NCBI GenBank assembly: GCA_977017645.1
Contig: OZ360228.1
Coordinates: forward strand, 79,112,001-79,176,000
DNA from: Torpedo marmorata
Taxonomy: Eukaryota
Reading direction: 5' to 3'
Length of the DNA: 64,000 nt
Shown here: one piece after another, positions 1 to 64,000 of the stretch
How positions within the stretch are numbered: position 1 is the first letter of the stretch
How the letters are laid out: the number at the start of each line of letters is the position of its first letter
Translations under genes and position numbers: made by a program
The notes under the pieces: model-generated
Told to the model about the DNA's origin: nothing
The model's database searches: none
The model's input: only the letters and a program-made list of their open reading frames with translations

Positions 1-77
1 GGTACACACTGCCTTTGTGCACCAGAAAATGAAAAAATAGAGTAATGAGAATGAAATTATGTAAGAGTAACTTGTTA

Positions 78-2010
78 ACCCTGGCAAATTTCTACAGATG
101 TGTGGTGGAAAGCGTGCTGACCAGCTGCATCGCGGTCTGGTATGGGGACACCAATACCCCTGAGTGTAAAGCCCTCCAAAAGCTAGTGGACACAGCCCAG
201 GACATCACAGGCAAAACCCTCCCCAACATCGAGAACATCTACATGGAACGCTGCTGTTGGAGAGCAGCAGCAATCATCAAGGATCCACACCACCCAGCAC
301 ACGGTCTGTTCTTGCTTCTGCCATCAGGAATCAGAATCAGAATTTATTGTCATGAACAAGTCATGAAATTCAGTGTTTTGCAGCAGCATCATGGTGCAAA
401 CATTCATATTATAACCATCTTACGACATTACTATATAAAAAAAATATATAAATAGTAGTGCACGAAAGTAAGGCAGTGTCTTTGGTTCATTGATTATTCA
501 GGAATCTGATGGCAGTGGGGAAGAAGCTGTCCTTGTGCCGTTGAGTGCTCGACTTTAGGCTCCTGTACCTTTTTCCTGATAGTAGCAGAGTGAAGAGGGC
601 ATGGCCTGGGTGGTGAGGGTCTTTGAGGATAGAGGCTGCTTTTTTAAGACACCGCCTCGTGTAGATGTTCTCGATGGAGTGAAGTCTGGTGCCTGTGATG
701 TCACAGGCCGAGTTAACAACCCTCTGGAGTTTATTCTTGTCCTGAGAGTTGGCGCCTCCATACCAGGCAGTGATGCAACCAGCCAGAATGCTTTCCACGG
801 TACACCTGTAGAAGTTTACGAGAGTCTTCAGTGACATACCGAATCTCCTCAGACACCTCACAAAGTATAGCCGCTGGCGAGCCTTCTTTGTGATTGCATC
901 AACGTGGAGGTTCCAGGACAGATCCTCGGAGATGTTGACACCCAGGAATTTTATGTTCTTGACCCTCTCCACTACTGAACCCTCGATGAGGACTGGGTTG
1001 GGTTCCCCTGACTTCCTCCTGAAGTCCACAATCATCTCCTTCATTTTGCTGACGTTGAGCGCAAGATTGTTGTCATTACACCATTAAATGAGCTGATCTA
1101 TCTCCCTCCTGTACGCTTCCTCATTGTCGTTTGTGATTCTGCCGACAACTGTGGTGTCATCGGCAAACTTGTAGATGGCATTGGAATTGTGACTGGCCAC
1201 ACAGTCATGGGTGTATAACGAGTAGAGCAGTGGGCTAAGCACGCGTCCTTGGGGTGCGCCTGCGTTGATAATCAGTGAGGAGGAGACGTTGTTTCCAATT
1301 CGTATTGACTGTGGTCTTCCGATGAGAAAGTCAAGGATCCAGTTGCAGAGTGGGGTACAGAGGCCTAGAGTTTGGAGCTTCTTGACCAGCACTGAGGGAA
1401 TAATGGTATTGAAGGCCAAGCTGTAGTCGATGAAGAGCAGTCGTATGTATGAATTGCTGTTTTCGAGGTGATCCAGAGCTGAGTGGAGAGCCAACGATAT
1501 TGCACCTGCTGTGGAGCGATTGTGGCGATAGGTGAATTGTCGTGGGTCCAGATATTTGCTTAGGTATGTGTTAATTCTGGCCATGACCAGCCTCTCAAAG
1601 CATTTCATCACAGTAGAAGTTAGTGCTACTGGGCGGTAGTCGTTGAGGCAGCTCACACTGCTCTTCTTGGGTATCGGGATGATTGATGCCCTTTTGAAGA
1701 AGTATAGGTGCCACAAGACTAGCACCACCAGGTTCAGGAACAGCTGCTACCCCTCCACCATCAGACTCCTCTACAATAAACTCAATCAGGGACTCATTTA
1801 AGGTCTTTTACTTGTGCACTTTATTGTTTTTTTATCCTCTCTGTATTGCACAGTTTGCTTACATTTCTTAATTTGTTTACATGTGTACATTGTGTACAGT
1901 TTTTTTGCACTACCAATGAGTGGTAAGTCTGCCGCGCCCGCAGGAAAAAGGAATCTCAGGGTTGTATGTGATGTCATGTATGTACTCTGACAATAAATCT
2001 GAAATCTGAA
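78..2010 (+). mobile_element. 5'-truncated Rex/Babar-type LINE (subfamily 'B'), split by a second LINE (pieces about 78-330 and 1700-2010)
   Basis: ORF 45..455 carries C-terminal Rex-type motifs (NFYRCVVESVLT..WYG..DPHHPAH). The sequence resumes at 1700 (agtataggtgccacaagact), exactly as in the uninterrupted copy at 5111-5160. Tail tgacaataaa(tctgaaa)n. Confidence 0.85.
331..1699 (-). mobile_element. 5'-truncated Rex/Babar-type LINE (subfamily 'A'), RT region with stops, nested in the previous element
   Basis: ORFs 1084..1728 and 487..1044 have [30 protein letters not shown] and YKFADDT RT motifs plus the KKARQRLYF region. Minus-strand tail tgacaataaattctgattctga. Confidence 0.9.
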
Positions 2011-2551
2011 CAAAGGTGATTCCAATGGTATAGCCCACTCTGAATGAGGAAGCAACACAGAGGAAAGGATGGTTTTCAAGATACACCATGACAGACTCTG
2101 ATAAGAATAATTATTCCTTCCTTCTTTGATGATGAAGCTGGCACACAGATATACCAGTTCATTCTGTTCCAGAAGTAGCGATTGGAGAAAAGCATCAACC
2201 CATGTTGTACATGCCAGACCTAGAAACCTGGATTGATATGCAAGAGCCTGATTGTACTCAGGAGATTTATTTCTGTCCTTTGTCAAGCACAAATGGGCTT
2301 TGTAAAAGTTCATTGGAATCCCAGAGTTTGTATAAAGTAGACTGGTTGAGGCAAGAACCAGAATGGCTGCTTGGCTGTCTGACCCTTTTTTAACTACTGG
2401 TTTCAGTGAAGTTGCACTCGAAAATCACATGATTGCTATAATAGAGTGTCGTGGTGAGAAAGGAAGGACTGCAAATATTCAGTGCGCATGGAGGAAGTAA
2501 ATTACCGGTAAGTCAAACAGATGAAAAGTCCAGGTGAAAAAGTGCAGATGT

Positions 2552-2797
2552 TAAAGGTAAAGGTTCCATTATTGTCACGTAATACTACATTTAGAATGTA
2601 ACATACATGAAATTCTTTAATTTTTGTCTACCGTAAGGCAGACAGAGGGTCACTACTTTGTCCAGCGCCCCTCACAGAAACCTACAGCACCTGGTGTTCC
2701 TAGGCGGTCTCCCCTCCAAGTACTGACGAGTCCTGTGCCTGCTTAGCTTCCGAGATCAGACAATCCCAGTCGTATTCAGGCTATTGGTGCTGTATAA
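2552..2797 (-). mobile_element. 5S rRNA-derived SINE (SINE3-type), copy 1
   Basis: The reverse complement of 2678-2797 aligns by eye to vertebrate 5S rRNA (gatctcggaagctaagcagg box A; gtacttggaggggagaccgcctaggaacaccaggtgctgtagg). It is followed by a ~125-bp non-5S tail ending tgacaataatggaa(ccttta)2. A near-identical second copy is at 24468. Confidence 0.85.
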
Positions 2798-4232
2798 GGT
2801 GAAATATCTAGCCCAAAGTAATAGCATTTCATGGAGAGATGTATGAGAAATAAATTATTCATACACTGAGAAATATAAACCAGAAAATGTTAGAGTTGGA
2901 AATATCAGGTTTACACAAATCATTAGAGGCAACACACCACAGGAAGCAATGGCACAGGTCAGTCCTCTGATCATTCCCCACTTCAAAGTACTTAGCAGGG
3001 AATGAAGCAAATTCTCCTGTCAGTATGTTCTGGCATTTTTCAGGATAATGACTTGATGCCTCTCTCTTTCTGAAATGTTCAGATTGGCAGACTGTTACTG
3101 CAGGTCTCACTGGCTTTTTCAAGTTATATTGCATTAATCTATCTACTTTTCTCTTCAGGTACTTCACTAATGCTTGAATTGGCTTGTGCATTCACGACCA
3201 TCCCCACCCCACCCACCCTGCAGTCAATCTATTCCGTAAATTCAAAACATCCATGCAAAGTTGTTACATATGAACTCTGACTCCATGTATTTTGATCTGC
3301 TCTTGGGCTGTGATTGCATTTATTGTTCATCACTGATTTCCCTGTACCAATGAAATCCTAAATTATGATGCTGCCTCAACATGTTTACCTTTGGAAGTGT
3401 AGATTGATCGACCATGACATTGCATGTTACTCAGTCAGTAGGATTGGAAGATCTTACCTAAAGGTGCTTTCATAATTCTTTTTTCCCAGCCCTAGTTTGT
3501 TAAACATTGTAGAGACCCCATCACCCCAAGGACTGGAAATAGCTCAATAAGGCACCTCTACACCTCAATCCCAGGGCAATTAATGATAAACATTAAATAT
3601 ACTCACAGAGATTCTCTCAGATTATTGTTCATAGTAACTTCCCAGTTATTTACGTTAAACAATGATTCCCAGATTCAGCATTGTCACTTTTCTTTAAAAA
3701 CAAGGCTCAAATTCTGCAATCTTCCAGTCCTTTTCCATCATCCTTATATTGAAAGGCGATGGAAGATCTCGGCATCTCTACAATATTGATTCCTATTTCA
3801 CTCAACAACTGAGGATGTTTGCCATCCAGACCAGAGATTGGAGGGATGTGGAAAGTGAAAAACATATCCATGTTAAGTTCTGCAAATCTCTATAATATAT
3901 TCTCTTTATTTTGTTTCATCTCACCTGGCACACTGAGAATCATCTCATTAACCAAACTTTATTCAAGTCCTCTTCTTGGAAAACATTACTTCAAAGTATT
4001 TATTTTGTTCCTTCACAGGTACCTTCTGCTTTTACCAGTGGGTCTCCATTTGGTCCCTAATCTGTCTCAGGTGGCTTTGACAATGCAATTACTGGCAACG
4101 TTGTTTAGATTCCCGTTTATGATAGCCAGTGCTCTATTCATACCCAGGCACTTTGCACTTTAAATGTTCTATTTCTCTCCTTTGCTGTAATTTTATACTT
4201 ATTTACATTCTTTCTTGTATTATTAAGCTCTT

Positions 4233-5464
4233 AAAGATGCATAATTCAGGATGCTCTTTATCGACTACAGTTTGGCATTTAACACCATCATCCCCTCAAA
4301 ACTGATCAGCAAACTCCAAGACCTGGGAGTTAACACCCCACTGTGTAGTTGGATCATGGATTTCCTCACCTCCAGACCACAATCAGTGAAGATTGGTAAA
4401 AATTTCTCCTCCACAATCTCCATCAGTACCGGAGCACCACAGGGCTGCGTTCTTAGCCCCCTGCTCTACTCACTTTACACCTACGACTGTGTAGCTCGGT
4501 ACGACAATAACACCATCTATAAATTTGCCGACGATACCACAGTAATGGGTTGTATAAAGGAAGGGGATGAGTCAGCATACAGGATGGAGATTGAAAACTT
4601 GGCTGAATGGTGCACCAACAACAACCTTACACTCAATGTCACCAAAACTAAGGAGCTGATTGTTGACTTCAGGAAAGGAAAGCCAGAGGTATACAATCCA
4701 GTGATCATTGGGGGATCAGAGGTGGAGAGGGTGAGCAAATTTAGGTTCTTGAGAGTCACTATCTCGGAGGATCTTTCCTGGACCCAACACGCCAATGGCA
4801 TCGTGAAGAAAGCACGTCAGCGCCTCTACTTCCTCAGGAGTTTGCGGAGGTTTGGTATGACACCAGAAACACTGGCAAATTTCTACAGAGGTGTGGTGGA
4901 AAGTGTGCTGACCGCTGCATCATGGTCTGGTATGGGAACACTAATACCCCTGAGCATAAAGCCCTCCAAAAGGTAGTGGACACAGCCCAGAACATCACAG
5001 GCAAAACCCTCCCCACTATTGAGTATATCTATAGGGAATGCTGCCATCGGAGGGCAGCAGCAATCATCAAAGACCCACACCACCCAGCACATGCTCTGCT
5101 CTCGCTGCTGCCATCAGGAAAGAGGCATAGGTGCCACAAGACTCGCACCACCAGGTTCAGGAACAGCTGCTACCCCTCCACCATCAGACTCCTCAACAAC
5201 AAACTCAATCAGAGACTCATTTAAGGACTCTTACTTGTGCACTTTATTGATTTTCTTTTGTTCTCTCTGTATTGCACAGTAAGTTTGTTTACATTTGTTA
5301 TCTGTTTACAATTCTTTTGTTTGTTTCCATGTTTACGCTGTGTACAGTTTTTTTTTTGCACCACCAATAAGTGGTAATTCTGCCGTGCCCACAGGAAAAA
5401 GAAATATCAGGGTTGTATGTGATGTCATGTATGTTCTCTGACAATAAATCTGAAATCTGAAATC
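4233..5464 (+). mobile_element. 5'-truncated Rex/Babar-type LINE (subfamily 'B')
   Basis: ORFs 4251..4976 and 4922..5224 (frameshifted) with [10 protein letters not shown] and YKFADDT. The 3' tail matches that at 1750-2010. Confidence 0.9.
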
Positions 5465-5599
5465 TTATGTGTCCCGTTTTTCTGCTTCAATCAAGTATTG
5501 AATTGCTTCATCACCCAAAAGATCTTGTTTAGCATCTCTCCCTATTCCCTTGCAGAGATATTTCCTGATTTATACAAGGCATTTTCTCTTTAAACACTG

Positions 5600-5720
5600 T
5601 CCCTCTCTGATACGGGGCCTCAACCTAAAACATCAACCATCTCTTTGCTTCCACAGATGCTGTTAGATTCACTGAAGTCCTCAGCAGTTCATTTTGTTCT
5701 CCAGATTCCAATCTCTTGTG
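5600..5720 (+). mobile_element. degenerate Penelope-type terminal repeat fragment
   Basis: ctgatacggggcctcaacctaaaacatc...cacagatgctg resembles the reverse complement of the PLE ends at 55995 and 61451. Confidence 0.45.
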
Positions 5721-6162
5721 CCTCCTTTGCTGCATTTCTGCTTGGCAGATTTAGACACGAATATATCTGAGCCATGAAGAACTGTCCGACATTGAAAATA
5801 GGATCATCCCTGACAACAGCTCAATTCTAGCATAAATTTGTGGCAAGTGGGATCAAACAAAACTCAGAAAATAGATGCATGCAAACATACTGTATGTAGG
5901 GGATTCACAAACCATAATGATGCACCATTCGACACACTGTGGACCTCATACCTAAAGGCCAGTAGACATTGCTGACAGTGAATGCAATCAAAACACTTGT
6001 GTTTGTTGCAATTACAGAAAGTACACTGCTGACTACCGTATATTTCGGCGTATAAGTCGACCCTTGAAACCCTCAAAAATGTCTCAAAAAATGGGGGTCG
6101 ACTTATACGCCGGATATACTTTTGAGACCTTAAATTCAGCTCAAAATCGAGTTCACGCCGAT

Positions 6163-6315
6163 CCGGCGTATAAGTCGACCCCTGAAAACACGATTCCGCG
6201 TATAAGTCGACCCCTGAAAACACGATTCCGCGTATAAGTCGACCCCTAAAAACACGATTCGGCGTATAAGTCGACCCCTGAAAACACGATTCGGCGTATA
6301 AGTCAACCCCTGAAA
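6163..6315. repeat. subterminal ~31-bp tandem repeat (about 5 units) of the TIR core motif
   Basis: Units cacgattc(c/g)gcgtataagtcgacccctgaaaa read directly. Confidence 0.9.
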
Positions 6316-6379
6316 AACCAAAAAAAAACCCGACTGCAACAAATTTTCATTGACATTTTAATTGAAAACAACAAGACAT

Positions 6380-7729
6380 TTAGAACCCTTCAAAATCACT
6401 TTCGCTATCATCGTCTGAGGCAAAGATCTCGGCAAGCACATCCGGGGTCTCACTGTTTAAACAGTCATCGTACGGGTCCCAGTCTGTATCTGATGAGGCG
6501 TCTTCAGCTTCGTCGTCAGTGTCCCACAATAAATCATCTTCCGTACCATCAATTGCACAAGAGATACCGCACTTTTTAAACGATTTTATTATAGTCTCTA
6601 CTTTCACTTTGTCCCATGCCTTGAGCACGAAGTCACACAGCACATCAAGCGATGCAGCACGCATTGCCCCGCCTTTTGTAAATGATTTTTCTGCACTCGA
6701 CATCCATGTATTCCACTCTTCACGCACGTGGTCTTTGAATGGCTTGTTCAAGCAGACATCGAGAGGTTGCAATATAGACGTCAAACCACCCGGGATAACC
6801 GCCATGTGAGTATTATGTTGTGCTAATGTACTTTTAGTCTTCTCAGTTAAGTGGCTACGAAACATATCCCAGACCAGCAAACTCCGTTCCTTGCGTAAAC
6901 CGCCTGGCCGCCTGTTCCACACATTGTCTATCCATAGTTTTACACCATTTTCATCCATCCATCCTTTTTCATGAAAATGTACAAAAATACCTGCAGGGAA
7001 TTTTATTTTAGGTTTAAATTTGCGTTTGAAGATTACCATGGGTCTTAACTTTGTCCCGTCGGCCATGCACGATAACACCACGGTAAACCTGGTCCTTTCA
7101 TGTCCTGTACTCCTCATTTGCACAGTTTTCACACCTTTCCATTCCACTGTTCTATTGCCTATCATGTCAAAATTCATGGGGGTTTCGTCCATGTTTCCAA
7201 TATTTGCCATTGCAAACTTGTGTTTCTTCCGGTTACGTAAAATAAACTGGTGAAAACTTACAACTTTATGATCAAGATCTTTTGGTAGTTTCTGAGCAAT
7301 TTTAGTTTTTTGTCGTAATACCAGATTTTTCCTGTTCATAAAACGGTTGCACCAGCCTACTGAAGCTTCAAAATCATTACTGAGTTCTGGGTGCGACTTT
7401 GCCCAGTTCAGTGCAAATGTCCTTATTTTATTTCGGGTGACTATGTAGCAATCTTGCCTCTGTTCACGTACCCATGCTGCTACATGATTTTCCAACTCTG
7501 GCCAACGAGTGATTCCTCTTCTCATGGAACATTGCCTTTTTGGTATTTTTCTTAAAGTCTCTTCTTTCTTCCTCCAATCTCTTACCAACTTCTCATATAT
7601 ACCAAATTTTCTTGCAGCAGCACAGTTGTTGGTTTTCTTTGCCATTTCTACTACTTTCAATTTAAAACTCGCCTCATACTTTCGTCGTTTCAATTGAGCC
7701 TTCAATGGAGCCTCCATGATAACAATCAC
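6380..7729 (-). CDS. pogo-family transposase, 449 aa (Brinker-like DBD, CENP-B/Tc5 HTH, DDE_1, acidic tail)
   Basis: Motifs YEASFKLKVV..AARKFG, ASVGWCNRFMNRKNL, NMDETP, LLVWD and QPLDVCLNKPFK. There are 35 residues between the 2nd and 3rd catalytic Asp. No stops or frameshifts. Confidence 0.93.
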   Translation of the reverse strand: MIVIMEAPLKAQLKRRKYEASFKLKVVEMAKKTNNCAAARKFGIYEKLVRDWRKKEETLRKIPKRQCSMRRGITRWPELENHVAAWVREQRQDCYIVTRNKIRTFALNWAKSHPELSNDFEASVGWCNRFMNRKNLVLRQKTKIAQKLPKDLDHKVVSFHQFILRNRKKHKFAMANIGNMDETPMNFDMIGNRTVEWKGVKTVQMRSTGHERTRFTVVLSCMADGTKLRPMVIFKRKFKPKIKFPAGIFVHFHEKGWMDENGVKLWIDNVWNRRPGGLRKERSLLVWDMFRSHLTEKTKSTLAQHNTHMAVIPGGLTSILQPLDVCLNKPFKDHVREEWNTWMSSAEKSFTKGGAMRAASLDVLCDFVLKAWDKVKVETIIKSFKKCGISCAIDGTEDDLLWDTDDEAEDASSDTDWDPYDDCLNSETPDVLAEIFASDDDSESDFEGF

Positions 7730-7739
7730 CTCCAGCCAA

Positions 7740-8065
7740 CGCCCAGCAGCTCAATGATCGCGATCGTTATGGGTCGACCTATACGCCGGTCACCGCCCAG
7801 CAGCTCAATGATCGCGATCGTTATGGGTCGACCTATACGCCGGTCACCGCCCAGCAGCTTAATGATCGCGATCGTTATGGGTCGATCTATACGCCAGTCA
7901 ACGCCCAGCAGCTCAATGATCTCGAGCGGTGTGGGTCGATCTATACGTCATTCAACGGCCAGCAGCTCAATCATCGCGTTTTTTTAGGGGTCGACCTATA
8001 CGCCGGTCAACGCCTAGCAGCTCAATCATCGCGTTTTTTTAGGGTCGACTTATACGCCGGTCAAT
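7740..8065. repeat. subterminal 54-bp tandem repeat (about 6 units), each carrying the TIR core ggtcgac(c/t)tatacgcc
   Basis: Units begin at 7740, 7794, 7848, 7902, 7956 and 8011 (cgcccagcagctcaat...). Confidence 0.9.
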
Positions 8066-10756
8066 GCGCAACATCTCAGGCATCGAGATTTTTGGGGTCG
8101 ACTTATACGCCGGATATACCATAAAACCATTAAAATGAGGCTGAAAAAGGGGGGTCGACTTATCCGCCGGTCGACTTATACGCCGAAATATACGGTATGT
8201 AACTTGTAAACTAACTATGCTGCCAGTTCTTAATGTCAGTCTCTTGACGTGCTAAGCAACAATATAAACCAGGAAGAAGCACATAGGCATTCATTGTACA
8301 CAAGGGCAACATTTAACCATAAAACGTATTAATTATTGCTAGGTTCACCTGCTATCATATTTAATTCTGCTAAAATATAATTTCTCCAACAATAAATGTG
8401 ATAGAATTTGCCAAATTGACTGCAAAAAAGAAATCTGTATAAATTCTGTGATAGATCCTCTTAATGAAGAATTAAATGGCTAACTAGCCAAAGCCATATG
8501 TGATGGAAAAAAAGTGACATTTTTTCGTTATTGTACCATGCTCATACAAACAAAAAATATTTTAGAAGTGCTAAAGGTCCTGTGAACAGATAAATAAGTG
8601 CAGATAAACATTTCAAGATTGGGAAGCAAAGTCTATAAATGGAATCGAAGGTAGGAGCAACCTTTAACAAATTTCACCATAAATCACTGGCTTCTGGAGC
8701 TGCAGATCAAGTCGCAATTCATAAGACTTGTGCGATGTTAAACTAAGATACCATTCAAAGTTAACATGCTCTGAGTTAAATACAGACCATGCAATTAGAT
8801 CATTTGCCTAACTATATTTTATAATTTTTTTGCATTGAAACATAAAAGCTAATGAATATTATAATATTTTTCATTTAAAAGTAAACTATTCAAGAACTCT
8901 GCCTTCTGTTTTACAATCATGGCGACTATTGACATTGGTAAATAATGTAAGTAAATGACTGAATAAGGGTTCTCACAATTAAAATTTTGGAGATCTATAA
9001 ATGTAGGGTATAAGGCATTTCGGACTTGGAGTTTAATCACCCATATGCCTGAGCTGTGTGTTGTGTTATATGTTACACGTCACATTCTTATTCTCTGAGC
9101 TTTATTTTGAAGAATTTACCACCTTAAGTAAATTTTTATTTAAATATATCAACCCATTTGACATTTTATTCACTAGTTACAATGGAAAATATGAATTGTA
9201 AGAATGGTAAATTGTGCTTGTCATTATTGTTTCATGATCTGTAACACCAGGGTAATCCATTCCATGAGGATAGCAAGCTACAATTTAAAAAAAATCTGCA
9301 TGTGCCTTTGTTCATTGTCAACTATAAATACATGGATAGCCAAGCTCATGTAAAGGCCTTGAATTTCTGCCACATTGATCTTGGTGATGTCAAAGGAACA
9401 GATGCCATACGTATATACATTTGAAGGAAAGATCGACAATATGTCACGGTATAAAGCAAAACCATATGTAGGATGGATTATACATCAATGCAATTATGAT
9501 AGCATCAACCAGACAGCTGTTCTTCTCCAATAATGATAAATGATAAAGCGGAATGCTATTTCCCTAAAATAAGTAATCTTCACATAAACCAACATAATTT
9601 GTAAAAGTGTTTATCGTAAATTAGTTCACTTGAAATGTGCAAGTTTCTATGTCTAGCTCATTAAAGTAAATTGAAGCAAAACACTCATTTTAAATCATAG
9701 AAATCATAGATAATTATGTATCAGATTAAGGAATCATACAATGTTTTATGTGTGAACTAATTATCACTATATGACCATTTAATGAATTATATGGCACTCC
9801 CACCCCAATTAAGCTGATGTAACAGCATTTAGCTTATTTTTCCATTTGAAAAAGCCAAGAGGAGATCATTGTTTTGGACCATCTTGTGTTTGCTGGATGA
9901 AGTCCCAATTACTTCTCGCTGTTTTATATGTGTATTACTGTTGCTATGGAGCTCACTAAAACTAGTTAAGCTGCATATAGCTCTCTGCTTGGAGAGAATG
10001 TTGTACAGTTCAAGAGTATGGCTGTTTGTGACTTTCATTACTTGGTTTAGAACAGAAGGATCAAGCAGTGTCAGCAATCCACCTGATTACATTCCAAGTC
10101 TCCATTATTGGATGTCGCATTAGTCACTTCATTTTCCACATTTCCTCATGTAAGTTAAGCCAGCTGTTTTGGAAAAGCATTTTGAATTGTTTCCATTAGG
10201 GTCTGCGTGGAGTGGCTTAATAATGGGGCCACCAACCTGAAAGCAGGTGGAGGGGGTCAAGTAAATAGAGCCCACATGACTTTTTAACATAACCAAAATA
10301 AAGAAAGGTTTTCTTTTCTCTCTTGGTCTGAATCCAGTTACTCGGAATGTGGCTGTTCAACAAAAAATATCACTTGAATGCTGATTAATTATATAGTTTT
10401 CGCAACTAATAAAACCCTCTATTTTGAACTAAAACAGAATTGCTTTTAAAATCTCCTTGGAGATTTTAATCATTATCACAGAATATAATCTAGAATGCTG
10501 CATGCCTCAATGGTGTCTCTCAGAATAAAAAGATGGTATTTTAATTGAATTCTGAGGAATTCTCTATTTCTTCGGAACCCAGTTTCATTTAAGAAATTTT
10601 GAATTATGATGTGCACAAATTACCTTGTAGATATGATGAAAATAGTTGCATCATAAGTTTGTGGTACATAGGGGTTTAATAACTCTGCTGCCAAGAAGAA
10701 AACACTGGATAATATAAACTTTCTGGTACATGTGATTTTATTTTTAAGCTGATCTT

Positions 10757-10766
<10 letters not shown>

Positions 10767-10828
<62 letters not shown>
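10767..10828. repeat. (CA)n microsatellite
   Basis: About 31 CA units. Confidence 0.97.
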
Positions 10829-10832
<4 letters not shown>

Positions 10833-11723
10833 CACTCAGTTTCATTTGTGTAAATTAGAATTTTAGGTATTTATATTATTTAAGATTTTAATTAGTGTAA
10901 GAGTGATAAAAACAGCTGGATCTATAATTGTCATTTCAAACCAGTGGGTTTCTTGGACAAGGTCGAGTTATTAGAATCCTTATTTACACCCCCAGGACCT
11001 TTTTGTTCCATTGGGGGTGTCTATCACTTGCAGTTAAACGTACATGTTTAGAAATTGCATGCAGAGTATCAGCAGTCTTGTCTGAGATTCCCCACTATCC
11101 CAGCCAAGCTAGTCCTGCCCAAGCATTTTCTTCATCATTTCAGTGAGTTCTGTATGTGAGCCAGCACATTCTTAAGCAAATGATCCAGTAAGCATGGTTA
11201 CTGGCTCCTGAGCACCGGCTGTCTGAGCGTCAGCTCTTACTTAGCGGGAGTTTTTAAGTAACTGAAAGCACAAGTTCAGGTTATCAGTTTGATCAGAGTT
11301 GTTGAGATAAATTGCAGTTTTATTTAGGTAGCTGATGCATTCAAGAAGGATACCGTTGTTCTTTAAATCTTCAGCCTGGCATTGTTGACGCCTCAGGTAC
11401 TCTGGCTTTACAATGAATGACTGCTGTGTTGACTTTGTCTAATTATAGGGGAGTGGCAACAGAACCAATGATGGGCAGCGTCACACTTGGTGGGATATTT
11501 GAGAAAGTCTGCCGCAGCCATGGAGAGAGGGAGAAGACAGACCAATGACTGACATAAAAATGGCTCTTCACTTGGCAAAAAATGTAGACAAATTGGCAGT
11601 GTTACATGATGTTGCTTTACTTTTAACTGGGACTTTGACTGATGAAACAATTGCCAAAATGTCCGTCAGATTTAAACAGTTGACATACAGTGCCGGTTGG
11701 CAGAAGTGAAAGATAATGTAATA

Positions 11724-12566
11724 CAAGATTCAAGATTCAATTTATTGTCATAGTAATAAGACAGTGTCATATTCCATGAAATTTCTTTTTGCTTGCTGCA
11801 AGGCAGACAGATTCGCCACCGGCAGAAATTGCCTAAGCGCCTCTAACATTCCTTACAGTCAGAGAAAGAGAAGCAAAAGAGAGTCCCCCCAGAGTCATCG
11901 AGTGTCCGCAGATTCGCCTCCAGCGTTTCCACAGCCTCCGCAGCCACACAGAGTCCAGTCCAAACCATTGGCAACCCGAGCTCCAGATCCGAACCTCCGA
12001 CACGGTCAGGAACCCTTCGGCACCCCCTCGCATCCCGGTTCCGATACCTGGTACTCCTCCAGCTAGTTCGAGCCAGCCCGGCGTAAGTCTCGCAACAGCA
12101 GTCTCCAGCAGCCCACAGCCTCCGCGGGTTCCTTGCCTCCAGTCGCCAGCAGCCCGCCGCATGCACTGGTCCTTCAGCCTCAGAGCCCCTCACTGGTCCG
12201 CCGCCGTGGTCACCGTCCCGTGGGTCGTCTCCTCCGCTTCTCCTTCTCAGATGGGGGGGGGGGTGATCTTCCCGTCCTCTGGTGCCCTGCTCCAGTCCTC
12301 CGCTTCCCTGGAGTCTGCAGCCCCTCGTGGCTGCTGCCGGTTAAAAGGCACTGCCATCTTGGGCGCAGACCCCGCGGTCGCAGGATCTCAAATAAAACCA
12401 CTGTCGGCTCCCTCAATGGGCCGTTCAAAGCCCGTGCGGAGCCGATGGCAGTCGACTGATCGGCTGGACCCCGCGGGAGCGCTGCATCTCTGCTCCCTCG
12501 CTCCCCGCGGGTCCGCACCAGCGGCAGCGCTGCCGCTACAGCGGCTCCGGCAGCTCCACCATCTCT
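11724..12566 (-). mobile_element. non-autonomous retroelement: GC-rich head plus Rex-type 3' tail
   Basis: Minus-strand tail tgacaataaattgaatcttgaatcttg. The GC/CpG-rich body begins agatggtggagctgccggagccgc. No RT ORF. The tail is similar to that of the 5S SINE. Confidence 0.7.
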
Positions 12567-13531
12567 AAGATAACAACCAATAATAATTAATGAGTAAAAT
12601 TCATCAACAATAAAAATGATCCTCCATGTTTTGATTTGTATTTGTATCTAATATTACTATCCAGAAGCAATTACCGGTAATTAAAAAATAAGGTGAAAGG
12701 CTAAATTGAATGAGTAAAGGAATGTAATATGTACGAAGCCTTTGAGTTCATGTTGACTGGATGTCACAACAACAATCTAAGATTATAGAAAATGTCCTTC
12801 GAGTAATGTCAATCTGAGTACGCACAAGATTACGTACAGTGCAGTATCAATCTACCACTACATGCAATGTTGGATCAATCAGTGAAATGGACAACATAGA
12901 ACCAATCTCTGATGAAACTCTGACCATGGACCATCTGGAATCATATGTGACTATGAAGAGTGCAGGATCTATCTGCCACTGACAGGACTCCAGGTTCAAT
13001 CTGTGACAATGAATGCTGCAGGATAAATCTATCGCTATGTGCAGTGCAAGATCAATCTGTGACTATAGATCAATTTTCGAATGTGCACCATATAGGATCA
13101 ATCTGTGACTGTCAATAGTGTCAGCCCAATCTGTGACTTTAAACAACACAGCAACTATGCGTGATATAGGATTAACCTGTGTCTATGCATTTGGAAGGAT
13201 CAATCTTCTGCTATGAACAGCAATCATAAACCTGTAATAAAAACAGCATTCAAAACAGATCTATCTTTGATGCAGGATCAATCTGTGCCCAGGCATATTG
13301 TAAGTTCATTCAGTGGCTCTGACCTATGCAGGATGAATCTGCAAAAATTAGTAGTACAAGTCATTCTAGGACTATGTACTGTTCAGTAATAATCAGTGAT
13401 GGAGCACAATGCAGAATCAATCTATGATCATGTGCATTGTGGGATCAATTTGTGAGTATATGCTGTGTCAATTTGTGACCACATGCAACATAAGGTAAGT
13501 CTACAACTACGAACACTGTTGGTTCAATTTC

Positions 13532-13734
13532 AATTGGAACGAACTGCCATCTGATGTGGTAAATGCGGGGTCACTCTTAAGTTTTAAGAATAAATTGGAT
13601 AGATACATGGATGGGAGAGGTCTGGAGGGTTATGGAATGGGTGCAGGTCAGTGGGACTAGCGGAATGATGTTTCGGCACAGACTAGAAGGGCCGAATGGC
13701 TTTTTTCTGTGCTGTAGTATTCTATGTTCTGTTC
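13532..13734 (+). mobile_element. CR1 LINE 3'-end fragment
   Basis: tggaacgaactgcc...aaattggatagatacatggatggg...tattctatgttctgttct, the typical CR1 3' UTR and tail. Confidence 0.8.
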
Positions 13735-13949
13735 TAATTTATGACTATGTAGAGTCTAAAATTAATCTAACTCATGCAATGTAAGACCAATATGTGACCA
13801 TGAATACTGCAGGACCAAATTAAAGCCATATAAGGAATTTATGACAATGGAGCCTTTCGTAACTTTGTCCAGTGTAAGGTCAATCTGTGAGAATGAACAC
13901 AATACAATGTGGGATCAATCAGCAACTATGAATACTTCATCAATCTTGG

Positions 13950-14715
13950 CAATTACGAGTGGAGTGCCACACGGATCAGTGCTGGTGCCTCAAATATTAA
14001 TAATCCGTATTAATGACTTGGATGAAGGCTCCAACTGTATTGTACCCATATTTGCTGATGACGCAAAGGTAAGTGGGTTAGCAAATTGGGAGGAAGACGT
14101 AAGGAATCTGCAAAGGAATGTGGATGAATTGAGTGGACAAGAAGTTGGCAGTTGGAGCATCACATGTGAATATGTGAGGTTACCCACTTTAGAAGGAAAA
14201 ATGAAAAAGTAAATTATTATTTAAATGAAGTGATATTACAAAATATTGCAATACAAATAAATCGAAGGCATTGGAGGTACAGAGATGTCTCACTGGGCTC
14301 ATTGTGGTTATGAAGGGGCTGATGCATGAAGGGAGGTCTAACAGGTTGTAGTAATTGGACGAGAGAATGAAAGGCAATCTTATTGAAACAATTATGATTT
14401 TGAGGAGGATTGACAGGGGGATGCTGGGAGGATGTTTCACCTATTGAGGGCGGCTATAGTTGAAAAATCAGGGTTGCCCATTAAAGTGGAGATGAGGAGG
14501 ATTTTTTCTCTCAGAGGACTGTGGCTCTTTGGAATTTTATATCCCAGAAAATTGTTGAAGTTTCATCATTGAATATATTCAGAGCGAAGAATGACAGTCT
14601 TGAGGGTGTGAGGAGGGAAGCAGGAATTGGTGTTGGGACTAAGACTGGATCAACCACAATCTTACTGGATGGTGGAGCAGGCACAAGGGCCCATTTGGCT
14701 CCTCCTATACCTGTT
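13950..14715 (+). mobile_element. degenerate CR1 LINE fragment
   Basis: ORF 13841..14212 contains TSGVPHGSVL..INDLD..FADDAK, followed by a decayed CR1 3' end. Confidence 0.8.
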
Positions 14716-14869
14716 TCTTATATCTATTTGTTCATTGTAGAATCCATCTGAGACCATGAAGATTTTAACTTCAATATGTGATAATGAGCAGCATTGGATC
14801 AATCCATGACAATGAATGGCACACTGTGAGTCTGTGTCTGTGCCAAGCCTGATCTGCTCTTTAACAAGA

Positions 14870-15250
14870 ACATGTCTGAGTTTCTCCCACAATATCCTTT
14901 ACCTGTGCTATCCCAATTATACCCAAAAATGTATTTGAATGAAATCATCTCTGTTTTGAATGAAATCATTGACTGAGCTCAATGGTTCTCCAGAGTGGAA
15001 ATTTCTAAAGATTCACCACCCTATAATCAAAGACCCTTAAGAAATGTGAACCTTTCATTACAGTTATCTCTCATTCTTTTAAACACTTAAGGAAAGAGGC
15101 CTAATCTACTCAATTTCCATTCATATGGCAGACCCGCCATTTCTGGAACCAGTCCGGTAAATTTTCACTGCACTCCATCTACAGCAACTATAATTTTGTT
15201 GAGGTAAGGGGACTTGAATTGTACAGTACTCCAGGAGTGGTCTTATCCTG
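14870..15250 (-). mobile_element. degenerate CR1 3' fragment
   Basis: Similarity to the minus-strand CR1 3' regions (aaagattcaccaccct; gaattgtacagtactccagg). Confidence 0.6.
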
Positions 15251-16003
15251 GCCCAATATATCCATCTGTGACTATTACTGCCTCAGCATTAAACTGTGAG
15301 AAGGACATTGTGGAACATGGAGATGGACATTCTAGAGTCAATGAAAACTCTACCATGAATCTGAATACTATGAAATCAATCCACAACATTGTGTAGTTTT
15401 GGTTCAATCTGCCGCTAACTACATAATCTGCCACAATGAATTCTGTAAGGTTCGGTTGGTGACCATGCACATTATAAGAATAAGGTGAAACTAAGAATAC
15501 TGTAATATTAACCTCTTGCTGTGTACAGTGTGAGATCAATCTATGACCATTAATACTAAAGGACTAACCTGTGACAATGTACAGTGCAGGATCAATCCAT
15601 TACTATGAATAGTATGAGATCCATATGTGACATTGTAGACTCTGGACTGTGACTATGTATAATTTAGGGTCAATCTACAACAATGAATATTTTAGGATCA
15701 ATCTGTGATTGAATAATTCAGGCTCAGTCCATGTCAGTATTAATCTGGCTCTGAATACAAAAGGATTAATCTGGACTACAATTATTGTAGGATTAAGAGG
15801 TAACTGTATAGTTTAAGACCAATTAGCATTAATGCAAGATGTGGTATCAATCTTTAATTAAATATAATTTAGTATCAACCTTTGACTGTGAATGCTGTAG
15901 GATTAATTTATGATCATGGAATTAATCTGTGACCTTGTACTCAGTTGGATCTATCTGTGACAATATACATGGTGGGATTTTATCAATGACCATGTACTGT
16001 ATA

Positions 16004-16705
16004 AGAACATAGAACAGTACAGCACAGAATGGGCCCCTTGGCCCGCAATGTTGTGCCAACCTATATAAACCTACTCCACCGTCAATCCAACTCTTTCCAA
16101 TCTCACAGCCCATAGCCCTCCATTTTTCATACATCCTACCTAAAAGTCTTTTAAATGTCCCGATTGTTCCAGCCTCCACTACCAGCCCTGGCAATGCATT
16201 CCAGGCACGCACCACTCTCTGTGTTAAAAAAAAACGTACCTCTAACGTCTCCCTTAAACTTTCCTCTACTCACCTTAAACTGATGTCCTCTGGTATTGGC
16301 CATTGCCGCCCTGGGAAAAAGGTGCTGGCTGGTGACCTATCTATGCCTCTCATTTAGAGTCATTGAGTCATGCAGCATAGAAACAGGCCCTTCGGCTCTA
16401 CTTGCCCACTCCAACCAAAGTGTCCCATCTGCCTGCGTTTGACCCACATCCATGCATCCAAACCTATTCTGTCCATGATTCATCCAATCTTTTCTTAAAC
16501 ACAGCAATTGTACCTGCCTCAACCACCTCCTCTGGCAGCCCATTCCATGCACTCACCACCCTCTGTGTTAAAAAGCTACCGCTCAGGTACCTGTCTCCCA
16601 CCCTCACCTTAAACCTATGTCCTCTGGTTACCTATTCCCCTACCCAGGGCAAAAGACTCTCTGTGTTCATCCAATCTATTCCTCTCATGATTTTGTATAC
16701 CTCTA
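16004..16705 (-). mobile_element. two adjacent CR1 3'-end fragments (about 16004-16350 and 16355-16705)
   Basis: ORFs 15922..16215 (VRAWNALP.LVVEAGTIGTFKRLL) and 16337..16552. Tail agaacatagaacagtacagcac. Confidence 0.8.
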
Positions 16706-16853
16706 CGATCACTCTAAGATCAATCTGTAATGAAGAATACGGCAGGATCAATCTGTGAATATGAATACAAAAGGATGAGTCTGTGACTATTAATGTTATA
16801 CGATCCACTCATGACCACACATAGTTTAGGTTAAATTCACCACTGTGGGTACT

Positions 16854-19311
16854 ATAACCATATATAACCATATAACAATTACAGCACGGAAACAGGCCAT
16901 TAGGCCCTTCTAGTCCGCACCGAACCAAACACTCCTCTCTAGTCCCACCTACCTGCACCCTGCCCATAACCCTCCACCTCCTTCTCATCCATATACCTGT
17001 CCAACTTTTTCTTAAATAATAAAATTGACTCTGCCGCCACTACTTCTCCCGGAAGCTCATTCCACACCGCTACCACTCTCTGAGTAAAGAAGTTCCCCCT
17101 CATGTTACCTCTAAACCTCTGCCCCTTAACTCTTAACTCATGTCCTCTTGTTTCAATCTCTCCTACTCTTAACGGAAATAGTCTATCCACATCCACTCTG
17201 TTTATCCCTTTCATAATCTTAAATACCTCTATCAAATCCCCTCTCAACCTTCTACGCTCCAAAGAATAAAGACCTAATCTGCTCAATCTCTCCTTGTACT
17301 CTAGATGCTTAAACCCAGGTAACATTCTGGTAAATCTTCTCTGCACTCTCTCCACTCTGTTGATATCCTTCCTATAATTTGGCGACCAGAACTGCACACA
17401 GAACTCTAAATTAGGCCGCACCAATGCCTTATATAATCTCAACATCACTTCCCAACTCCTATATTCTATGCAATGATTGATAAAGGCCAGCATACTAAAA
17501 GCCTTCTTCACCACCCTATTCACATGAGTTTCTACCTTCAGGGAACGATGCACCGTTACTCCTAAATCTTTCTGCTCTTCTGTATTCATCAATGCTCTCC
17601 CATTTACTACATATGTCCTGTTCTGATTCTTCTTACCAAAATAAAGCACCTCACACTTATCAGCATTAAACTCCATTTGCCATTTTTCAGCCCACTTTTC
17701 TAAGCAGCCCAAATCTCTCTGCAATCCTTGAAAACCTTCTTCATTATCCACTATTCCACCTCTCTTAGTATCGTCTGCATATTTACTAATCCAGTTCACC
17801 ACCCCATCATCTAGATCATTAATGTATATAACGAACAACAATGGGCCCAATACAGATCCCTGAGGCACACCGCTGGTCACCGGCCTCCAACCTGACAGAC
17901 AATTATCCACTACCACTCTCTGGCCTCTCCCTTTCAGCCAATGTTCAATCCATTTGACTATCTCAAAATTTATACCTAAAGACTGCACCTTCCTAACTAA
18001 CCTTCCATGTGGTACCTTATCGAAGGCCTTACTGAAGTCCATATAGACAACATCCACCGCGCTACCCTCATCCACATTCCTAGTCACCTCTTCAAAAATT
18101 CAATCAGATTGGTCAAACAGGACCTTCTGCTCACAAATCCGTGTTGAGTGTTCCTGATCAGACCCTGTCTATCCAGATATTTATAAGTACTATCTCTAAG
18201 AAATTTCTCCATTAATTTACCTACCACAGACGTCAAACTTACAGGCCGATAATTGCCAGGCTTCCTCCTTGAACCCTTTTTAAATAACGGAACCACATGC
18301 GCAATACGCCAATCCTCCGGCACTATCCCCATCTCTAATGACATTTGGAAAATCACCGTCAGAGCCTCTGCTATTTCCTCCCTTATTTCTCTCAAGGTCC
18401 TGGGGAAGATCCCGTCGGGTCCCGGAGGCTTATCCACCTTTATATGCCTCAAAAGCCCTAACACTACATCTTTCGTAATCACTATATTCTCCATATTTAC
18501 CCAATTTTCTTTTTTTATCTCGCATATCCCAATATCCTTCTCCTTGGTGAATACCGAAGAAAAGAAACTGTTCAATATCTCCCCCATTTCTCTAGGCTCC
18601 ACACACAGTTTTCCGCTCTGATTCTCTAAGGGACCAATTTTGTCCCTCGCTTTCCTTTTACCATTAACGTATTTGTAGAAACCTTTTGGATTAATTTTCA
18701 CCCTGCTTGCTATAGTCTCCTCGTACCTTCTTTTAGCTTTCCTAATTCCTCTCTTAAGATTCCTTTTACATTCAATGTATTTTTCAAACATCTCCTTAAT
18801 TCCATGCTTCTTATACTTAATGTACGCCTCCCTTTTTTTTCGAACCAAGTTTCCAATATTCCTCGAAAACCACGGCTCTCTCAAACCTTTTGCCCCTCCT
18901 TTTAACCTAACAGGAACATAAAGCTTTTGCACTCTCAAAATCTGATCTTTAAAAGACTTCCACCTCTCTACTACATCCTGCCCATAAAACAAATTGTCCC
19001 AATGCACACCCTGTAAGTCCTTTCGCATCTCCTCAAATCTAGCTTTTCCCCAATCAAAAACCTCAACCCTTGGCCCTGACTTATCTCTTTCCATAATGAC
19101 ATTGAAGCTGATGGCATTATGATCACTGGACCCGAAGTGCTCGCCAACACAAACCTCCGTCACTTGACCTATCTCATTTGCCAACAGTAGATCTAACACT
19201 GCTCCTTCTCTGGTCGGTACCTCTACATATTGTTGTAAAAAACTATCCTGCACACATTTCACAAACTCCAACCCATCCAGCCCTTTCACAGAATGTGTTT
19301 CCCAATCTATA
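16854..19311 (-). mobile_element. 5'-truncated CR1 (HER1-like) LINE, ORF2 endonuclease end plus RT, one frameshift
   Basis: ORFs 18084..19289 (LDLLL..SDHN..PGPDGI..GNYRPVSLTS) and 16939..18087 (DFSKAFDKV, SGVPQGSVLGP, YADD). Flanking tgtgggtact (16844) and tgtggatact (19312) form a probable TSD or microhomology. Confidence 0.93.
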
Positions 19312-20564
19312 TGTGGATACTCTGGGATTAGTGACTATGAAGACTGTAGGAAAGGTCTGAGACTATTAATGTTGTAGGATCCATCTGCAACTATGCAGTG
19401 TCAGTTCATTCTGTGACAATGAACTGTATAAAATCAATCTGCCTCCCAGACCATGTTATGATAAATCTGTCACTATATGAGTGTAGGATTATTCAGTGCA
19501 GTGCAAAATGAGCTGATGAATCTGTCCAATAGAAATCACAGGACAATCAGTGATTATGAATACTTTAGGATCAATATATCACTATATATGTACAAAAGGA
19601 TATATCTGTGACTACGAATACTTGAGGACCTGAAACATTGAGCAGTGTAGAATGATTCTAATTTTTTCTGTGTGGGAACAATCTGCAATTCTGAATGCTC
19701 CAGGATCCACCTGACTATGAATAATGAAGAGTCAATTTGCAATGAAGTACGTTGTAGAATCAATGGGTAAGTATATGCTGTTCATGATCAATCTGTCACC
19801 ATAAATACTGTAAGATCAATCTGCTACTATGTCTACATATAGTGTAGGATTAACATATGATGACAAATAGCATTGGATCAGTGCTCTGTGATATCAGTCT
19901 GTGACTGTGTATGGTATAGTATGAGTCTTGGGCTATGAATATTTTGAGTTCATTATGATAAAAACCAGTTTTATTGGTCTGTGACCATGTACAATATAGA
20001 GTCGATCTGTGACTGTACAGCCTAGGATCGATTTGTGAGTTTGTTCAGTCCAGGGTCAAATTATGATGATAAATTCTGTAGAATCAGATCTGTTACTATG
20101 AACAGTGTAACTTCAACCTATCAAAATAAGGAGTGCAGGATCAATTGTTGAATTTATAAAGTGCAGGATGATTCTGTGACTGCATATTTTAAGATCTACC
20201 TGCAACTATAAATACTGTCAGACTAATCTGTGATCATGTCCAGTGTAGAATTAATTTGCAACCACATTAATGTGTTAGTATGTACAGTTTGGAATTAAAC
20301 TGTGACCATGCACAGTGTCATTATTTTTGTCAATGTACATTGCGAGATCAAGCTATGTCTATAAACAGCATTGGATCAATCCACAACCGTGTACATTATA
20401 GTTTCAATCTGTGGCTATGAGTAGCATAGCATCAATTTGTTACCATAAATAGTGTTGCATAAACCCAGACAATGCACACACCAGAAAACGAATATGATTC
20501 TATGTAGAGTGTGAATAGGTATAAAGAGGGATCAATCTGTGGCTGTGCTCATTCCAAATCAACC

Positions 20565-21984
20565 TCAGAATCAGAATTTATTGTCATGAACAAGTCATGA
20601 AATTCGGTGTTTTGCGGCAGCATCATAGTGCAAACATTCATATTATAACCATTCTAACGACATTACTATAAAATATATAAATAATAGTGCAGGAAAAGTA
20701 AGGCAGTGTCTTTGGTTCATTGATTATTCAGGAATCTGATGGCAGCGGGGAAGAAGCTGTCCTTGTGCCGTTGAGTGCTCGTCTTTAGGCTCCTGTACCT
20801 TTTTCCCGATGGAAGCAGAGTGAAGAGGGCATGGCCTGGGTGGTGGGGGGTCTCTGAGGATAGAGGCTGCTTTTTTAAGACACCGTCTCTTGTAGATGTC
20901 CTCGATGGAGTGAAGTCTGGTGCCTGTGATGTTACAGGCTGAGTTAACAACCCTCTGGAGTTTATTCTTGTCCTGAGAGTTGGCGCCTCCATACCAGGCA
21001 GTGATGCAACCAGCCAGAATGCTCTCCACGGTACACCTGTAGAAGTTTACGAGTGTTTTCGGTGACATACCGAATCTCCTCAAACACCTCACAAAGTATA
21101 GCTGCTGGTGAGCCTTCTTTGTGATTGCATCAATGTGGAGGCTCCAGGTCAGATCCTCGGAGATGTTGACACCCAGGAATTTTATGTTCTTGACCCTCTC
21201 CACTACTGAGCCCTCGATGAGGACTGAGTCGTGTTCCCCTGACTTCCTCCTGAAGTCCACAATCATCTCCTTGGTTTTGCTGACGTTGAGCGCAAGGTTG
21301 TTGTCGTTACACCATTCAACGAGCTGATCTATCTCCCTCCTGTACGCTTCCTCATTGCCGTTTGTGATTCTGCCGACAACTGTGGTGTCATCAGCAAACT
21401 TGTAGATGGCATTGGAATTGTGCCTGGCCACACAGTCATGGGTGTATAACGAGTAGAGCAGAGGGCTAAGCATGCATTCTTGGGGTGCACCTGTGTTGAT
21501 AATCGGTGAGGAGAAGACATTGTTTCCAATTCGTACTGACTGTGGTCTTCGGATGAGAAAGTCAAGGATCCAGTTGCAGATGTGGGTACAGAGGCCTAGA
21601 GTTTGTAGCTTCTTGACCAGCACTGAGGGAATAATGGTATTGAAGGCTGAGCTGTAGTCGATGAAGAGCAGCCGTATGTATGAATTGCTGTTTTCAAGGT
21701 GATCCAGAGCTGAGTGGAGAGCCAGCGATATTGCATCTGCTGTGGAGCGATTGTGACGATAGGCGAATTGCAGTGGGTCCAGATCTTTGCTTAGGTACAT
21801 GTTAATTCTGGCCATGACGAGCCTCTCAACGCATTTCATCACAGTAGAAGTTAGTGCTACTGGGCGGTAGTCGTTGAGGCAGCTCACACTACTCTTCTTG
21901 GGTACTGCGATGATTGATGCCCTTTTGAAGCAGGTGGGAATCTCTGACTGCCGCAATGAGAGGTTGAAAATATCCGTGAACACT
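20565..21984 (-). mobile_element. 5'-truncated Rex/Babar-type LINE (subfamily 'A')
   Basis: ORF 20724..22097 has RT motifs; the sequence is near-identical to 331-1699. Confidence 0.92.
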
Positions 21985-22023
21985 AATACAATGTAACCTG
22001 TAACAATGAATGCCATCAAAGGA

Positions 22024-22589
22024 ACATGGAAACAGAAAATAGATGCAGAAGTAGACCATTTGGCCCTTTCAGCTGCTCCATCATTTAATACAGTCATGGT
22101 TGATCTTCTAGCTTAATGCCATATTCCCACTCTCTCCACATACCTCCTGATGCTTTTGTATCTAGAGATCTATCTACTTCATTCTTAAATACAGTTAATG
22201 ATTTGGATGACTGCTTTCTGTTCTCATCTCAATCTTAAATTCATAGATTCATAGAAAACAGATGCAGGAGTCGGCCATCCAGCCTTTCGAGCCGGCTCCA
22301 CCATTCACTATGATAATGGATGATCATGCTTCCTCAGTGCCTAATTCCTGCTTTCTCTCCAAACCCCTTGGTTCCTTTGGCCAAAAGAGCCATATATACT
22401 TCCCTTTTGAATATATCTAATGAACTGGCCTCAACACCTTTCTGTGGTTTGGGAGGTCCCTAAGTTCATAACTCTCTGAATGAAGAAGATTCTCCTCATC
22501 TCAGTCCTAACTGGCTGACCCCTTATCCTTGGACTGTGACCCCTCATCCTGGACTTCCCCAACATCAGGAACATCCTTCCTGCATCTCA
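22024..22589 (-). mobile_element. two degenerate CR1 3' fragments
   Basis: gatgcaggagtcggccatccagcc-type tails and the gaagaagattctcctcatctcagtcct motif of CR1 3' ends. Confidence 0.65.
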
Positions 22590-23108
22590 ATCAAGTCAAG
22601 TCAAGTAAATTGTCATCTGATTGCATGAGTACAACAAAACAGCGTTCTCCAGTCCTCGGTACAAAACAGGCAGACGCACAACCAGACATAACACACATAC
22701 AGACAAAAAATACATATGCAGGACAAGTATTCATATATACAAATAAATAAATATCGTTTCATGAATATGAGAGTCTTGGATGGTTAGTGTGAGCAGTTCC
22801 TTTGGTCGTTCAGCATTCTCACTGCCCACAGGAAGAAGCTATTCCTCAGCCTGGTGGTGCTGGCTCTGATACTCCTGTATCTCTTTCCCGACAGGAACAG
22901 CTGAAAGATGTTGTGTGCAGGGTGGAAGGGGTCCTCAATGATTTTGCACACCCTCTTCAGACAACGATCCCGGTAGATCATGTTGATGGGGCGGGGGGGA
23001 GGGAGACTTTAGTGATCCTCTCTGCCATTCATGTTGCTGAGGAGGCCAACTAATGTTGTGTCATCTGCAAACTTGATGGCACTGTTGGAGCTGGATCTGG
23101 CGGTGCAG
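22590..23108 (-). mobile_element. Rex/Babar-type LINE 3' fragment (third subfamily, (caagt)n tail)
   Basis: ORF 22784..22981 (DPFHPAH..SGKRYRSI..RLRNSFF); gtcatctgcaaacttg encodes KFADD on the minus strand. Confidence 0.8.
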
Positions 23109-24467
23109 AATTTTATATGTCTCTATTAGATGCCCTCTCATTCTTCTAAATTCCAGTGAGAATAGTCCTAGTCTATCCAATTCCTCTTCATATGTTAGTC
23201 CTGCCATCACAGGAATCAGTCTGATGAACCTGTTCTGCACTCCCGTGCCATGCCTTACTATGTATCCTGAGACTGTGGCCCCTTATTCTGGACCCCCAAC
23301 CAGAAAAAATTTCCTTTTTTATCCAGTCTTTCTGTTGAGGTGGACCTTTGGTTGTTTGAAAACAAACACAAATACAGATGCACAAACAGATTTTTTAATC
23401 ACTTTGCAAAGCATGAGAACTCCTTTACAGCAAGAAGCGCTGCCACGAGTAGCAGTCTCGCCTCCAAGAGAGTCTGTCTTGTGGCTTACATATCATGTAT
23501 TTTATACCTTCAGACCCCTAGGTTTCTAGAACATTCAAACAGACCACTCCATATAAGTACATATTCCTTAGAATTCTCTTGGGATTTGTTAATCAGGGTC
23601 ATGTCCCTTACCCAATTGTTAATAGTCTTTTACAACCGTACCAAATAAGGAGGTTCTTATCTACTCCAGCTGATAACAAGAAAGAAAGGAATGCAGCCAG
23701 CTTTTCTTCCAGTCAACATTTTAAAACTTAAATTCTCATATCTAGCCCAGTCAGAATGTTGTATGTTTCAATGAGATCCCCTATCTTTCTTTTAACTCTC
23801 TCCCAATCTCTCTCATTCAAAAGTCTCGCCATTTCAGGAATCATTCCGGTGAACCTATGATGCATTCTCTCGATGACAGGTTTATCACTTCTTATGTTAG
23901 TAGACCAGAACTGTCATTAATCTGCAATTATGTACAATGCAGGATTTTTTTGTTATTCTGAATACTCCTGGATCAATCTTTAAGTATAATTGGAGTAGGG
24001 TATAACTGAGGCTATATTCAGCGCGAAATCGATATGTGATTGTATGGTGATGCATTAATCTGTGGCCATGAAAACCTAGATCAATCTGCAAATTAAGCAA
24101 TGTAAGAACAATGTGTGGCCCAGAACACTGAACAATCTGTTAATGTAGATTTATTTATTTGTCTGTATATATTTAAAATCACTATGAACAGCAGTCGATC
24201 AAGGTGCAACAACATACATTGTAGGATTAATCTGGAATAGCAAGTGCTGTAGAATAAATCACTGTTGAGTCATTATTAAAATGTAAATACCATATGATCA
24301 ATCCCTGTCTAAATAAAGTAGAATCAATCTGTGACTGTGTATCGTATTAATTAATTACCTGATTGTGTACAGCAGCAAATCAATTCTAATAATGCAGAAT
24401 ATCAAAAGGTAATGTTCAGTGTGAGATCAATGAACAACAATGAACATTCCAAACTTAAACAGCATGG

Positions 24468-24707
24468 TAAAGATAAAGGTTCCATTATTGTCACGTAATA
24501 CTACATTTAGAATGTAACATACATGAAATTCTCTAATTTTTGTCTACCGTAAGGCAGACAGAGAGTCGCTACTTTGTCCAGCGCCCCTCACAGAAACCTA
24601 CAGCACCTGGTGTTCCTAGGTGGTCTCCCCTCCAAGTACTGACCAGTCCTGTGCCTGCTTAGCTTCCGAGATCAGACAATCCCAGTCATATTCAGGCTAT
24701 TGGTGCT
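24468..24707 (-). mobile_element. 5S rRNA-derived SINE (SINE3-type), copy 2
   Basis: Near-identical to 2552-2790. It is inserted in the tail of a minus-strand CR1 (acagcatgg|SINE|ttcagcacgaattgtcc). Confidence 0.85.
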
Positions 24708-27700
24708 TCAGCACGAATTGTCCATACTGTCCAGGGTGCCTACCTAAGATAGCCCTATTTGCCTTCATTACTCCAATTTCCTATTCATGTACCTGTTCAA
24801 ATGTTTTTTTTAAACATTGTGATTGTACCTGCCTCTACCACTTCCCCTGGCAGCTCATTCCAAATACTTCGGTGTGGAAAAATGTGCTCCTCAGGTTTCT
24901 TTTAAATCTTTCCCCTCTGATCCAAAAACTTACAGAAAGAGACAAAGAAAGTCATTAGGAAATAAAAGATGAATTATGAAAGGAGGTTGGCAAATAATAT
25001 ACAAAAGAATACTAAGAGTTTTTTCAAATATATAAAGAGTAAAAGAGAGACAAGGGTAGATATAGGACCGATTAAAAATGATGCTGGAGGAATTATAATG
25101 GGTAACCAAGAGATGGCAGAGGAACTAAATGAGTATTTTACGTCAGTCTTCACTGAGGAAGGCAATAGCAATATACCTGATATTCAGAGGATGCAGGGAA
25201 TAGAATTAAGTACAGTTAGGATTACTAGGGAGATAGTGCTTGGAAAGCTGATTGGACTAAAGATAGATAAGTCTCCGGGACCGGATGATGTGCACCCATG
25301 GGTTCTAAGGAGGTGGCTTTGGAGATTGTGGAGGCATTGGAAATGATTTTTCAGAAATCAATATACTCTGGCATGATTCCGGAGGATTGGAAGGTCGCAA
25401 ATGTAGTTCTACTGTTTAAGAAAGGAGGGAGGCAGAAAAAAGGAAATTATAGGCCTATTAGTCTGACATCAGTAGTTGGTAAGATTTTGGAGTCGATCCT
25501 CAAGGACGAGGTTATGAAATACCTCGAGATGAATGACATGATAGGTCCAAGCCAGCATGGTTTCATGAAGGGAAGATCCTGCCTGTCCAACCTATTGGAA
25601 TTTTTTGAGGAGATATCAGGTAGGATGGACAAGGGAGAGGCTGTGGATGTTGTGTATTTGGATTTTCAAAAGGCCTTTGATAAGGTGCCACATAAGAGGC
25701 TGCTTAATAAGATGAGAGCTCATGGAATTACAGGAAATATATTAGATTGGGTGGAGCATTGGCTGATAGGCAGAAAGCAAAGGGTGGGAATAAAGGGATT
25801 CTGTTCTGGTTTGTTGCTGGTAACTAGTGGTGTTCCGCAAGGCTCGGTGTTGGGACCGCTTCTTTTTACAATGTATATAGATGATTTAGATTACAGATTG
25901 AATGGTTTTGTGGCTAAGTTTGCGGATGACACCAAGATAGGTGGTGGAGTAAAAAGTGTTGAAGAAATCAAAAGGTTACAGAGAGACCTGGACAGCTTAG
26001 GAGAGAGGGCAAAGAAATGGCAGATGAGATATAATGTTGAAAAATGCACGGTTGTACATTTTGGAAGAGGAAATAAACAAGCAGATTATTATTTGGATGG
26101 GGAGAAAATTCAAAATTTGGAAGTGCAAAGGGACTTGGGGGTCCTCGTGCAGGATAACCTAAAGGTTAACCACCAGGTTGGATCGGCAGTAAAGAAAGCG
26201 AATGCTATGTTGGCATTCATTTCAAGAGGAATAATATATAAGAGTGAAGAGGTGTTGATGAGGCTCTATGGGGCACTGGTGAGACCTTATTTGGAGTACT
26301 GTGTGCAGTTTTGGGCCCCTTATCTTAGAAGGGATGTAATAATGTTGGAGAGAGTACAGAGAAGATTTACCAGGATGATTCCTGGAATGCAGGGGCTAAC
26401 ATATGAGGAGCGTTTAGCGGCTCTTGGACTGTATTCTTTGGAGTACAGAAGATTGAGAGGGGATCTCAAAGAAACATTTCGAATACTGAAAGGATTGGAC
26501 AGAGTAGATGGAAATAAGATGTTTCCCTTGGTGGGTGAATCCAGGACAAGAGGGCACAGTCTTAGAATTAGAGGGTACCCATTTAGAACAGAGATGAGGA
26601 GGAATTTCTTTAGCCAGAGGGTCGTGGATTTGTGGAATTCGTTGCCACATACAGCTGTGGAGGCCCGATCTTTGGGGGATTTTAAGGAGGAGATTGATAG
26701 GTATCTGATTGGTCAGGGTATAAAGAGATATGGGGAAAAGGCCAGAAATTGGAATTAGATCTGAGAACAGTTTAATTTAGGGTGGAGTTGCGGAACAGAC
26801 TCAATGGGCCGAATTGCCTACTTCTGTTCCTTTATCTTGTGATCTTAAATCTATGCCCTCTGGTTTTAAACTCTCCTATCGTGGGGAAAAGATTTTGAGT
26901 ATTTACCTTATCTATGTCCCTCATGATCTCACAGACCTCTATAAGGTCATCCTTCTGCCTCTTCACTCCAGGGAAACATTCCAGCCCACCCAGTTTCATC
27001 TTCTAACTCAGCAACATCCCTTGTGACTCTTTTCTGTACCCACACAATACTTCAAGTGCAGTCTCACCAATGTCATGTCCAGCTGTAATATTCTTATGTT
27101 CTTATTAACATCCCAACTCTTATACTCAATGCCCTGTCTATCTGTGTTGCCACTTTCAGGGAACTGTGTACTTGTATGTCGAGATCCCCCTGTTCAACAA
27201 TATTCCTGAGGGCCCTGTTATTCATTGTGTATGTCCTGCCCTGGTTTGCCTTTCCAAATGCATAATTTCACACGTATCTGAGTTAAATTCCATCTGCCAT
27301 TCATTTGCCAACTTTCCCAGTTGATCTATATCCTGTTGTAACCTTAGACAACCTTCTTCTTTTCCCACTACACACCAATTTTGGTGTCATCCTCAAACGT
27401 AACAATGATGCCACAATTTTCATCCAAATTGTTAATATTGATGACGAACAGCAGGAAATGCAGTACTGATCCCTAAAGTACACCACTGCTCTCAGGTCTC
27501 CAATCTGATAAATCACTCTCCACTACCACACTCTACCTCCTTCCACCAAGCCAAATTTTTATTCAATTGGCAAGCTCACTCTGGATCCTATGCAATGTAA
27601 CCTTCCAGAGCAGCCTACCATGTGAGAGCTTGTCAAAGGCCTTGCTCAAATCCAAGTAGACAGCATCTACTGCCCTGCCATGATCAATCCTCTTGGTCAC

Positions 27701-27950
27701 TTCTTCAGAAAACTCAACCAAATTCATGAGACATGATTTACCAAGCACAATGTCACACTGACTATTTCTAATCAGTGTATATCCTTCCAAATGCAGATAG
27801 ATCATGTTTTTCAGAATCCTGTCCAGAAACTTTCCCACCACTGATGTTAGACTCACCTATAAGCAAAGGAAGATACAGAAATCTCTGCCAAGGACCCAAT
27901 AATTTCTTCCCATGCTTCTCACAGTATCCATGACTGAAAGTTCCATAATT
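24708..27950 (-). mobile_element. degenerate CR1 LINE (pieces about 24708-24922 and 26845-27950) split by a younger CR1
   Basis: tcccctctgatc|...|ttaaatctatgccctctgg rejoins across the insertion. ORF 27563..27856 has LTSVVGK..DLSKAFDK. Confidence 0.8.
24923..26844 (+). mobile_element. 5'-truncated CR1 LINE, RT region with one frameshift
   Basis: ORFs 24969..25346 and 25298..26758 (GNYRPISLTS, DFQKAFDKV, SGVPQGSVLGP, FADD). tgatc is duplicated at both junctions. Confidence 0.93.
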
Positions 27951-30804
27951 GTTCAGGTACAAATTGTAGTATTCTTCATTACCCCAAGCTATTTGCAAAT
28001 TGATTATGAAGCAGATTGCATTTATATGTAAACAAATGAGGACAATCTGTGTCGGTGAGCTGTATGGAAATAAACTGAATAATGTCTAACAATATTGGCA
28101 TGAATTGAGAACAGTTAAGGCATAGTATCTGAGATTATTTTTCACATTAAAGGTTCTTGTAGCAAGGAGCAACAACGTGAGCAATTTCTGGACTTAAAAA
28201 TACAAAATTTATCTGTGATAATAAGTATTAATACATCTGCATCTGCAAAAAGTAACAACATGAACAATATACAATATTAATCTTGGATTAGTCATTACAA
28301 TGGTCAAATACTATTGCAGCAGAGATATTATTACATTTAAAATTTCAAACAATGAATTTATCTACTGATATTTTCAAGGCAAATTTCTGGATGATTAATT
28401 GTTTATTGTTTTCCTATTGGAACACAAATCATGTTCATTTTGAAAAATATTTAAATATGAATGTCACTATCTAGTTAAAAACTGTAGCATAAAATAGATT
28501 ATAATCTTATAAATCTGAATCCCATAAAAACCAGTGTCCAAACTGGCACTTATGAATCTATCTGATTTATAATAAAAAATAACCACATAACAAGAAGATA
28601 CAATTGCTGGTCCTGAATAAAACAAATATAGTATTCAGTAAAATAGTTTTCATATAATTTCTGAGAGGCTCAATTTACTAATGCTCACCACATTATCTGC
28701 AATAAATATTGGAAATAAAATAAAACAATGACTTTTGTTATATGAAATATTTTAGAATGGTCATACTTCAGGAGTACTAACTGGATTAGCAGCAACGCAT
28801 TTGTAAATGCGAACAAAGTTAAAGTCACAGATAGAAACATGAAATAGATTATATAAACAGTGCGACCTATTTGAAAACCTGCACGAAGTACCAGAGTGAA
28901 ATGTGAATTCAGGACTGTGCACGAACAAGCTCCATAAAACTTGATGGGTAAATAGTTTTGTATGATTAATTTGAGTTTTATCTCTGTTAAATCTATGGAA
29001 ACAGGATAATGTTTCACATTTACTCTGAAAATGGTCCTTTATATTCTGATTGAAGTATACTGTATTGCTGAGCATGATTTAAAATAGAATCATAATACAA
29101 TATATTCAAGTGTTAGATTATTGGTAGAATAATTTCATTCAGAAAATTGAAACACATAATGTCAAGAATACACTTTATGTTGCTTCACATTAAGATGCAT
29201 TTTGTCTCTAAAAGACAGAGAAAGATAGTGTTTTATTTTGTACCAGAACGTAATTTATTCTATAAAAATTACATTGAAACCCAATAACCTGTTGTTTTTG
29301 TCAAAATCTGAGGAGATGTTTCAAAAAATATTGTTATTGAATACCATAAATTATATAGAAACAATATTATTGCAGCTTTTAATTTTGTAAAATGCTCTGC
29401 ACATTTAGTATTAAAGTTTTTATTTTATTGCAATTCTTGTTTTTATATGTTTTGTGAATACAAAATTGGTTGATTTCCAAACTATAATCGATGTTGTGAT
29501 TACAAACATGCATTTTCTTCTGCTGCATTTAATTTAATTGTAATAATTGCTGGGGTTTTTTTTTAGAGAGCAGCCAATAAAGATATTGATTCTCTGCATA
29601 TAATGGCAGGAAAACGATAAGCATACTGACTAGGAACTCGTTTATTGCAAGCCTTAAAATGTTAATTTTGAGTATACAAGATGAGAAATTTTTATTTTAA
29701 AATATATAGATCTGTGTACATTCTGGCTTTGAAGAACATATTGGCTGATTTTCTTGTGGTGTATAAATGTTGTTTACCAACTAATTGAAATAGTTATTTT
29801 CAATGTATTCACCCTATCTGGCCAAAGTGATCATTGGAAAAGGAACTAATATTATAACCTTGAATGCAAAATCAATGCCTGCAAACCGTAGACCTGTGCA
29901 TTCCATGAGAGATATGAAATTTAAAAATAATGTTAAATATTTTTAAATAACACATTTGTACTTACCTCTGATCAGCATTCTTCTCATTCCTTAAAGTTGT
30001 GCCAGAAATGTATGTTAAATCAAAATATGATGTTTCATGGAGTTGCAAGAATATGAACTTGACAGACAACAAACATATTATATTTGCAGAATTAAAAATA
30101 TGGCTAAAATACCCAAATTCTCTCCCAATGTACAGCAATCATAAAGAATTGGGTGTAATTAAAATATAATTGTTTAATTATGGTGTTGGCCATATTCAAG
30201 AATACCAGTTGCAAGTCTCATTATTCAGGATTCTGTTTTAAGATCTGACAATGTCCCAAAAATCTATTTATATTAATACTATTTAATTAATATTTTATTT
30301 GTAAATGCATTTGAAGGGAAATATATTTAATGTTACTTGTGCTAAATGTGGCATTAATGGACCACCTGACTTTTAGCAGTTTAGAAGGTGTAAATGACAA
30401 GGTTTAAGACAATATATTTTAGAAATATTATTAGGAAACCATTTTAAAAATTCTACAAAGCAAAATGGGACATAGCTTTAGAAAAATGTATTTTATTTTT
30501 AGCCTATGCATAATATATCCAACTGTAATGTTAAATCTGGTTTTATTTACCTTGAAGTTACAACTAAAGGTTTTCAACCCTATTAGCATGGATTGGGAGG
30601 GCAGTGGGAGAGCGAATTATGATATTTAAACATAAAAGAGATGAAGTTACAAATATATTATTGCTCCAATGTCAGGATTACTAGTTTATTGTAAGAATTA
30701 TAGATTAATGAGCTAGTGCAATTTCAACAGCCCTTCCACTTGCTTCATAATTGACACAAGGATGTCATTTGATGTACAATGAACAGAATAAAGGAAAAAT
30801 TCTT

Positions 30805-31300
30805 TGCTTTTAAGCCAGTCATCTCAACCCCAAGACATCACTGCTGGTGTTCCTTACCATAATGTCCCAGGCACAACCACCTTCAACCGATTCATCAAAG
30901 ACTTTCTCTTCATCAGATGTATAATTACTAATCATTGCACAGTTTTCAACTTCATTGAAATGTCACTGGGTAATGCAGCAGTTTGCATTCAAGAAAGGCC
31001 ACGCTGACAAGAGGCAAGTAGAGCTAGGACCAGCTGGATAAAACAGTGGCTGAAATCTCCAAGGGCACCTCAGTTCTACAGCCCCTGATCTTCAACATAT
31101 TGAGTTGCCCCTGATCTTCAACATATTGAGTTGTCTGGGTATGAGAGGGGGAAAACAAGAGGGAGAGAGAGTGAAAGGTCATTTGAGGGATTTAGATGTT
31201 GGATATGGGTGAGCTAATGGATCACCCATATTCATACTAAAATATAGAACAAGTTTAAAGGTCTCAATGGCTGGTTCCTGCTCCCCTTTCTTATGTTCTT
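30805..31300 (+). mobile_element. old CR1-like LINE remnant containing a ~27-bp tandem duplication (31082-31133)
   Basis: ORF 30804..31007 (QDITAGVP..F..FIKD); tail ttcttatgttctta. Confidence 0.5.
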
Positions 31301-34300
31301 AGGTGTTTTGACACATTGGAATAATTACCTTATAGAATAATGATGTGGTAATAGTGTTCTACATTAGTTGACAAAAAACATGTACAATATGTCAGTGTAG
31401 GAGGTGGTCACACTAATGGATATGTCTTACCAGTTCTGAATTAACATTGAAGGCTGAAGCGGTTAAGCTGAAATTCCTTTCCCCTTCCCCTACACCTGTT
31501 TAGTGGATGTTTTGTTGTTTATACTGAAGAATGTATTCATTACGATGTGTATAACATAGAATTGTGCAAAAAAAACATGTATTTATTTCCCAGCAAGCAA
31601 TGAATATTGAATGGTTGTGAATCAGTAAAAATCAGAGATAGTTCAATGGCATATATTAAACATAAGTGATTTTTGTATTGTCTGAAGTGCAGTAGTTTTT
31701 TATCCAGTCACCATCGACATATGCAAGCAAGGATGTGATTTTTAATTTTCTTTTATTTTTGTTGATAACCAGTCTATGACGACATACACATCTCCTTAAA
31801 ATATGTAAAGGGCATGCACTGTACTTTCCCATGTGGCTGGAAATATTTTTCATTTGTAATTCCTAGATTTGTCTTAGATTTTCAGGTGTGTCTGAAATAT
31901 TTGCCTCACCAGTAAAAACAAAAGTATTAAAGTTATCAGCCAGCATCACAAAATGCTTTAGAGAAGTTTCAGCAAGTTTGTGGTTTGACTGCGATGTACT
32001 CTATATGTCCTTGCTTCAAATTACGTACCTCATCCTGTCCTGTAGTTGCAGCACACGCATTGCCTCATTTAAACTAGTCCTAAATCTGCTTAACATCATG
32101 TCCTTCATGTTCCCGAAAAATAAGTCCTGAATAGATATTTTGCAACAGTATGTTTAAATGCCGCAATTATGCATGCAAAAAAGGTGGAGTAGATGAGGCG
32201 TTGTGGAGGAACCCCTTTATTTTCTCCCATCTGCTTCATGAACGCAGTGTGAATGTGGTTGCAGAAGTCTATTTAAAGCAGTTGCTAATAACCTGAAAGG
32301 GTTATTTTTAAGGGGCGTGTTTCGTTCAGGATATTATACACAATGGATTTTATTTTAAAATAATGCCGGAGGAGAATAGTGTTACCACTTGCAAATCGTC
32401 GTCTAAGGATCTGTAATTAAATATTACCCACATTTTAAACTTCACTTTGTGAGAACACAAACTATAAACTATGTCTGTATGCTTCGCCTGTTATCGAAGA
32501 AGAAATTGCATTTTTTTCTCCGGCGCAATTTTATAAATTATGTCAGTAGATAAAGGAGTCCAAAGATTTTTGCCCATTATAATTTCAGCAACAGCATTAG
32601 AAACTTTGCATTGGTTAGTGGCACTTGGGGCTATTTTAATAAAACTAAATGCTAAAACGAGCATACATTTATCACAATTTTGTACAGAATGCTTTACATT
32701 TCAGTTTCTGTGAAAACTAAATTAAACTTCGCCTTAAATGGGGGTAAATTAAATTTCCATTGTTTTTGTGGACGTAGCTATATTTTGCTCCGATCTATGG
32801 AGTAAAAAAGTATGTTGGAAATCTGAAGTTTGGAAATGTGATTAATTTTTCAAAGTCTACATTTCCTGAACGTCGGATTCTGTAACAGCCGAAACTGCGG
32901 ATGATATTCGGTGCTTCAACAGTACCTTATTGCCGTAGGGAGGATGAATTACCTTGCTAAACCAAATAAAAACCTACACTCCTGAACTGCTATTCAAGGT
33001 GTATAGACTTACATGTTAATCGTCACCCATGACCTCAACAATTGTTAATAAACCTTGTTTCAGCTGCATGGTAATTTTACTCAGGCTCTATTTCATATAC
33101 GGGGAGTAATAAAAAGGGTATCGTGTCTATTGTGGTTCTCTGGGTTTGTTTTCTTTTTAAGTGCTTTTGATATTCCAAGCTACTCCTGTTGGCAGATAGG
33201 GTGGCAATTTCCCAGCTACAGACCACTCCAGTGACGCCTCAAAAGTTGTTATTCAACAATAAACGTGGTCGGAACCTGATTTTTTTGAGTTACTCACGTC
33301 ACGTTACTTACTATTTTAATGTGATGGGAGACAATCTCCAGCAAAAAAACACTTTGGCTAGAGCTGTTCTTCTGCTGCTAAATGGGTATAAAGAACGAGA
33401 AGGTCGGGGATAAATAAAACTGGCACAATAAAGGGTTTCAGCAATGCTGAACAACCATATACACTGAAACTGAATATTAACTCTCAGGATTTGATTATCA
33501 GTCTGTGGGAGACCCCACGTTCCGACTGTTGCTGTTGTCCCCTTTTCTGTCTAAATTTTAAATTAGAATAAATTTCACAAACATTAATAATGATTAAATA
33601 CGGTTTAAATGCAACCTATCTTAATGTGTCGAGCTTTCAGCCCTGTTCCTTGTCGTATGCGGTTGCACCACTTAATTCCCCAAAACTTAACAAAACCACA
33701 GCGATTAACACTGTCCAGCAGTTTGTGTTCAATGCAATAAGAAAAGGCAGACTCTCAAGATCTGTTTTAAATATGTAGGTATTTGCTTTCAAATTTTAAA
33801 GCAAATGCCTTCGTATGTTGCACACAAACATAACTTTTTATTTAAAATAGGAAGAATTTAAGCTTAATTGTCCTAAATAAATTGATCACATTTATTCTAT
33901 TTAGTACACTCGTTTAAACAGAATCACACAGCCTTGTCTCGGAAGCTTAAACCTCAAACCTTTACACCGCCCTGGTCATGTAAATACGGTCAAAGACTTT
34001 ACTTTCGAAGATTAGATTCGCCCAGCAATTAATATATTAACCTGGTATATTGGAGCTAATGCCTTTTCGTGTTTGGTTGGTATCCTCGATCTCAACAGTA
34101 ATTGTGTGAATGTTTGGATAAAGTATATAATCTTCTGTTGCATTACTATTGAAATATGGCGGATTTTCAATTAAAAGCTTTCTTCAGCTCAACAATTTCC
34201 ATAATGAAGACATGTCAAAAGTGAGTAACGTTCATTTCCTATTTCGAGCAATTAAATTCCAACCTAATCATTTTGCGAGGTACAATGCTAAATATTCACA

Positions 34301-34584
34301 CCTGCTACGATCATATACAATAACAAAGACAGAATTTTAAAAAACGAAGTGCAACTAAAAACTGAACGCTTAATGGTGTTACGAAGAAAGTAAATTGTGT
34401 TTGCACCAGGCAAGCGAGACCCAGAAAATCGGCAGGCTACTAAAATATTGTTTATTTTAAGTCACTTAACCTGTTATTTTAAATAATTGGAGGATTTCTG
34501 GTCTATAACTTTAATAAATAAACAGCGACGTTCACAAAAGTGGTATCCAGTTGTTACAAGTTCATAGTAATAAAAATGCTGGCA

Positions 34585-34646
34585 TTTAAGTAAAGAAAAC
34601 AAAAAAGCTAGAAATTCTCGCAGGTCAGGCAGCGTCTGTGGGGAGG

Positions 34647-34688
<42 letters not shown>

Positions 34689-34780
34689 CGGTCCACTGGC
34701 CTATCTGAAATGTTCTCAACGTTTGCTTTTAATTTCAGATTCCTGGGGTCTGATTTCTCTTTGTTTAAAAAAGTACTATG
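34585..34780. repeat. degenerate Penelope-end-derived element with internal (GA)n (34651-34684)
   Basis: gctagaaattctcgcaggtcaggcagcgtctgtgg resembles the PLE ends; the GA run is read directly. Confidence 0.5.
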
Positions 34781-35039
34781 GCTTTCTACTTTTATGGGCA
34801 TTGATTCCATGCATGTATTATTTATAATGAATGCTAAATGTAACAAAACGAGTTACTGATGGCCCAATTTACAAATGAACTTCACCGAGATGGCCAAGTA
34901 ATTAAAAAGGAATCTATGCCAGTAGTGTAAAATCGAGTGTTGGTTCTTTGAAAAGCGGAACTTGCCTCGAAGGAGTTAACTTGTTTTAAAAAATAACAGC
35001 AGCTCAGGCCAGAATCATGGAAAATAGAAAACCGGCAAA

Positions 35040-35380
35040 GCAGGGGAATGAAATTGGCAATAGCTGATAAGGCTGTGGAAAGCACTAGTATGAAGTAGTC
35101 GCACGCACTCAGCCTCTCTTTTTCTTACACGTACACACTCACTCACACTTGGATCTGCTTCAGATTGCTATTTTTCCACTGAGCTCGTGTTTCGTTCCTT
35201 TTTGTGTTGGCAGCCCGCTGCTGTGAAGGGATTAAACTGTATAATTTGGAAAGCAGGCATCTGCTCCAGAGCTGTGTCAGAGACTGATTGCAGCGCCGCG
35301 CTGTTCATAGCACAACTTTATCCCGATTAAAGCAATGAAAAATGCCTCCTGGCAGCTGATGCCCCCGAGTCCCTGCCTAC
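35040..35380. promoter_or_regulatory. candidate conserved enhancer about 9 kb upstream of Otx2
   Basis: Unique, balanced-composition block with a K50-homeodomain site GGATTA (35229-35234), GATA (gataag) and E-boxes (cagctg, catctg). Conservation was not verified. Confidence 0.4.
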
Positions 35381-38300
35381 CTCTTGTATTTTATGTGGTA
35401 ATGCGTTACAACACTGTAACTCTTCCCATTTATTTTCCTTGACGGCTGATCTTTTTTTTCTCTCGAAATATTATGGGGAATGATTCTTATAATTGAGGAC
35501 TTCTTTTCGCTCCAGGTGAGGTGGGATTTTTTTTGTGTCCCTACTAATTAAATGGCATCTGATACTTCGACTAATTAACTAAGAAAAATGCCCGTTCTAT
35601 TACCGGAGGAAAAATGATCCCGAGTTAATCCGTTTTAATGCTTCTGATCGAACGGCGTTCGATGACTTTACGGTCCTTTAGTTCTTATTTTGACCGCCGG
35701 TGAGGTGATAGCCGATTTAGACATAAAACTATCCAGATTTTCATTGATTTATACGACTCCTCCTACTTGTCTTCAGTTCAGGAAGTGCAGTCTGTCTCAG
35801 GAGTACATCTGGACCACGAAATAACAGGTGCCGGGCAAATGTGATCGGATCTACTTAAGGACTGAACTATCAATTTTATTTAATATGGGGCAAAAGATTA
35901 ACATTTGTAAGTGTAAATCATCAGCTGAAATGCAATTGATGGCAAATGACTGGGTGTGAGACACCGGGTAAAAGGACATCTTTTCATTCCATAATTACTT
36001 TTTTTGTGACACTGTCTTGTCAAAAATGCCAAACTGATCTATATTCCTAATATCTGTTTAAGAAATGCTAGCAAATACAGTGCTGTGGCGATATAAAAGT
36101 TTGGTAGGATATCTACAGTCTGCTAGTAGACGCGTATGTCTACTAGAAATTTACAAATTCTTGTAGACATTCGCGTTCAGTACTCTGCAGGGTTTTGGTT
36201 TAACATGTACACAACATCCTACAATGATCATTTAAATACGAGCTTAAAATGTTTAAATTCCATCGAATTATGCTTTAAAATTTCCTTCGTATTTGTCAGC
36301 AGGCTAACTCCTAGAATATTAACCCAAGCAGTCAACCAGATCTATATTCCAGAAAATAAAACGCCGGCACCATGTCACTGGCATTAGTACCTTTTTATTC
36401 TCATAACACAAAGTTTAAAAGTTCACTGAAACACGAACCATCTTTTTAGAAGATATAACCTGTCTATCATGTATTATGGAATTGAAGACACGGATAGTAA
36501 AACACTTATCCTACAAGGCGCTAGTTTCCGTTTTCTTTTCAAACTCTTTGATAAACTGTATTTATCAAAGTTATGGTATACTTCCACAGCCGTGTGTGAG
36601 TCTAACCTGGATACCAGTTGAAAAATCTTTATATTCTATAATTTATCATTCCAAATATCTATAATTCTACTATTATGAACAAATGCACCTTTATGAATTA
36701 GCCTATTGATATTATAATTTAACTGACAAATATTTAGGTCTATAAAAGCAAACATCTTAAAAGTTTTTAAAAAAACAAAGATTTCTGATGATTCGTTTCC
36801 GGTGTTGCCGTGAAAAATATTCATGCTAGATAGACTACGCCTACGTAGAACACACCAGAACAAGTTAAAGCTTCATAAATATTTGTTTTAATGATAATAA
36901 TTTAATTTTTAAAACACAATGTTTTTCAGCTAACAGCTATCCTCACATTACGTACCAAAAGGCGAATTTTGGTCAAGTAAATAAATCATCTGAAAGTAGA
37001 AACAATTTCAAAGTGATCCGTCGTACTCTGACAATCTGTGGAGTAGGAGACAATTTACTGTGCAAGAACATTTCACAGCGGAAAGCCACAAACCGTGTTC
37101 ATTTATAAAAGCACTGAAAAGTATTTTCGAAGCTTCCTTAATGGATATTTTTTTAAACCCGAGCGGAACGATTATTGGTCGCGGTGCAGACAGCAAAAGC
37201 AACCGAACATTTCAGAGACGACCTCCAGTCATTTTGTAGCTTTTGTTAACATTTATAATAGGGAAGGAAGTATTATGCAAACTAACTAAATGGACGGGCA
37301 AAGAAGGAGTGATGGATTTAGATGAAATTGAAATATAAACTATTTGATAAAAGGTAATAACCATTCATCATAATAAATTTAATTCAATTGTTTGCGGTGA
37401 CTGACTTAATACTTATAGCGGCCTTGTAAAACAAGGTGGCAAAGTTAGTTAATAATACTGCAACATTGGTAAATTAGCCATTTAAAAAAATAAAAATGCA
37501 CTAGACATGTTGACTTCTGTTGTCGTTTTGACTATTTCACTATTTATCAGTTTCGTTCTGTTTAACAAATAACACTTATCTGTGCATCTGGGTGTTATGT
37601 CATTTGTATTTTTGTGTGTTATCGTGTTAACGTATAAGGATCTGGGTGCGAACGATAGCGGCAAACGTTTACGTTTTCTGCAATTAAGCGGCAAATCTCC
37701 GAAACGGCTCCAGCCAAGTTTCCAGTCGCGAATACACCAAGTTTTGTTATTGCCTTTGCATTGGCTCGGACAATCTTATGTGGTTTTGACCGGTGTGGCG
37801 CTGTTGTGCTTTCATAGTTTTTTTTTAAATAGACGAATTTGCTCCAGCAATTCCTTCAGAACTTCTCAACTATTGCAATAACTTAGGATCATAAGTGTGT
37901 AAAAGTAAAATCGGAGGCGAGGATTCTTCATATCAGTTGGTGGTAGCTGAATGAGGAGCTTTTGTCGTCCTTGTCTCTTTACACCCTTTACTACTTAACT
38001 TTGAATTTCTCAATTCATTTGTTATTTATTTTATTAATTCCTATGAAGATACCCCGATTTGTTTATTGGGGAAAATACATTTGTTAACTCTTAAAGTTGT
38101 ATAACTGGGAGTTCTGTTTACACCCTTCAAAATATCATAGAATTACGCATGTAGGATTAAGAAAAGAGATAGAAATCTTATAGTGATTCATTTTGAGTCG
38201 GAAAGGGACCATTTTATGTGCAGAAAGTATTATTACTGTAAATTATAGTCCATGTGTGGAATCAGTGCTATGCATCATTTGTACAGGCAGACATTTAGAC

Positions 38301-38881
38301 ACTTGGACAGGACGAAGCCTCCAAATACTCAAACACTTTAATCAATTTCCCATACATTGTTTCGTTGTTACTGTGATCCATATTCCTCTTTTGACATTCC
38401 GATCTTCCGACTTTTTGGTCAAAATGCGATATTAAAGCAACGGAAACGTTTTGCTTTTATCCAGAATTAATACCTTTCAATAATTTCTTCAACAATTCGA
38501 GGTGTTTGCAATTAGCTTATCTAATATTTTTAAAATAGAGGTCCATTATAATCTTGTTTTGTGCCAGGAAATATGTGGGCCCATTTGTTTAGTTGTTTAA
38601 TAAACAGAGGTTCTACAAATGAGGAACACAGACTCACATTCGGTAACAGGGTAACAAAATAAGAAATAGTCACATCTACCAGACTTAATCAACTTAAGAA
38701 TGTTGTTAGTTTCCTAATGTGGAACTAATGTATTATTGGTCTGAATTTGAGGTGCATTTCCTATGCTTTTATCTGTAAAATTAATTTCTACTTCAAAGCA
38801 CGGAAATTGTATCCTAGAGCATACTTTACTGATAAATTCGTTTTATCAGAGTGGAGTGTTTCCAATCGACTTCGTTTTCCT

Positions 38882-38893
<12 letters not shown>

Positions 38894-38935
<42 letters not shown>
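38894..38935. repeat. (CT)n microsatellite
   Basis: Read directly. Confidence 0.95.
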
Positions 38936-39699
38936 ATGTATCTGTCAATTCATCTGCTTGCCTATATTTGTCTACCAACTGATTTACTGCAATGTAACTT
39001 TGAAAAGTCATCATTGGTATATGTCGGTTAATACTATTTTTGTCACTGGAGTTAGCCCTCTCTTGCCGATTTCAAAAACGGTTCTCTTACCTTGTGTTGC
39101 ATAGTTCCATTTCAATCTATGAATTCTTCATACTCTGGTTCATCACTGGTTGTTCTCTGACTCTATGACAGTTGTAGCCGGATTCGGTTTTTTTTTTCTG
39201 CGCCAGCTACCTGAACTATTCTACTTAATGTTTTATCACCGTGTCATTCCTGTTAATGCAGCTCTGGTTTATTCTTATCGAGATTCTTTACTCTTGCTGG
39301 TTCAGCTCAGAATCATTAACCTGATTGCTTCCTCTGTTCTCTTGGTCACGATTATTCTCTCTCCTTCCCTCCCCTCTGATTTATTTCCCCTTTCTATCGC
39401 ACATTCTCAATGGTTCTTGTTTTTTCCATCCGTCCTCTTGATTTAACCCCTAATTTCTATTTAATCTGGCCTATTTTAGTTTATTTTCATCCCAGACTAC
39501 GATGGCAATATTATTTGTCGTGTTATTCTGGCTGGCTGGTAAATGCGGGCACGTTCAGTCTTTATTTATTTCTTTCTCTTAGGATTGACGCTCCCATTTG
39601 CTTGATTTAAAAAAAAATTCTTGATTTGGGTTACTTCTCCCTGTTTTCCCTCTTGGAGTAGGGCTTCTCTCTTCCTGCTGCGTGATATTTTCTCCCTGG

Positions 39700-39882
39700 T
39701 TGTGCTGAGATGTGTCAATCATTCTCCCTTTGCTATTGGCTGCGGAGTTTGCGTCAAAAAGTTACCAGAGAGGCGCTTTCTCAGCATGTCTCAGAGAAAG
39801 GAGAGAGAGAGAGAGACACCAGTACAACTCAGCAATCTCAACCATTTTCCACTCTCAAACAACATACACCGTCTTTAAGCAG
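39700..39882 (+). promoter_or_regulatory. otx2: candidate distal Otx2 promoter / non-coding first exon
   Basis: Inverted CCAAT (39735) followed by tttgcgtcaaaaagttaccagagaggcgctttctcagca, which resembles my recollection of a mammalian OTX2 transcript 5' end. Possible weak donor cag|gttgtt at 39882/3. Confidence 0.55.
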
Positions 39883-40005
39883 GTTGTTAATCTTCTCCAT
39901 AAAATCGAAATATTATTTCAGTGGGCACTGAATTAATTTCATGTGAATTTATTTTGTGAATCTGTAATCTGAAGACTTCAAACCCATTTCTTTTATTTTT
40001 TTCAG

Positions 40006-40078
40006 GGACAAAGGCCATCAGGAACGTGGACGCCTGAATTTTGGGGTGTTTGACATCGACCTGAACCTAATAAAACAG
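40006..40078 (+). other. candidate non-coding (5' UTR) exon of Otx2
   Basis: Strong acceptor ttcttttatttttttcag| and donor cag|gtgact; 73 nt. Confidence 0.35.
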
Positions 40079-40376
40079 GTGACTTTTTTGACAGATTGCT
40101 CTTCCTTGTTGATTGAGAACCGAGGATAATATTTTTCTACCGAAGTGGAGATTTGGTGCCGAGTATTGCGCAAAACCTTATATAGAAGGGAAAAGAGCTG
40201 CGTGTACAGCCACCGTGGAATGAAAACCGTTTGATATTGTTATGCGTGCATGAGAACAGTTTTCGCTGATTAGAAATCTTGATAAGTCATTTGTTTCCTT
40301 TTTCCCTCCAAAGTGGTTGTAACTATCCTGGAATTGTTGGTGTTCGTTTTCCCTTACACTTTTAGTTTGAGGGTTT

Positions 40377-40418
40377 GTGTGTGTGTGTGTATGTGTGTGT
40401 GTGTGTGGGGGGGGGGGG
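40377..40418. repeat. (GT)n microsatellite followed by poly-G
   Basis: Read directly. Confidence 0.9.
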
Positions 40419-42239
40419 TGATGAAGTGGGGACGGCTGACAAATCGCATCTTATCATATTCAAGTTAGGCAAAGCTTTCTCTGTTTTTCTAGTAGTTTAG
40501 ATAGAGCTTCGAATAACTGTGTTGCAATTATCGGTTTCTTCGTTCCTGTGTGAATGGAACCAAAAATCTTTCGTTTTCGCCTGTGTTAAACTGTTAAATC
40601 CCAGTAAATTTCCCCTTTCTAATGAATGTTCAAACACAGGGATAATTGAGGAGGCGTGGATTTCTCGAGGTTCCCCCCACCCCACCCCTTCATATCGCTG
40701 ATCAGTCCTTGCAATCCCAACCTCATCTGGGAAGCGCAGGGCCGGAGATGTTTATTGTCAATGATTTATCAGTTCAAACAAACTAGAATGAAATCGATCG
40801 CTTTCAATTATTGATCAACAGTTTTTTCCAGAAGAGAAACAGTTCGATAGTTCATCGAGAGTGTCTTTGCTAGACGGAAGCGAGATTATTTCCTTCTCTA
40901 CTTACAAACCATTTATTTATAATTTAGACCATGTTCGTATCAAATATGTTAACATTTAGAATGATTGTTAACAGGACCTTGCGGTTAGACTTTCTAACAA
41001 CAATACCAGCCAAATAATAGAATTCTGTACACATGCAAAAAAAAACAAGTTCTTCGTCACTCGCCTTAGTTGTGGAGGTACTTGAACGTTGCAGAAAAAG
41101 TTCAATCGACCATACCGTTCTTTTTACTGATTACATGCATATTTAGAACAAAATATCTTCAATTAAAAATTTATCCATTCCAAAAAACTAGTCTTGAATT
41201 AGAATGAAATGTTTTCTTGGATTAAAATAAAGGGTTTGAAACAAAATAAAAACACGAGCATTAACTACTACAGTTTAAACGTTTACTGGATAGTTGCTTG
41301 GCGTGACTACTTGTGTAGTTTGTCTTTTTATTTCGGACAGCATTAAGAGTCTGAATTTATAAACGATATTATAAAAAATTAACAATTGCTCTCCCCAATA
41401 TTAATCTCATTTGGGATTACTTTTGTGGTATGACATCTTAAAGATTTTCAATGCCTTATTTGGCTAGATGTTGGTGTTGAAGTTTAAATAGTTGATTGGT
41501 TATATCACATTTTTTGGAATAAATAATAAACGACATTGAATGCCAAACCTTTAGCACAACGGTACCTTAAATCATTATCGTGAGAACGTCAGTCGGAAGT
41601 CTGTAAAATTAGTATCGGCCTCATGGTATAATTAATATTGGAGTCTGTGATTTATGAAGCACCTTACACCTCAGTAGCTCGCCCTGGTTGCAAAACTCAA
41701 ATTTTAACGAACAACACGTCTCAGACAAATCTCAAACCTCACAGACGCGTGCAAGAGAAGACAGCGCACGTGTGCAACTCACTTTAAAGAAGAATTTAAA
41801 AAGCAATTGGCATCAAAAACAATATGTCAAATTGACGACCATTTCGCTTTGTACAAACAGGCGGTGGTGAGTGAAATAATTAGATGCGATATAAGATAAG
41901 CAATTTATAAGCAAATTTAATAATATTTGTAGTATGTTTGTATACAGTATATGGTTAAACATTTTAATGTTTGCAGTTGAGCAGCAACCTAGCATGTTAC
42001 AAATAAAGCCAAATGATTTGTATGTCCATTGTTTTGAGAAGTCCCACGAGTCTGAAAGTTGCAAGGCCGAGCCCTTTACGAGGTTAATGAAGTTTCTTTT
42101 AGTAAACACAGTTCGACTCGATAGCATTGTTTCATTTCCATCAAGCATAAAATTAATCAGAACAAATGCAGTAGGGCTGGGCAGAGAAAGCGTACTTCGC
42201 CATCCCAGTTTTTGCAGCGTCCTGTAATTAAGAAACGTG

Positions 42240-42566
42240 TGCCACCCGGATAATCTCGTTAATTTATCAAGAAACATTTATTGTAATTAATTCTCGGCCG
42301 CATGCTCGGCGGGTAATTACGATCGACCGAATGCCGAGCAACTGGTAGATAGGATTCTTGCAAAAAGTGACAGATTGTGCCGGGAAGCCGACAGATTCAG
42401 GCAGCTCTCTATATAACTGGCTGCACTTCCCTAGGAGCCATCGAGAGAGGCGGTTTCCCTTTAGCGCCAGCCTTGAAGATAGAATTAGGGCGATTGCCTG
42501 GAGAACGAAGGTGCAATTTGCAATCAATTTTGATCCCATTAATTGTTCGAGTGAAGTTTCTTTTAG
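42240..42566 (+). promoter_or_regulatory. otx2: candidate intermediate Otx2 promoter with TATA box and non-coding first exon
   Basis: Cluster of TAAT homeodomain sites (taatct, taatta) at 42220-42320; TATATAA at 42410-42416; donor ttttag|gtaaga at 42566/7. Confidence 0.55.
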
Positions 42567-43573
42567 GTAAGAACTTATACTTGAATTTGAGGAAGTGACT
42601 TTCTACATGTTTGTTTTTGTTTAATAGAAGAAATCAGTGACCTGTGTTCAATGTGTAGTGGCTCAAGATAGCGGGCAGACGTGTTGGACTGCGACAAGGA
42701 AACCTTGCTCAATGCAGCGCGCCAAACGCCAAGTTCACCCACTGGTTGCGGCGCCACGGAGTTTTTTTTTTGTGAAGGAAGGTCCAGTGATTTACTTTAG
42801 CTCTTTTTGCTAAATTTAGTAGGTCATTTTTTAATAGACCGCCCTGCATTGATCAAAGTTTGTCATTGCAACCCCTACTTCCGCCATTTTGGAGGTGTGC
42901 ACACTCCTGTTAAACCGCGCTTTGTAAAGTGAGATGGAAATCACAAATAATACATAGCCGCTATTTTTTTTGAAAGGCAGTAAAATATTTTGAACATTTG
43001 TTGCTACGGGAAGATTTATCTGCTATTCCTTGGTCATGTAATCAGGTGACAATATGTGACTTCCGCGGCCAAACAATATGCAATGACAATGTGTAAAGTT
43101 GTACAATCAACAAGGGAACCTAGTATTTGTTTGTGTAATCTACACACTAAGCTCTTCATTAAATAATGTTGGATGTTACATTCAACTCCGGTACAATTAG
43201 GCGCAAATGGTTTAGATTCTCAGTGTTTTTTTCTGATATGCGAATTGATTCCTTGTGTGCTTATCTTATTGGCTCTGACACACTTAGTTTCAACAGGCAC
43301 AGAGATGCGATATTCTTAGCCACCCCCCAAAAAAATTATACCCGAGTCACTTATTCGATAGAAGCCAGCGTTGCATCTCATGAAATGCTGTCTTCGTGCT
43401 TAAAAAATGAACGGGTGTATTCTCGTTTAAAAACTGCCTTAAGCCTCATTTGTGAAACTTAATATAAAACTATAAACTTCAAACTGCAGGCTGTAAGTTA
43501 CGCACAGTGTCATTTTTCGTATTGTGCCTTTGTTTTATCTCTGTTGTTGCTACTGTTGCCAACAGTTTGCCAA

Positions 43574-43574
<1 letters not shown>

Positions 43575-43615
<41 letters not shown>

Positions 43616-43680
43616 ACTCACTCACTTACTCACTCACTCTACCCCCTCCCCCTCCGTCTTCCCCTTTCTCTCTCCCTCCT
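43575..43680. repeat. (CT)n/(CTCA)n polypyrimidine microsatellite
   Basis: Read directly. Confidence 0.9.
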
Positions 43681-43689
43681 CTGTTTGGG

Positions 43690-43810
43690 CCTGCAAATCC
43701 ATTGTCTTTGTAAATGGTCCCAATCAAGTTTTGTTTGAGCCAATTAGCGTGATAACAGATTGATGCTAACGAATGGGATCTATGCAAATTGCAATGCTAA
43801 CAAAGAGACG
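43690..43810 (+). promoter_or_regulatory. otx2: candidate proximal Otx2 promoter/enhancer block
   Basis: Sox-like cattgtc and aacaaag (43799), CCAAT boxes (43719, 43740) and octamer ATGCAAAT (43782-43789). Confidence 0.45.
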
Positions 43811-44171
43811 TGTGTATTTGAATTATGTATGTCTGCATGTGTGTGTGTGTAAGTGTAAGGCGTGCAAGAAGAATGGGTGTAGCACGTTTTTGGGACATAT
43901 TTATCGGGTCAGCATCCCTTGGTTCAAGAGGCAGCTGGGGGTCCCCGGATGCTTTAAAGGGACGGGCTGGGATCTATAGAGGGATCAGATACTTAGAGTG
44001 ATCAGAGATACAACATCTCCTCTGGATCCCTTCTCTTACCTCGCTGTTTTATTCTGTGTATAGATTTCAACCAAGGCCTTACTACAAAGTCACCAGAGGA
44101 TCGAAACAAACAAGATACCGCATTTTTAAAAACTTATTTATTGCAATTTTGCGTTTCGAACCAACTTTAGC

Positions 44172-44268
44172 ATGATGTCGTATCTCAAACAACCTCCATA
44201 CACAGTGAATGGGCTGAGCCTCACTACATCGGGTATGGATCTGCTTCACCCTTCAGTCGGCTATCCCT
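44172..44268 (+). CDS. otx2: Otx2 coding exon 1 ([32 protein letters not shown])
   Basis: Translated by hand from ATG 44172; matches the vertebrate OTX2 N-terminus. 97 nt, donor |gtaagt at 44269. A probable upstream acceptor at 44063 gives a 108-nt UTR part. Too short for the ORF track. Confidence 0.97.
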
Positions 44269-44567
44269 GTAAGTATCGTTTTACTTTTAGCTTAAATCTC
44301 TGAAAACAAACTTCAGCGCCGGGCGAGACTTCGCCTTGCCTTTCACCCTTAAACACAACTGACGGCTCTTTTTGTAAAGTATATTGGCGTGTGTTTAAAT
44401 GAGATTTAGTGGACAGCCAGGACATTTTCACATACCATTTTCTTGAAAAATATTTGGTCACAGCACAAAACTTTTTGTACCAGATTACACTGCCATTGTG
44501 AAACTTTTCCCGCGTTCTAACTGGTCGATCCTTTTCGCTGTTTACATTTAAGCAAGGATGACGTTAG

Positions 44568-44948
<381 letters not shown>

Positions 44949-45278
44949 TAAAAGTGGACGAATGGCGGTGCTGGGAAGCGGCCGTATTTCGCGGCGAGCC
45001 ACCTGCTGGGACTCTGGTCTGTGCTTTTCTGCAAGTGATTGACGATGATCGGCCGTAAACTCGGGGAGATAACATTAATGGACGAAATGTTTTGATGCAA
45101 ATTTAAATGTAATTTAAACCGTAAACTTAAACATTCAAAGGAAAGTTATGCAGGAACACCCCCTCTCCCTTTACATAAAAAGGGAAACTGATGTAAGGGA
45201 TCCAAGTATAAATGGTTCATTGTAGATTTTCGTTCTGAAGATTGTGGTTAATATTGACAGGAAATATTAGTAAAACAC

Positions 45279-45450
45279 GAAAGTCTGCAGACACCGTGGT
45301 TGAAGTAAAAACACAATGCTGGAGAAACTCAGCAGGTCAAACAGTGTACAAAGATAAAGATACATAACCGACGTTTCCGGCTTGAGCATCTTTGCTATAT
45401 AAAGTACACTGTTTGACCTGCTGAGTTTCTCCAGCATTGTGTTTTACTTT
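45279..45450. mobile_element. palindromic Penelope-end-derived element in Otx2 intron 2
   Basis: The left arm matches the PLE end at 61455-61545. Arms 45303-45349 and 45404-45449 are inverted repeats. Confidence 0.85.
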
Positions 45451-45647
45451 GACTTAAAACACTGTTTATCGAATAGAATGGAACCAGTTCTACACCGGTA
45501 CGCGTGCATCCACAATCAATAAAATGATACTTTTTATTAGACTATATAAATAAAATACTACAGCCATTTGAAATCTCTTTTTATCTCACAATAACTCTTC
45601 GGTAAAGAGTTATTTGTTACGGTTGAACTCATTTTCTTGTTTTGAAG

Positions 45648-46271
45648 GTGTGGTTCAAAAACCGTCGAGCAAAGTGCCGCCAACAACAGCAGCAGCAGCA
45701 GAATGGAGGGCAGCATAAAGTTCGGCCGACGAAAAAGAAGAGCTCTCCTGCCCGGGAGCTGGGCTCGGAGAGCGTGGCAGGCGGCCAATTCACGCCGCCC
45801 TCCAGCACCTCGGTGACGGCCATATCGAGCAGTACCGCCCCAGTGTCAATTTGGAGCCCCGCGTCCATATCTCCGATCGCCCCCGATGGCCTCTCCACGT
45901 CCTCGTCCTGTATGCAGCGTTCCTACCCCATGACCTACACCCAGGCCTCGGGTTATACTCAGGGATATGCCGGATCCACGTCCTACTTTGGGGGAATGGA
46001 CTGCGGCTCGTACCTGTCCCCGATGCACCACCAGCTCCCTGCCCCAGGGACAGCGCTCAGTCCCATGGGCACAAACGCAGTCACTGCAGGCCATCTCAAC
46101 CAGTCTCCGGCCTCCCTCTCTGCCCAAGGCTACACAGCCGGTGGATTAGGTTTTAATTCCACCGATTGCTTGGATTATAAAGACCAGACAGCTTCATGGA
46201 AACTCAACTTCAACGCTGACTGCTTGGATTACAAAGATCAAACATCATCGTGGAAGTTTCAAGTTTTGTGA
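45648..46271 (+). CDS. otx2: Otx2 coding exon 3 (K50 helix, poly-Q, SIWSPAS motif, tandem OTX tail)
   Basis: [63 protein letters not shown]-stop. The spliced product is 290 aa. No His-rich insert, which argues against Otx1. Confidence 0.98.
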
Positions 46272-47878
46272 GGTGCTGGAACTCTGTTCGAAACTGGACT
46301 AATAATTTCAATGTTAGATCTTCGGAATGGAGAGCACAAAACGTCATCATTCCAGTTTTTGTAGCCAACTCTGGAGGTTAAATACTTTGGGATGGACAGG
46401 ACAATATTTGTGATCATTCCAATGTTAGCCATTTCTTAGGTTGGCGTTGAAAAACATAAAGGACCATCAGGGCTGTGTGAATTGTGCGATTGGTTGTCAC
46501 AGATGCACTACTTTATTTAAAAAAAATGTTTATAAAGGTTCCATATGTAGATCTGAGAGACAATCAGTGTGCGTCTTATATCAGTGGTACATCTGTGTTT
46601 TTATTTGTGTTCGACTCAAAACAAATATGATCTGCTGTACTGTATGCAAGTATGTGATCCGCTTGATGCTGTTGAACAAGAGAGGCGGGGCTGGTGTTGG
46701 GGTGGGGTGGTGGTGGTTCTGCTGTTCTAAAATGGAGCCAAATTCTGCTGGAAAAAATTACCCGCCATTGTTTGAAAGGGGCGCCTTCAAACACACTGAA
46801 CTGTGACTTCGTGATTCTGGCTACAAACTTCACATGGACGCTAAAGCTCTGTCTCACTGATGCCAATATCTTAAAATACGAACAGCTGTATTGATCCCAT
46901 TGAGGATCAGGTATTCAGAAGTTAGCTCTATTGTTTGCAGATGTTAATAGAGTAATGTTATATATGCATAAACGTTAACCATACTGCAGTCGACAGATTC
47001 GTATGGCTATATTAAAGTCATTCTAGCACAATTTTGATTTGTCTTCCACGGTTCAATCTTAAACAATATCCGATTTTAAAAAAAACCATGCAGCTTGATA
47101 GCACTTACCATGAGTGTATACAAAACTGCGCGACTTCGAGTATGCCTTTAGGGTTCATTAGTTTACCAAATAATGTCTGTTCAGGTAATCTCACTCCTTT
47201 TTTTTTTACTCTGCACCCTCCCATTCCCCGCAACACCCCATTCCTATGTTCCCCTCATAAAACATAAGGGTGAGAATGTGCTTTATAGCTTGCAGCCAGT
47301 CTCTTGAGTGGCGAAAATTTGCACTGTACCAGGTCTTTTTTTTTTTCATTTTTGTTTTCCATTTTAGAGGCACAGATATAAGCTGTCTGTTTATGTTTGA
47401 AAACGAGAGGAAAACAATTTCTTGTAGCAAATGATGCACAAAGGATGCCTGAATTAGAGTGTGTATATATATTTGTATATATATAATATACATACTCCAA
47501 CCTGCAACTTCGGAAGCTAAACAGACGCTAGGCGCTTTACTTGTCTATTTTCCTTCAGAGTTCTGAAATTTTATCGATTTTTTATGTACAGGATACTTTT
47601 GTAATTAGTATTTCTTATTATGTAAAAAATAAGGACGGGGTTTGATCTGGAAACCAGTCTCTACAACATTCTTTTCTTTTTTATTAGGTATTGTAAGTGT
47701 TTTCGATGTAAATGTAGGTAAGGTAAATGATTCATAAATTGTGCTTTTTACAAGTGATTTTTTTTGTCCATTTCAGATATTTATTGTTCAACTAATTCAT
47801 ATAAAATATTCGGTTATGTACAGTGTTTATTTTATGATAGATAAAAAAGGTCTTGTGAAATTTCGATCATTTCTTTAT

Positions 47879-47884
47879 AATAAA
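47879..47884 (+). terminator. candidate Otx2 polyadenylation signal (3' UTR about 1.6 kb)
   Basis: First clear AATAAA I found after the stop; it is preceded by TGTA- and T-rich sequence. Confidence 0.45.
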
Positions 47885-50800
47885 TATCACTTTTGCTGCT
47901 AAACTGGTTAATGATAACTCCCCATATCCATTATCCAAGTAGATCCAGAACCTGTGTCCCACCCATTACTTTGTTACTGCCTGAGTTAGTTGCTGATTAA
48001 GGAGGCTTTAGTTTGAATCCGTGTGCTATACGCCCTAACGTGCAATACACAGAAGTAGATCTTGACTTACATTATGGTGGCAGCACATGTCAGCTGTCTG
48101 AATGCAAACAATATGATTTGACGCAAAATCTCGTTCAAAGTTAAAACATTGATGTACATCGATTCATCAAGATTACACAGGGCACTGTATGCACCGTTTT
48201 TGAAAGTGTTTATAAAGCTAAACGTAAATGTTCACATTACACGTCCAAGCGCAAGTGTACTTAGTTCGGTGTAAACATTAACATGGGGAAAGGATTGGCG
48301 AGATTACAGATATATTCAAAAGGTCTATGGTCATGAAAGCAATTCTTCCTTCTTCAGGAATTTTCATTTTAGGCTCCTTCCAAGTTCATTGTTTGCATTA
48401 TTGCACCAGCAATTCTCCCTGAAAGAACCATTTTCCAGTATCTCATGTCAAGGATTTGGAACATATGGTACATCTTTAATGTTCTGAAAAGATAATATCG
48501 TAATACCGGTCTATGTATTCAATTCGCTTTCCAACGTACAAAGTAATGATTCGGGCAAACAGCACGGATACGAATAAGGTCATGGCCTTTACTTATTACG
48601 ACAGATTCTACAGCTATGAGTCAAAGCACATCAAACTTGTAATTTTAATTCATCAAAGAACACTTCTCGTCTTGTTTCACAAGCCTAGATTTTTATAAAG
48701 CATAACTTCTTCCACTCGTATTCCTAACCACTTAACTCAAAAAGATCACTTTTGATCTGTTTCATTGTTAACCTCGGGGGAGGGGGAGATTGGCTAATTA
48801 ATTAATAAATAATTAACATGAAAGCTGTACACGAGAAATGAATAGAAAACACTGCAATTTTAAACACTTCTGTATACATACACAGTTAATAAACATTCTC
48901 CTCGTCACTTCAGTTCCCTTTTCTGATTCAACTTCATTAGTGGATTTGGAAGCGTTTCAATCTCAATTGCAGCTTCAGGTTTTAGATGGCTCACGAAGTC
49001 GTTGGAATTAGGGAAATGTGTCAATTCGTGGGAAGTTTCTTACAAATAATTGCCAAAAGCCTGGCATTAAATTAGTATGATTTACAACATCAAGCTACCT
49101 TTATGTTACTGTAGCAACAATCTCCAGATCTACGAATCTCACACTCGTTTTTTTTTTGTTGCTCGAATCTAACGAAATTATATAATGCATTATCGCGTCA
49201 TTCGTCACTTTTCTCATCGCTTGAGCTGCCCGCTTTCGCATTCCTCTTCTCAAAATCTTGTCTGATTACTTTTGGAAAGAACATGGATTCTACAACAGCT
49301 AACTCTGAGACAGAAAGTATGAAACTGCAGCTCCCTTTGTATGACACTTCCCAGTCTCCACCCTCCCCACCCTCTCACCACCCGCACATGTACATGCTTG
49401 TGTCGCTGCCCGTGTAATTGAATGGATGGGCAGCCTGTAAAAGAATGGTGGTGGGTGGGTGAGTTTCTCTGTGTCTGTGCCCACCTGTCTCTTCCTTACA
49501 CCCTCTCCTCACCCTTCCCGTCACAAGTGCTCATACTTCAAAAGATATTGTATATGTCTGTATGTATGTTTAAGACGGCCTTTCATTTTTACCCTGTATC
49601 TTATCAGCTGTGCCTGACTTCCCTGTTGGCTCGAAATCCACATCTCTGGGTGTACAACAACCTATATTTAGATAGCACCAAATAAAGTAAGGAGTTATTC
49701 TCAAATCGCTTCATTTAGGCGCTTGAATTTAGAAATTCCGGTGAACAGAATCTTTTGCCTTTAATAATCTACGAGCTCTTCGTTGCATATGTGCCTTGCG
49801 GAATGCGCAACTTTGACATAACAATTGCGGAAAGAATGATGTAATCCATAATTATGCGATTAAAGTTTATGAACTAGCATTTACTTCAGCCAAAATCCAT
49901 TGTTTTTAAGCATATGCAGAGACAAGGAGGAAGTGCACCTTGCAAGCTGACATTCTCAATTAAGAAGGATCGTGGATATTTAATCTTCGATCTGTCATGA
50001 CTAATAAAAGAAATACACCAAATATTAAACAAAGTTAAACCATTCTTACAAATAGTTTGAATATCTTAGAAAGATTGAAAATAACCAACGCCTATGATAA
50101 GCAAACAGTGAACATGGATTCTTTAGCTGGAACTGAATTCATCATTTGTTCAGGTGTGAACACCCACAAGCTGACGAATAAGTAACAGACCAAGTTGATA
50201 CATTTATCTGCAGAAATACTGGATACCACAACTTTCCTGCATTTCACATGATTGACTGATCTCCCGAGGCGTAAAGTTTTATATATTCAACGTGAGACTA
50301 TATTCCACATTATTTAATTCTCCTTATCCGAATCAACTTCGGTCAACGAGATAGAACTGTCCACTTTATTTGGATATACATTCGTTCTTTATCAGATGTC
50401 CCCTTTATTAGTAAATTATTTGCCATTTCCAGTGAAGTTTAGCGATTTTTTTTATATAATGCAGCGTTCAGTTTTTACGCAGGCACGCACGACCCAGGGG
50501 AAACACCGGGCTTATATCTGATGACTAGCGCAACAATTTACCATTATTTTGGCAATCAAATCTTATGTCTTACGTAAAATGTGATCACACTGTGTTAACA
50601 TTTTGCAGCAGGACATCATTGGGGAAAAACGACGGGAAAGTAATTGGACCCACAGCCCGAGTGCGATCTTTACATCCACGTTGTTCTCACCAATTCCAGC
50701 AAACTAACGTTAACTCAGAGCAGCATCCCGTTCAGCAAAGTTCTCCACTGACTAGTCAGCGCAAATATCCAGCGGAAGAGGCCAGTGACATCACAAGGGA

Positions 50801-52774
50801 AGATGAACAGGGTTCCTCAGTCTTTGAAGGAACAGAAACTAAAGTGACAGTCAAGGTAAAATTTAAGGTATTCCTAAATAATCATTTTTATTTCGGTAGA
50901 TTTTTGGAGTGAAAGGCCAATGAACAAAGTTCGAACTAAGTCCTTGTCCCCATATCACAGAGCCCCCAAATCATCTCCAAAACACATATCATGGAAGCTT
51001 GAATCGAAGTGCTACTTTCACCCTTCCGCAATAATCCAGCGATTCTCGTATTTCCATCTCATTGGAGGAATTACTATGGTATTGTTGAGTTCAAAGTGCA
51101 CAATCAGCCGGTACACGTGCAGGCATGTCCCATGGCTGCCTTGTCGTTGTAATTCATAGGCGACTTTGAAATGACAGGGAAATCTAAGTCTGATAGAACC
51201 TCCGTGCGCATCGTACTAATGTAATTACTGATGTCATTTCTGTTTCGCGGGCAGACTGCTCGATCAGTTATGCGGTTCTCATTGCTGGTCTTCAATCGCA
51301 GGTCAACCAACGCAGCATAGTTAGAAAAAAGATCAGATTGTAGCTCAGAGTCAGAAATGATATCCAAAAGGTGAGTTCACCCCTCCCAACTCTTGAAATT
51401 GTCATTCAATGCCAAAAGCAGGCATTAAAGCAGTAAGGCAGACAGGCATGGACAGTGCGAGCGCATCAGGACCTGACACGTTTGTGAAGACAGAGATCGG
51501 TCCAGCAAAAAAAAAAACCCACTTGTACAGCGATGCTCTCGTGAAAACGCAGACAATGAAAATTAACGAGAAAGCAATTTGCATTCTTAAAAAACAAGAA
51601 TAGCAAATCGCAGTTAAAAGTTCGTCTTACAAATCAGTTGAGTCTATAATATGCAAGGATTGCTCAGAATGCGTCATCTCATTCACGTTTGAATAAACCG
51701 CTTTGCGAATTAAAAATTTCTTAAGTAAATATATCTGTTAACACAGAAGGCGGCAGAATAACTCCTTTAATCTTAAATTTCCCGAATATTCGATGTTATC
51801 TCCATAATCACTAACGCTTCGGGAGAAATACTCGGTGCTTATGTTCAAACTGGCACCTCTTGGCATGTAGAGATGTCTTACTGCACCGCAGAATAGAGCT
51901 CAACGTGAAATGTATTCGTGCACATTACAACCGTTATGTAAAAATGTCATCATGCTTCAAATATTGTCTAAATGTTATGCACAATTAGGTTACGTTTGAA
52001 TCTTGCAATGATATTTGATTAAATTATGAATGTGTATTTAAAGTAAATATGTTGTTTTTGTTTGTGACACAGCCAAATTCAACATATTTAACATTTCGAC
52101 TCAAAATTCACGGTCTTTGGATATTTTCGGAAAACGAATATTTTTACATTGTTTTTGTATTAACCTAATGAAGAATCGCGTTCTCCTCCTCGTCTGTCCA
52201 GCGAGGACGGGGGCTGCAATGGTCGATGGGTCGTAACTGAATGAGATTCGTATCACAAGGCATCAAGGCTCCCCACCTTCTAAATCCCGTCCCAGTGTTA
52301 CCATCCCGCCACAACCCGCAATCCCCACCTGAGTTCGAAAATTATAACCCAACTTTCTGGTGATCGGCGTCCATGATCGAAATGAATCTCCGTCACCACA
52401 GCTCAAGGAAACGGACACATCTGGCGAACGATGTGAATATTGTGAACATGTTGACCTCAATTTACCGAAATTTCCCACGTGTACCTGATACCCATAATTT
52501 TATCCAACAATATTTCAAATATATTTACTACACACACATACATATATTTCTAGATTTACAAAGAATCGCGGGTTAATTTTCAACCACGCCGGCAATCAAC
52601 GGCTACTGTCCAGGAACACATTTATAAAATGTTCACGAGCAATTTACTGTATTTCTTCACGATTTCAAGGGTTTAAAAGTTGTGTATAAGAATGAGAATA
52701 CTAGACAATGGAATGTTAGTAATCTCCAATTATAAAATCACTCTGGACTAGTCTGACATTCTTATTTTGTAAGA

Positions 52775-53910
52775 AAGCAAAGATCTGGACCCACTGCAAT
52801 TCGCCTATCGTCACAATCGCTCCACAGCAGATGCAATATCGCTGGCTCTCCACTCAGCTCTGGATCACCTCGAAAACAGCAATTCATACATAAGGCTGTT
52901 CTTCATCGACTACAGCTCGGCCTGCAATACCATTATCCCCTCAGTGCTGGTCAAGAAGCTACAAACTCTAGGCCTCTGTACCCCACTCTGCAACTGGATC
53001 CTTGACTTTCTCATCCGAAGACCACAGTCATTACGAATTGGAAACAACTTCTCCTCCTCACTGATTATCAACACAGGCGCACCCCAAGGATGTGTGCTTA
53101 GCCCACTGCTCTACTTGTTATACACCCATGACTGTGTGGCCAGGCACAATTCCAATGCTATCTACAAGTTTGCCGATGACACCACAGTTGTCGGCAGAAT
53201 CACAAACGGCAATGAGGAAGCATATAGGAGAGAGATAAATCAGCTCGTTGAATGGTGTAAGGATAACAACCTTGCGCTCAACATCAGCAAAACCAAGGAA
53301 ATGATTGTGGACTTCAGGAGGAAGTCAGGGGAACACGACCCAGTCCACATCGAGGGCTCAGTCGTGGAGAGGGTCAAGAACTCCAAATTCCTGGGTGTCA
53401 GCATCTCCGAGGATCTGTCCTGGAGCCTCCACTTAAACTTCTACAGGTGTAGAGTATTCTGGCTGGTTGCATCACTGCCTGGTATGGAGGCTCAAACTCT
53501 CAGGACAAGAATAAACTCCAGAGGGTTGTTGACTAGGCCTGTGACATCACAGGCACCAGACATCACTCCATCGAGGACATCTACATGAGGCGGTGTCTTA
53601 AAAAAGCAGCCTCTATCCTCAAAGACCCCCACCACCCAGGCCATGCCCTCTTCACTCTGCTACCATCGGGAAAAAGATACAGGAGCCTAAAGACAGCACT
53701 CAACGGCACAAGGACAGCTTCTTCCCTGCTGCCATCAGATTCCTGAATAATCAATGAACCAAAGACACTGCCTTACTTTTTGTGCACTATTATTTATATA
53801 TATATTATAGTAATGTCGTAAGACGGTTATCATATGAATGTTTGCACTATGATGCTGCCGCAAAACACCAAATTTCATGACTTCTTCATGTCAATAAATT
53901 CTGATTCTGA
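52775..53910 (+). mobile_element. 5'-truncated Rex/Babar-type LINE (subfamily 'A') with an internal deletion
   Basis: ORF 52944..53588 has RT motifs; tail tcaataaattctgattctga. It lacks the segment after EDLSWSLH (about 53432). Confidence 0.92.
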
Positions 53911-55994
53911 AAGTATTAGTCCGAAATTAACGTCATCCATATTTAGTAGCAGAAATACATCATTTCTAACCAAACAAGAACTATATTCGTTATGGGGGAT
54001 TGATTACTTTAACAGCTTATTCAAATTCCGACACAATTTATCTATTTATTGATGCAAACTAAATTCGTAGTTGATCGAACAATTGTCATTCGAAACACTA
54101 TTTTTTAAAAAATTGTCATTCGAAACACTATTTTAAAACGCAGTCTCGTCCGATACAGATACTGAATTGGACGTTACATTGACCATTCTCCCCGCATTTT
54201 CCAATTGCAGGACAGATCTTCAACGGAAACGATATTGGACGCTATAGTGGAATATTGCCAGGTCTGTTGTCTGGGATCGTCTGAAGGCATTTTGCTTTAC
54301 CGCAATATGAATTCAACGTTTAAGTATTTGTTATCCAAATCACTTAATAGCACATGAGCAACCTTAGCTAGAAAATATATAGAGAGGTAAGACACAATGA
54401 CTCCTTTCGTTTTCAAGATCTGTAAAAAGAAGCTCAAACCGAGTTCACGATTTAAACGGGACTGGCTTGTTTTAGCCTGCACCTTTATCAATATTAATTA
54501 TTGTTAATGTCCTCACATTATACCTGATATACAACTGATTATGCTGTTGAACCCTTTACCTTATGAATACGGAATAGTTGGCAACATGAACGAGGTGAAA
54601 CGTGGGTGATTATTAGTGACTGTGATTTAACTCGACACTTTTATTCAGAGTAAATTAATCTGGATTTTAGTATTTTCAATAAATATATATTTTGATTTCA
54701 AATGAACATCGCGAGTTGCAGCTCTTCAAGCTCTACATAATATGGCGATGAGGAGGTCCCTCCCAGCTGCATCATGGGGAGCATCCTGAGGGCAGGTATC
54801 GGCCAGTTCTGTTGGCTCCGGCATAGTGTTGAGCCATGCGAGCGTCATATCATTTCCAGTTAAAGTTCGCCCTTTTGTAAATGCACGATTAATCGTGCGT
54901 TTCCCCTAACATATTTAATTGAACTGTCACTCTTAATGCATTCTAACGCCTTTAACATTAACCAAGGGGTGGTGTCCCGAGCGATAACGCATCTAAGACC
55001 AATACTGATGCATTATAAATTAGGAAATGACACCTCTCTTTCTCGACAGTCGAAATGTATCCCCATAGACAGTTGCGTTTTGCTTAATGTATTCCCTACT
55101 TAAAACAACATCGGATTATCAAATCTTGTAAAAATACACCACACCCCAAAACGGATGCAATAAATTCATGATCTCACTCTCTGAGCTTTTACTTAAAACG
55201 TAACCGTGGATGTAATTCGCTGTAACCTACTTTGAAGGGGATTACAAGCTTCTAATGGCCTATGGTAAAATATTCTCTTTAAGCACCCAGAAAGTGGGGA
55301 TGCTTAAAAACTGTTTTAAAACCCGCTGCTTGATTATCAGTTTATCGCAATTTAAATATGGTGTTCTTAATCGAGTTTGGCTTTTACTTGTTGTTTGTGC
55401 CAGTGAATGCCCAGGTTCCCAAAATGAACCCTGAAACTCGAAAGTAAGTTTTGTTTTCCTTCTTTGAACGTTTGCGATTAAAGTTGTTAAGCTTTAGCTA
55501 TGAAATCGGGATTCAGAGTTTCAACCATAAGATAGCAAACTATGATTACACAAAATGCCTGCTGTTTGTACCAAATGCCTGGTGTTTGTACCAAATGCAG
55601 TGTCCCGTGCAAGTCCACAAAGATAGATTCAACGGAAATACACACATACATATATATATGTGTGTGTGTGTGTGTGTTGTGTGTTTGTGTGTTGATATAG
55701 AACCATTTTAAATGAAAGAAACACGAGCCGAAAAACAATGTTCTTTTAAAAATGTAATTATTAAAATATATTTAACCTAAGTAATTCGATATATTTTTTT
55801 TAATAGATCAATGCTATTTATTTATGAAATGTTAACTTGAGAATTTAATTAAATCAGTTATAGTTTAAATAAGAATGCTAATATTTCCTCATGGGTTGCG
55901 TTTATTACTGCGATGAAGTTGACAGTTGGAAACATTTGCCAGGTTCTACAACCAGATATAAAACAAATAAACCGGTTTAACGGGTACTCGAGTA

Positions 55995-56094
55995 AAAACG
56001 CAGAAATGCTGGAGGAACTCAGCAAGTCTCGCAGCATCCATAGGAGGGAAAGATATATCACCGACGTTTCGGGCCTGAACCCTTCCTCAAGGTA
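55995..56094 (-). mobile_element. Penelope terminal-repeat fragment with hammerhead-like motif
   Basis: Minus strand ttgaggaagggttcaggcccgaaacgtc; homologous to 61455-61561. Confidence 0.75.
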
Positions 56095-56269
56095 CTCTAA
56101 TTCCGATTAATTGGATTGATAATCTTTAGATCATTCAAAAAATAGATTCGACTAAAATGACTGATTGTTACCGGTACAAAATATTCATTACACAATTTGC
56201 TGTAATTTACTAAACATCAGATTATTTTGCTTAAATCGAATGTTAAAAGAAAACCTGCCATCTCTAGTG

Positions 56270-56560
56270 TGAGATAGTGCAGTCTTTGTCCACTTGAAGG
56301 TTGGATGTTTCGGAGCAACAAATCTTCGAGGATTGGGAGGTTTGTTTCTGCAGCATATTCCACAGAGACACTTCATTAACCCAATTAGGCAGGTGGATGG
56401 AGAAGGGCTCCGATCATTTACACCTTGCTAATGAAGTGTGCAACTCCTAATCTCCTTCAAACAAGATACAATCATGAAATGCCGCTTCATAAAAGAGAAA
56501 TTAATTAGGTGGAACTATAGGATTAGAGCACAGGCGCTCCTCAAAACCCAGAGTAACCTG
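56270..56560. promoter_or_regulatory. candidate conserved enhancer about 10 kb downstream of Otx2
   Basis: Dense homeodomain sites (cattaac, caatta, TAATCT 56448, ttaatta, GGATTA 56520) and E-box caggtg. Conservation was not verified. Confidence 0.4.
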
Positions 56561-57299
56561 CCTTGTTGCTTTTTGTCTTAATTCAATCGGCAACATTTAC
56601 CGAAGAACATGACTCCCACCGTTCGTATTTATTCCTTGAACTCTAAAACAAAACTACTCGCCTAGACGGACACGCCTATATATGAAATGTGCCCATCTCT
56701 CTTGACCATGTGTGTGAATCGTGTTCAAGCAATTGTGAAGTTGTGCATTTTAATAAACTACAACACAGTCCACAGTATGTAGAATTTTTTTTCTAATAAT
56801 TAGAAAATAATGTTGCAACTTACATTTGACTTTCTGCACACAACACAACCCTTCCAATGAATAACTAGGGTGAATGAGTAAAATATTGGGCTATTCTTGA
56901 AAGTGATTATACAAAATATGGCGTTATTGCAAAAATACAAGTGATTACAAATTGATTTGTGTGCATCATTTCAGATGTTGCTAATTCTTTTTCTATTTTA
57001 GCATTTGTGTTTAACCCATATGAATCAAAATAGATTACAGCAGATAAAATAGGAAAACGTTCCAAGTGTGAAAATATTTAAATTACCTGTATAAGATTAT
57101 AAAAAGTACGCGAATGTTTACAACTCTTTTATAATGGAGATAAATCTGATAAAGTACTGTAGTCATTTGTCCATTCTGCCTTGAGAAATATTGCATTCGA
57201 ATTCTGTAAAATTGTGTTAGTGTGTTGTAGTTAATTCTATTTTGAATTGTTATATTTTTGCATTTTTAAAAACACCTGTTTCAAAATTAAGAATTTAAA

Positions 57300-57541
57300 A
57301 AATATTATTTTATTTTTTTATTTACAACACCGGCCATTTAAACCCATGGCGCCCAATTACATTCAAATTAACCTACAAAACCCTGTTCGTTTTGAAGGGT
57401 GGGAGGAAACCGAAGCACCTGGAGGAAACCCATGCAGATTCATGGAGAACATACAAACTCCTTACAGTAAGCGCCAGATTTGAACTCGTGTCGCCGGCGC
57501 TGTAATAGCGTTGCGCTAACCGCTATGCTAACCGTGCCGCC
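57300..57541 (-). mobile_element. tRNA-derived SINE (V-SINE/HE1-like)
   Basis: Minus strand ggcggcacggttagcatagcggttagcgc (box A), gagttcaaatc (box B), then a V-domain-like ggagtttgtatgttctcc..gggtttcctccaggtgcttcggtttcctcccac. Confidence 0.85.
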
Positions 57542-59039
57542 TTAATGTTAAAAACATTTTCATAATAATGTATATTTAAAATACACACACATTTTAGCTT
57601 CTTGGTATAAATTACAACTCATCAATTTTGTAGATACGTTATTGCATGCAACCTAGAAATGGTTTAGAGAATGCAAAAGATATTAAAGGTCATGGTCATA
57701 GCAAAAATGAATATAAATATCAATTCAGGTATGCACATTAGAAGCCGAAATGACATGACAACATTGAGGTACCACACAAATAGGTCAATTATCAAAATTG
57801 CAAATGAAGATCAAGAAAATTATGATCAGAAAGAAAATAGTTACTTATTGCAACCTCTCTTCATCTGTATTATTCCTAATATATGTTTTGTATGCCTCTG
57901 TGGAGTAGATATTTTGAACAAAATGTTAGTAGATGTTAAAGGAACAAATAACAAAAAAAGGTACCATAATGATTGCCACCTCACATTATGAAATGACTAG
58001 TTCTGTTCAATGCAACAAATTTTTAGCATTTTTAACAATTGAAGAGAAATCTTCCAGTAGTTTTCAATCCAGTTAACATATATGTAAATATTGTTGAGGT
58101 GATTAAATGTTATTATTTCAGTACTGATTTTAATTTAAAAAAATCACTTAGCAATGGCATTTATTTTAAGCTTTTATTGTTTAATTGAATATTTTAAACA
58201 CGATTAACTTACTTTTATATTCAATGCCCCACCCATTAAAGGCAAATATACAATTTGTCTTCTTTATCATCCTATCAATTTGCATTGCTACTTTCAAGGA
58301 GCTATAAATCTAAACTCCCAGACTCCTTATACACCCCTTAAATGTTTGCATTTTCCACCATCTACAAGGCATGTCAGTTGCATAATGAAACTTCCTTCAT
58401 TTTCCTGGATGAGAACAGATACAAGAGATTCAAGAATTTCAACACAATTCAGGGTAGAGTAGTCTGCTTAATTGAAACCTGATCTTGTGCCTTAAACCAA
58501 AGACAGAAATGCTGAAGAACTCAATCAGTCAAGCAGAATCTGCAGAGAGAGCAACTATGTAATGCTTTTGATTGAAGACCTTTCCTCAAAAGTTGTTTCT
58601 GTTTTTTCTGCTCTTCAAAAATAGAATTTCTGTTTTTGTTTCATATTCTGTCATCTGCAATTGCATTTGTTTCCACTTGTGCCTTAAAGATCCACCACAA
58701 TGCACTACAGGTTTACATGTGCCTTCTGCAAGAGGAACTGAAGCAACTTGCCAATGTTTCATTGACCAAGCTCTGCAATGGAAGAAGGGCAGTGAGTACA
58801 TGGGAACAACACCACCTGCAACTTCCCCTTCAAATCACAAACCATTCTGAATTATTTTACCTTTTCTTTATTATCGTTGGTTAAAGCAAGTTCACTATAT
58901 GGATGTTGCAATTATTCAAGAAGGTGGCCCAATTATGGATAGCTTTGACAGTGAGACCCACATGTTGTGAAAATTTTAAAAAAGTGTATGAAGGCAGCTA
59001 GGATGAGGTTATTTCTGGTGCAGCTTTACCTACCAGTCA

Positions 59040-59455
59040 GACCACAGAACTATAGAACACTACAGCACAGAAACAGACCCTTCAGTATCTAGTTCATGCC
59101 AAACTATTTATTCCACCTTGTCCCATCATCCTGCACCCAGACCATACTGCTCCATACCCCTCCCATCGATGTAACTATCCAATCTTCTCTTAAACGTTGA
59201 AATCAAATACACATCCAAAACCTCGGCTGGCTGCTCATTCCACATGCACCAAGGACATTTTCTTTCCTGCTGCTGTCAGACTTCTGAACGGACCTTACAT
59301 TAGTAAATTAATGTTGTCATTACTCCATTCTAACTGCTCTCTCTCTCTCTCTCTCTCTGTAACTCTGCACTGTGTTTTATTTGGTGACATTATGTGTGAG
59401 TTGACTTGCTGGATAGCATGCAAAATAAACCTTGGTACACATGACAATAAAGATT
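59040..59455. mobile_element. CR1 tail fragment (minus, about 59040-59235) abutting a Rex-type tail fragment (plus, about 59240-59455)
   Basis: atagaacactacagcacagaaacag; TKDIFFPAAVRLLN followed by catgacaataaa. Confidence 0.65.
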
Positions 59456-60161
59456 AATTTTGTTATTGTTAATTGCTGAGTAAAGAACATTGCATTTTTG
59501 AGAGTAAATGAGACTTACGCTTGAAGTAGCTTAAGAGGCATTAGTGCACTGAGGTCAGCTTTGGCTTATTCTTGCAAGGAAATGTTGCACACATAATAGC
59601 CCGATTTTCTTATATTTTGTACATAACACAAGAATAGGGATTGTGAGTTGCATTGTTCTGGTGCTTTTACTTGAAGATACATCTGAAATTTTAGCTGGCA
59701 TAAATAGTAAAAACTAATATCCATAAGGTAATTCATGGTAAGATTACTGTTTTATTTACACAATGAAACAGGTCAACCAAATTATTGGATCATTGAAATA
59801 AGTTGCATTGTATTGAGGAAGACAATTTCTTTTTGTGGTAACGTTAAACATTAATCTGGATTCTTTCCACCACCTCTAATTATATGTTTATTTTACAACT
59901 CCGTTAAAGCTGTTAAGCATCTTCTTTGTTCTGTAGTTAATTCTACTTTTGAATTGATATATTCAGACTGCAGCAATAATTAAGCTGTTGGGAAAGATGT
60001 CAGCTTTTGCCTTGGTGCAGACATTGTGCCAGGTGACTTGTATCAGAATTGGTTGCAAGGTGTGGATCCATATCAGAGATTGGTGAGAACTCTGAAATGT
60101 CTTATGGCATCAAAAACCCAGGAATAGGAGCCGTGGAGCCAAAAACTATTAAATATTGTGG

Positions 60162-60828
60162 TGTTGGGAAGAGTATCAGGTTCGGTGGGTTCACAGAGAG
60201 ACGAGTCTGGACACAAGTGTTACAATCGCACGTAACTTTAATTAACACATGGGAGACAAACGGGAGAACGTTAAATGGTACTCGATTACTATTTCACTTA
60301 AGCAACGATATAGACATTCACCTCGGACCTTGGTTGGACTCCAACAATAGTGAACCCATACTCGACACGCTCACACACTTGAGTACACATACTACAAACA
60401 GGGACTCTTACACACACCCGGTTCCTTGTACCAATGGGGGTGTGGCTCTGCAAGTATTGATCTATCGCAATACTATGGCTCAGCTTCAATGCACACCTTA
60501 CCCGCGACACTTCCAGCGATGTCCACAGTAGCGACCTGGCGTGAAGCGATGTCTGGGGCTTGGACCACGAGGCAGAGAGGAAGAATGTGCTGTGCGTTGG
60601 TGTTATATACAGTGCTAATCTGTGCTTCTGGCCAATAATAACCCTAGGTGATTTAAATTAGCCAACGGTAAGGTGTGCACTAATGGGTGGCCGAAGTCCA
60701 ATCTTGATTGACAGGTGATGTGACTTCCAAATAAGTTTCAGATATGGAGGATACGTGACCACCCGCAATACACACATTCCAGACAGGCAGGGAGGCCACG
60801 TTTCCTCCACACTCAACATTCCACCCTT
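60162..60828 (-). mobile_element. LTR (about 657 bp) of an LTR retrotransposon with adjacent polypurine tract
   Basis: The minus strand starts TGTTGAG (60818) and ends CCCAACA (60162). Purine tract aagggtggaa lies immediately 5' (60819-60828). Minus-strand TATA (gtatataa, about 60604) precedes attaaa (about 60238). Confidence 0.6.
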
Positions 60829-61450
60829 CGGAAGTCACATTACTCTGCAATCACTATGAAGACAATCAATAACTCTATGTACATGTTTTATAACTATAAA
60901 AAAAGGAAAAGAAAAAAACCAAAAAGACGTGTTAAAAAATCAATACCAATCAAGTGGATCAATATATACACAAGTGCCTTCCGTATGCTGGACAAGGCAC
61001 ATATTCAAATTCAATGACAATGCCTCACCAGCTGCCCCCCCCGCCCCCACCACTACCGAACAGGGTCACTGTGTTTCCGATAGAGCAGGGTGCTGTGGCA
61101 GCTGCTCCCCAGTGACAGAGGGGAGGGTAGAGAAAGAAATTTGTCTGGTCACCGACTCGTGTGCCTGGTTTCTCCAGCTTGGCTGGCAAATGTGAGCACC
61201 CTTACCACAGTATGTGAGCAGGCAGTGCAAGGTCATCCATCAGATGCCACAGCCCTCTCTTGGCTTGCGCATGCCACGTCTTGGCCTCACGCTTGGGTGC
61301 TCCCTAAGCACAGACGCCGTGCTATCCTGTGGTGAGGCAGGGGCAGTCTGGCAGACGTATATCCAGGGGCGCCCTGTTTACTGGGCTGTCATTTGACACC
61401 AGGATGTCGTTCCTGCTCGTGTTCTCTTTAAACGGGTGCCACAAGTGCCT

Positions 61451-62387
61451 ATAAAAAACACAAATGCTGGAGAAACTCAGCAGGTCAAACAGTGTCTTTT
61501 ATGTAGCAAAGGTAGAAATACATAACCGACGTTTCGGGCTTGAGCCCTTCATCAAAGTATGAGAAAATGCTGGCAGGTGTCTGAACAAAAGAGTGAGGGG
61601 GGGGGAAGGGGGGGGTGGCAAAGGCAGGAGATGATAGGTGGAGAAAGGAGGGAGGGGACAGCAGCAAAGAGGGGGAGAAGGGATGGCTGGGTGGGTGGAA
61701 AAAACAGAAAGGACAGGTGAGGGGGGAGGGGAAGGAAAAGACAAGCAGGTTTAGTGGAAAGCAGAAAAGTCAATGTTAATGCCATCTGGCTGGAGAGTGC
61801 CGAGACGGAATATGAGATGTTGTTCCTCCAATTTGCGGGTAGTCTGGGTGGGATAGTACATGAGGCCATGGATAGACATGTGAGTGTGGGAGTGTGACTC
61901 AGAATTGAAATGGTTGGCTACTGGGAGGTCGCTGTTGTTGCGGACGGAGAGGAGGTGCTCAGCAAAGCGAGATCCCAATCTACGACCGGTCTCTCCGATG
62001 TAGAGAAAGCCACAAAGGGAGCACCGGATGGAGTAAATAAGTTCTCTGGATGTACAAGTGAAGTATAGTTTTACTTGAAAGGCCTGTTTGGGGCCCCGGA
62101 CCGTGGTGAGGGGGGAGGTGTGGGCGCAGGTGTTGCACCTCCTGCGGGCACAGGGGAAGGTGCCGGGGGTGCGATGGGTGGGGAGGGATGAGTGCACGAG
62201 GGAATCGCCGAGGGAGCAGTCCCTACGGAAGGCCGAGAGGGGAGGAGAAGGAAAAATGTGTCTGGTGGTGGGATCCTGTAGTAAGTGCCGGAAATTCCGG
62301 CTGATAATGTGTTGGATGCGGAGGCTAGTGGGGTGGTAGGTGAGGATGAGGGGGATTCTATGTTTGTTGCGTCTGGGGGCAGATGGG
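61451..62387 (-). mobile_element. 5'-truncated Penelope-like element (GIY-YIG endonuclease plus terminal repeat)
   Basis: ORF 61751..62392 has C..RRCNTC, LIYSIRC..CGFLYIGETGRRL..RFAEH, VANHF and EQHLIFRLGTLQPDGIN. The 13-bp direct repeat gccacaagtgcct is at 61438-61450 and 62388-62400. Confidence 0.92.
61521..61561 (-). ncRNA. minimal type-I hammerhead ribozyme-like motif in the PLE terminal repeat
   Basis: uUGAUGA-aGGGCU(ca)AGCCC-GAAA-c-GUC; minimal hammerheads are known in Penelope-like elements. C3 is replaced by U. Confidence 0.6.
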
Positions 62388-62679
62388 GCCACAAGTGCCT
62401 GTGTTGGATCCCTGTAACGATAGCCAGGAGGAGTCGGGACTGAAAGTTAGCCAATTTGTGATTTTAAATAAAAGCTCCTGAAGCCCCCACCCCATGAGGT
62501 ATTTGTTTCTGTTAATGGGAGGGTTGGGGCGATGCTGTCATTGTCAAGTGAAACAAAATATATACATTTCTTTCTAGTGTTTGATCTGTGACACTCTAGT
62601 TATAAACTGTAACTTTGAAACAGTGAACTGTAACTCTAATTCCCTGAGTGTGCTTAAAGACATTATTACTAGAGCTCAG

Positions 62680-62870
62680 GGTGATTAAAAATGGGAAAAA
62701 CAAAACAAAAGGCCCATTACAAAATCTGCACCAGAATGCGCATAACAAAAGATGCGATCGAATGTCCAATGTTGAGATTTAGGTTTCCATGGCAACAGCT
62801 CTTGCCTGTCTTGCTGAGAATTCTTTGCATAATAAGTGACAACAGCTCCTTGCTGATTAAACAGAACGGT
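62680..62870. promoter_or_regulatory. candidate enhancer with a canonical RFX X-box
   Basis: GTTTCCATGGCAAC at 62783-62796; POU-like tttgcat, Sox-like aacaaaa and gattaa sites nearby. Confidence 0.45.
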
Positions 62871-63924
62871 GTGATGGCTGGAATCAGTGAGGGGATCGCA
62901 GCAGTCTGTTTTGATGACCTTCGTACACCCTCACATCAAGAAGTGGAACAGCTTGAAGGGTAGTCTTCTCCTGGGGGGGTTGGGGCGGTTGGGAGAGCTC
63001 AAAAGATAGATTAGTCAGGGGCCATCTCCGGTGGGGGAGGACCAGAGGGGAGGCGGGTCCAGGTCGGAGTGGGTGGTGCACGGGAAGCTCCACCCCCACG
63101 GGGCTTCCCCCCACAATACTCTCTCCAGAGAGCATACACGTCTCTGTGAGTCAGCGGCAGGGTGACGTCGCCAAACTTCGCCTCAGCCCTGCAAACTTGA
63201 GTGGGCTCTCCCCGCTCTGTGTACTCCAATCACTCCAGGAGGGGAATGGCTTCCCGGACGGTTTTCCCGGTCACCAATCCCATGAGGGCAAGACCATCCC
63301 TCTAAGGTCGGGGCGAGCGGTGGTGACTAATTAGCCCGCCAAGGCACCAGTCACCTTCGTGCTCCCTGGGAAGTGGTGCTTGCGGGCGACCCGTAAATAG
63401 CCACGATCAGTGCCCACTCCCTAAAAACCCGTGTCCCCACGCCAATGGCTTGCCACTGCGACCGGCCGTGTAGACCCCATTCTAGGAGGGCAGAGGACCT
63501 GGCCCGGACCAGCCGTTCCCATAGGGTTGTGCGTTCATCGAACCCTTCTGGCGGCGCCTGCAAGGCATTGCCAATAGTCTGTTGTTCAGACAGACCACCC
63601 AGGGCGCTCGCTTCCCGATGAGAGAGGCGGACATTGGGGGCCCCCTCGTCCCACAGCTGTGGCAACGGCATGGCTAGGTGTTCTCCTGGCCGCTGGTGGT
63701 GTTGGTCCCCTCGCCCGGTTAGCTCCTTGGCAGAGTAGTCCTGGGACTCTGTAATTTCACAGTGACCACATGCATGCCCACCTGAGATACCCCCATCTTC
63801 GGCGACCTCCCTGTTTTGGAGAATCGGTGGAGTGCCCTCGTGGCAGGTCTGGGACCGCGTGGTCACTGATCAGGCTTGCAAAGGCTCGGACACGCATGGA
63901 GGAGGAGGTGTGTCGTAGGACGGT

Positions 63925-64000
63925 GTTAAGAAGGCATACGGTGTATTGGCCTTCATTAATCGTGGAATTGAATTTAGGAGCCGAGAGGTAATGTTGCAGC
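63925..64000 (+). mobile_element. start of a 5'-truncated CR1 LINE running off the window
   Basis: Translates VKKAYGVLAFINRGIEFRSREVMLQ, homologous to the CR1 ORF2 at 16939 and 25298. Confidence 0.85.

What the first reader, a model, noticed from the sequence alone, without database searches (positions are those of the whole stretch)
2552..2797. Short 5S-rRNA-headed SINE with a Rex/Babar-type LINE tail (two copies, 2552 and 24468)
Seen: two near-identical ~245-bp minus-strand elements, each a diverged full-length 5S head (box A intact, box C GGAGGGGAGACC) fused directly to a tail gaatttcatg...tgacaataa plus a short tandem repeat. That architecture matches the Rex-type LINE tails in this window (gaatttcatgacttgttcatgacaataaa). 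Both copies share the same departures from 5S, so this is a retroposed family, not two independent 5S pseudogenes. Known: 5S SINEs are rare (zebrafish SINE3, AmnSINE1, salmonid OS-SINE1), and those examples carry a central Deu domain, for which this element has no room. Inference: a possibly undescribed chondrichthyan SINE family mobilised by a Rex/Babar LINE.
Basis: partly seen in the sequence, partly recalled or inferred. Interest (0 to 1): 0.7.

Follow-up and report, generated by a model that had tools for sequence, protein, structure and literature searches.

The report
5S-headed jumping repeat, tRNA-headed twin
This is one copy of a short, young repeat with at least 8,885 copies in this large fish genome; it carries a piece of the 5S ribosomal RNA gene as its likely promoter, shares its folded tail with a sister repeat headed by a tRNA, and is probably copied by Rex1-type retrotransposons, a known kind of element for which I found no description in cartilaginous fish.

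Summary
Real. Both window copies (233/240 identical) belong to a dispersed 5S-headed SINE (SINE3): 8,885 exact head-tail junctions in the 6.2-Gb genome, roughly 30,000 copies by estimate, 2.7% from their majority sequence, often 5'-truncated, no long target-site duplications. The head matches the host 5S gene at 95/116, keeps the internal promoter and has lost the terminator. (1) The tail does not align with the cited Rex LINE tail (z about 0). It is colinear (85/112) with the 3' end of a protein-less ~850-bp family, also in the window (11724-12564), and shares only the end architecture with Rex LINEs. No autonomous partner was found. (2) 5S SINEs without a Deu domain are known (Ped-1, HaSE3, CoeSINE5). 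A sister family (about 800 exact junctions) puts a tRNA-Thr(UGU) head on the same tail. That head differs from the host gene at 2 sites against 21 for the 5S head, suggesting the tRNA head came later. No description found in 8 paper searches; Repbase, Dfam and SINEBase were not checkable. This scan noted the family twice before elsewhere in this genome.

The parts
2681..2794 (-). Copy 1: 5S rRNA-derived head (5S positions 4-117)
   Evidence: Rfam RF00001 43.8 bits; family majority 95/116 to the host 5S gene; coordinates
2734..2748 (-). Copy 1: box A of the internal type 1 Pol III promoter (numbering recalled from Xenopus 5S)
   Evidence: 13/15 to the host gene
2701..2718 (-). Copy 1: box C
   Evidence: 16/18 to the host gene
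2565..2680 (-). Copy 1: 116-nt tail, predicted three hairpins (2645-2673, 2625-2644, 2575-2612), ending TGACAATAA; shared with the tRNA-headed sister; homologous to the 3' end of family X
   Evidence: fold z -3.9; 85/112 to X majority
2552..2564 (-). Copy 1: terminal (ACCTTT)2 repeat; no target-site duplication
24597..24707 (-). Copy 2: 5S-derived head, 3 nt shorter at the 5' end
   Evidence: Rfam 41.5 bits
24481..24596 (-). Copy 2: tail
24466..24480 (-). Copy 2: terminal repeat, two units and a partial third
11724..12564 (-). Family X: ~850-bp GC-rich element with no reverse-transcriptase match, fixed 5' start and a Rex-type 3' end; its last ~115 nt are homologous to the SINE tail
331..1746 (-).
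   Evidence: RVT_1 and PF09004; z 0.5
4237..5461 (+). 5'-truncated Rex-type LINE, family B; the coding family whose tail is closest to the SINE tail, weakly
   Evidence: RVT_1 and PF09004; family B tails z 1.5-7.4

Best explanation
The element is a copy of a young, high-copy SINE made of a 5S rRNA-derived head joined to a 116-nt tail; it is likely transcribed by RNA polymerase III from the promoter inside the head and probably reverse-transcribed into new sites by a Rex1-clade LINE protein that would recognise the tail's predicted hairpins. Shown: a dispersed family, its head, tail, copy number, 5' truncations, the sister family, and homology of the tail to family X. Inferred: (a) Pol III reads through into the tail because the 5S T-run terminator is gone; (b) a Rex1-clade protein supplies reverse transcriptase in trans (about 0.8); (c) the tail was captured from the lineage of protein-less family X by a template switch (about 0.6); (d) a later switch at the same junction put a tRNA-Thr(UGU) head on the tail and founded the sister family (about 0.65).
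For: Family: 40 of 40 scored hits 98-100% identical, on 23 contigs, with unrelated flanks apart from one duplicated pair. Exact counts: 8,885 5S junctions, 25,093 3' ends, reversed-pattern controls 0. Promoter: positions 50-97 match the host gene at 43/48 against 33/46 upstream (Fisher p=0.037); no TTTT in either family majority, whereas the host gene is followed by a T run. Retroposition: 11 of 28 non-tRNA copies in a sample chosen by the 3' end are 5'-truncated; variable terminal repeat number. Tail: folds far better than shuffles (z -3.9, -3.7); a hairpin closing on TGA just before CAATAA and a short repeat is predicted in the SINE, X and Rex families A, B and C. SINE tail against X tails z 8.6-15.9, 85/112 to the X majority over the whole tail. 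X and Rex family B both start with an AA(A/G)ATGGCG motif. Sister: 860 non-5S junctions, 94 of the first 100 of one type; 27 of 30 fetched carry a tRNA-Thr-type head. Direction: tRNA head differs from host genes L278 and L286 at 2 sites, 5S head at 21 of 116 (p=0.001). The tRNA family carries T (21 of 24 scored copies) at a stem site where X and the 5S family (21 of 21 scored) have G. In contigs of coded organisms B and E two head sites are partly in the host-5S state, consistent with stepwise drift of an older head.
Against: No autonomous LINE with this 3' end: 0 of 30 loci chosen by the 3' end, 0 of 30 chosen by the middle hairpin (27 X-type, 3 SINE), 0 of 30 chosen at the junction, and none among the Rex tails mined from the fetched loci. 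No X copy is closer than 75% to the SINE tail and no X-headed intermediate was found, so the direct donor is unseen. Covariation across SINE and X tails is not clearly above shuffles (33 of 500; 96.5% of cells paired, mostly one-sided changes). Rex LINE tails themselves do not fold better than shuffles (z -0.2 to 1.8), and family D did not show the same terminal hairpin. X and Rex B 5' ends do not align beyond the start motif. The two families are equally far from their own majorities (2.7% each), so divergence does not order them. The 5S head could come from an unseen 5S gene class: only 47 genes of one array were scored. Rex1 assignment of the window LINEs rests on PF09004 as a marker (recalled) and on no room for an ORF1 in family B, not on a tree.
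Confidence: 0.62

Rival explanations
1. The tail came directly from the 3' UTR of a rare or extinct autonomous Rex1 LINE; the SINE and family X are independent parasites of that LINE, and X is a cousin, not the donor lineage.
For: SINE-X identity is only 65-75% per copy; no X-headed intermediate in 30 of 243 junction variants; my sampling would miss a LINE making up under about 10% of the 3' ends (0 of 30).
Against: No such LINE among the Rex tails mined from 0.5-0.9 Mb of fetched loci; 27 of 30 loci with the same middle hairpin are X-type.
Confidence: 0.27
2. Order reversed: the tRNA-Thr SINE arose first and the 5S head replaced it.
For: Equal divergence. In contigs of organism E the tail is about ten times deeper than the 5S head and 16 contigs run into the tRNA head at the junction (summed contig depth is a rough measure, and the run may be RNA). 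A minor tRNA-headed subfamily carries a tail variant also seen in organisms B and E.
Against: 2 against 21 head departures from the host genes; a derived stem-weakening T in the tRNA family.
Confidence: 0.3
3. The SINE is mobilised by a non-Rex LINE (CR1 or L2), which also lack long TSDs and end in short repeats.
For: No Rex LINE shares the tail sequence; other RT-coding LINE fragments are present in the window (CR1-like by recall); vertebrate SINE3s are said to use the CR1 clade (PMC7245038 passage).
Against: TGACAATAA plus a 5-7-nt repeat ends the SINE, X and the Rex-type LINEs alike; weak but repeated alignment to Rex family B tails (z 1.5-7.4).
Confidence: 0.1
4. Independent 5S pseudogenes or segmental duplicates.
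For: None beyond the 5S similarity; a few fetched pairs are local duplicates (L015/L016; L296/L297 and L308/L309).
Against: 21 of 21 shared departures; 8,885 identical junctions; unrelated flanks.
Confidence: 0.01

Closest known systems
CoeSINE5 / CoeSINE4 of coelacanth (PMC5786205, passages)
   Same: A 5S-headed SINE of 225 nt with a tRNA-headed sister on a similar 3' part and no central conserved domain described.
   Different: Their 3' parts come from 5' and 3' UTRs of RTE LINEs; here the tail is Rex-type and only a 3' end.
HaSE3 / HaSE1 (moth) and Ped-1 / Ped-2 (springhare) (PMC5786205 passages; PMC3747384 table)
   Same: 5S- and tRNA-headed pairs sharing a LINE-derived tail.
   Different: RTE or BovB partners; other hosts.
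DeuSINEs with 5S heads: zebrafish SINE3, AmnSINE1, OS-SINE1 (PMC3747384 table)
   Same: 5S head with internal promoter; fish hosts. OS-SINE1 pairs with the LINE RSg-1, which I recall as Rex1/Babar-type (not verified; listing did not settle it); if so it is the closest head-tail precedent.
   Different: They carry a central Deu domain; SINE3 and AmnSINE1 pair with CR1-4_DR. This element has no body.
SINE2-5_NV of Nematostella (PMC3747384 table)
   Same: A SINE paired with a Rex1 LINE (Rex1-24_NV).
   Different: tRNA head, cnidarian.
Described chondrichthyan SINEs: HE1, SacSINE1, SINE2-1_CM (PMC3747384 table; PMC5499810 passages)
   Same: Presumed host group.
   Different: All listed with tRNA heads and HER1 or CR1 partners; none with a 5S head.

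Membership tests
SINE (SINEBase definition, PMC3531059 passage) | Short (<1 kb), interspersed, non-tandem repeat | tested here: met
   About 243 bp; hits on 23 contigs with unrelated flanks
SINE (SINEBase definition) | [quoted passage not shown] | tested here: met
   8,885 exact junctions
SINE (SINEBase definition) | At least 60% identity to tRNA, 5S or 7SL over 60 nt or more | tested here: met
   95/116 to the host 5S gene
SINE (SINEBase definition) | Distinct from RNA pseudogenes: extra sequence and shared diagnostic changes | tested here: met
   116-nt tail; 21 of 21 shared departures
SINE3 | 5S-derived head keeping box A, intermediate element and box C | tested here: met
   13/15, 5/6, 16/18 to the host gene; box numbering recalled
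SINE3 | Transcribed by RNA polymerase III from the internal promoter | not testable with these tools
   Needs Pol III/TFIIIA assays or raw small-RNA reads
DeuSINE | Central Deu domain between head and tail | tested here: not met
   The whole non-head part aligns end to end with the 3' end of family X; no Deu sequence was on hand for a direct comparison
Rex1/Babar-mobilised SINE | 3' end shared in sequence with an autonomous Rex1 LINE of the same genome | tested here: inconclusive
   Family A z about 0, family B z 1.5-7.4; no identical partner in samples; no genome-wide LINE library
Rex1/Babar-mobilised SINE | Conserved 3' region followed by a short oligonucleotide repeat, as in Rex1 (PMC6274825 passage) | tested here: met
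   TGACAATAA plus a short repeat in the SINE, X and Rex families A-C
Rex1/Babar-mobilised SINE | Trans-mobilisation by a Rex1 protein | not testable with these tools
   Needs a cell-culture retrotransposition assay
SINE built on a bipartite non-autonomous LINE (PMC5786205) | LINE-derived part traceable to a protein-less LINE derivative | tested here: inconclusive
   Tail homologous to X, but X's parent LINE was not found and its 5' part aligns to Rex B only in the start motif
SINE built on a bipartite non-autonomous LINE (PMC5786205) | SINE holds both a LINE 5' part and a LINE 3' part | tested here: not met
   Only the last ~115 nt of X are present
Any described Repbase, Dfam or SINEBase family | Full-length match to a deposited consensus | not testable with these tools

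The most novel reading that the evidence does not exclude
An undescribed cartilaginous-fish SINE3 born when a 5S head was grafted onto the tail of a protein-less Rex1 parasite, and which later passed that tail to a tRNA-Thr head at the same junction. That would be a three-step relay (Rex1, non-coding parasite, 5S SINE, tRNA SINE) with every stage still present in one genome, extending the bipartite-LINE route of SINE birth to the Rex1 clade and documenting a 5S-to-tRNA promoter swap.
Probability: 0.3. Interest if true: 0.6.

Novelty: new variant of a known kind. Interest (0 to 1): 0.42.

Why it matters
5S-derived SINEs are rare (2.3% of SINEBase families per PMC10946416), and none from cartilaginous fish appears in the tables I saw. 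Two equally young families with the same tail and different Pol III promoters (type 1 and type 2) are a natural comparison of how promoter type affects SINE success; here the 5S form outnumbers the tRNA form about ten to one. The tail offers a short structured substrate to test how Rex1 proteins recognise RNA. Tens of thousands of young insertions shared by several related organisms would also be presence/absence markers for phylogeny. It is still ordinary selfish DNA of a known class, with no sign of a host function.

Tried and rejected
Tail from the cited Rex family A: rejected. Target-site duplications: 1 of 132 copies has 7 nt or more (shuffled pairs 13 of 3,925); 16 of 132 have 5 nt or more against 222 of 3,925 (p=0.004), so at most short microhomology (a looser test was similar). 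An older subfamily at L218: it is a young copy with an internal deletion. L226 as a full-length Rex B with an X-like 5' UTR: rejected, the X-like piece is a separate fragment and the true Rex B 5' end differs. Partner LINE by the tail query, by 3'-end, hairpin and junction patterns, by PF09004 and in 200 kb of evenly picked DNA: none found. Expression: no RNA holder listed; X7 and X12 are only guessed to be RNA. The head ratio in other organisms stays open: one search gave no data. PDB search of the LINE protein gave only distant R2 and L1 matches. Clade of RSg-1 not settled.

Full report
Observation. Two minus-strand elements lie at 2552-2794 and 24466-24707 and are identical at 233 of 240 positions. 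Rfam scores their 5' halves as 5S rRNA at 43.8 and 41.5 bits, cut-off 38. The host 5S genes sit in a tandem array on contig C25 (47 scored). The family majority matches that gene at 95 of 116 positions, starting at 5S position 4, and both window copies share all 21 departures. The promoter region (positions 50-97, numbering recalled) is better kept than the upstream part: 43/48 against 33/46 (p=0.037). The same pattern is described for insect SINE3s (PMC10886601, passage). The host gene is followed by a T run; the element has no TTTT, so read-through is inferred.

Copy number and age. A DNA search gave 1,448 candidates; all 40 scored were 98-100% identical, on 23 contigs, with unrelated flanks except one duplicated pair. 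Exact counts in 6.2 Gb: 8,885 for the 5S-tail junction and 25,093 for the 3' end, controls 0. Of the first 30 3' ends, 25 carry a whole or partial 5S head, 2 a tRNA head and 3 only tail; none is a LINE. Seven of those 25 hold the exact junction, which gives a rough 32,000 copies. Twenty evenly picked 10-kb stretches held 3 copies. Copies are 2.7% from their majority (25 copies). Of 28 non-tRNA copies 17 start within the first 6 nt and 11 are 5'-truncated; long TSDs are absent (1 of 132 with 7 nt or more).

The sister family. At L004 a tRNA-Thr(UGU) sequence is joined to the same tail start. A pattern excluding the 5S junction found 860 places, 94 of the first 100 of one type; 27 of 30 fetched have a tRNA-Thr-type head and ARAGORN of 30 as tRNA genes. 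The two tails differ at 3 sites and one gap. The tRNA family is also 2.7% from its majority. Two host tRNA-Thr(UGU) genes with T-run terminators were among 18 hits (L278, L286). The SINE head differs from them at 2 sites, a minor subfamily at 1, against 21 for the 5S head (p=0.001). At one stem site the tRNA family has T (21 of 24 scored, 6 unscored) where X and the 5S family (21 of 21 scored, 7 unscored) have G. Both points suggest the 5S head is older. Equal divergence and a possible unseen 5S class argue for caution.

The tail. The window's LINE fragments encode RVT_1 plus PF09004, which I recall as a Rex1/Babar marker. Family B starts only about 490 nt upstream of a point inside its endonuclease region, leaving no room for an ORF1, as reported for Rex1 (PMC13343379, passage). 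One apparent strong Rex hit (L049) was a SINE inserted next to a LINE and was set aside. The strong match is family X, an ~850-bp GC-rich element with a fixed start, present in the window at 11724-12564 and as several copies in the 200-kb sample: z 8.6-15.9, 85 of 112 to the majority of 34 X tails, 65-75% per copy. The SINE tail folds into three hairpins (z -3.9 and -3.7), also predicted on an alignment of 4 SINE and 20 X tails. There 96.5% of cells pair, but covariation is not clearly above shuffles (33 of 500). A terminal hairpin closing on TGA before CAATAA and a short repeat is predicted in the SINE, X and Rex A, B and C, not clearly in D; the LINE tails do not beat their shuffles. X and Rex B begin with the same short motif but do not align further. 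No autonomous partner or X-headed intermediate was found in three 30-locus samples.

Other organisms. Twenty public runs from 10 studies and 8 coded organisms hold the element or part of it; one may be the source. Four were laid. All four cover head and tail. Organisms B and E carry head variants nearer the host 5S gene at two sites; D and F have the form seen here. In E, 16 contigs leave the junction into the tRNA head. The family therefore appears older than the split of these organisms (inference). The host taxon was not tested. A ray is likely, from the richness in Rex1 (rays have among the highest coverage, PMC13343379) and from earlier AI notes.

Mechanism. Shown: anatomy, dispersal, truncation, sister family, homology to X. 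Inferred: Pol III transcription from the 5S promoter, recognition of the structured tail by a Rex1-clade protein, target-primed reverse transcription from the terminal repeat (established LINE/SINE biology), birth by template switch onto an X-lineage tail as in the model of PMC5786205 (passage), and a later tRNA head swap.

Comparison with print. Eight searches (listings and abstract starts) showed no description of this family. Passages read: PMC3747384 (table rows), PMC5786205, PMC5499810, PMC3531059, PMC13343379, PMC10946416 (74, including its table of rDNA-derived elements), PMC10886601, PMC7245038, bioRxiv 10.1101/2025.06.08.657570 (no hits for Rex or SINEs), PMC6274825. No paper was read whole. 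No supplements were opened; SINEBase's SINE table and Repbase or Dfam entries could hold this family. 5S SINEs without Deu, and 5S/tRNA sister pairs, are known (CoeSINE4/5, HaSE1/3, Ped-1/2). PMC7245038 says vertebrate SINE3s use the CR1 clade, and PMC5786205 found only RTE and Vingi contributing bipartite parts to SINEs, so a Rex-type tail from a protein-less family would be a variant. OS-SINE1 with RSg-1 may be a precedent (clade recalled, unverified).

Earlier notes of this scan. The same family was noted twice on other pieces of this genome, once with the tRNA sister, and X-like families in other genomes. These are unchecked AI notes; I had found the sister and X before looking. What this report adds is the link of the tail to X, the negative test of the cited LINE, and evidence on the order of the heads.

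Verdict. A real, probably undescribed SINE3 family with a head-swapped twin; partner LINE inferred, not found. New variant of a known kind; interest 0.42.

Noticed in passing
window 11724-12564 (-); L002, L017, L102, L108, L120, L207, L218: Family X: abundant ~850-bp GC-rich protein-less retroposon with a fixed 5' start motif like Rex1 family B and a Rex-type 3' end; young and old subfamilies; parent LINE not found.
   Followed up: partly
L004:1382-1750: A tRNA-headed copy cut off inside the middle hairpin is fused directly to a full 5S-headed copy, a possible template-switch chimera of the two sister RNAs.
   Followed up: partly
L304, L312, L314, L218, L114, L117: Recurrent internal deletions near the head-tail junction; three of them join two short CTGT repeats on either side of it.
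   Followed up: no
window 44568-46271 (+): Two exons of an Otx-type homeobox gene (otx2-like by recall).
   Followed up: no
window 5864-8124: Pogo/Tigger-type DNA transposon with a 456-aa open frame (DDE_1, BrkDBD, HTH_Tnp_Tc5) flanked by 32-bp and 54-bp tandem repeats.
   Followed up: no
window 12800-24450: Degenerate 28-bp satellite-like arrays; copy 2 of the SINE sits at the edge of one.
   Followed up: no
window 16939-19334 (-), 24966-26758 (+): Long RT-coding LINE fragments, CR1-like by recall.
   Followed up: no
window 61751-62446 (-): 231-aa frame that looks like the C-terminal endonuclease part of a Penelope-like element (recall; no Pfam hit).
   Followed up: no
window 45308-45445: Perfect 42-bp inverted repeat inside the homeobox gene's intron, made of two arms of a common repeat.
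   Followed up: no
G000:C25:86.20-86.56 Mb (L151-L170): Host 5S rDNA array with about 3.2-3.8-kb spacing.
   Followed up: partly
L171-L200: At least four Rex-type LINE families (A-D) with different tails coexist; PF09004 gave 268,505 first-look candidates.
   Followed up: partly

What the first reader, a model, noticed from the sequence alone, without database searches (positions are those of the whole stretch)
6036..8195. Apparently intact, potentially active DD35D pogo/Passer-type transposon
Seen: perfect 27-bp TIRs, TA TSD, an uninterrupted 449-aa ORF with the whole catalytic triad, and abundant undecayed CpGs in an otherwise CpG-depleted region. The LINEs here are all truncated, and most are frameshifted. 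Known: Passer-family pogo elements (source of POGK) are DD35D, and a fish member has been shown to transpose in human cells. Inference: a recent invasion, possibly by horizontal transfer, and a candidate active transposase.
Basis: partly seen in the sequence, partly recalled or inferred. Interest (0 to 1): 0.7.

Follow-up and report, generated by a model that had tools for sequence, protein, structure and literature searches.

The report
Ray transposon spreading DMRT1 fragments
In a ray-like fish genome, this is one of an estimated several hundred intact, nearly identical copies of a cut-and-paste transposon that is likely still mobile, and an estimated 8,000 or more short elements with the same ends carry the start of the sex-development gene DMRT1.

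Summary
In detail: 2,160 bp, perfect 27-bp TIRs, TA duplication, an open 445-aa BrkDBD/HTH/DD35D Passer transposase. The insertion is very young: two changes from its closest copies, and the orthologous site is empty in a related species. The family is large: 1,801 exact coding-marker hits; 22 of 45 position-sampled copies are intact (about 630-1,135 genome-wide, against at most 83 in the published Passer survey). It is not a fresh invasion: older waves exist, relatives hold it, the best database protein is 75% identical, and the one apparent transfer partner tested looks like trace ray DNA. Two unexpected results: (1) 19 of 30 sampled two-ended elements are non-autonomous and carry the 5'UTR of the host's single DMRT1 gene plus a minisatellite like that of its intron 1; older ones keep the start of the DM domain (8,722 and 1,501 marker hits). 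(2) Changes shared between copies are depleted of amino-acid changes (17:18 against 188:53, p=0.0006), although DNA transposons are reported to evolve neutrally within genomes. Activity today and any effect on DMRT1 are untested. The scan noted gene-carrying transposons of other genes in this genome before, not this family.

The parts
6034..6035 (.). TA target-site duplication, left copy
   Evidence: empty orthologous site with one TA in organism C (record 17)
6036..6062 (.). 27-bp terminal inverted repeat at the 3' end of the transposase gene
   Evidence: 17,063 exact TA+TIR ends in the genome
6096..6112 (.). internal copy of the 17-bp TIR core, facing opposite to the others at this end; likely a transposase binding site (inferred)
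6159..6318 (.). five 32-bp subterminal repeats, each with the 17-bp TIR core; likely transposase binding sites (inferred)
6380..7717 (-). transposase ORF, 445 aa plus stop; one private change, L170M at 7210
6578..7093 (-). DDE_1 match (aa 209-380); catalytic D284 at 6866-6868 and D320 at 6758-6760; D177 lies just before it at 7187-7189
7313..7504 (-). HTH_Tnp_Tc5 DNA-binding domain (aa 72-135)
7550..7687 (-). BrkDBD DNA-binding domain (aa 11-56)
7732..8112 (.). about seven 54-bp subterminal repeats with the TIR core in the 5' region; element length varies between copies (1,740-2,355 bp in the sample)
8042..8195 (.). 154-bp 5' end shared at 95-99% with most of the DMRT1-carrying non-autonomous elements
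8169..8195 (.). 27-bp terminal inverted repeat at the 5' end of the transposase gene
8196..8197 (.). TA target-site duplication, right copy

Best explanation
This is a recently inserted, intact, full-length copy of a Passer (pogo, DD35D) transposon family that has several hundred intact copies by estimate and is likely still mobile, and its transposase likely also moves thousands of short elements that share its ends and carry the captured start of the host DMRT1 gene. Mechanism, by analogy with the tested stickleback Passer and other Tc1/mariner-type elements (inferred): the BrkDBD and HTH domains bind the 17-bp core repeated in the TIRs and subterminal arrays, the DD35D core excises the element and inserts it at TA in an A-N-N-TA context, and repair duplicates the TA. 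Shown: anatomy, TA duplication, an empty site in a relative, near-identical copies, older waves, the DMRT1 origin of the non-autonomous interior. Inferred: the family has been resident since before the split from several relatives and has amplified in successive waves; the DMRT1 piece was captured once, early (it is 7-9% from the gene in older copies and its junction is also in organism C), then lost most coding sequence while the minisatellite expanded. Not shown: expression, activity today, any effect on DMRT1.
For:: 40 of 40 scored candidates (of 2,577) are full-length at about 100%; the 30 best copies differ by 0-5 bases from their majority, 29 of 30 have an open frame, all have TA on both sides; the window copy has 2 private changes; 17,063 exact TA+TIR ends, 0 in the reversed control; 1,801 exact coding 35-mers; of the first 45 on C1, 20 are under 1% from the young majority (18 of 20 intact), 25 are 1.7-3.7% away (4 of 25 intact); empty site in organism C; depth arithmetic fits an empty site in organism A (1.8% flank divergence). 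A three bases before the TA at 140 of 170 ends, as in the AAGTACTT consensus of Passer (PMC9976928); 19 of 19 non-autonomous interiors align to the DMRT1 5'UTR at 87-92%; 10 of 10 DM-marker loci have TIR-like ends (0-6 mismatches), TA on both sides and 91-96% identity to the 5'UTR and exon 1; the source is the genome's only Dmrt1-domain gene, first in a three-gene DM cluster, 79-94% to elasmobranch DMRT1, with no TIR core in the 7 kb fetched; the youngest non-autonomous pairs differ by 0.17-0.7% outside the minisatellite.
Against: No activity assay and no insertion polymorphism: the flank is single-copy in this assembly. The window protein departs from 9 of 171 columns conserved in 80 homologues, among them C387 (N in 99%), C90 (G in 96%) and the private M170 (L in 86%); all but M170 are shared with the young majority. 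The 45-copy sample comes from one contig and was chosen by an exact 35-mer of the young type, so the intact fraction is biased upward for the family as a whole. The 3' part of the non-autonomous interior (about 100 bp after the minisatellite) did not align to the DMRT1 stretch tested. The minisatellite match to intron 1 is only 70-80% and the unit length differs (27 against about 30 bp).
Confidence: 0.8

Rival explanations
1. Recent invasion by horizontal transfer: the young subfamily entered this lineage from outside, or the successive subfamilies are repeated re-entries from relatives or a vector. This would also explain the purifying-selection signal.
For: Shared non-CpG changes N:S 17:18 against 188:53 for singletons, p=0.0006; p=0.0007-0.016 without the best-hit set at thresholds 2-8. 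PMC7070016 (passages) reports purifying selection on DNA transposons during transfer, not within genomes. Eleven coded organisms hold parts of the element.
Against: Best protein hit 75%. The tree of copies is a ladder with intermediates from the old to the young type. Organisms A, C and D carry the older alleles at many sites. X2 (organism B; 8 differences in 1,194 bases) also holds the host LINE at depth 8-12 and none of the unique flank. Organism names are coded, so taxonomic gaps could not be examined; 6 of 23 listed runs were laid.
Confidence: 0.2
2. Recently extinct burst: the family amplified very recently but is now silenced or inactive, and this copy is an intact relic.
For: CpG transitions are 18 of 54 variant types among the 30 best copies, so copies are methylated and decaying. 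No polymorphism data. The window copy has a private L170M change.
Against: L002 and L003 equal the majority over all 2,160 bases and are identical to each other; 3 of 45 position-sampled ORFs equal the young majority and a fourth differs only by a 12-bp in-frame deletion; there are several distinct young sub-branches.
Confidence: 0.25
3. Domesticated host gene of the POGK type, or an assembly artefact.
For: An intact ORF alone would fit; Passer gave rise to POGK and POGZ (PMC7386202, passages).
Against: Perfect TIRs, TA duplication, empty site in relatives, thousands of dispersed copies with different flanks, and the same family in independent sequencing runs.
Confidence: 0.01

Closest known systems
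Passer (PS) transposons of the pogo superfamily (Gao et al. 2020, PMC7386202, passages; Wang et al. 2023, PMC9976928, abstract, first third of Results with Table 1, passages, one supplement search)
   Same: 1.6-4 kb, one ORF of 400-500 aa, BrkDBD plus HTH_Tnp_Tc5, DD35D, TIRs under 30 bp, TA duplication, A three bases from the TA.
   Different: Table 1 lists at most 294 total and 83 intact copies per family; here 1,801 exact coding hits and an estimated 630-1,135 intact. Their supplement has one row labelled Chondrichthyes (Leucoraja, 1,281 bp, no copy counts shown). My term search of the main text found no mention of direct repeats or of subterminal arrays for Passer. Sequences were not compared with theirs.
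Animal Pack-TIRs (Tan et al. 2021, PMC8277862, passages)
   Same: Host gene sequence between the ends of a TIR transposon; GC-rich 5' gene region; spread by later transposition.
   Different: They found four multicopy cases (1.4%), the example on three chromosomes; 'pogo' and 'Tc1' do not occur in their main text. Here 8,722 exact hits to the captured marker, with copies still young.
Bat Helitron HelibatN3 carrying the NUBPL promoter, 5'UTR, exon 1 and part of intron 1 (Thomas et al. 2014, PMC4224331, passages)
   Same: A 5' gene end amplified to about a thousand copies in a vertebrate.
   Different: Rolling-circle element, not a cut-and-paste TIR element; about eightfold fewer copies; here the core promoter-like boxes lie about 100 bp upstream of the captured start and are not carried (read).
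Medaka Izanagi element in the dmrt1bY promoter (Herpin et al. 2010, PMC2820524, passages)
   Same: A non-autonomous DNA transposon tied to dmrt1.
   Different: Izanagi brings a Dmrt1 binding site to the gene; here the transposon carries away a piece of the gene. No regulatory role is shown here.
Frequency-dependent N/S decline in Sirevirus retrotransposons (Dazeniere et al. 2022, PMC9073684, abstract)
   Same: Same test and same direction of result.
   Different: There it is an LTR retrotransposon; the abstract says the pattern needs preferential self-mobilisation, which PMC7070016 argues DNA transposons have no way to achieve.

Membership tests
Passer (pogo superfamily) | DD35D catalytic triad | tested here: met
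   D177, D284, D320; 35 residues between the last two; aligned with homologues
Passer (pogo superfamily) | BrkDBD plus HTH_Tnp_Tc5 DNA-binding domains | tested here: met
   given as the Passer architecture in PMC7386202
Passer (pogo superfamily) | short TIRs (under 30 bp), TA duplication, one ORF of 400-500 aa, 1.6-4 kb | tested here: met
   criteria from PMC9976928
Passer (pogo superfamily) | monophyly with reference Passer transposases against Tigger, pogoR, Fot | not tested
   no labelled reference set was available as usable sequence; the hits share the domains but are not labelled Passer
Currently active transposon | near-identical intact copies with perfect ends | tested here: met
Currently active transposon | insertion polymorphism or transposition in an assay | not testable with these tools
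   one assembly, flank single-copy; relatives' runs are contigs of other coded organisms
Pack-TIR (non-autonomous relatives) | host gene sequence between TIRs, with target duplication | tested here: met
Pack-TIR (non-autonomous relatives) | parental copy identifiable and not itself inside the transposon | tested here: met
   L133: complete exon 1 with splice donor, Dmrt1 domain 1.8 kb downstream, only such hit in the genome, no TIR core in 7 kb
Recent horizontal transfer | near-identical copy in a distant taxon, dS below host genes | tested here: inconclusive
   best protein 75%; X2 explained as trace ray DNA; no eukaryote genome panel and organism names coded
Domesticated pogo gene (POGK type) | single orthologous locus without mobile ends | tested here: not met
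   empty site in a relative, thousands of copies

The most novel reading that the evidence does not exclude
A vertebrate cut-and-paste transposon that persists by vertical descent under purifying selection, because new copies are moved preferentially by their own transposase, and that has spread more than 8,000 copies of the DMRT1 5' end, so that small RNAs made against the transposon can also act on the sex-development gene.
Probability: 0.15. Interest if true: 0.88.

Novelty: new variant of a known kind. Interest (0 to 1): 0.64.

Why it matters
The single element is an ordinary Passer. The family is not ordinary. It has about ten times more intact copies than any Passer in the published survey, in a group where that survey lists one record, so it is a ready natural candidate for a vertebrate-derived gene-transfer tool and one contributor to a 6.2-Gb genome. 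Its non-autonomous partner exceeds by orders of magnitude the multicopy Pack-TIRs in the animal survey I read, and carries the start of DMRT1, which makes a transposon-versus-host small-RNA conflict testable in gonads. The depletion of amino-acid changes among shared variants gives a direct test of the view that DNA transposons evolve neutrally within a host and survive only by horizontal transfer.

Tried and rejected
Horizontal-transfer partner X2 (organism B): rejected as likely trace ray DNA; X14 looks the same (short LINE pieces at low depth, no unique flank). No RNA holder was listed on record; X8 is only guessed to be RNA and is contigs, so it says nothing on expression. Search for an alternate haplotype with an empty site: flank found once. 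One search used a mistyped marker (9 hits) and was replaced. In one search one locus (L014) was mis-oriented, so its pairwise figures were discarded and recomputed. Branch-by-branch counting of changes on the tree was not obtained, so the selection result rests on variant frequencies only; three gap-rich copies (L061, L067, L071) and codons 1-12 were dropped before counting (84 copies, 55). The CpG-only table was not significant (24:12 against 13:14, p=0.20). Reading the minisatellite as a 9-residue coding repeat was dropped once a similar array was found in DMRT1 intron 1. The other dispersed DM-domain hits are not from this family. A DMRT1 binding site in the captured 5'UTR was considered from a recalled motif and not tested. 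Literature searches for a prior report: (listings only); none listed this family or a DMRT1-carrying Pack-TIR; subscription journals, Repbase and Dfam were not searched, and bioRxiv supplements are closed. Scan look-ups by words and by sequence were blank. No structure was predicted; no date in years is given because no rate was calibrated.
Full report
1. Observation. The element spans 6036-8195 with 27-bp perfect TIRs and TA on both sides. The minus strand encodes 445 aa from the ATG at 7717; 449 is reached only from a GTG four codons upstream. Pfam gives BrkDBD (aa 11-56), HTH_Tnp_Tc5 (72-135) and DDE_1 (209-380), and the triad is D177/D284/D320, DD35D. These are the Passer features given in PMC7386202 (passages) and PMC9976928 (Results part 1). 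Both ends hold arrays of a 17-bp core of the TIR, 9 copies at the 5' end and 7 at the 3' end at up to 4 mismatches; that they are transposase binding sites is inference. CpG O/E is 1.20 in the element, 0.80 in the ORF and 0.53 in the rest of the window.

2. Host. The window holds the last exon of OTX2 at 45627-46271, 96% to a skate, 94% to a shark and 93% to a chimaera; DMRT1 exon 1 is also closest to batoids. So the host is a cartilaginous fish, likely a batoid. Earlier scan notes call it an electric ray; I did not test that further. The assembly is 6.22 Gb.

3. Age of this insertion. Of 2,577 candidates, 40 were scored and all 40 are full-length at about 100%. The best 30 differ by 0-5 bases from their majority (mean pairwise 0.23%), 29 of 30 have an open frame, and each has its own flanks with TA; this set is biased to best hits. 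The window copy has two private changes, L170M and one non-coding base. In organism C one contig runs from 6033 directly into 8196, an empty site with a single TA and flanks 5.4-5.9% diverged. In organism A (16 differences in 909 flank bases) a contig of depth 6.78 covers the right flank with 66 unplaced letters before it, and the last left-flank bin has depth 5.17, which equals 44 bases at 6.78 plus a 2-base overlap; an empty site is the likely reading but the junction was not printed. In organism G a 4,748-base contig covers the left flank to 6029 with sequence beyond it, which also fits an empty site (inference).

4. Size and history of the family. Exact TA+TIR ends number 17,063, with 0 in the reversed control. 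An exact 35-mer of the coding region occurs 1,801 times. I took the first 45 of these on contig C1: 20 are under 1% from the young majority, of which 18 are intact; 25 are 1.7-3.7% away, of which 4 are intact; 22 of 45 in all, or 630-1,135 genome-wide by Wilson interval, and 15 of 45 also have two perfect TIRs and both TAs (385-863). Table 1 of PMC9976928 lists at most 83 intact and 294 total copies. The tree of 56 copies is a ladder from an old group with a 12-bp in-frame deletion through intermediates to the young group. Organisms A, C and D hold the family in hundreds to tens of thousands of contigs, often with the older alleles. Target sites have A three bases before the TA at 140 of 170 ends, matching the AAGTACTT consensus reported for Passer.

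5. Horizontal transfer. The best of 1,132 protein hits is 75% identical; named hits (newt, coelacanth, turtle) are 64-67%. Run X2 of organism B holds the element at 8 differences in 1,194 bases and depth about 11, which looked like a partner. It also holds the host's LINE at depth 8-12 and none of the unique flank, and the non-autonomous junctions, so trace ray DNA is the simpler reading. A recent invasion is not supported; an old horizontal origin is untested.

6. The non-autonomous family. Among the first 100 TIR hits on C1, 30 form pairs; 19 of these 30 have the family's ends (about 100-160 bp and 180-210 bp, 94-99%) around a foreign interior with a 27-bp GC-rich minisatellite in 6-56 copies. 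Two older relatives from the 10 single-ended loci fetched showed the start of a DM domain. The source is DMRT1 at C2:246.43 Mb: first of three DM genes in a row, complete exon 1 with splice donor, 79-94% to elasmobranch DMRT1, followed 1.8 kb later by the genome's only Dmrt1-domain hit, with no TIR core in the 7 kb fetched. The capture starts about 183 bases before the ATG, runs through exon 1 to the first part of the DM domain with a 44-base deletion and a further 1-base gap, and then passes to a minisatellite that is 70-80% like the one in intron 1. All 10 DM-marker loci examined have TIR-like ends, TA on both sides and 91-96% identity to the gene; all 19 younger elements keep 66-129 aligned bases of the 5'UTR at 87-92%. 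Exact markers give 8,722 hits for the stretch ending at the ATG, 7,578 for a 5'UTR 28-mer and 1,501 for the DM piece; these are marker counts, and only the loci named were opened. Outside the minisatellite 18 of the 19 differ by 0.17-4.7%, so they moved alongside both waves of the autonomous family (inference). The junction is also seen in organism C, so the capture is old. About 100 bp after the minisatellite remain of unknown origin. PMC8277862 (passages) found four multicopy Pack-TIRs in 100 animal genomes; the nearest parallel in scale is bat HelibatN3 with about a thousand copies (PMC4224331, passages).

7. Selection. In 84 copies (3 gap-rich ones and codons 1-12 dropped), non-CpG singletons are 188 amino-acid-changing to 53 silent (omega 0.9-1.25), variants shared by three or more copies 17 to 18 (omega 0.23-0.33), Fisher p=0.0006. 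Without the best-hit set (55 copies) p is 0.0007-0.016 across thresholds; the only widely shared indel is in frame, and all stops shared by three or more copies are at CpG codons. CpG sites alone show the same direction without significance. PMC7070016 (passages) reports neutral evolution of DNA transposons within genomes, measured between copies, where private changes dominate, so the two results need not conflict. Possible causes are self-preference of the transposase, few sources expressed at a time, or repeated re-entry from relatives. The thousands of non-autonomous copies show that trans-mobilisation works, which argues against strict self-preference. Only 35 shared variants carry the result.

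8. Against my reading. No assay, no polymorphism, no expression data. The protein departs from 9 of 171 conserved columns, 8 of them shared with the young majority. Samples come from one contig and from young-type markers. No role for the DMRT1 pieces is shown; the frame is broken and the likely promoter boxes are not carried.

9. Verdict. It belongs to a long-resident, repeatedly amplifying family rather than to a fresh invasion. The scale of intact copies, the DMRT1-carrying partner and the selection signal lift it from a new member to a new variant of a known kind. Interest 0.64.

Noticed in passing
L143:1625-3483 and L138:1005-2526; also L115, L116, L119-L122, L134-L152 in part: A second multicopy element with 15-bp inverted ends carries the DM-domain exon of the gene at L114 (DMRTA-like, 90-93% identity over about 1 kb). 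It accounts for most of the loci opened among the 87 DM hits. Some copies keep an uninterrupted DM domain. Superfamily (hAT-like ends, recalled) and target duplication not checked.
   Followed up: partly
window 45627-46271 (+): Last exon of OTX2; the transposon lies about 37 kb upstream of it, possibly in its regulatory region.
   Followed up: partly
L133:4333-5008: DMRT1 intron 1 begins with a GC-rich minisatellite of about 30-bp units, about 670 bp long.
   Followed up: partly
L145 and L147: Two divergent single DM-domain loci next to other DMRT genes (C22:158.18 Mb, C2:256.45 Mb) that match no dispersed family; possible extra paralogues or pseudogenes.
   Followed up: no
L111, L118, L145 (C22:158.07-158.18 Mb) and L133, L113, L117 (C2:246.43-246.79 Mb): Two parallel three-gene DM clusters; the C22 one has DMRT2-like and DMRT3-like DM domains and a divergent first member.
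   Followed up: no
L131 and L132 (C1:20.49 and 20.56 Mb): Two DMRT1-carrying elements of equal length (1,273 bp) and equal alignment scores 67 kb apart, probably a local duplication rather than two insertions.
   Followed up: no
L108: A copy with the young ORF sequence and a 12-bp deletion like that of the old group, possibly a recombinant or a recurrent deletion.
   Followed up: no
window 487-1746, 4245-5224, 16939-19334, 20724-22112, 25289-26758, 52773-53588, 61751-62446: Partial reverse-transcriptase frames of two LINE types, and at 61751-62446 a frame that looks like a GIY-YIG endonuclease end (recalled, no family scan).
   Followed up: no
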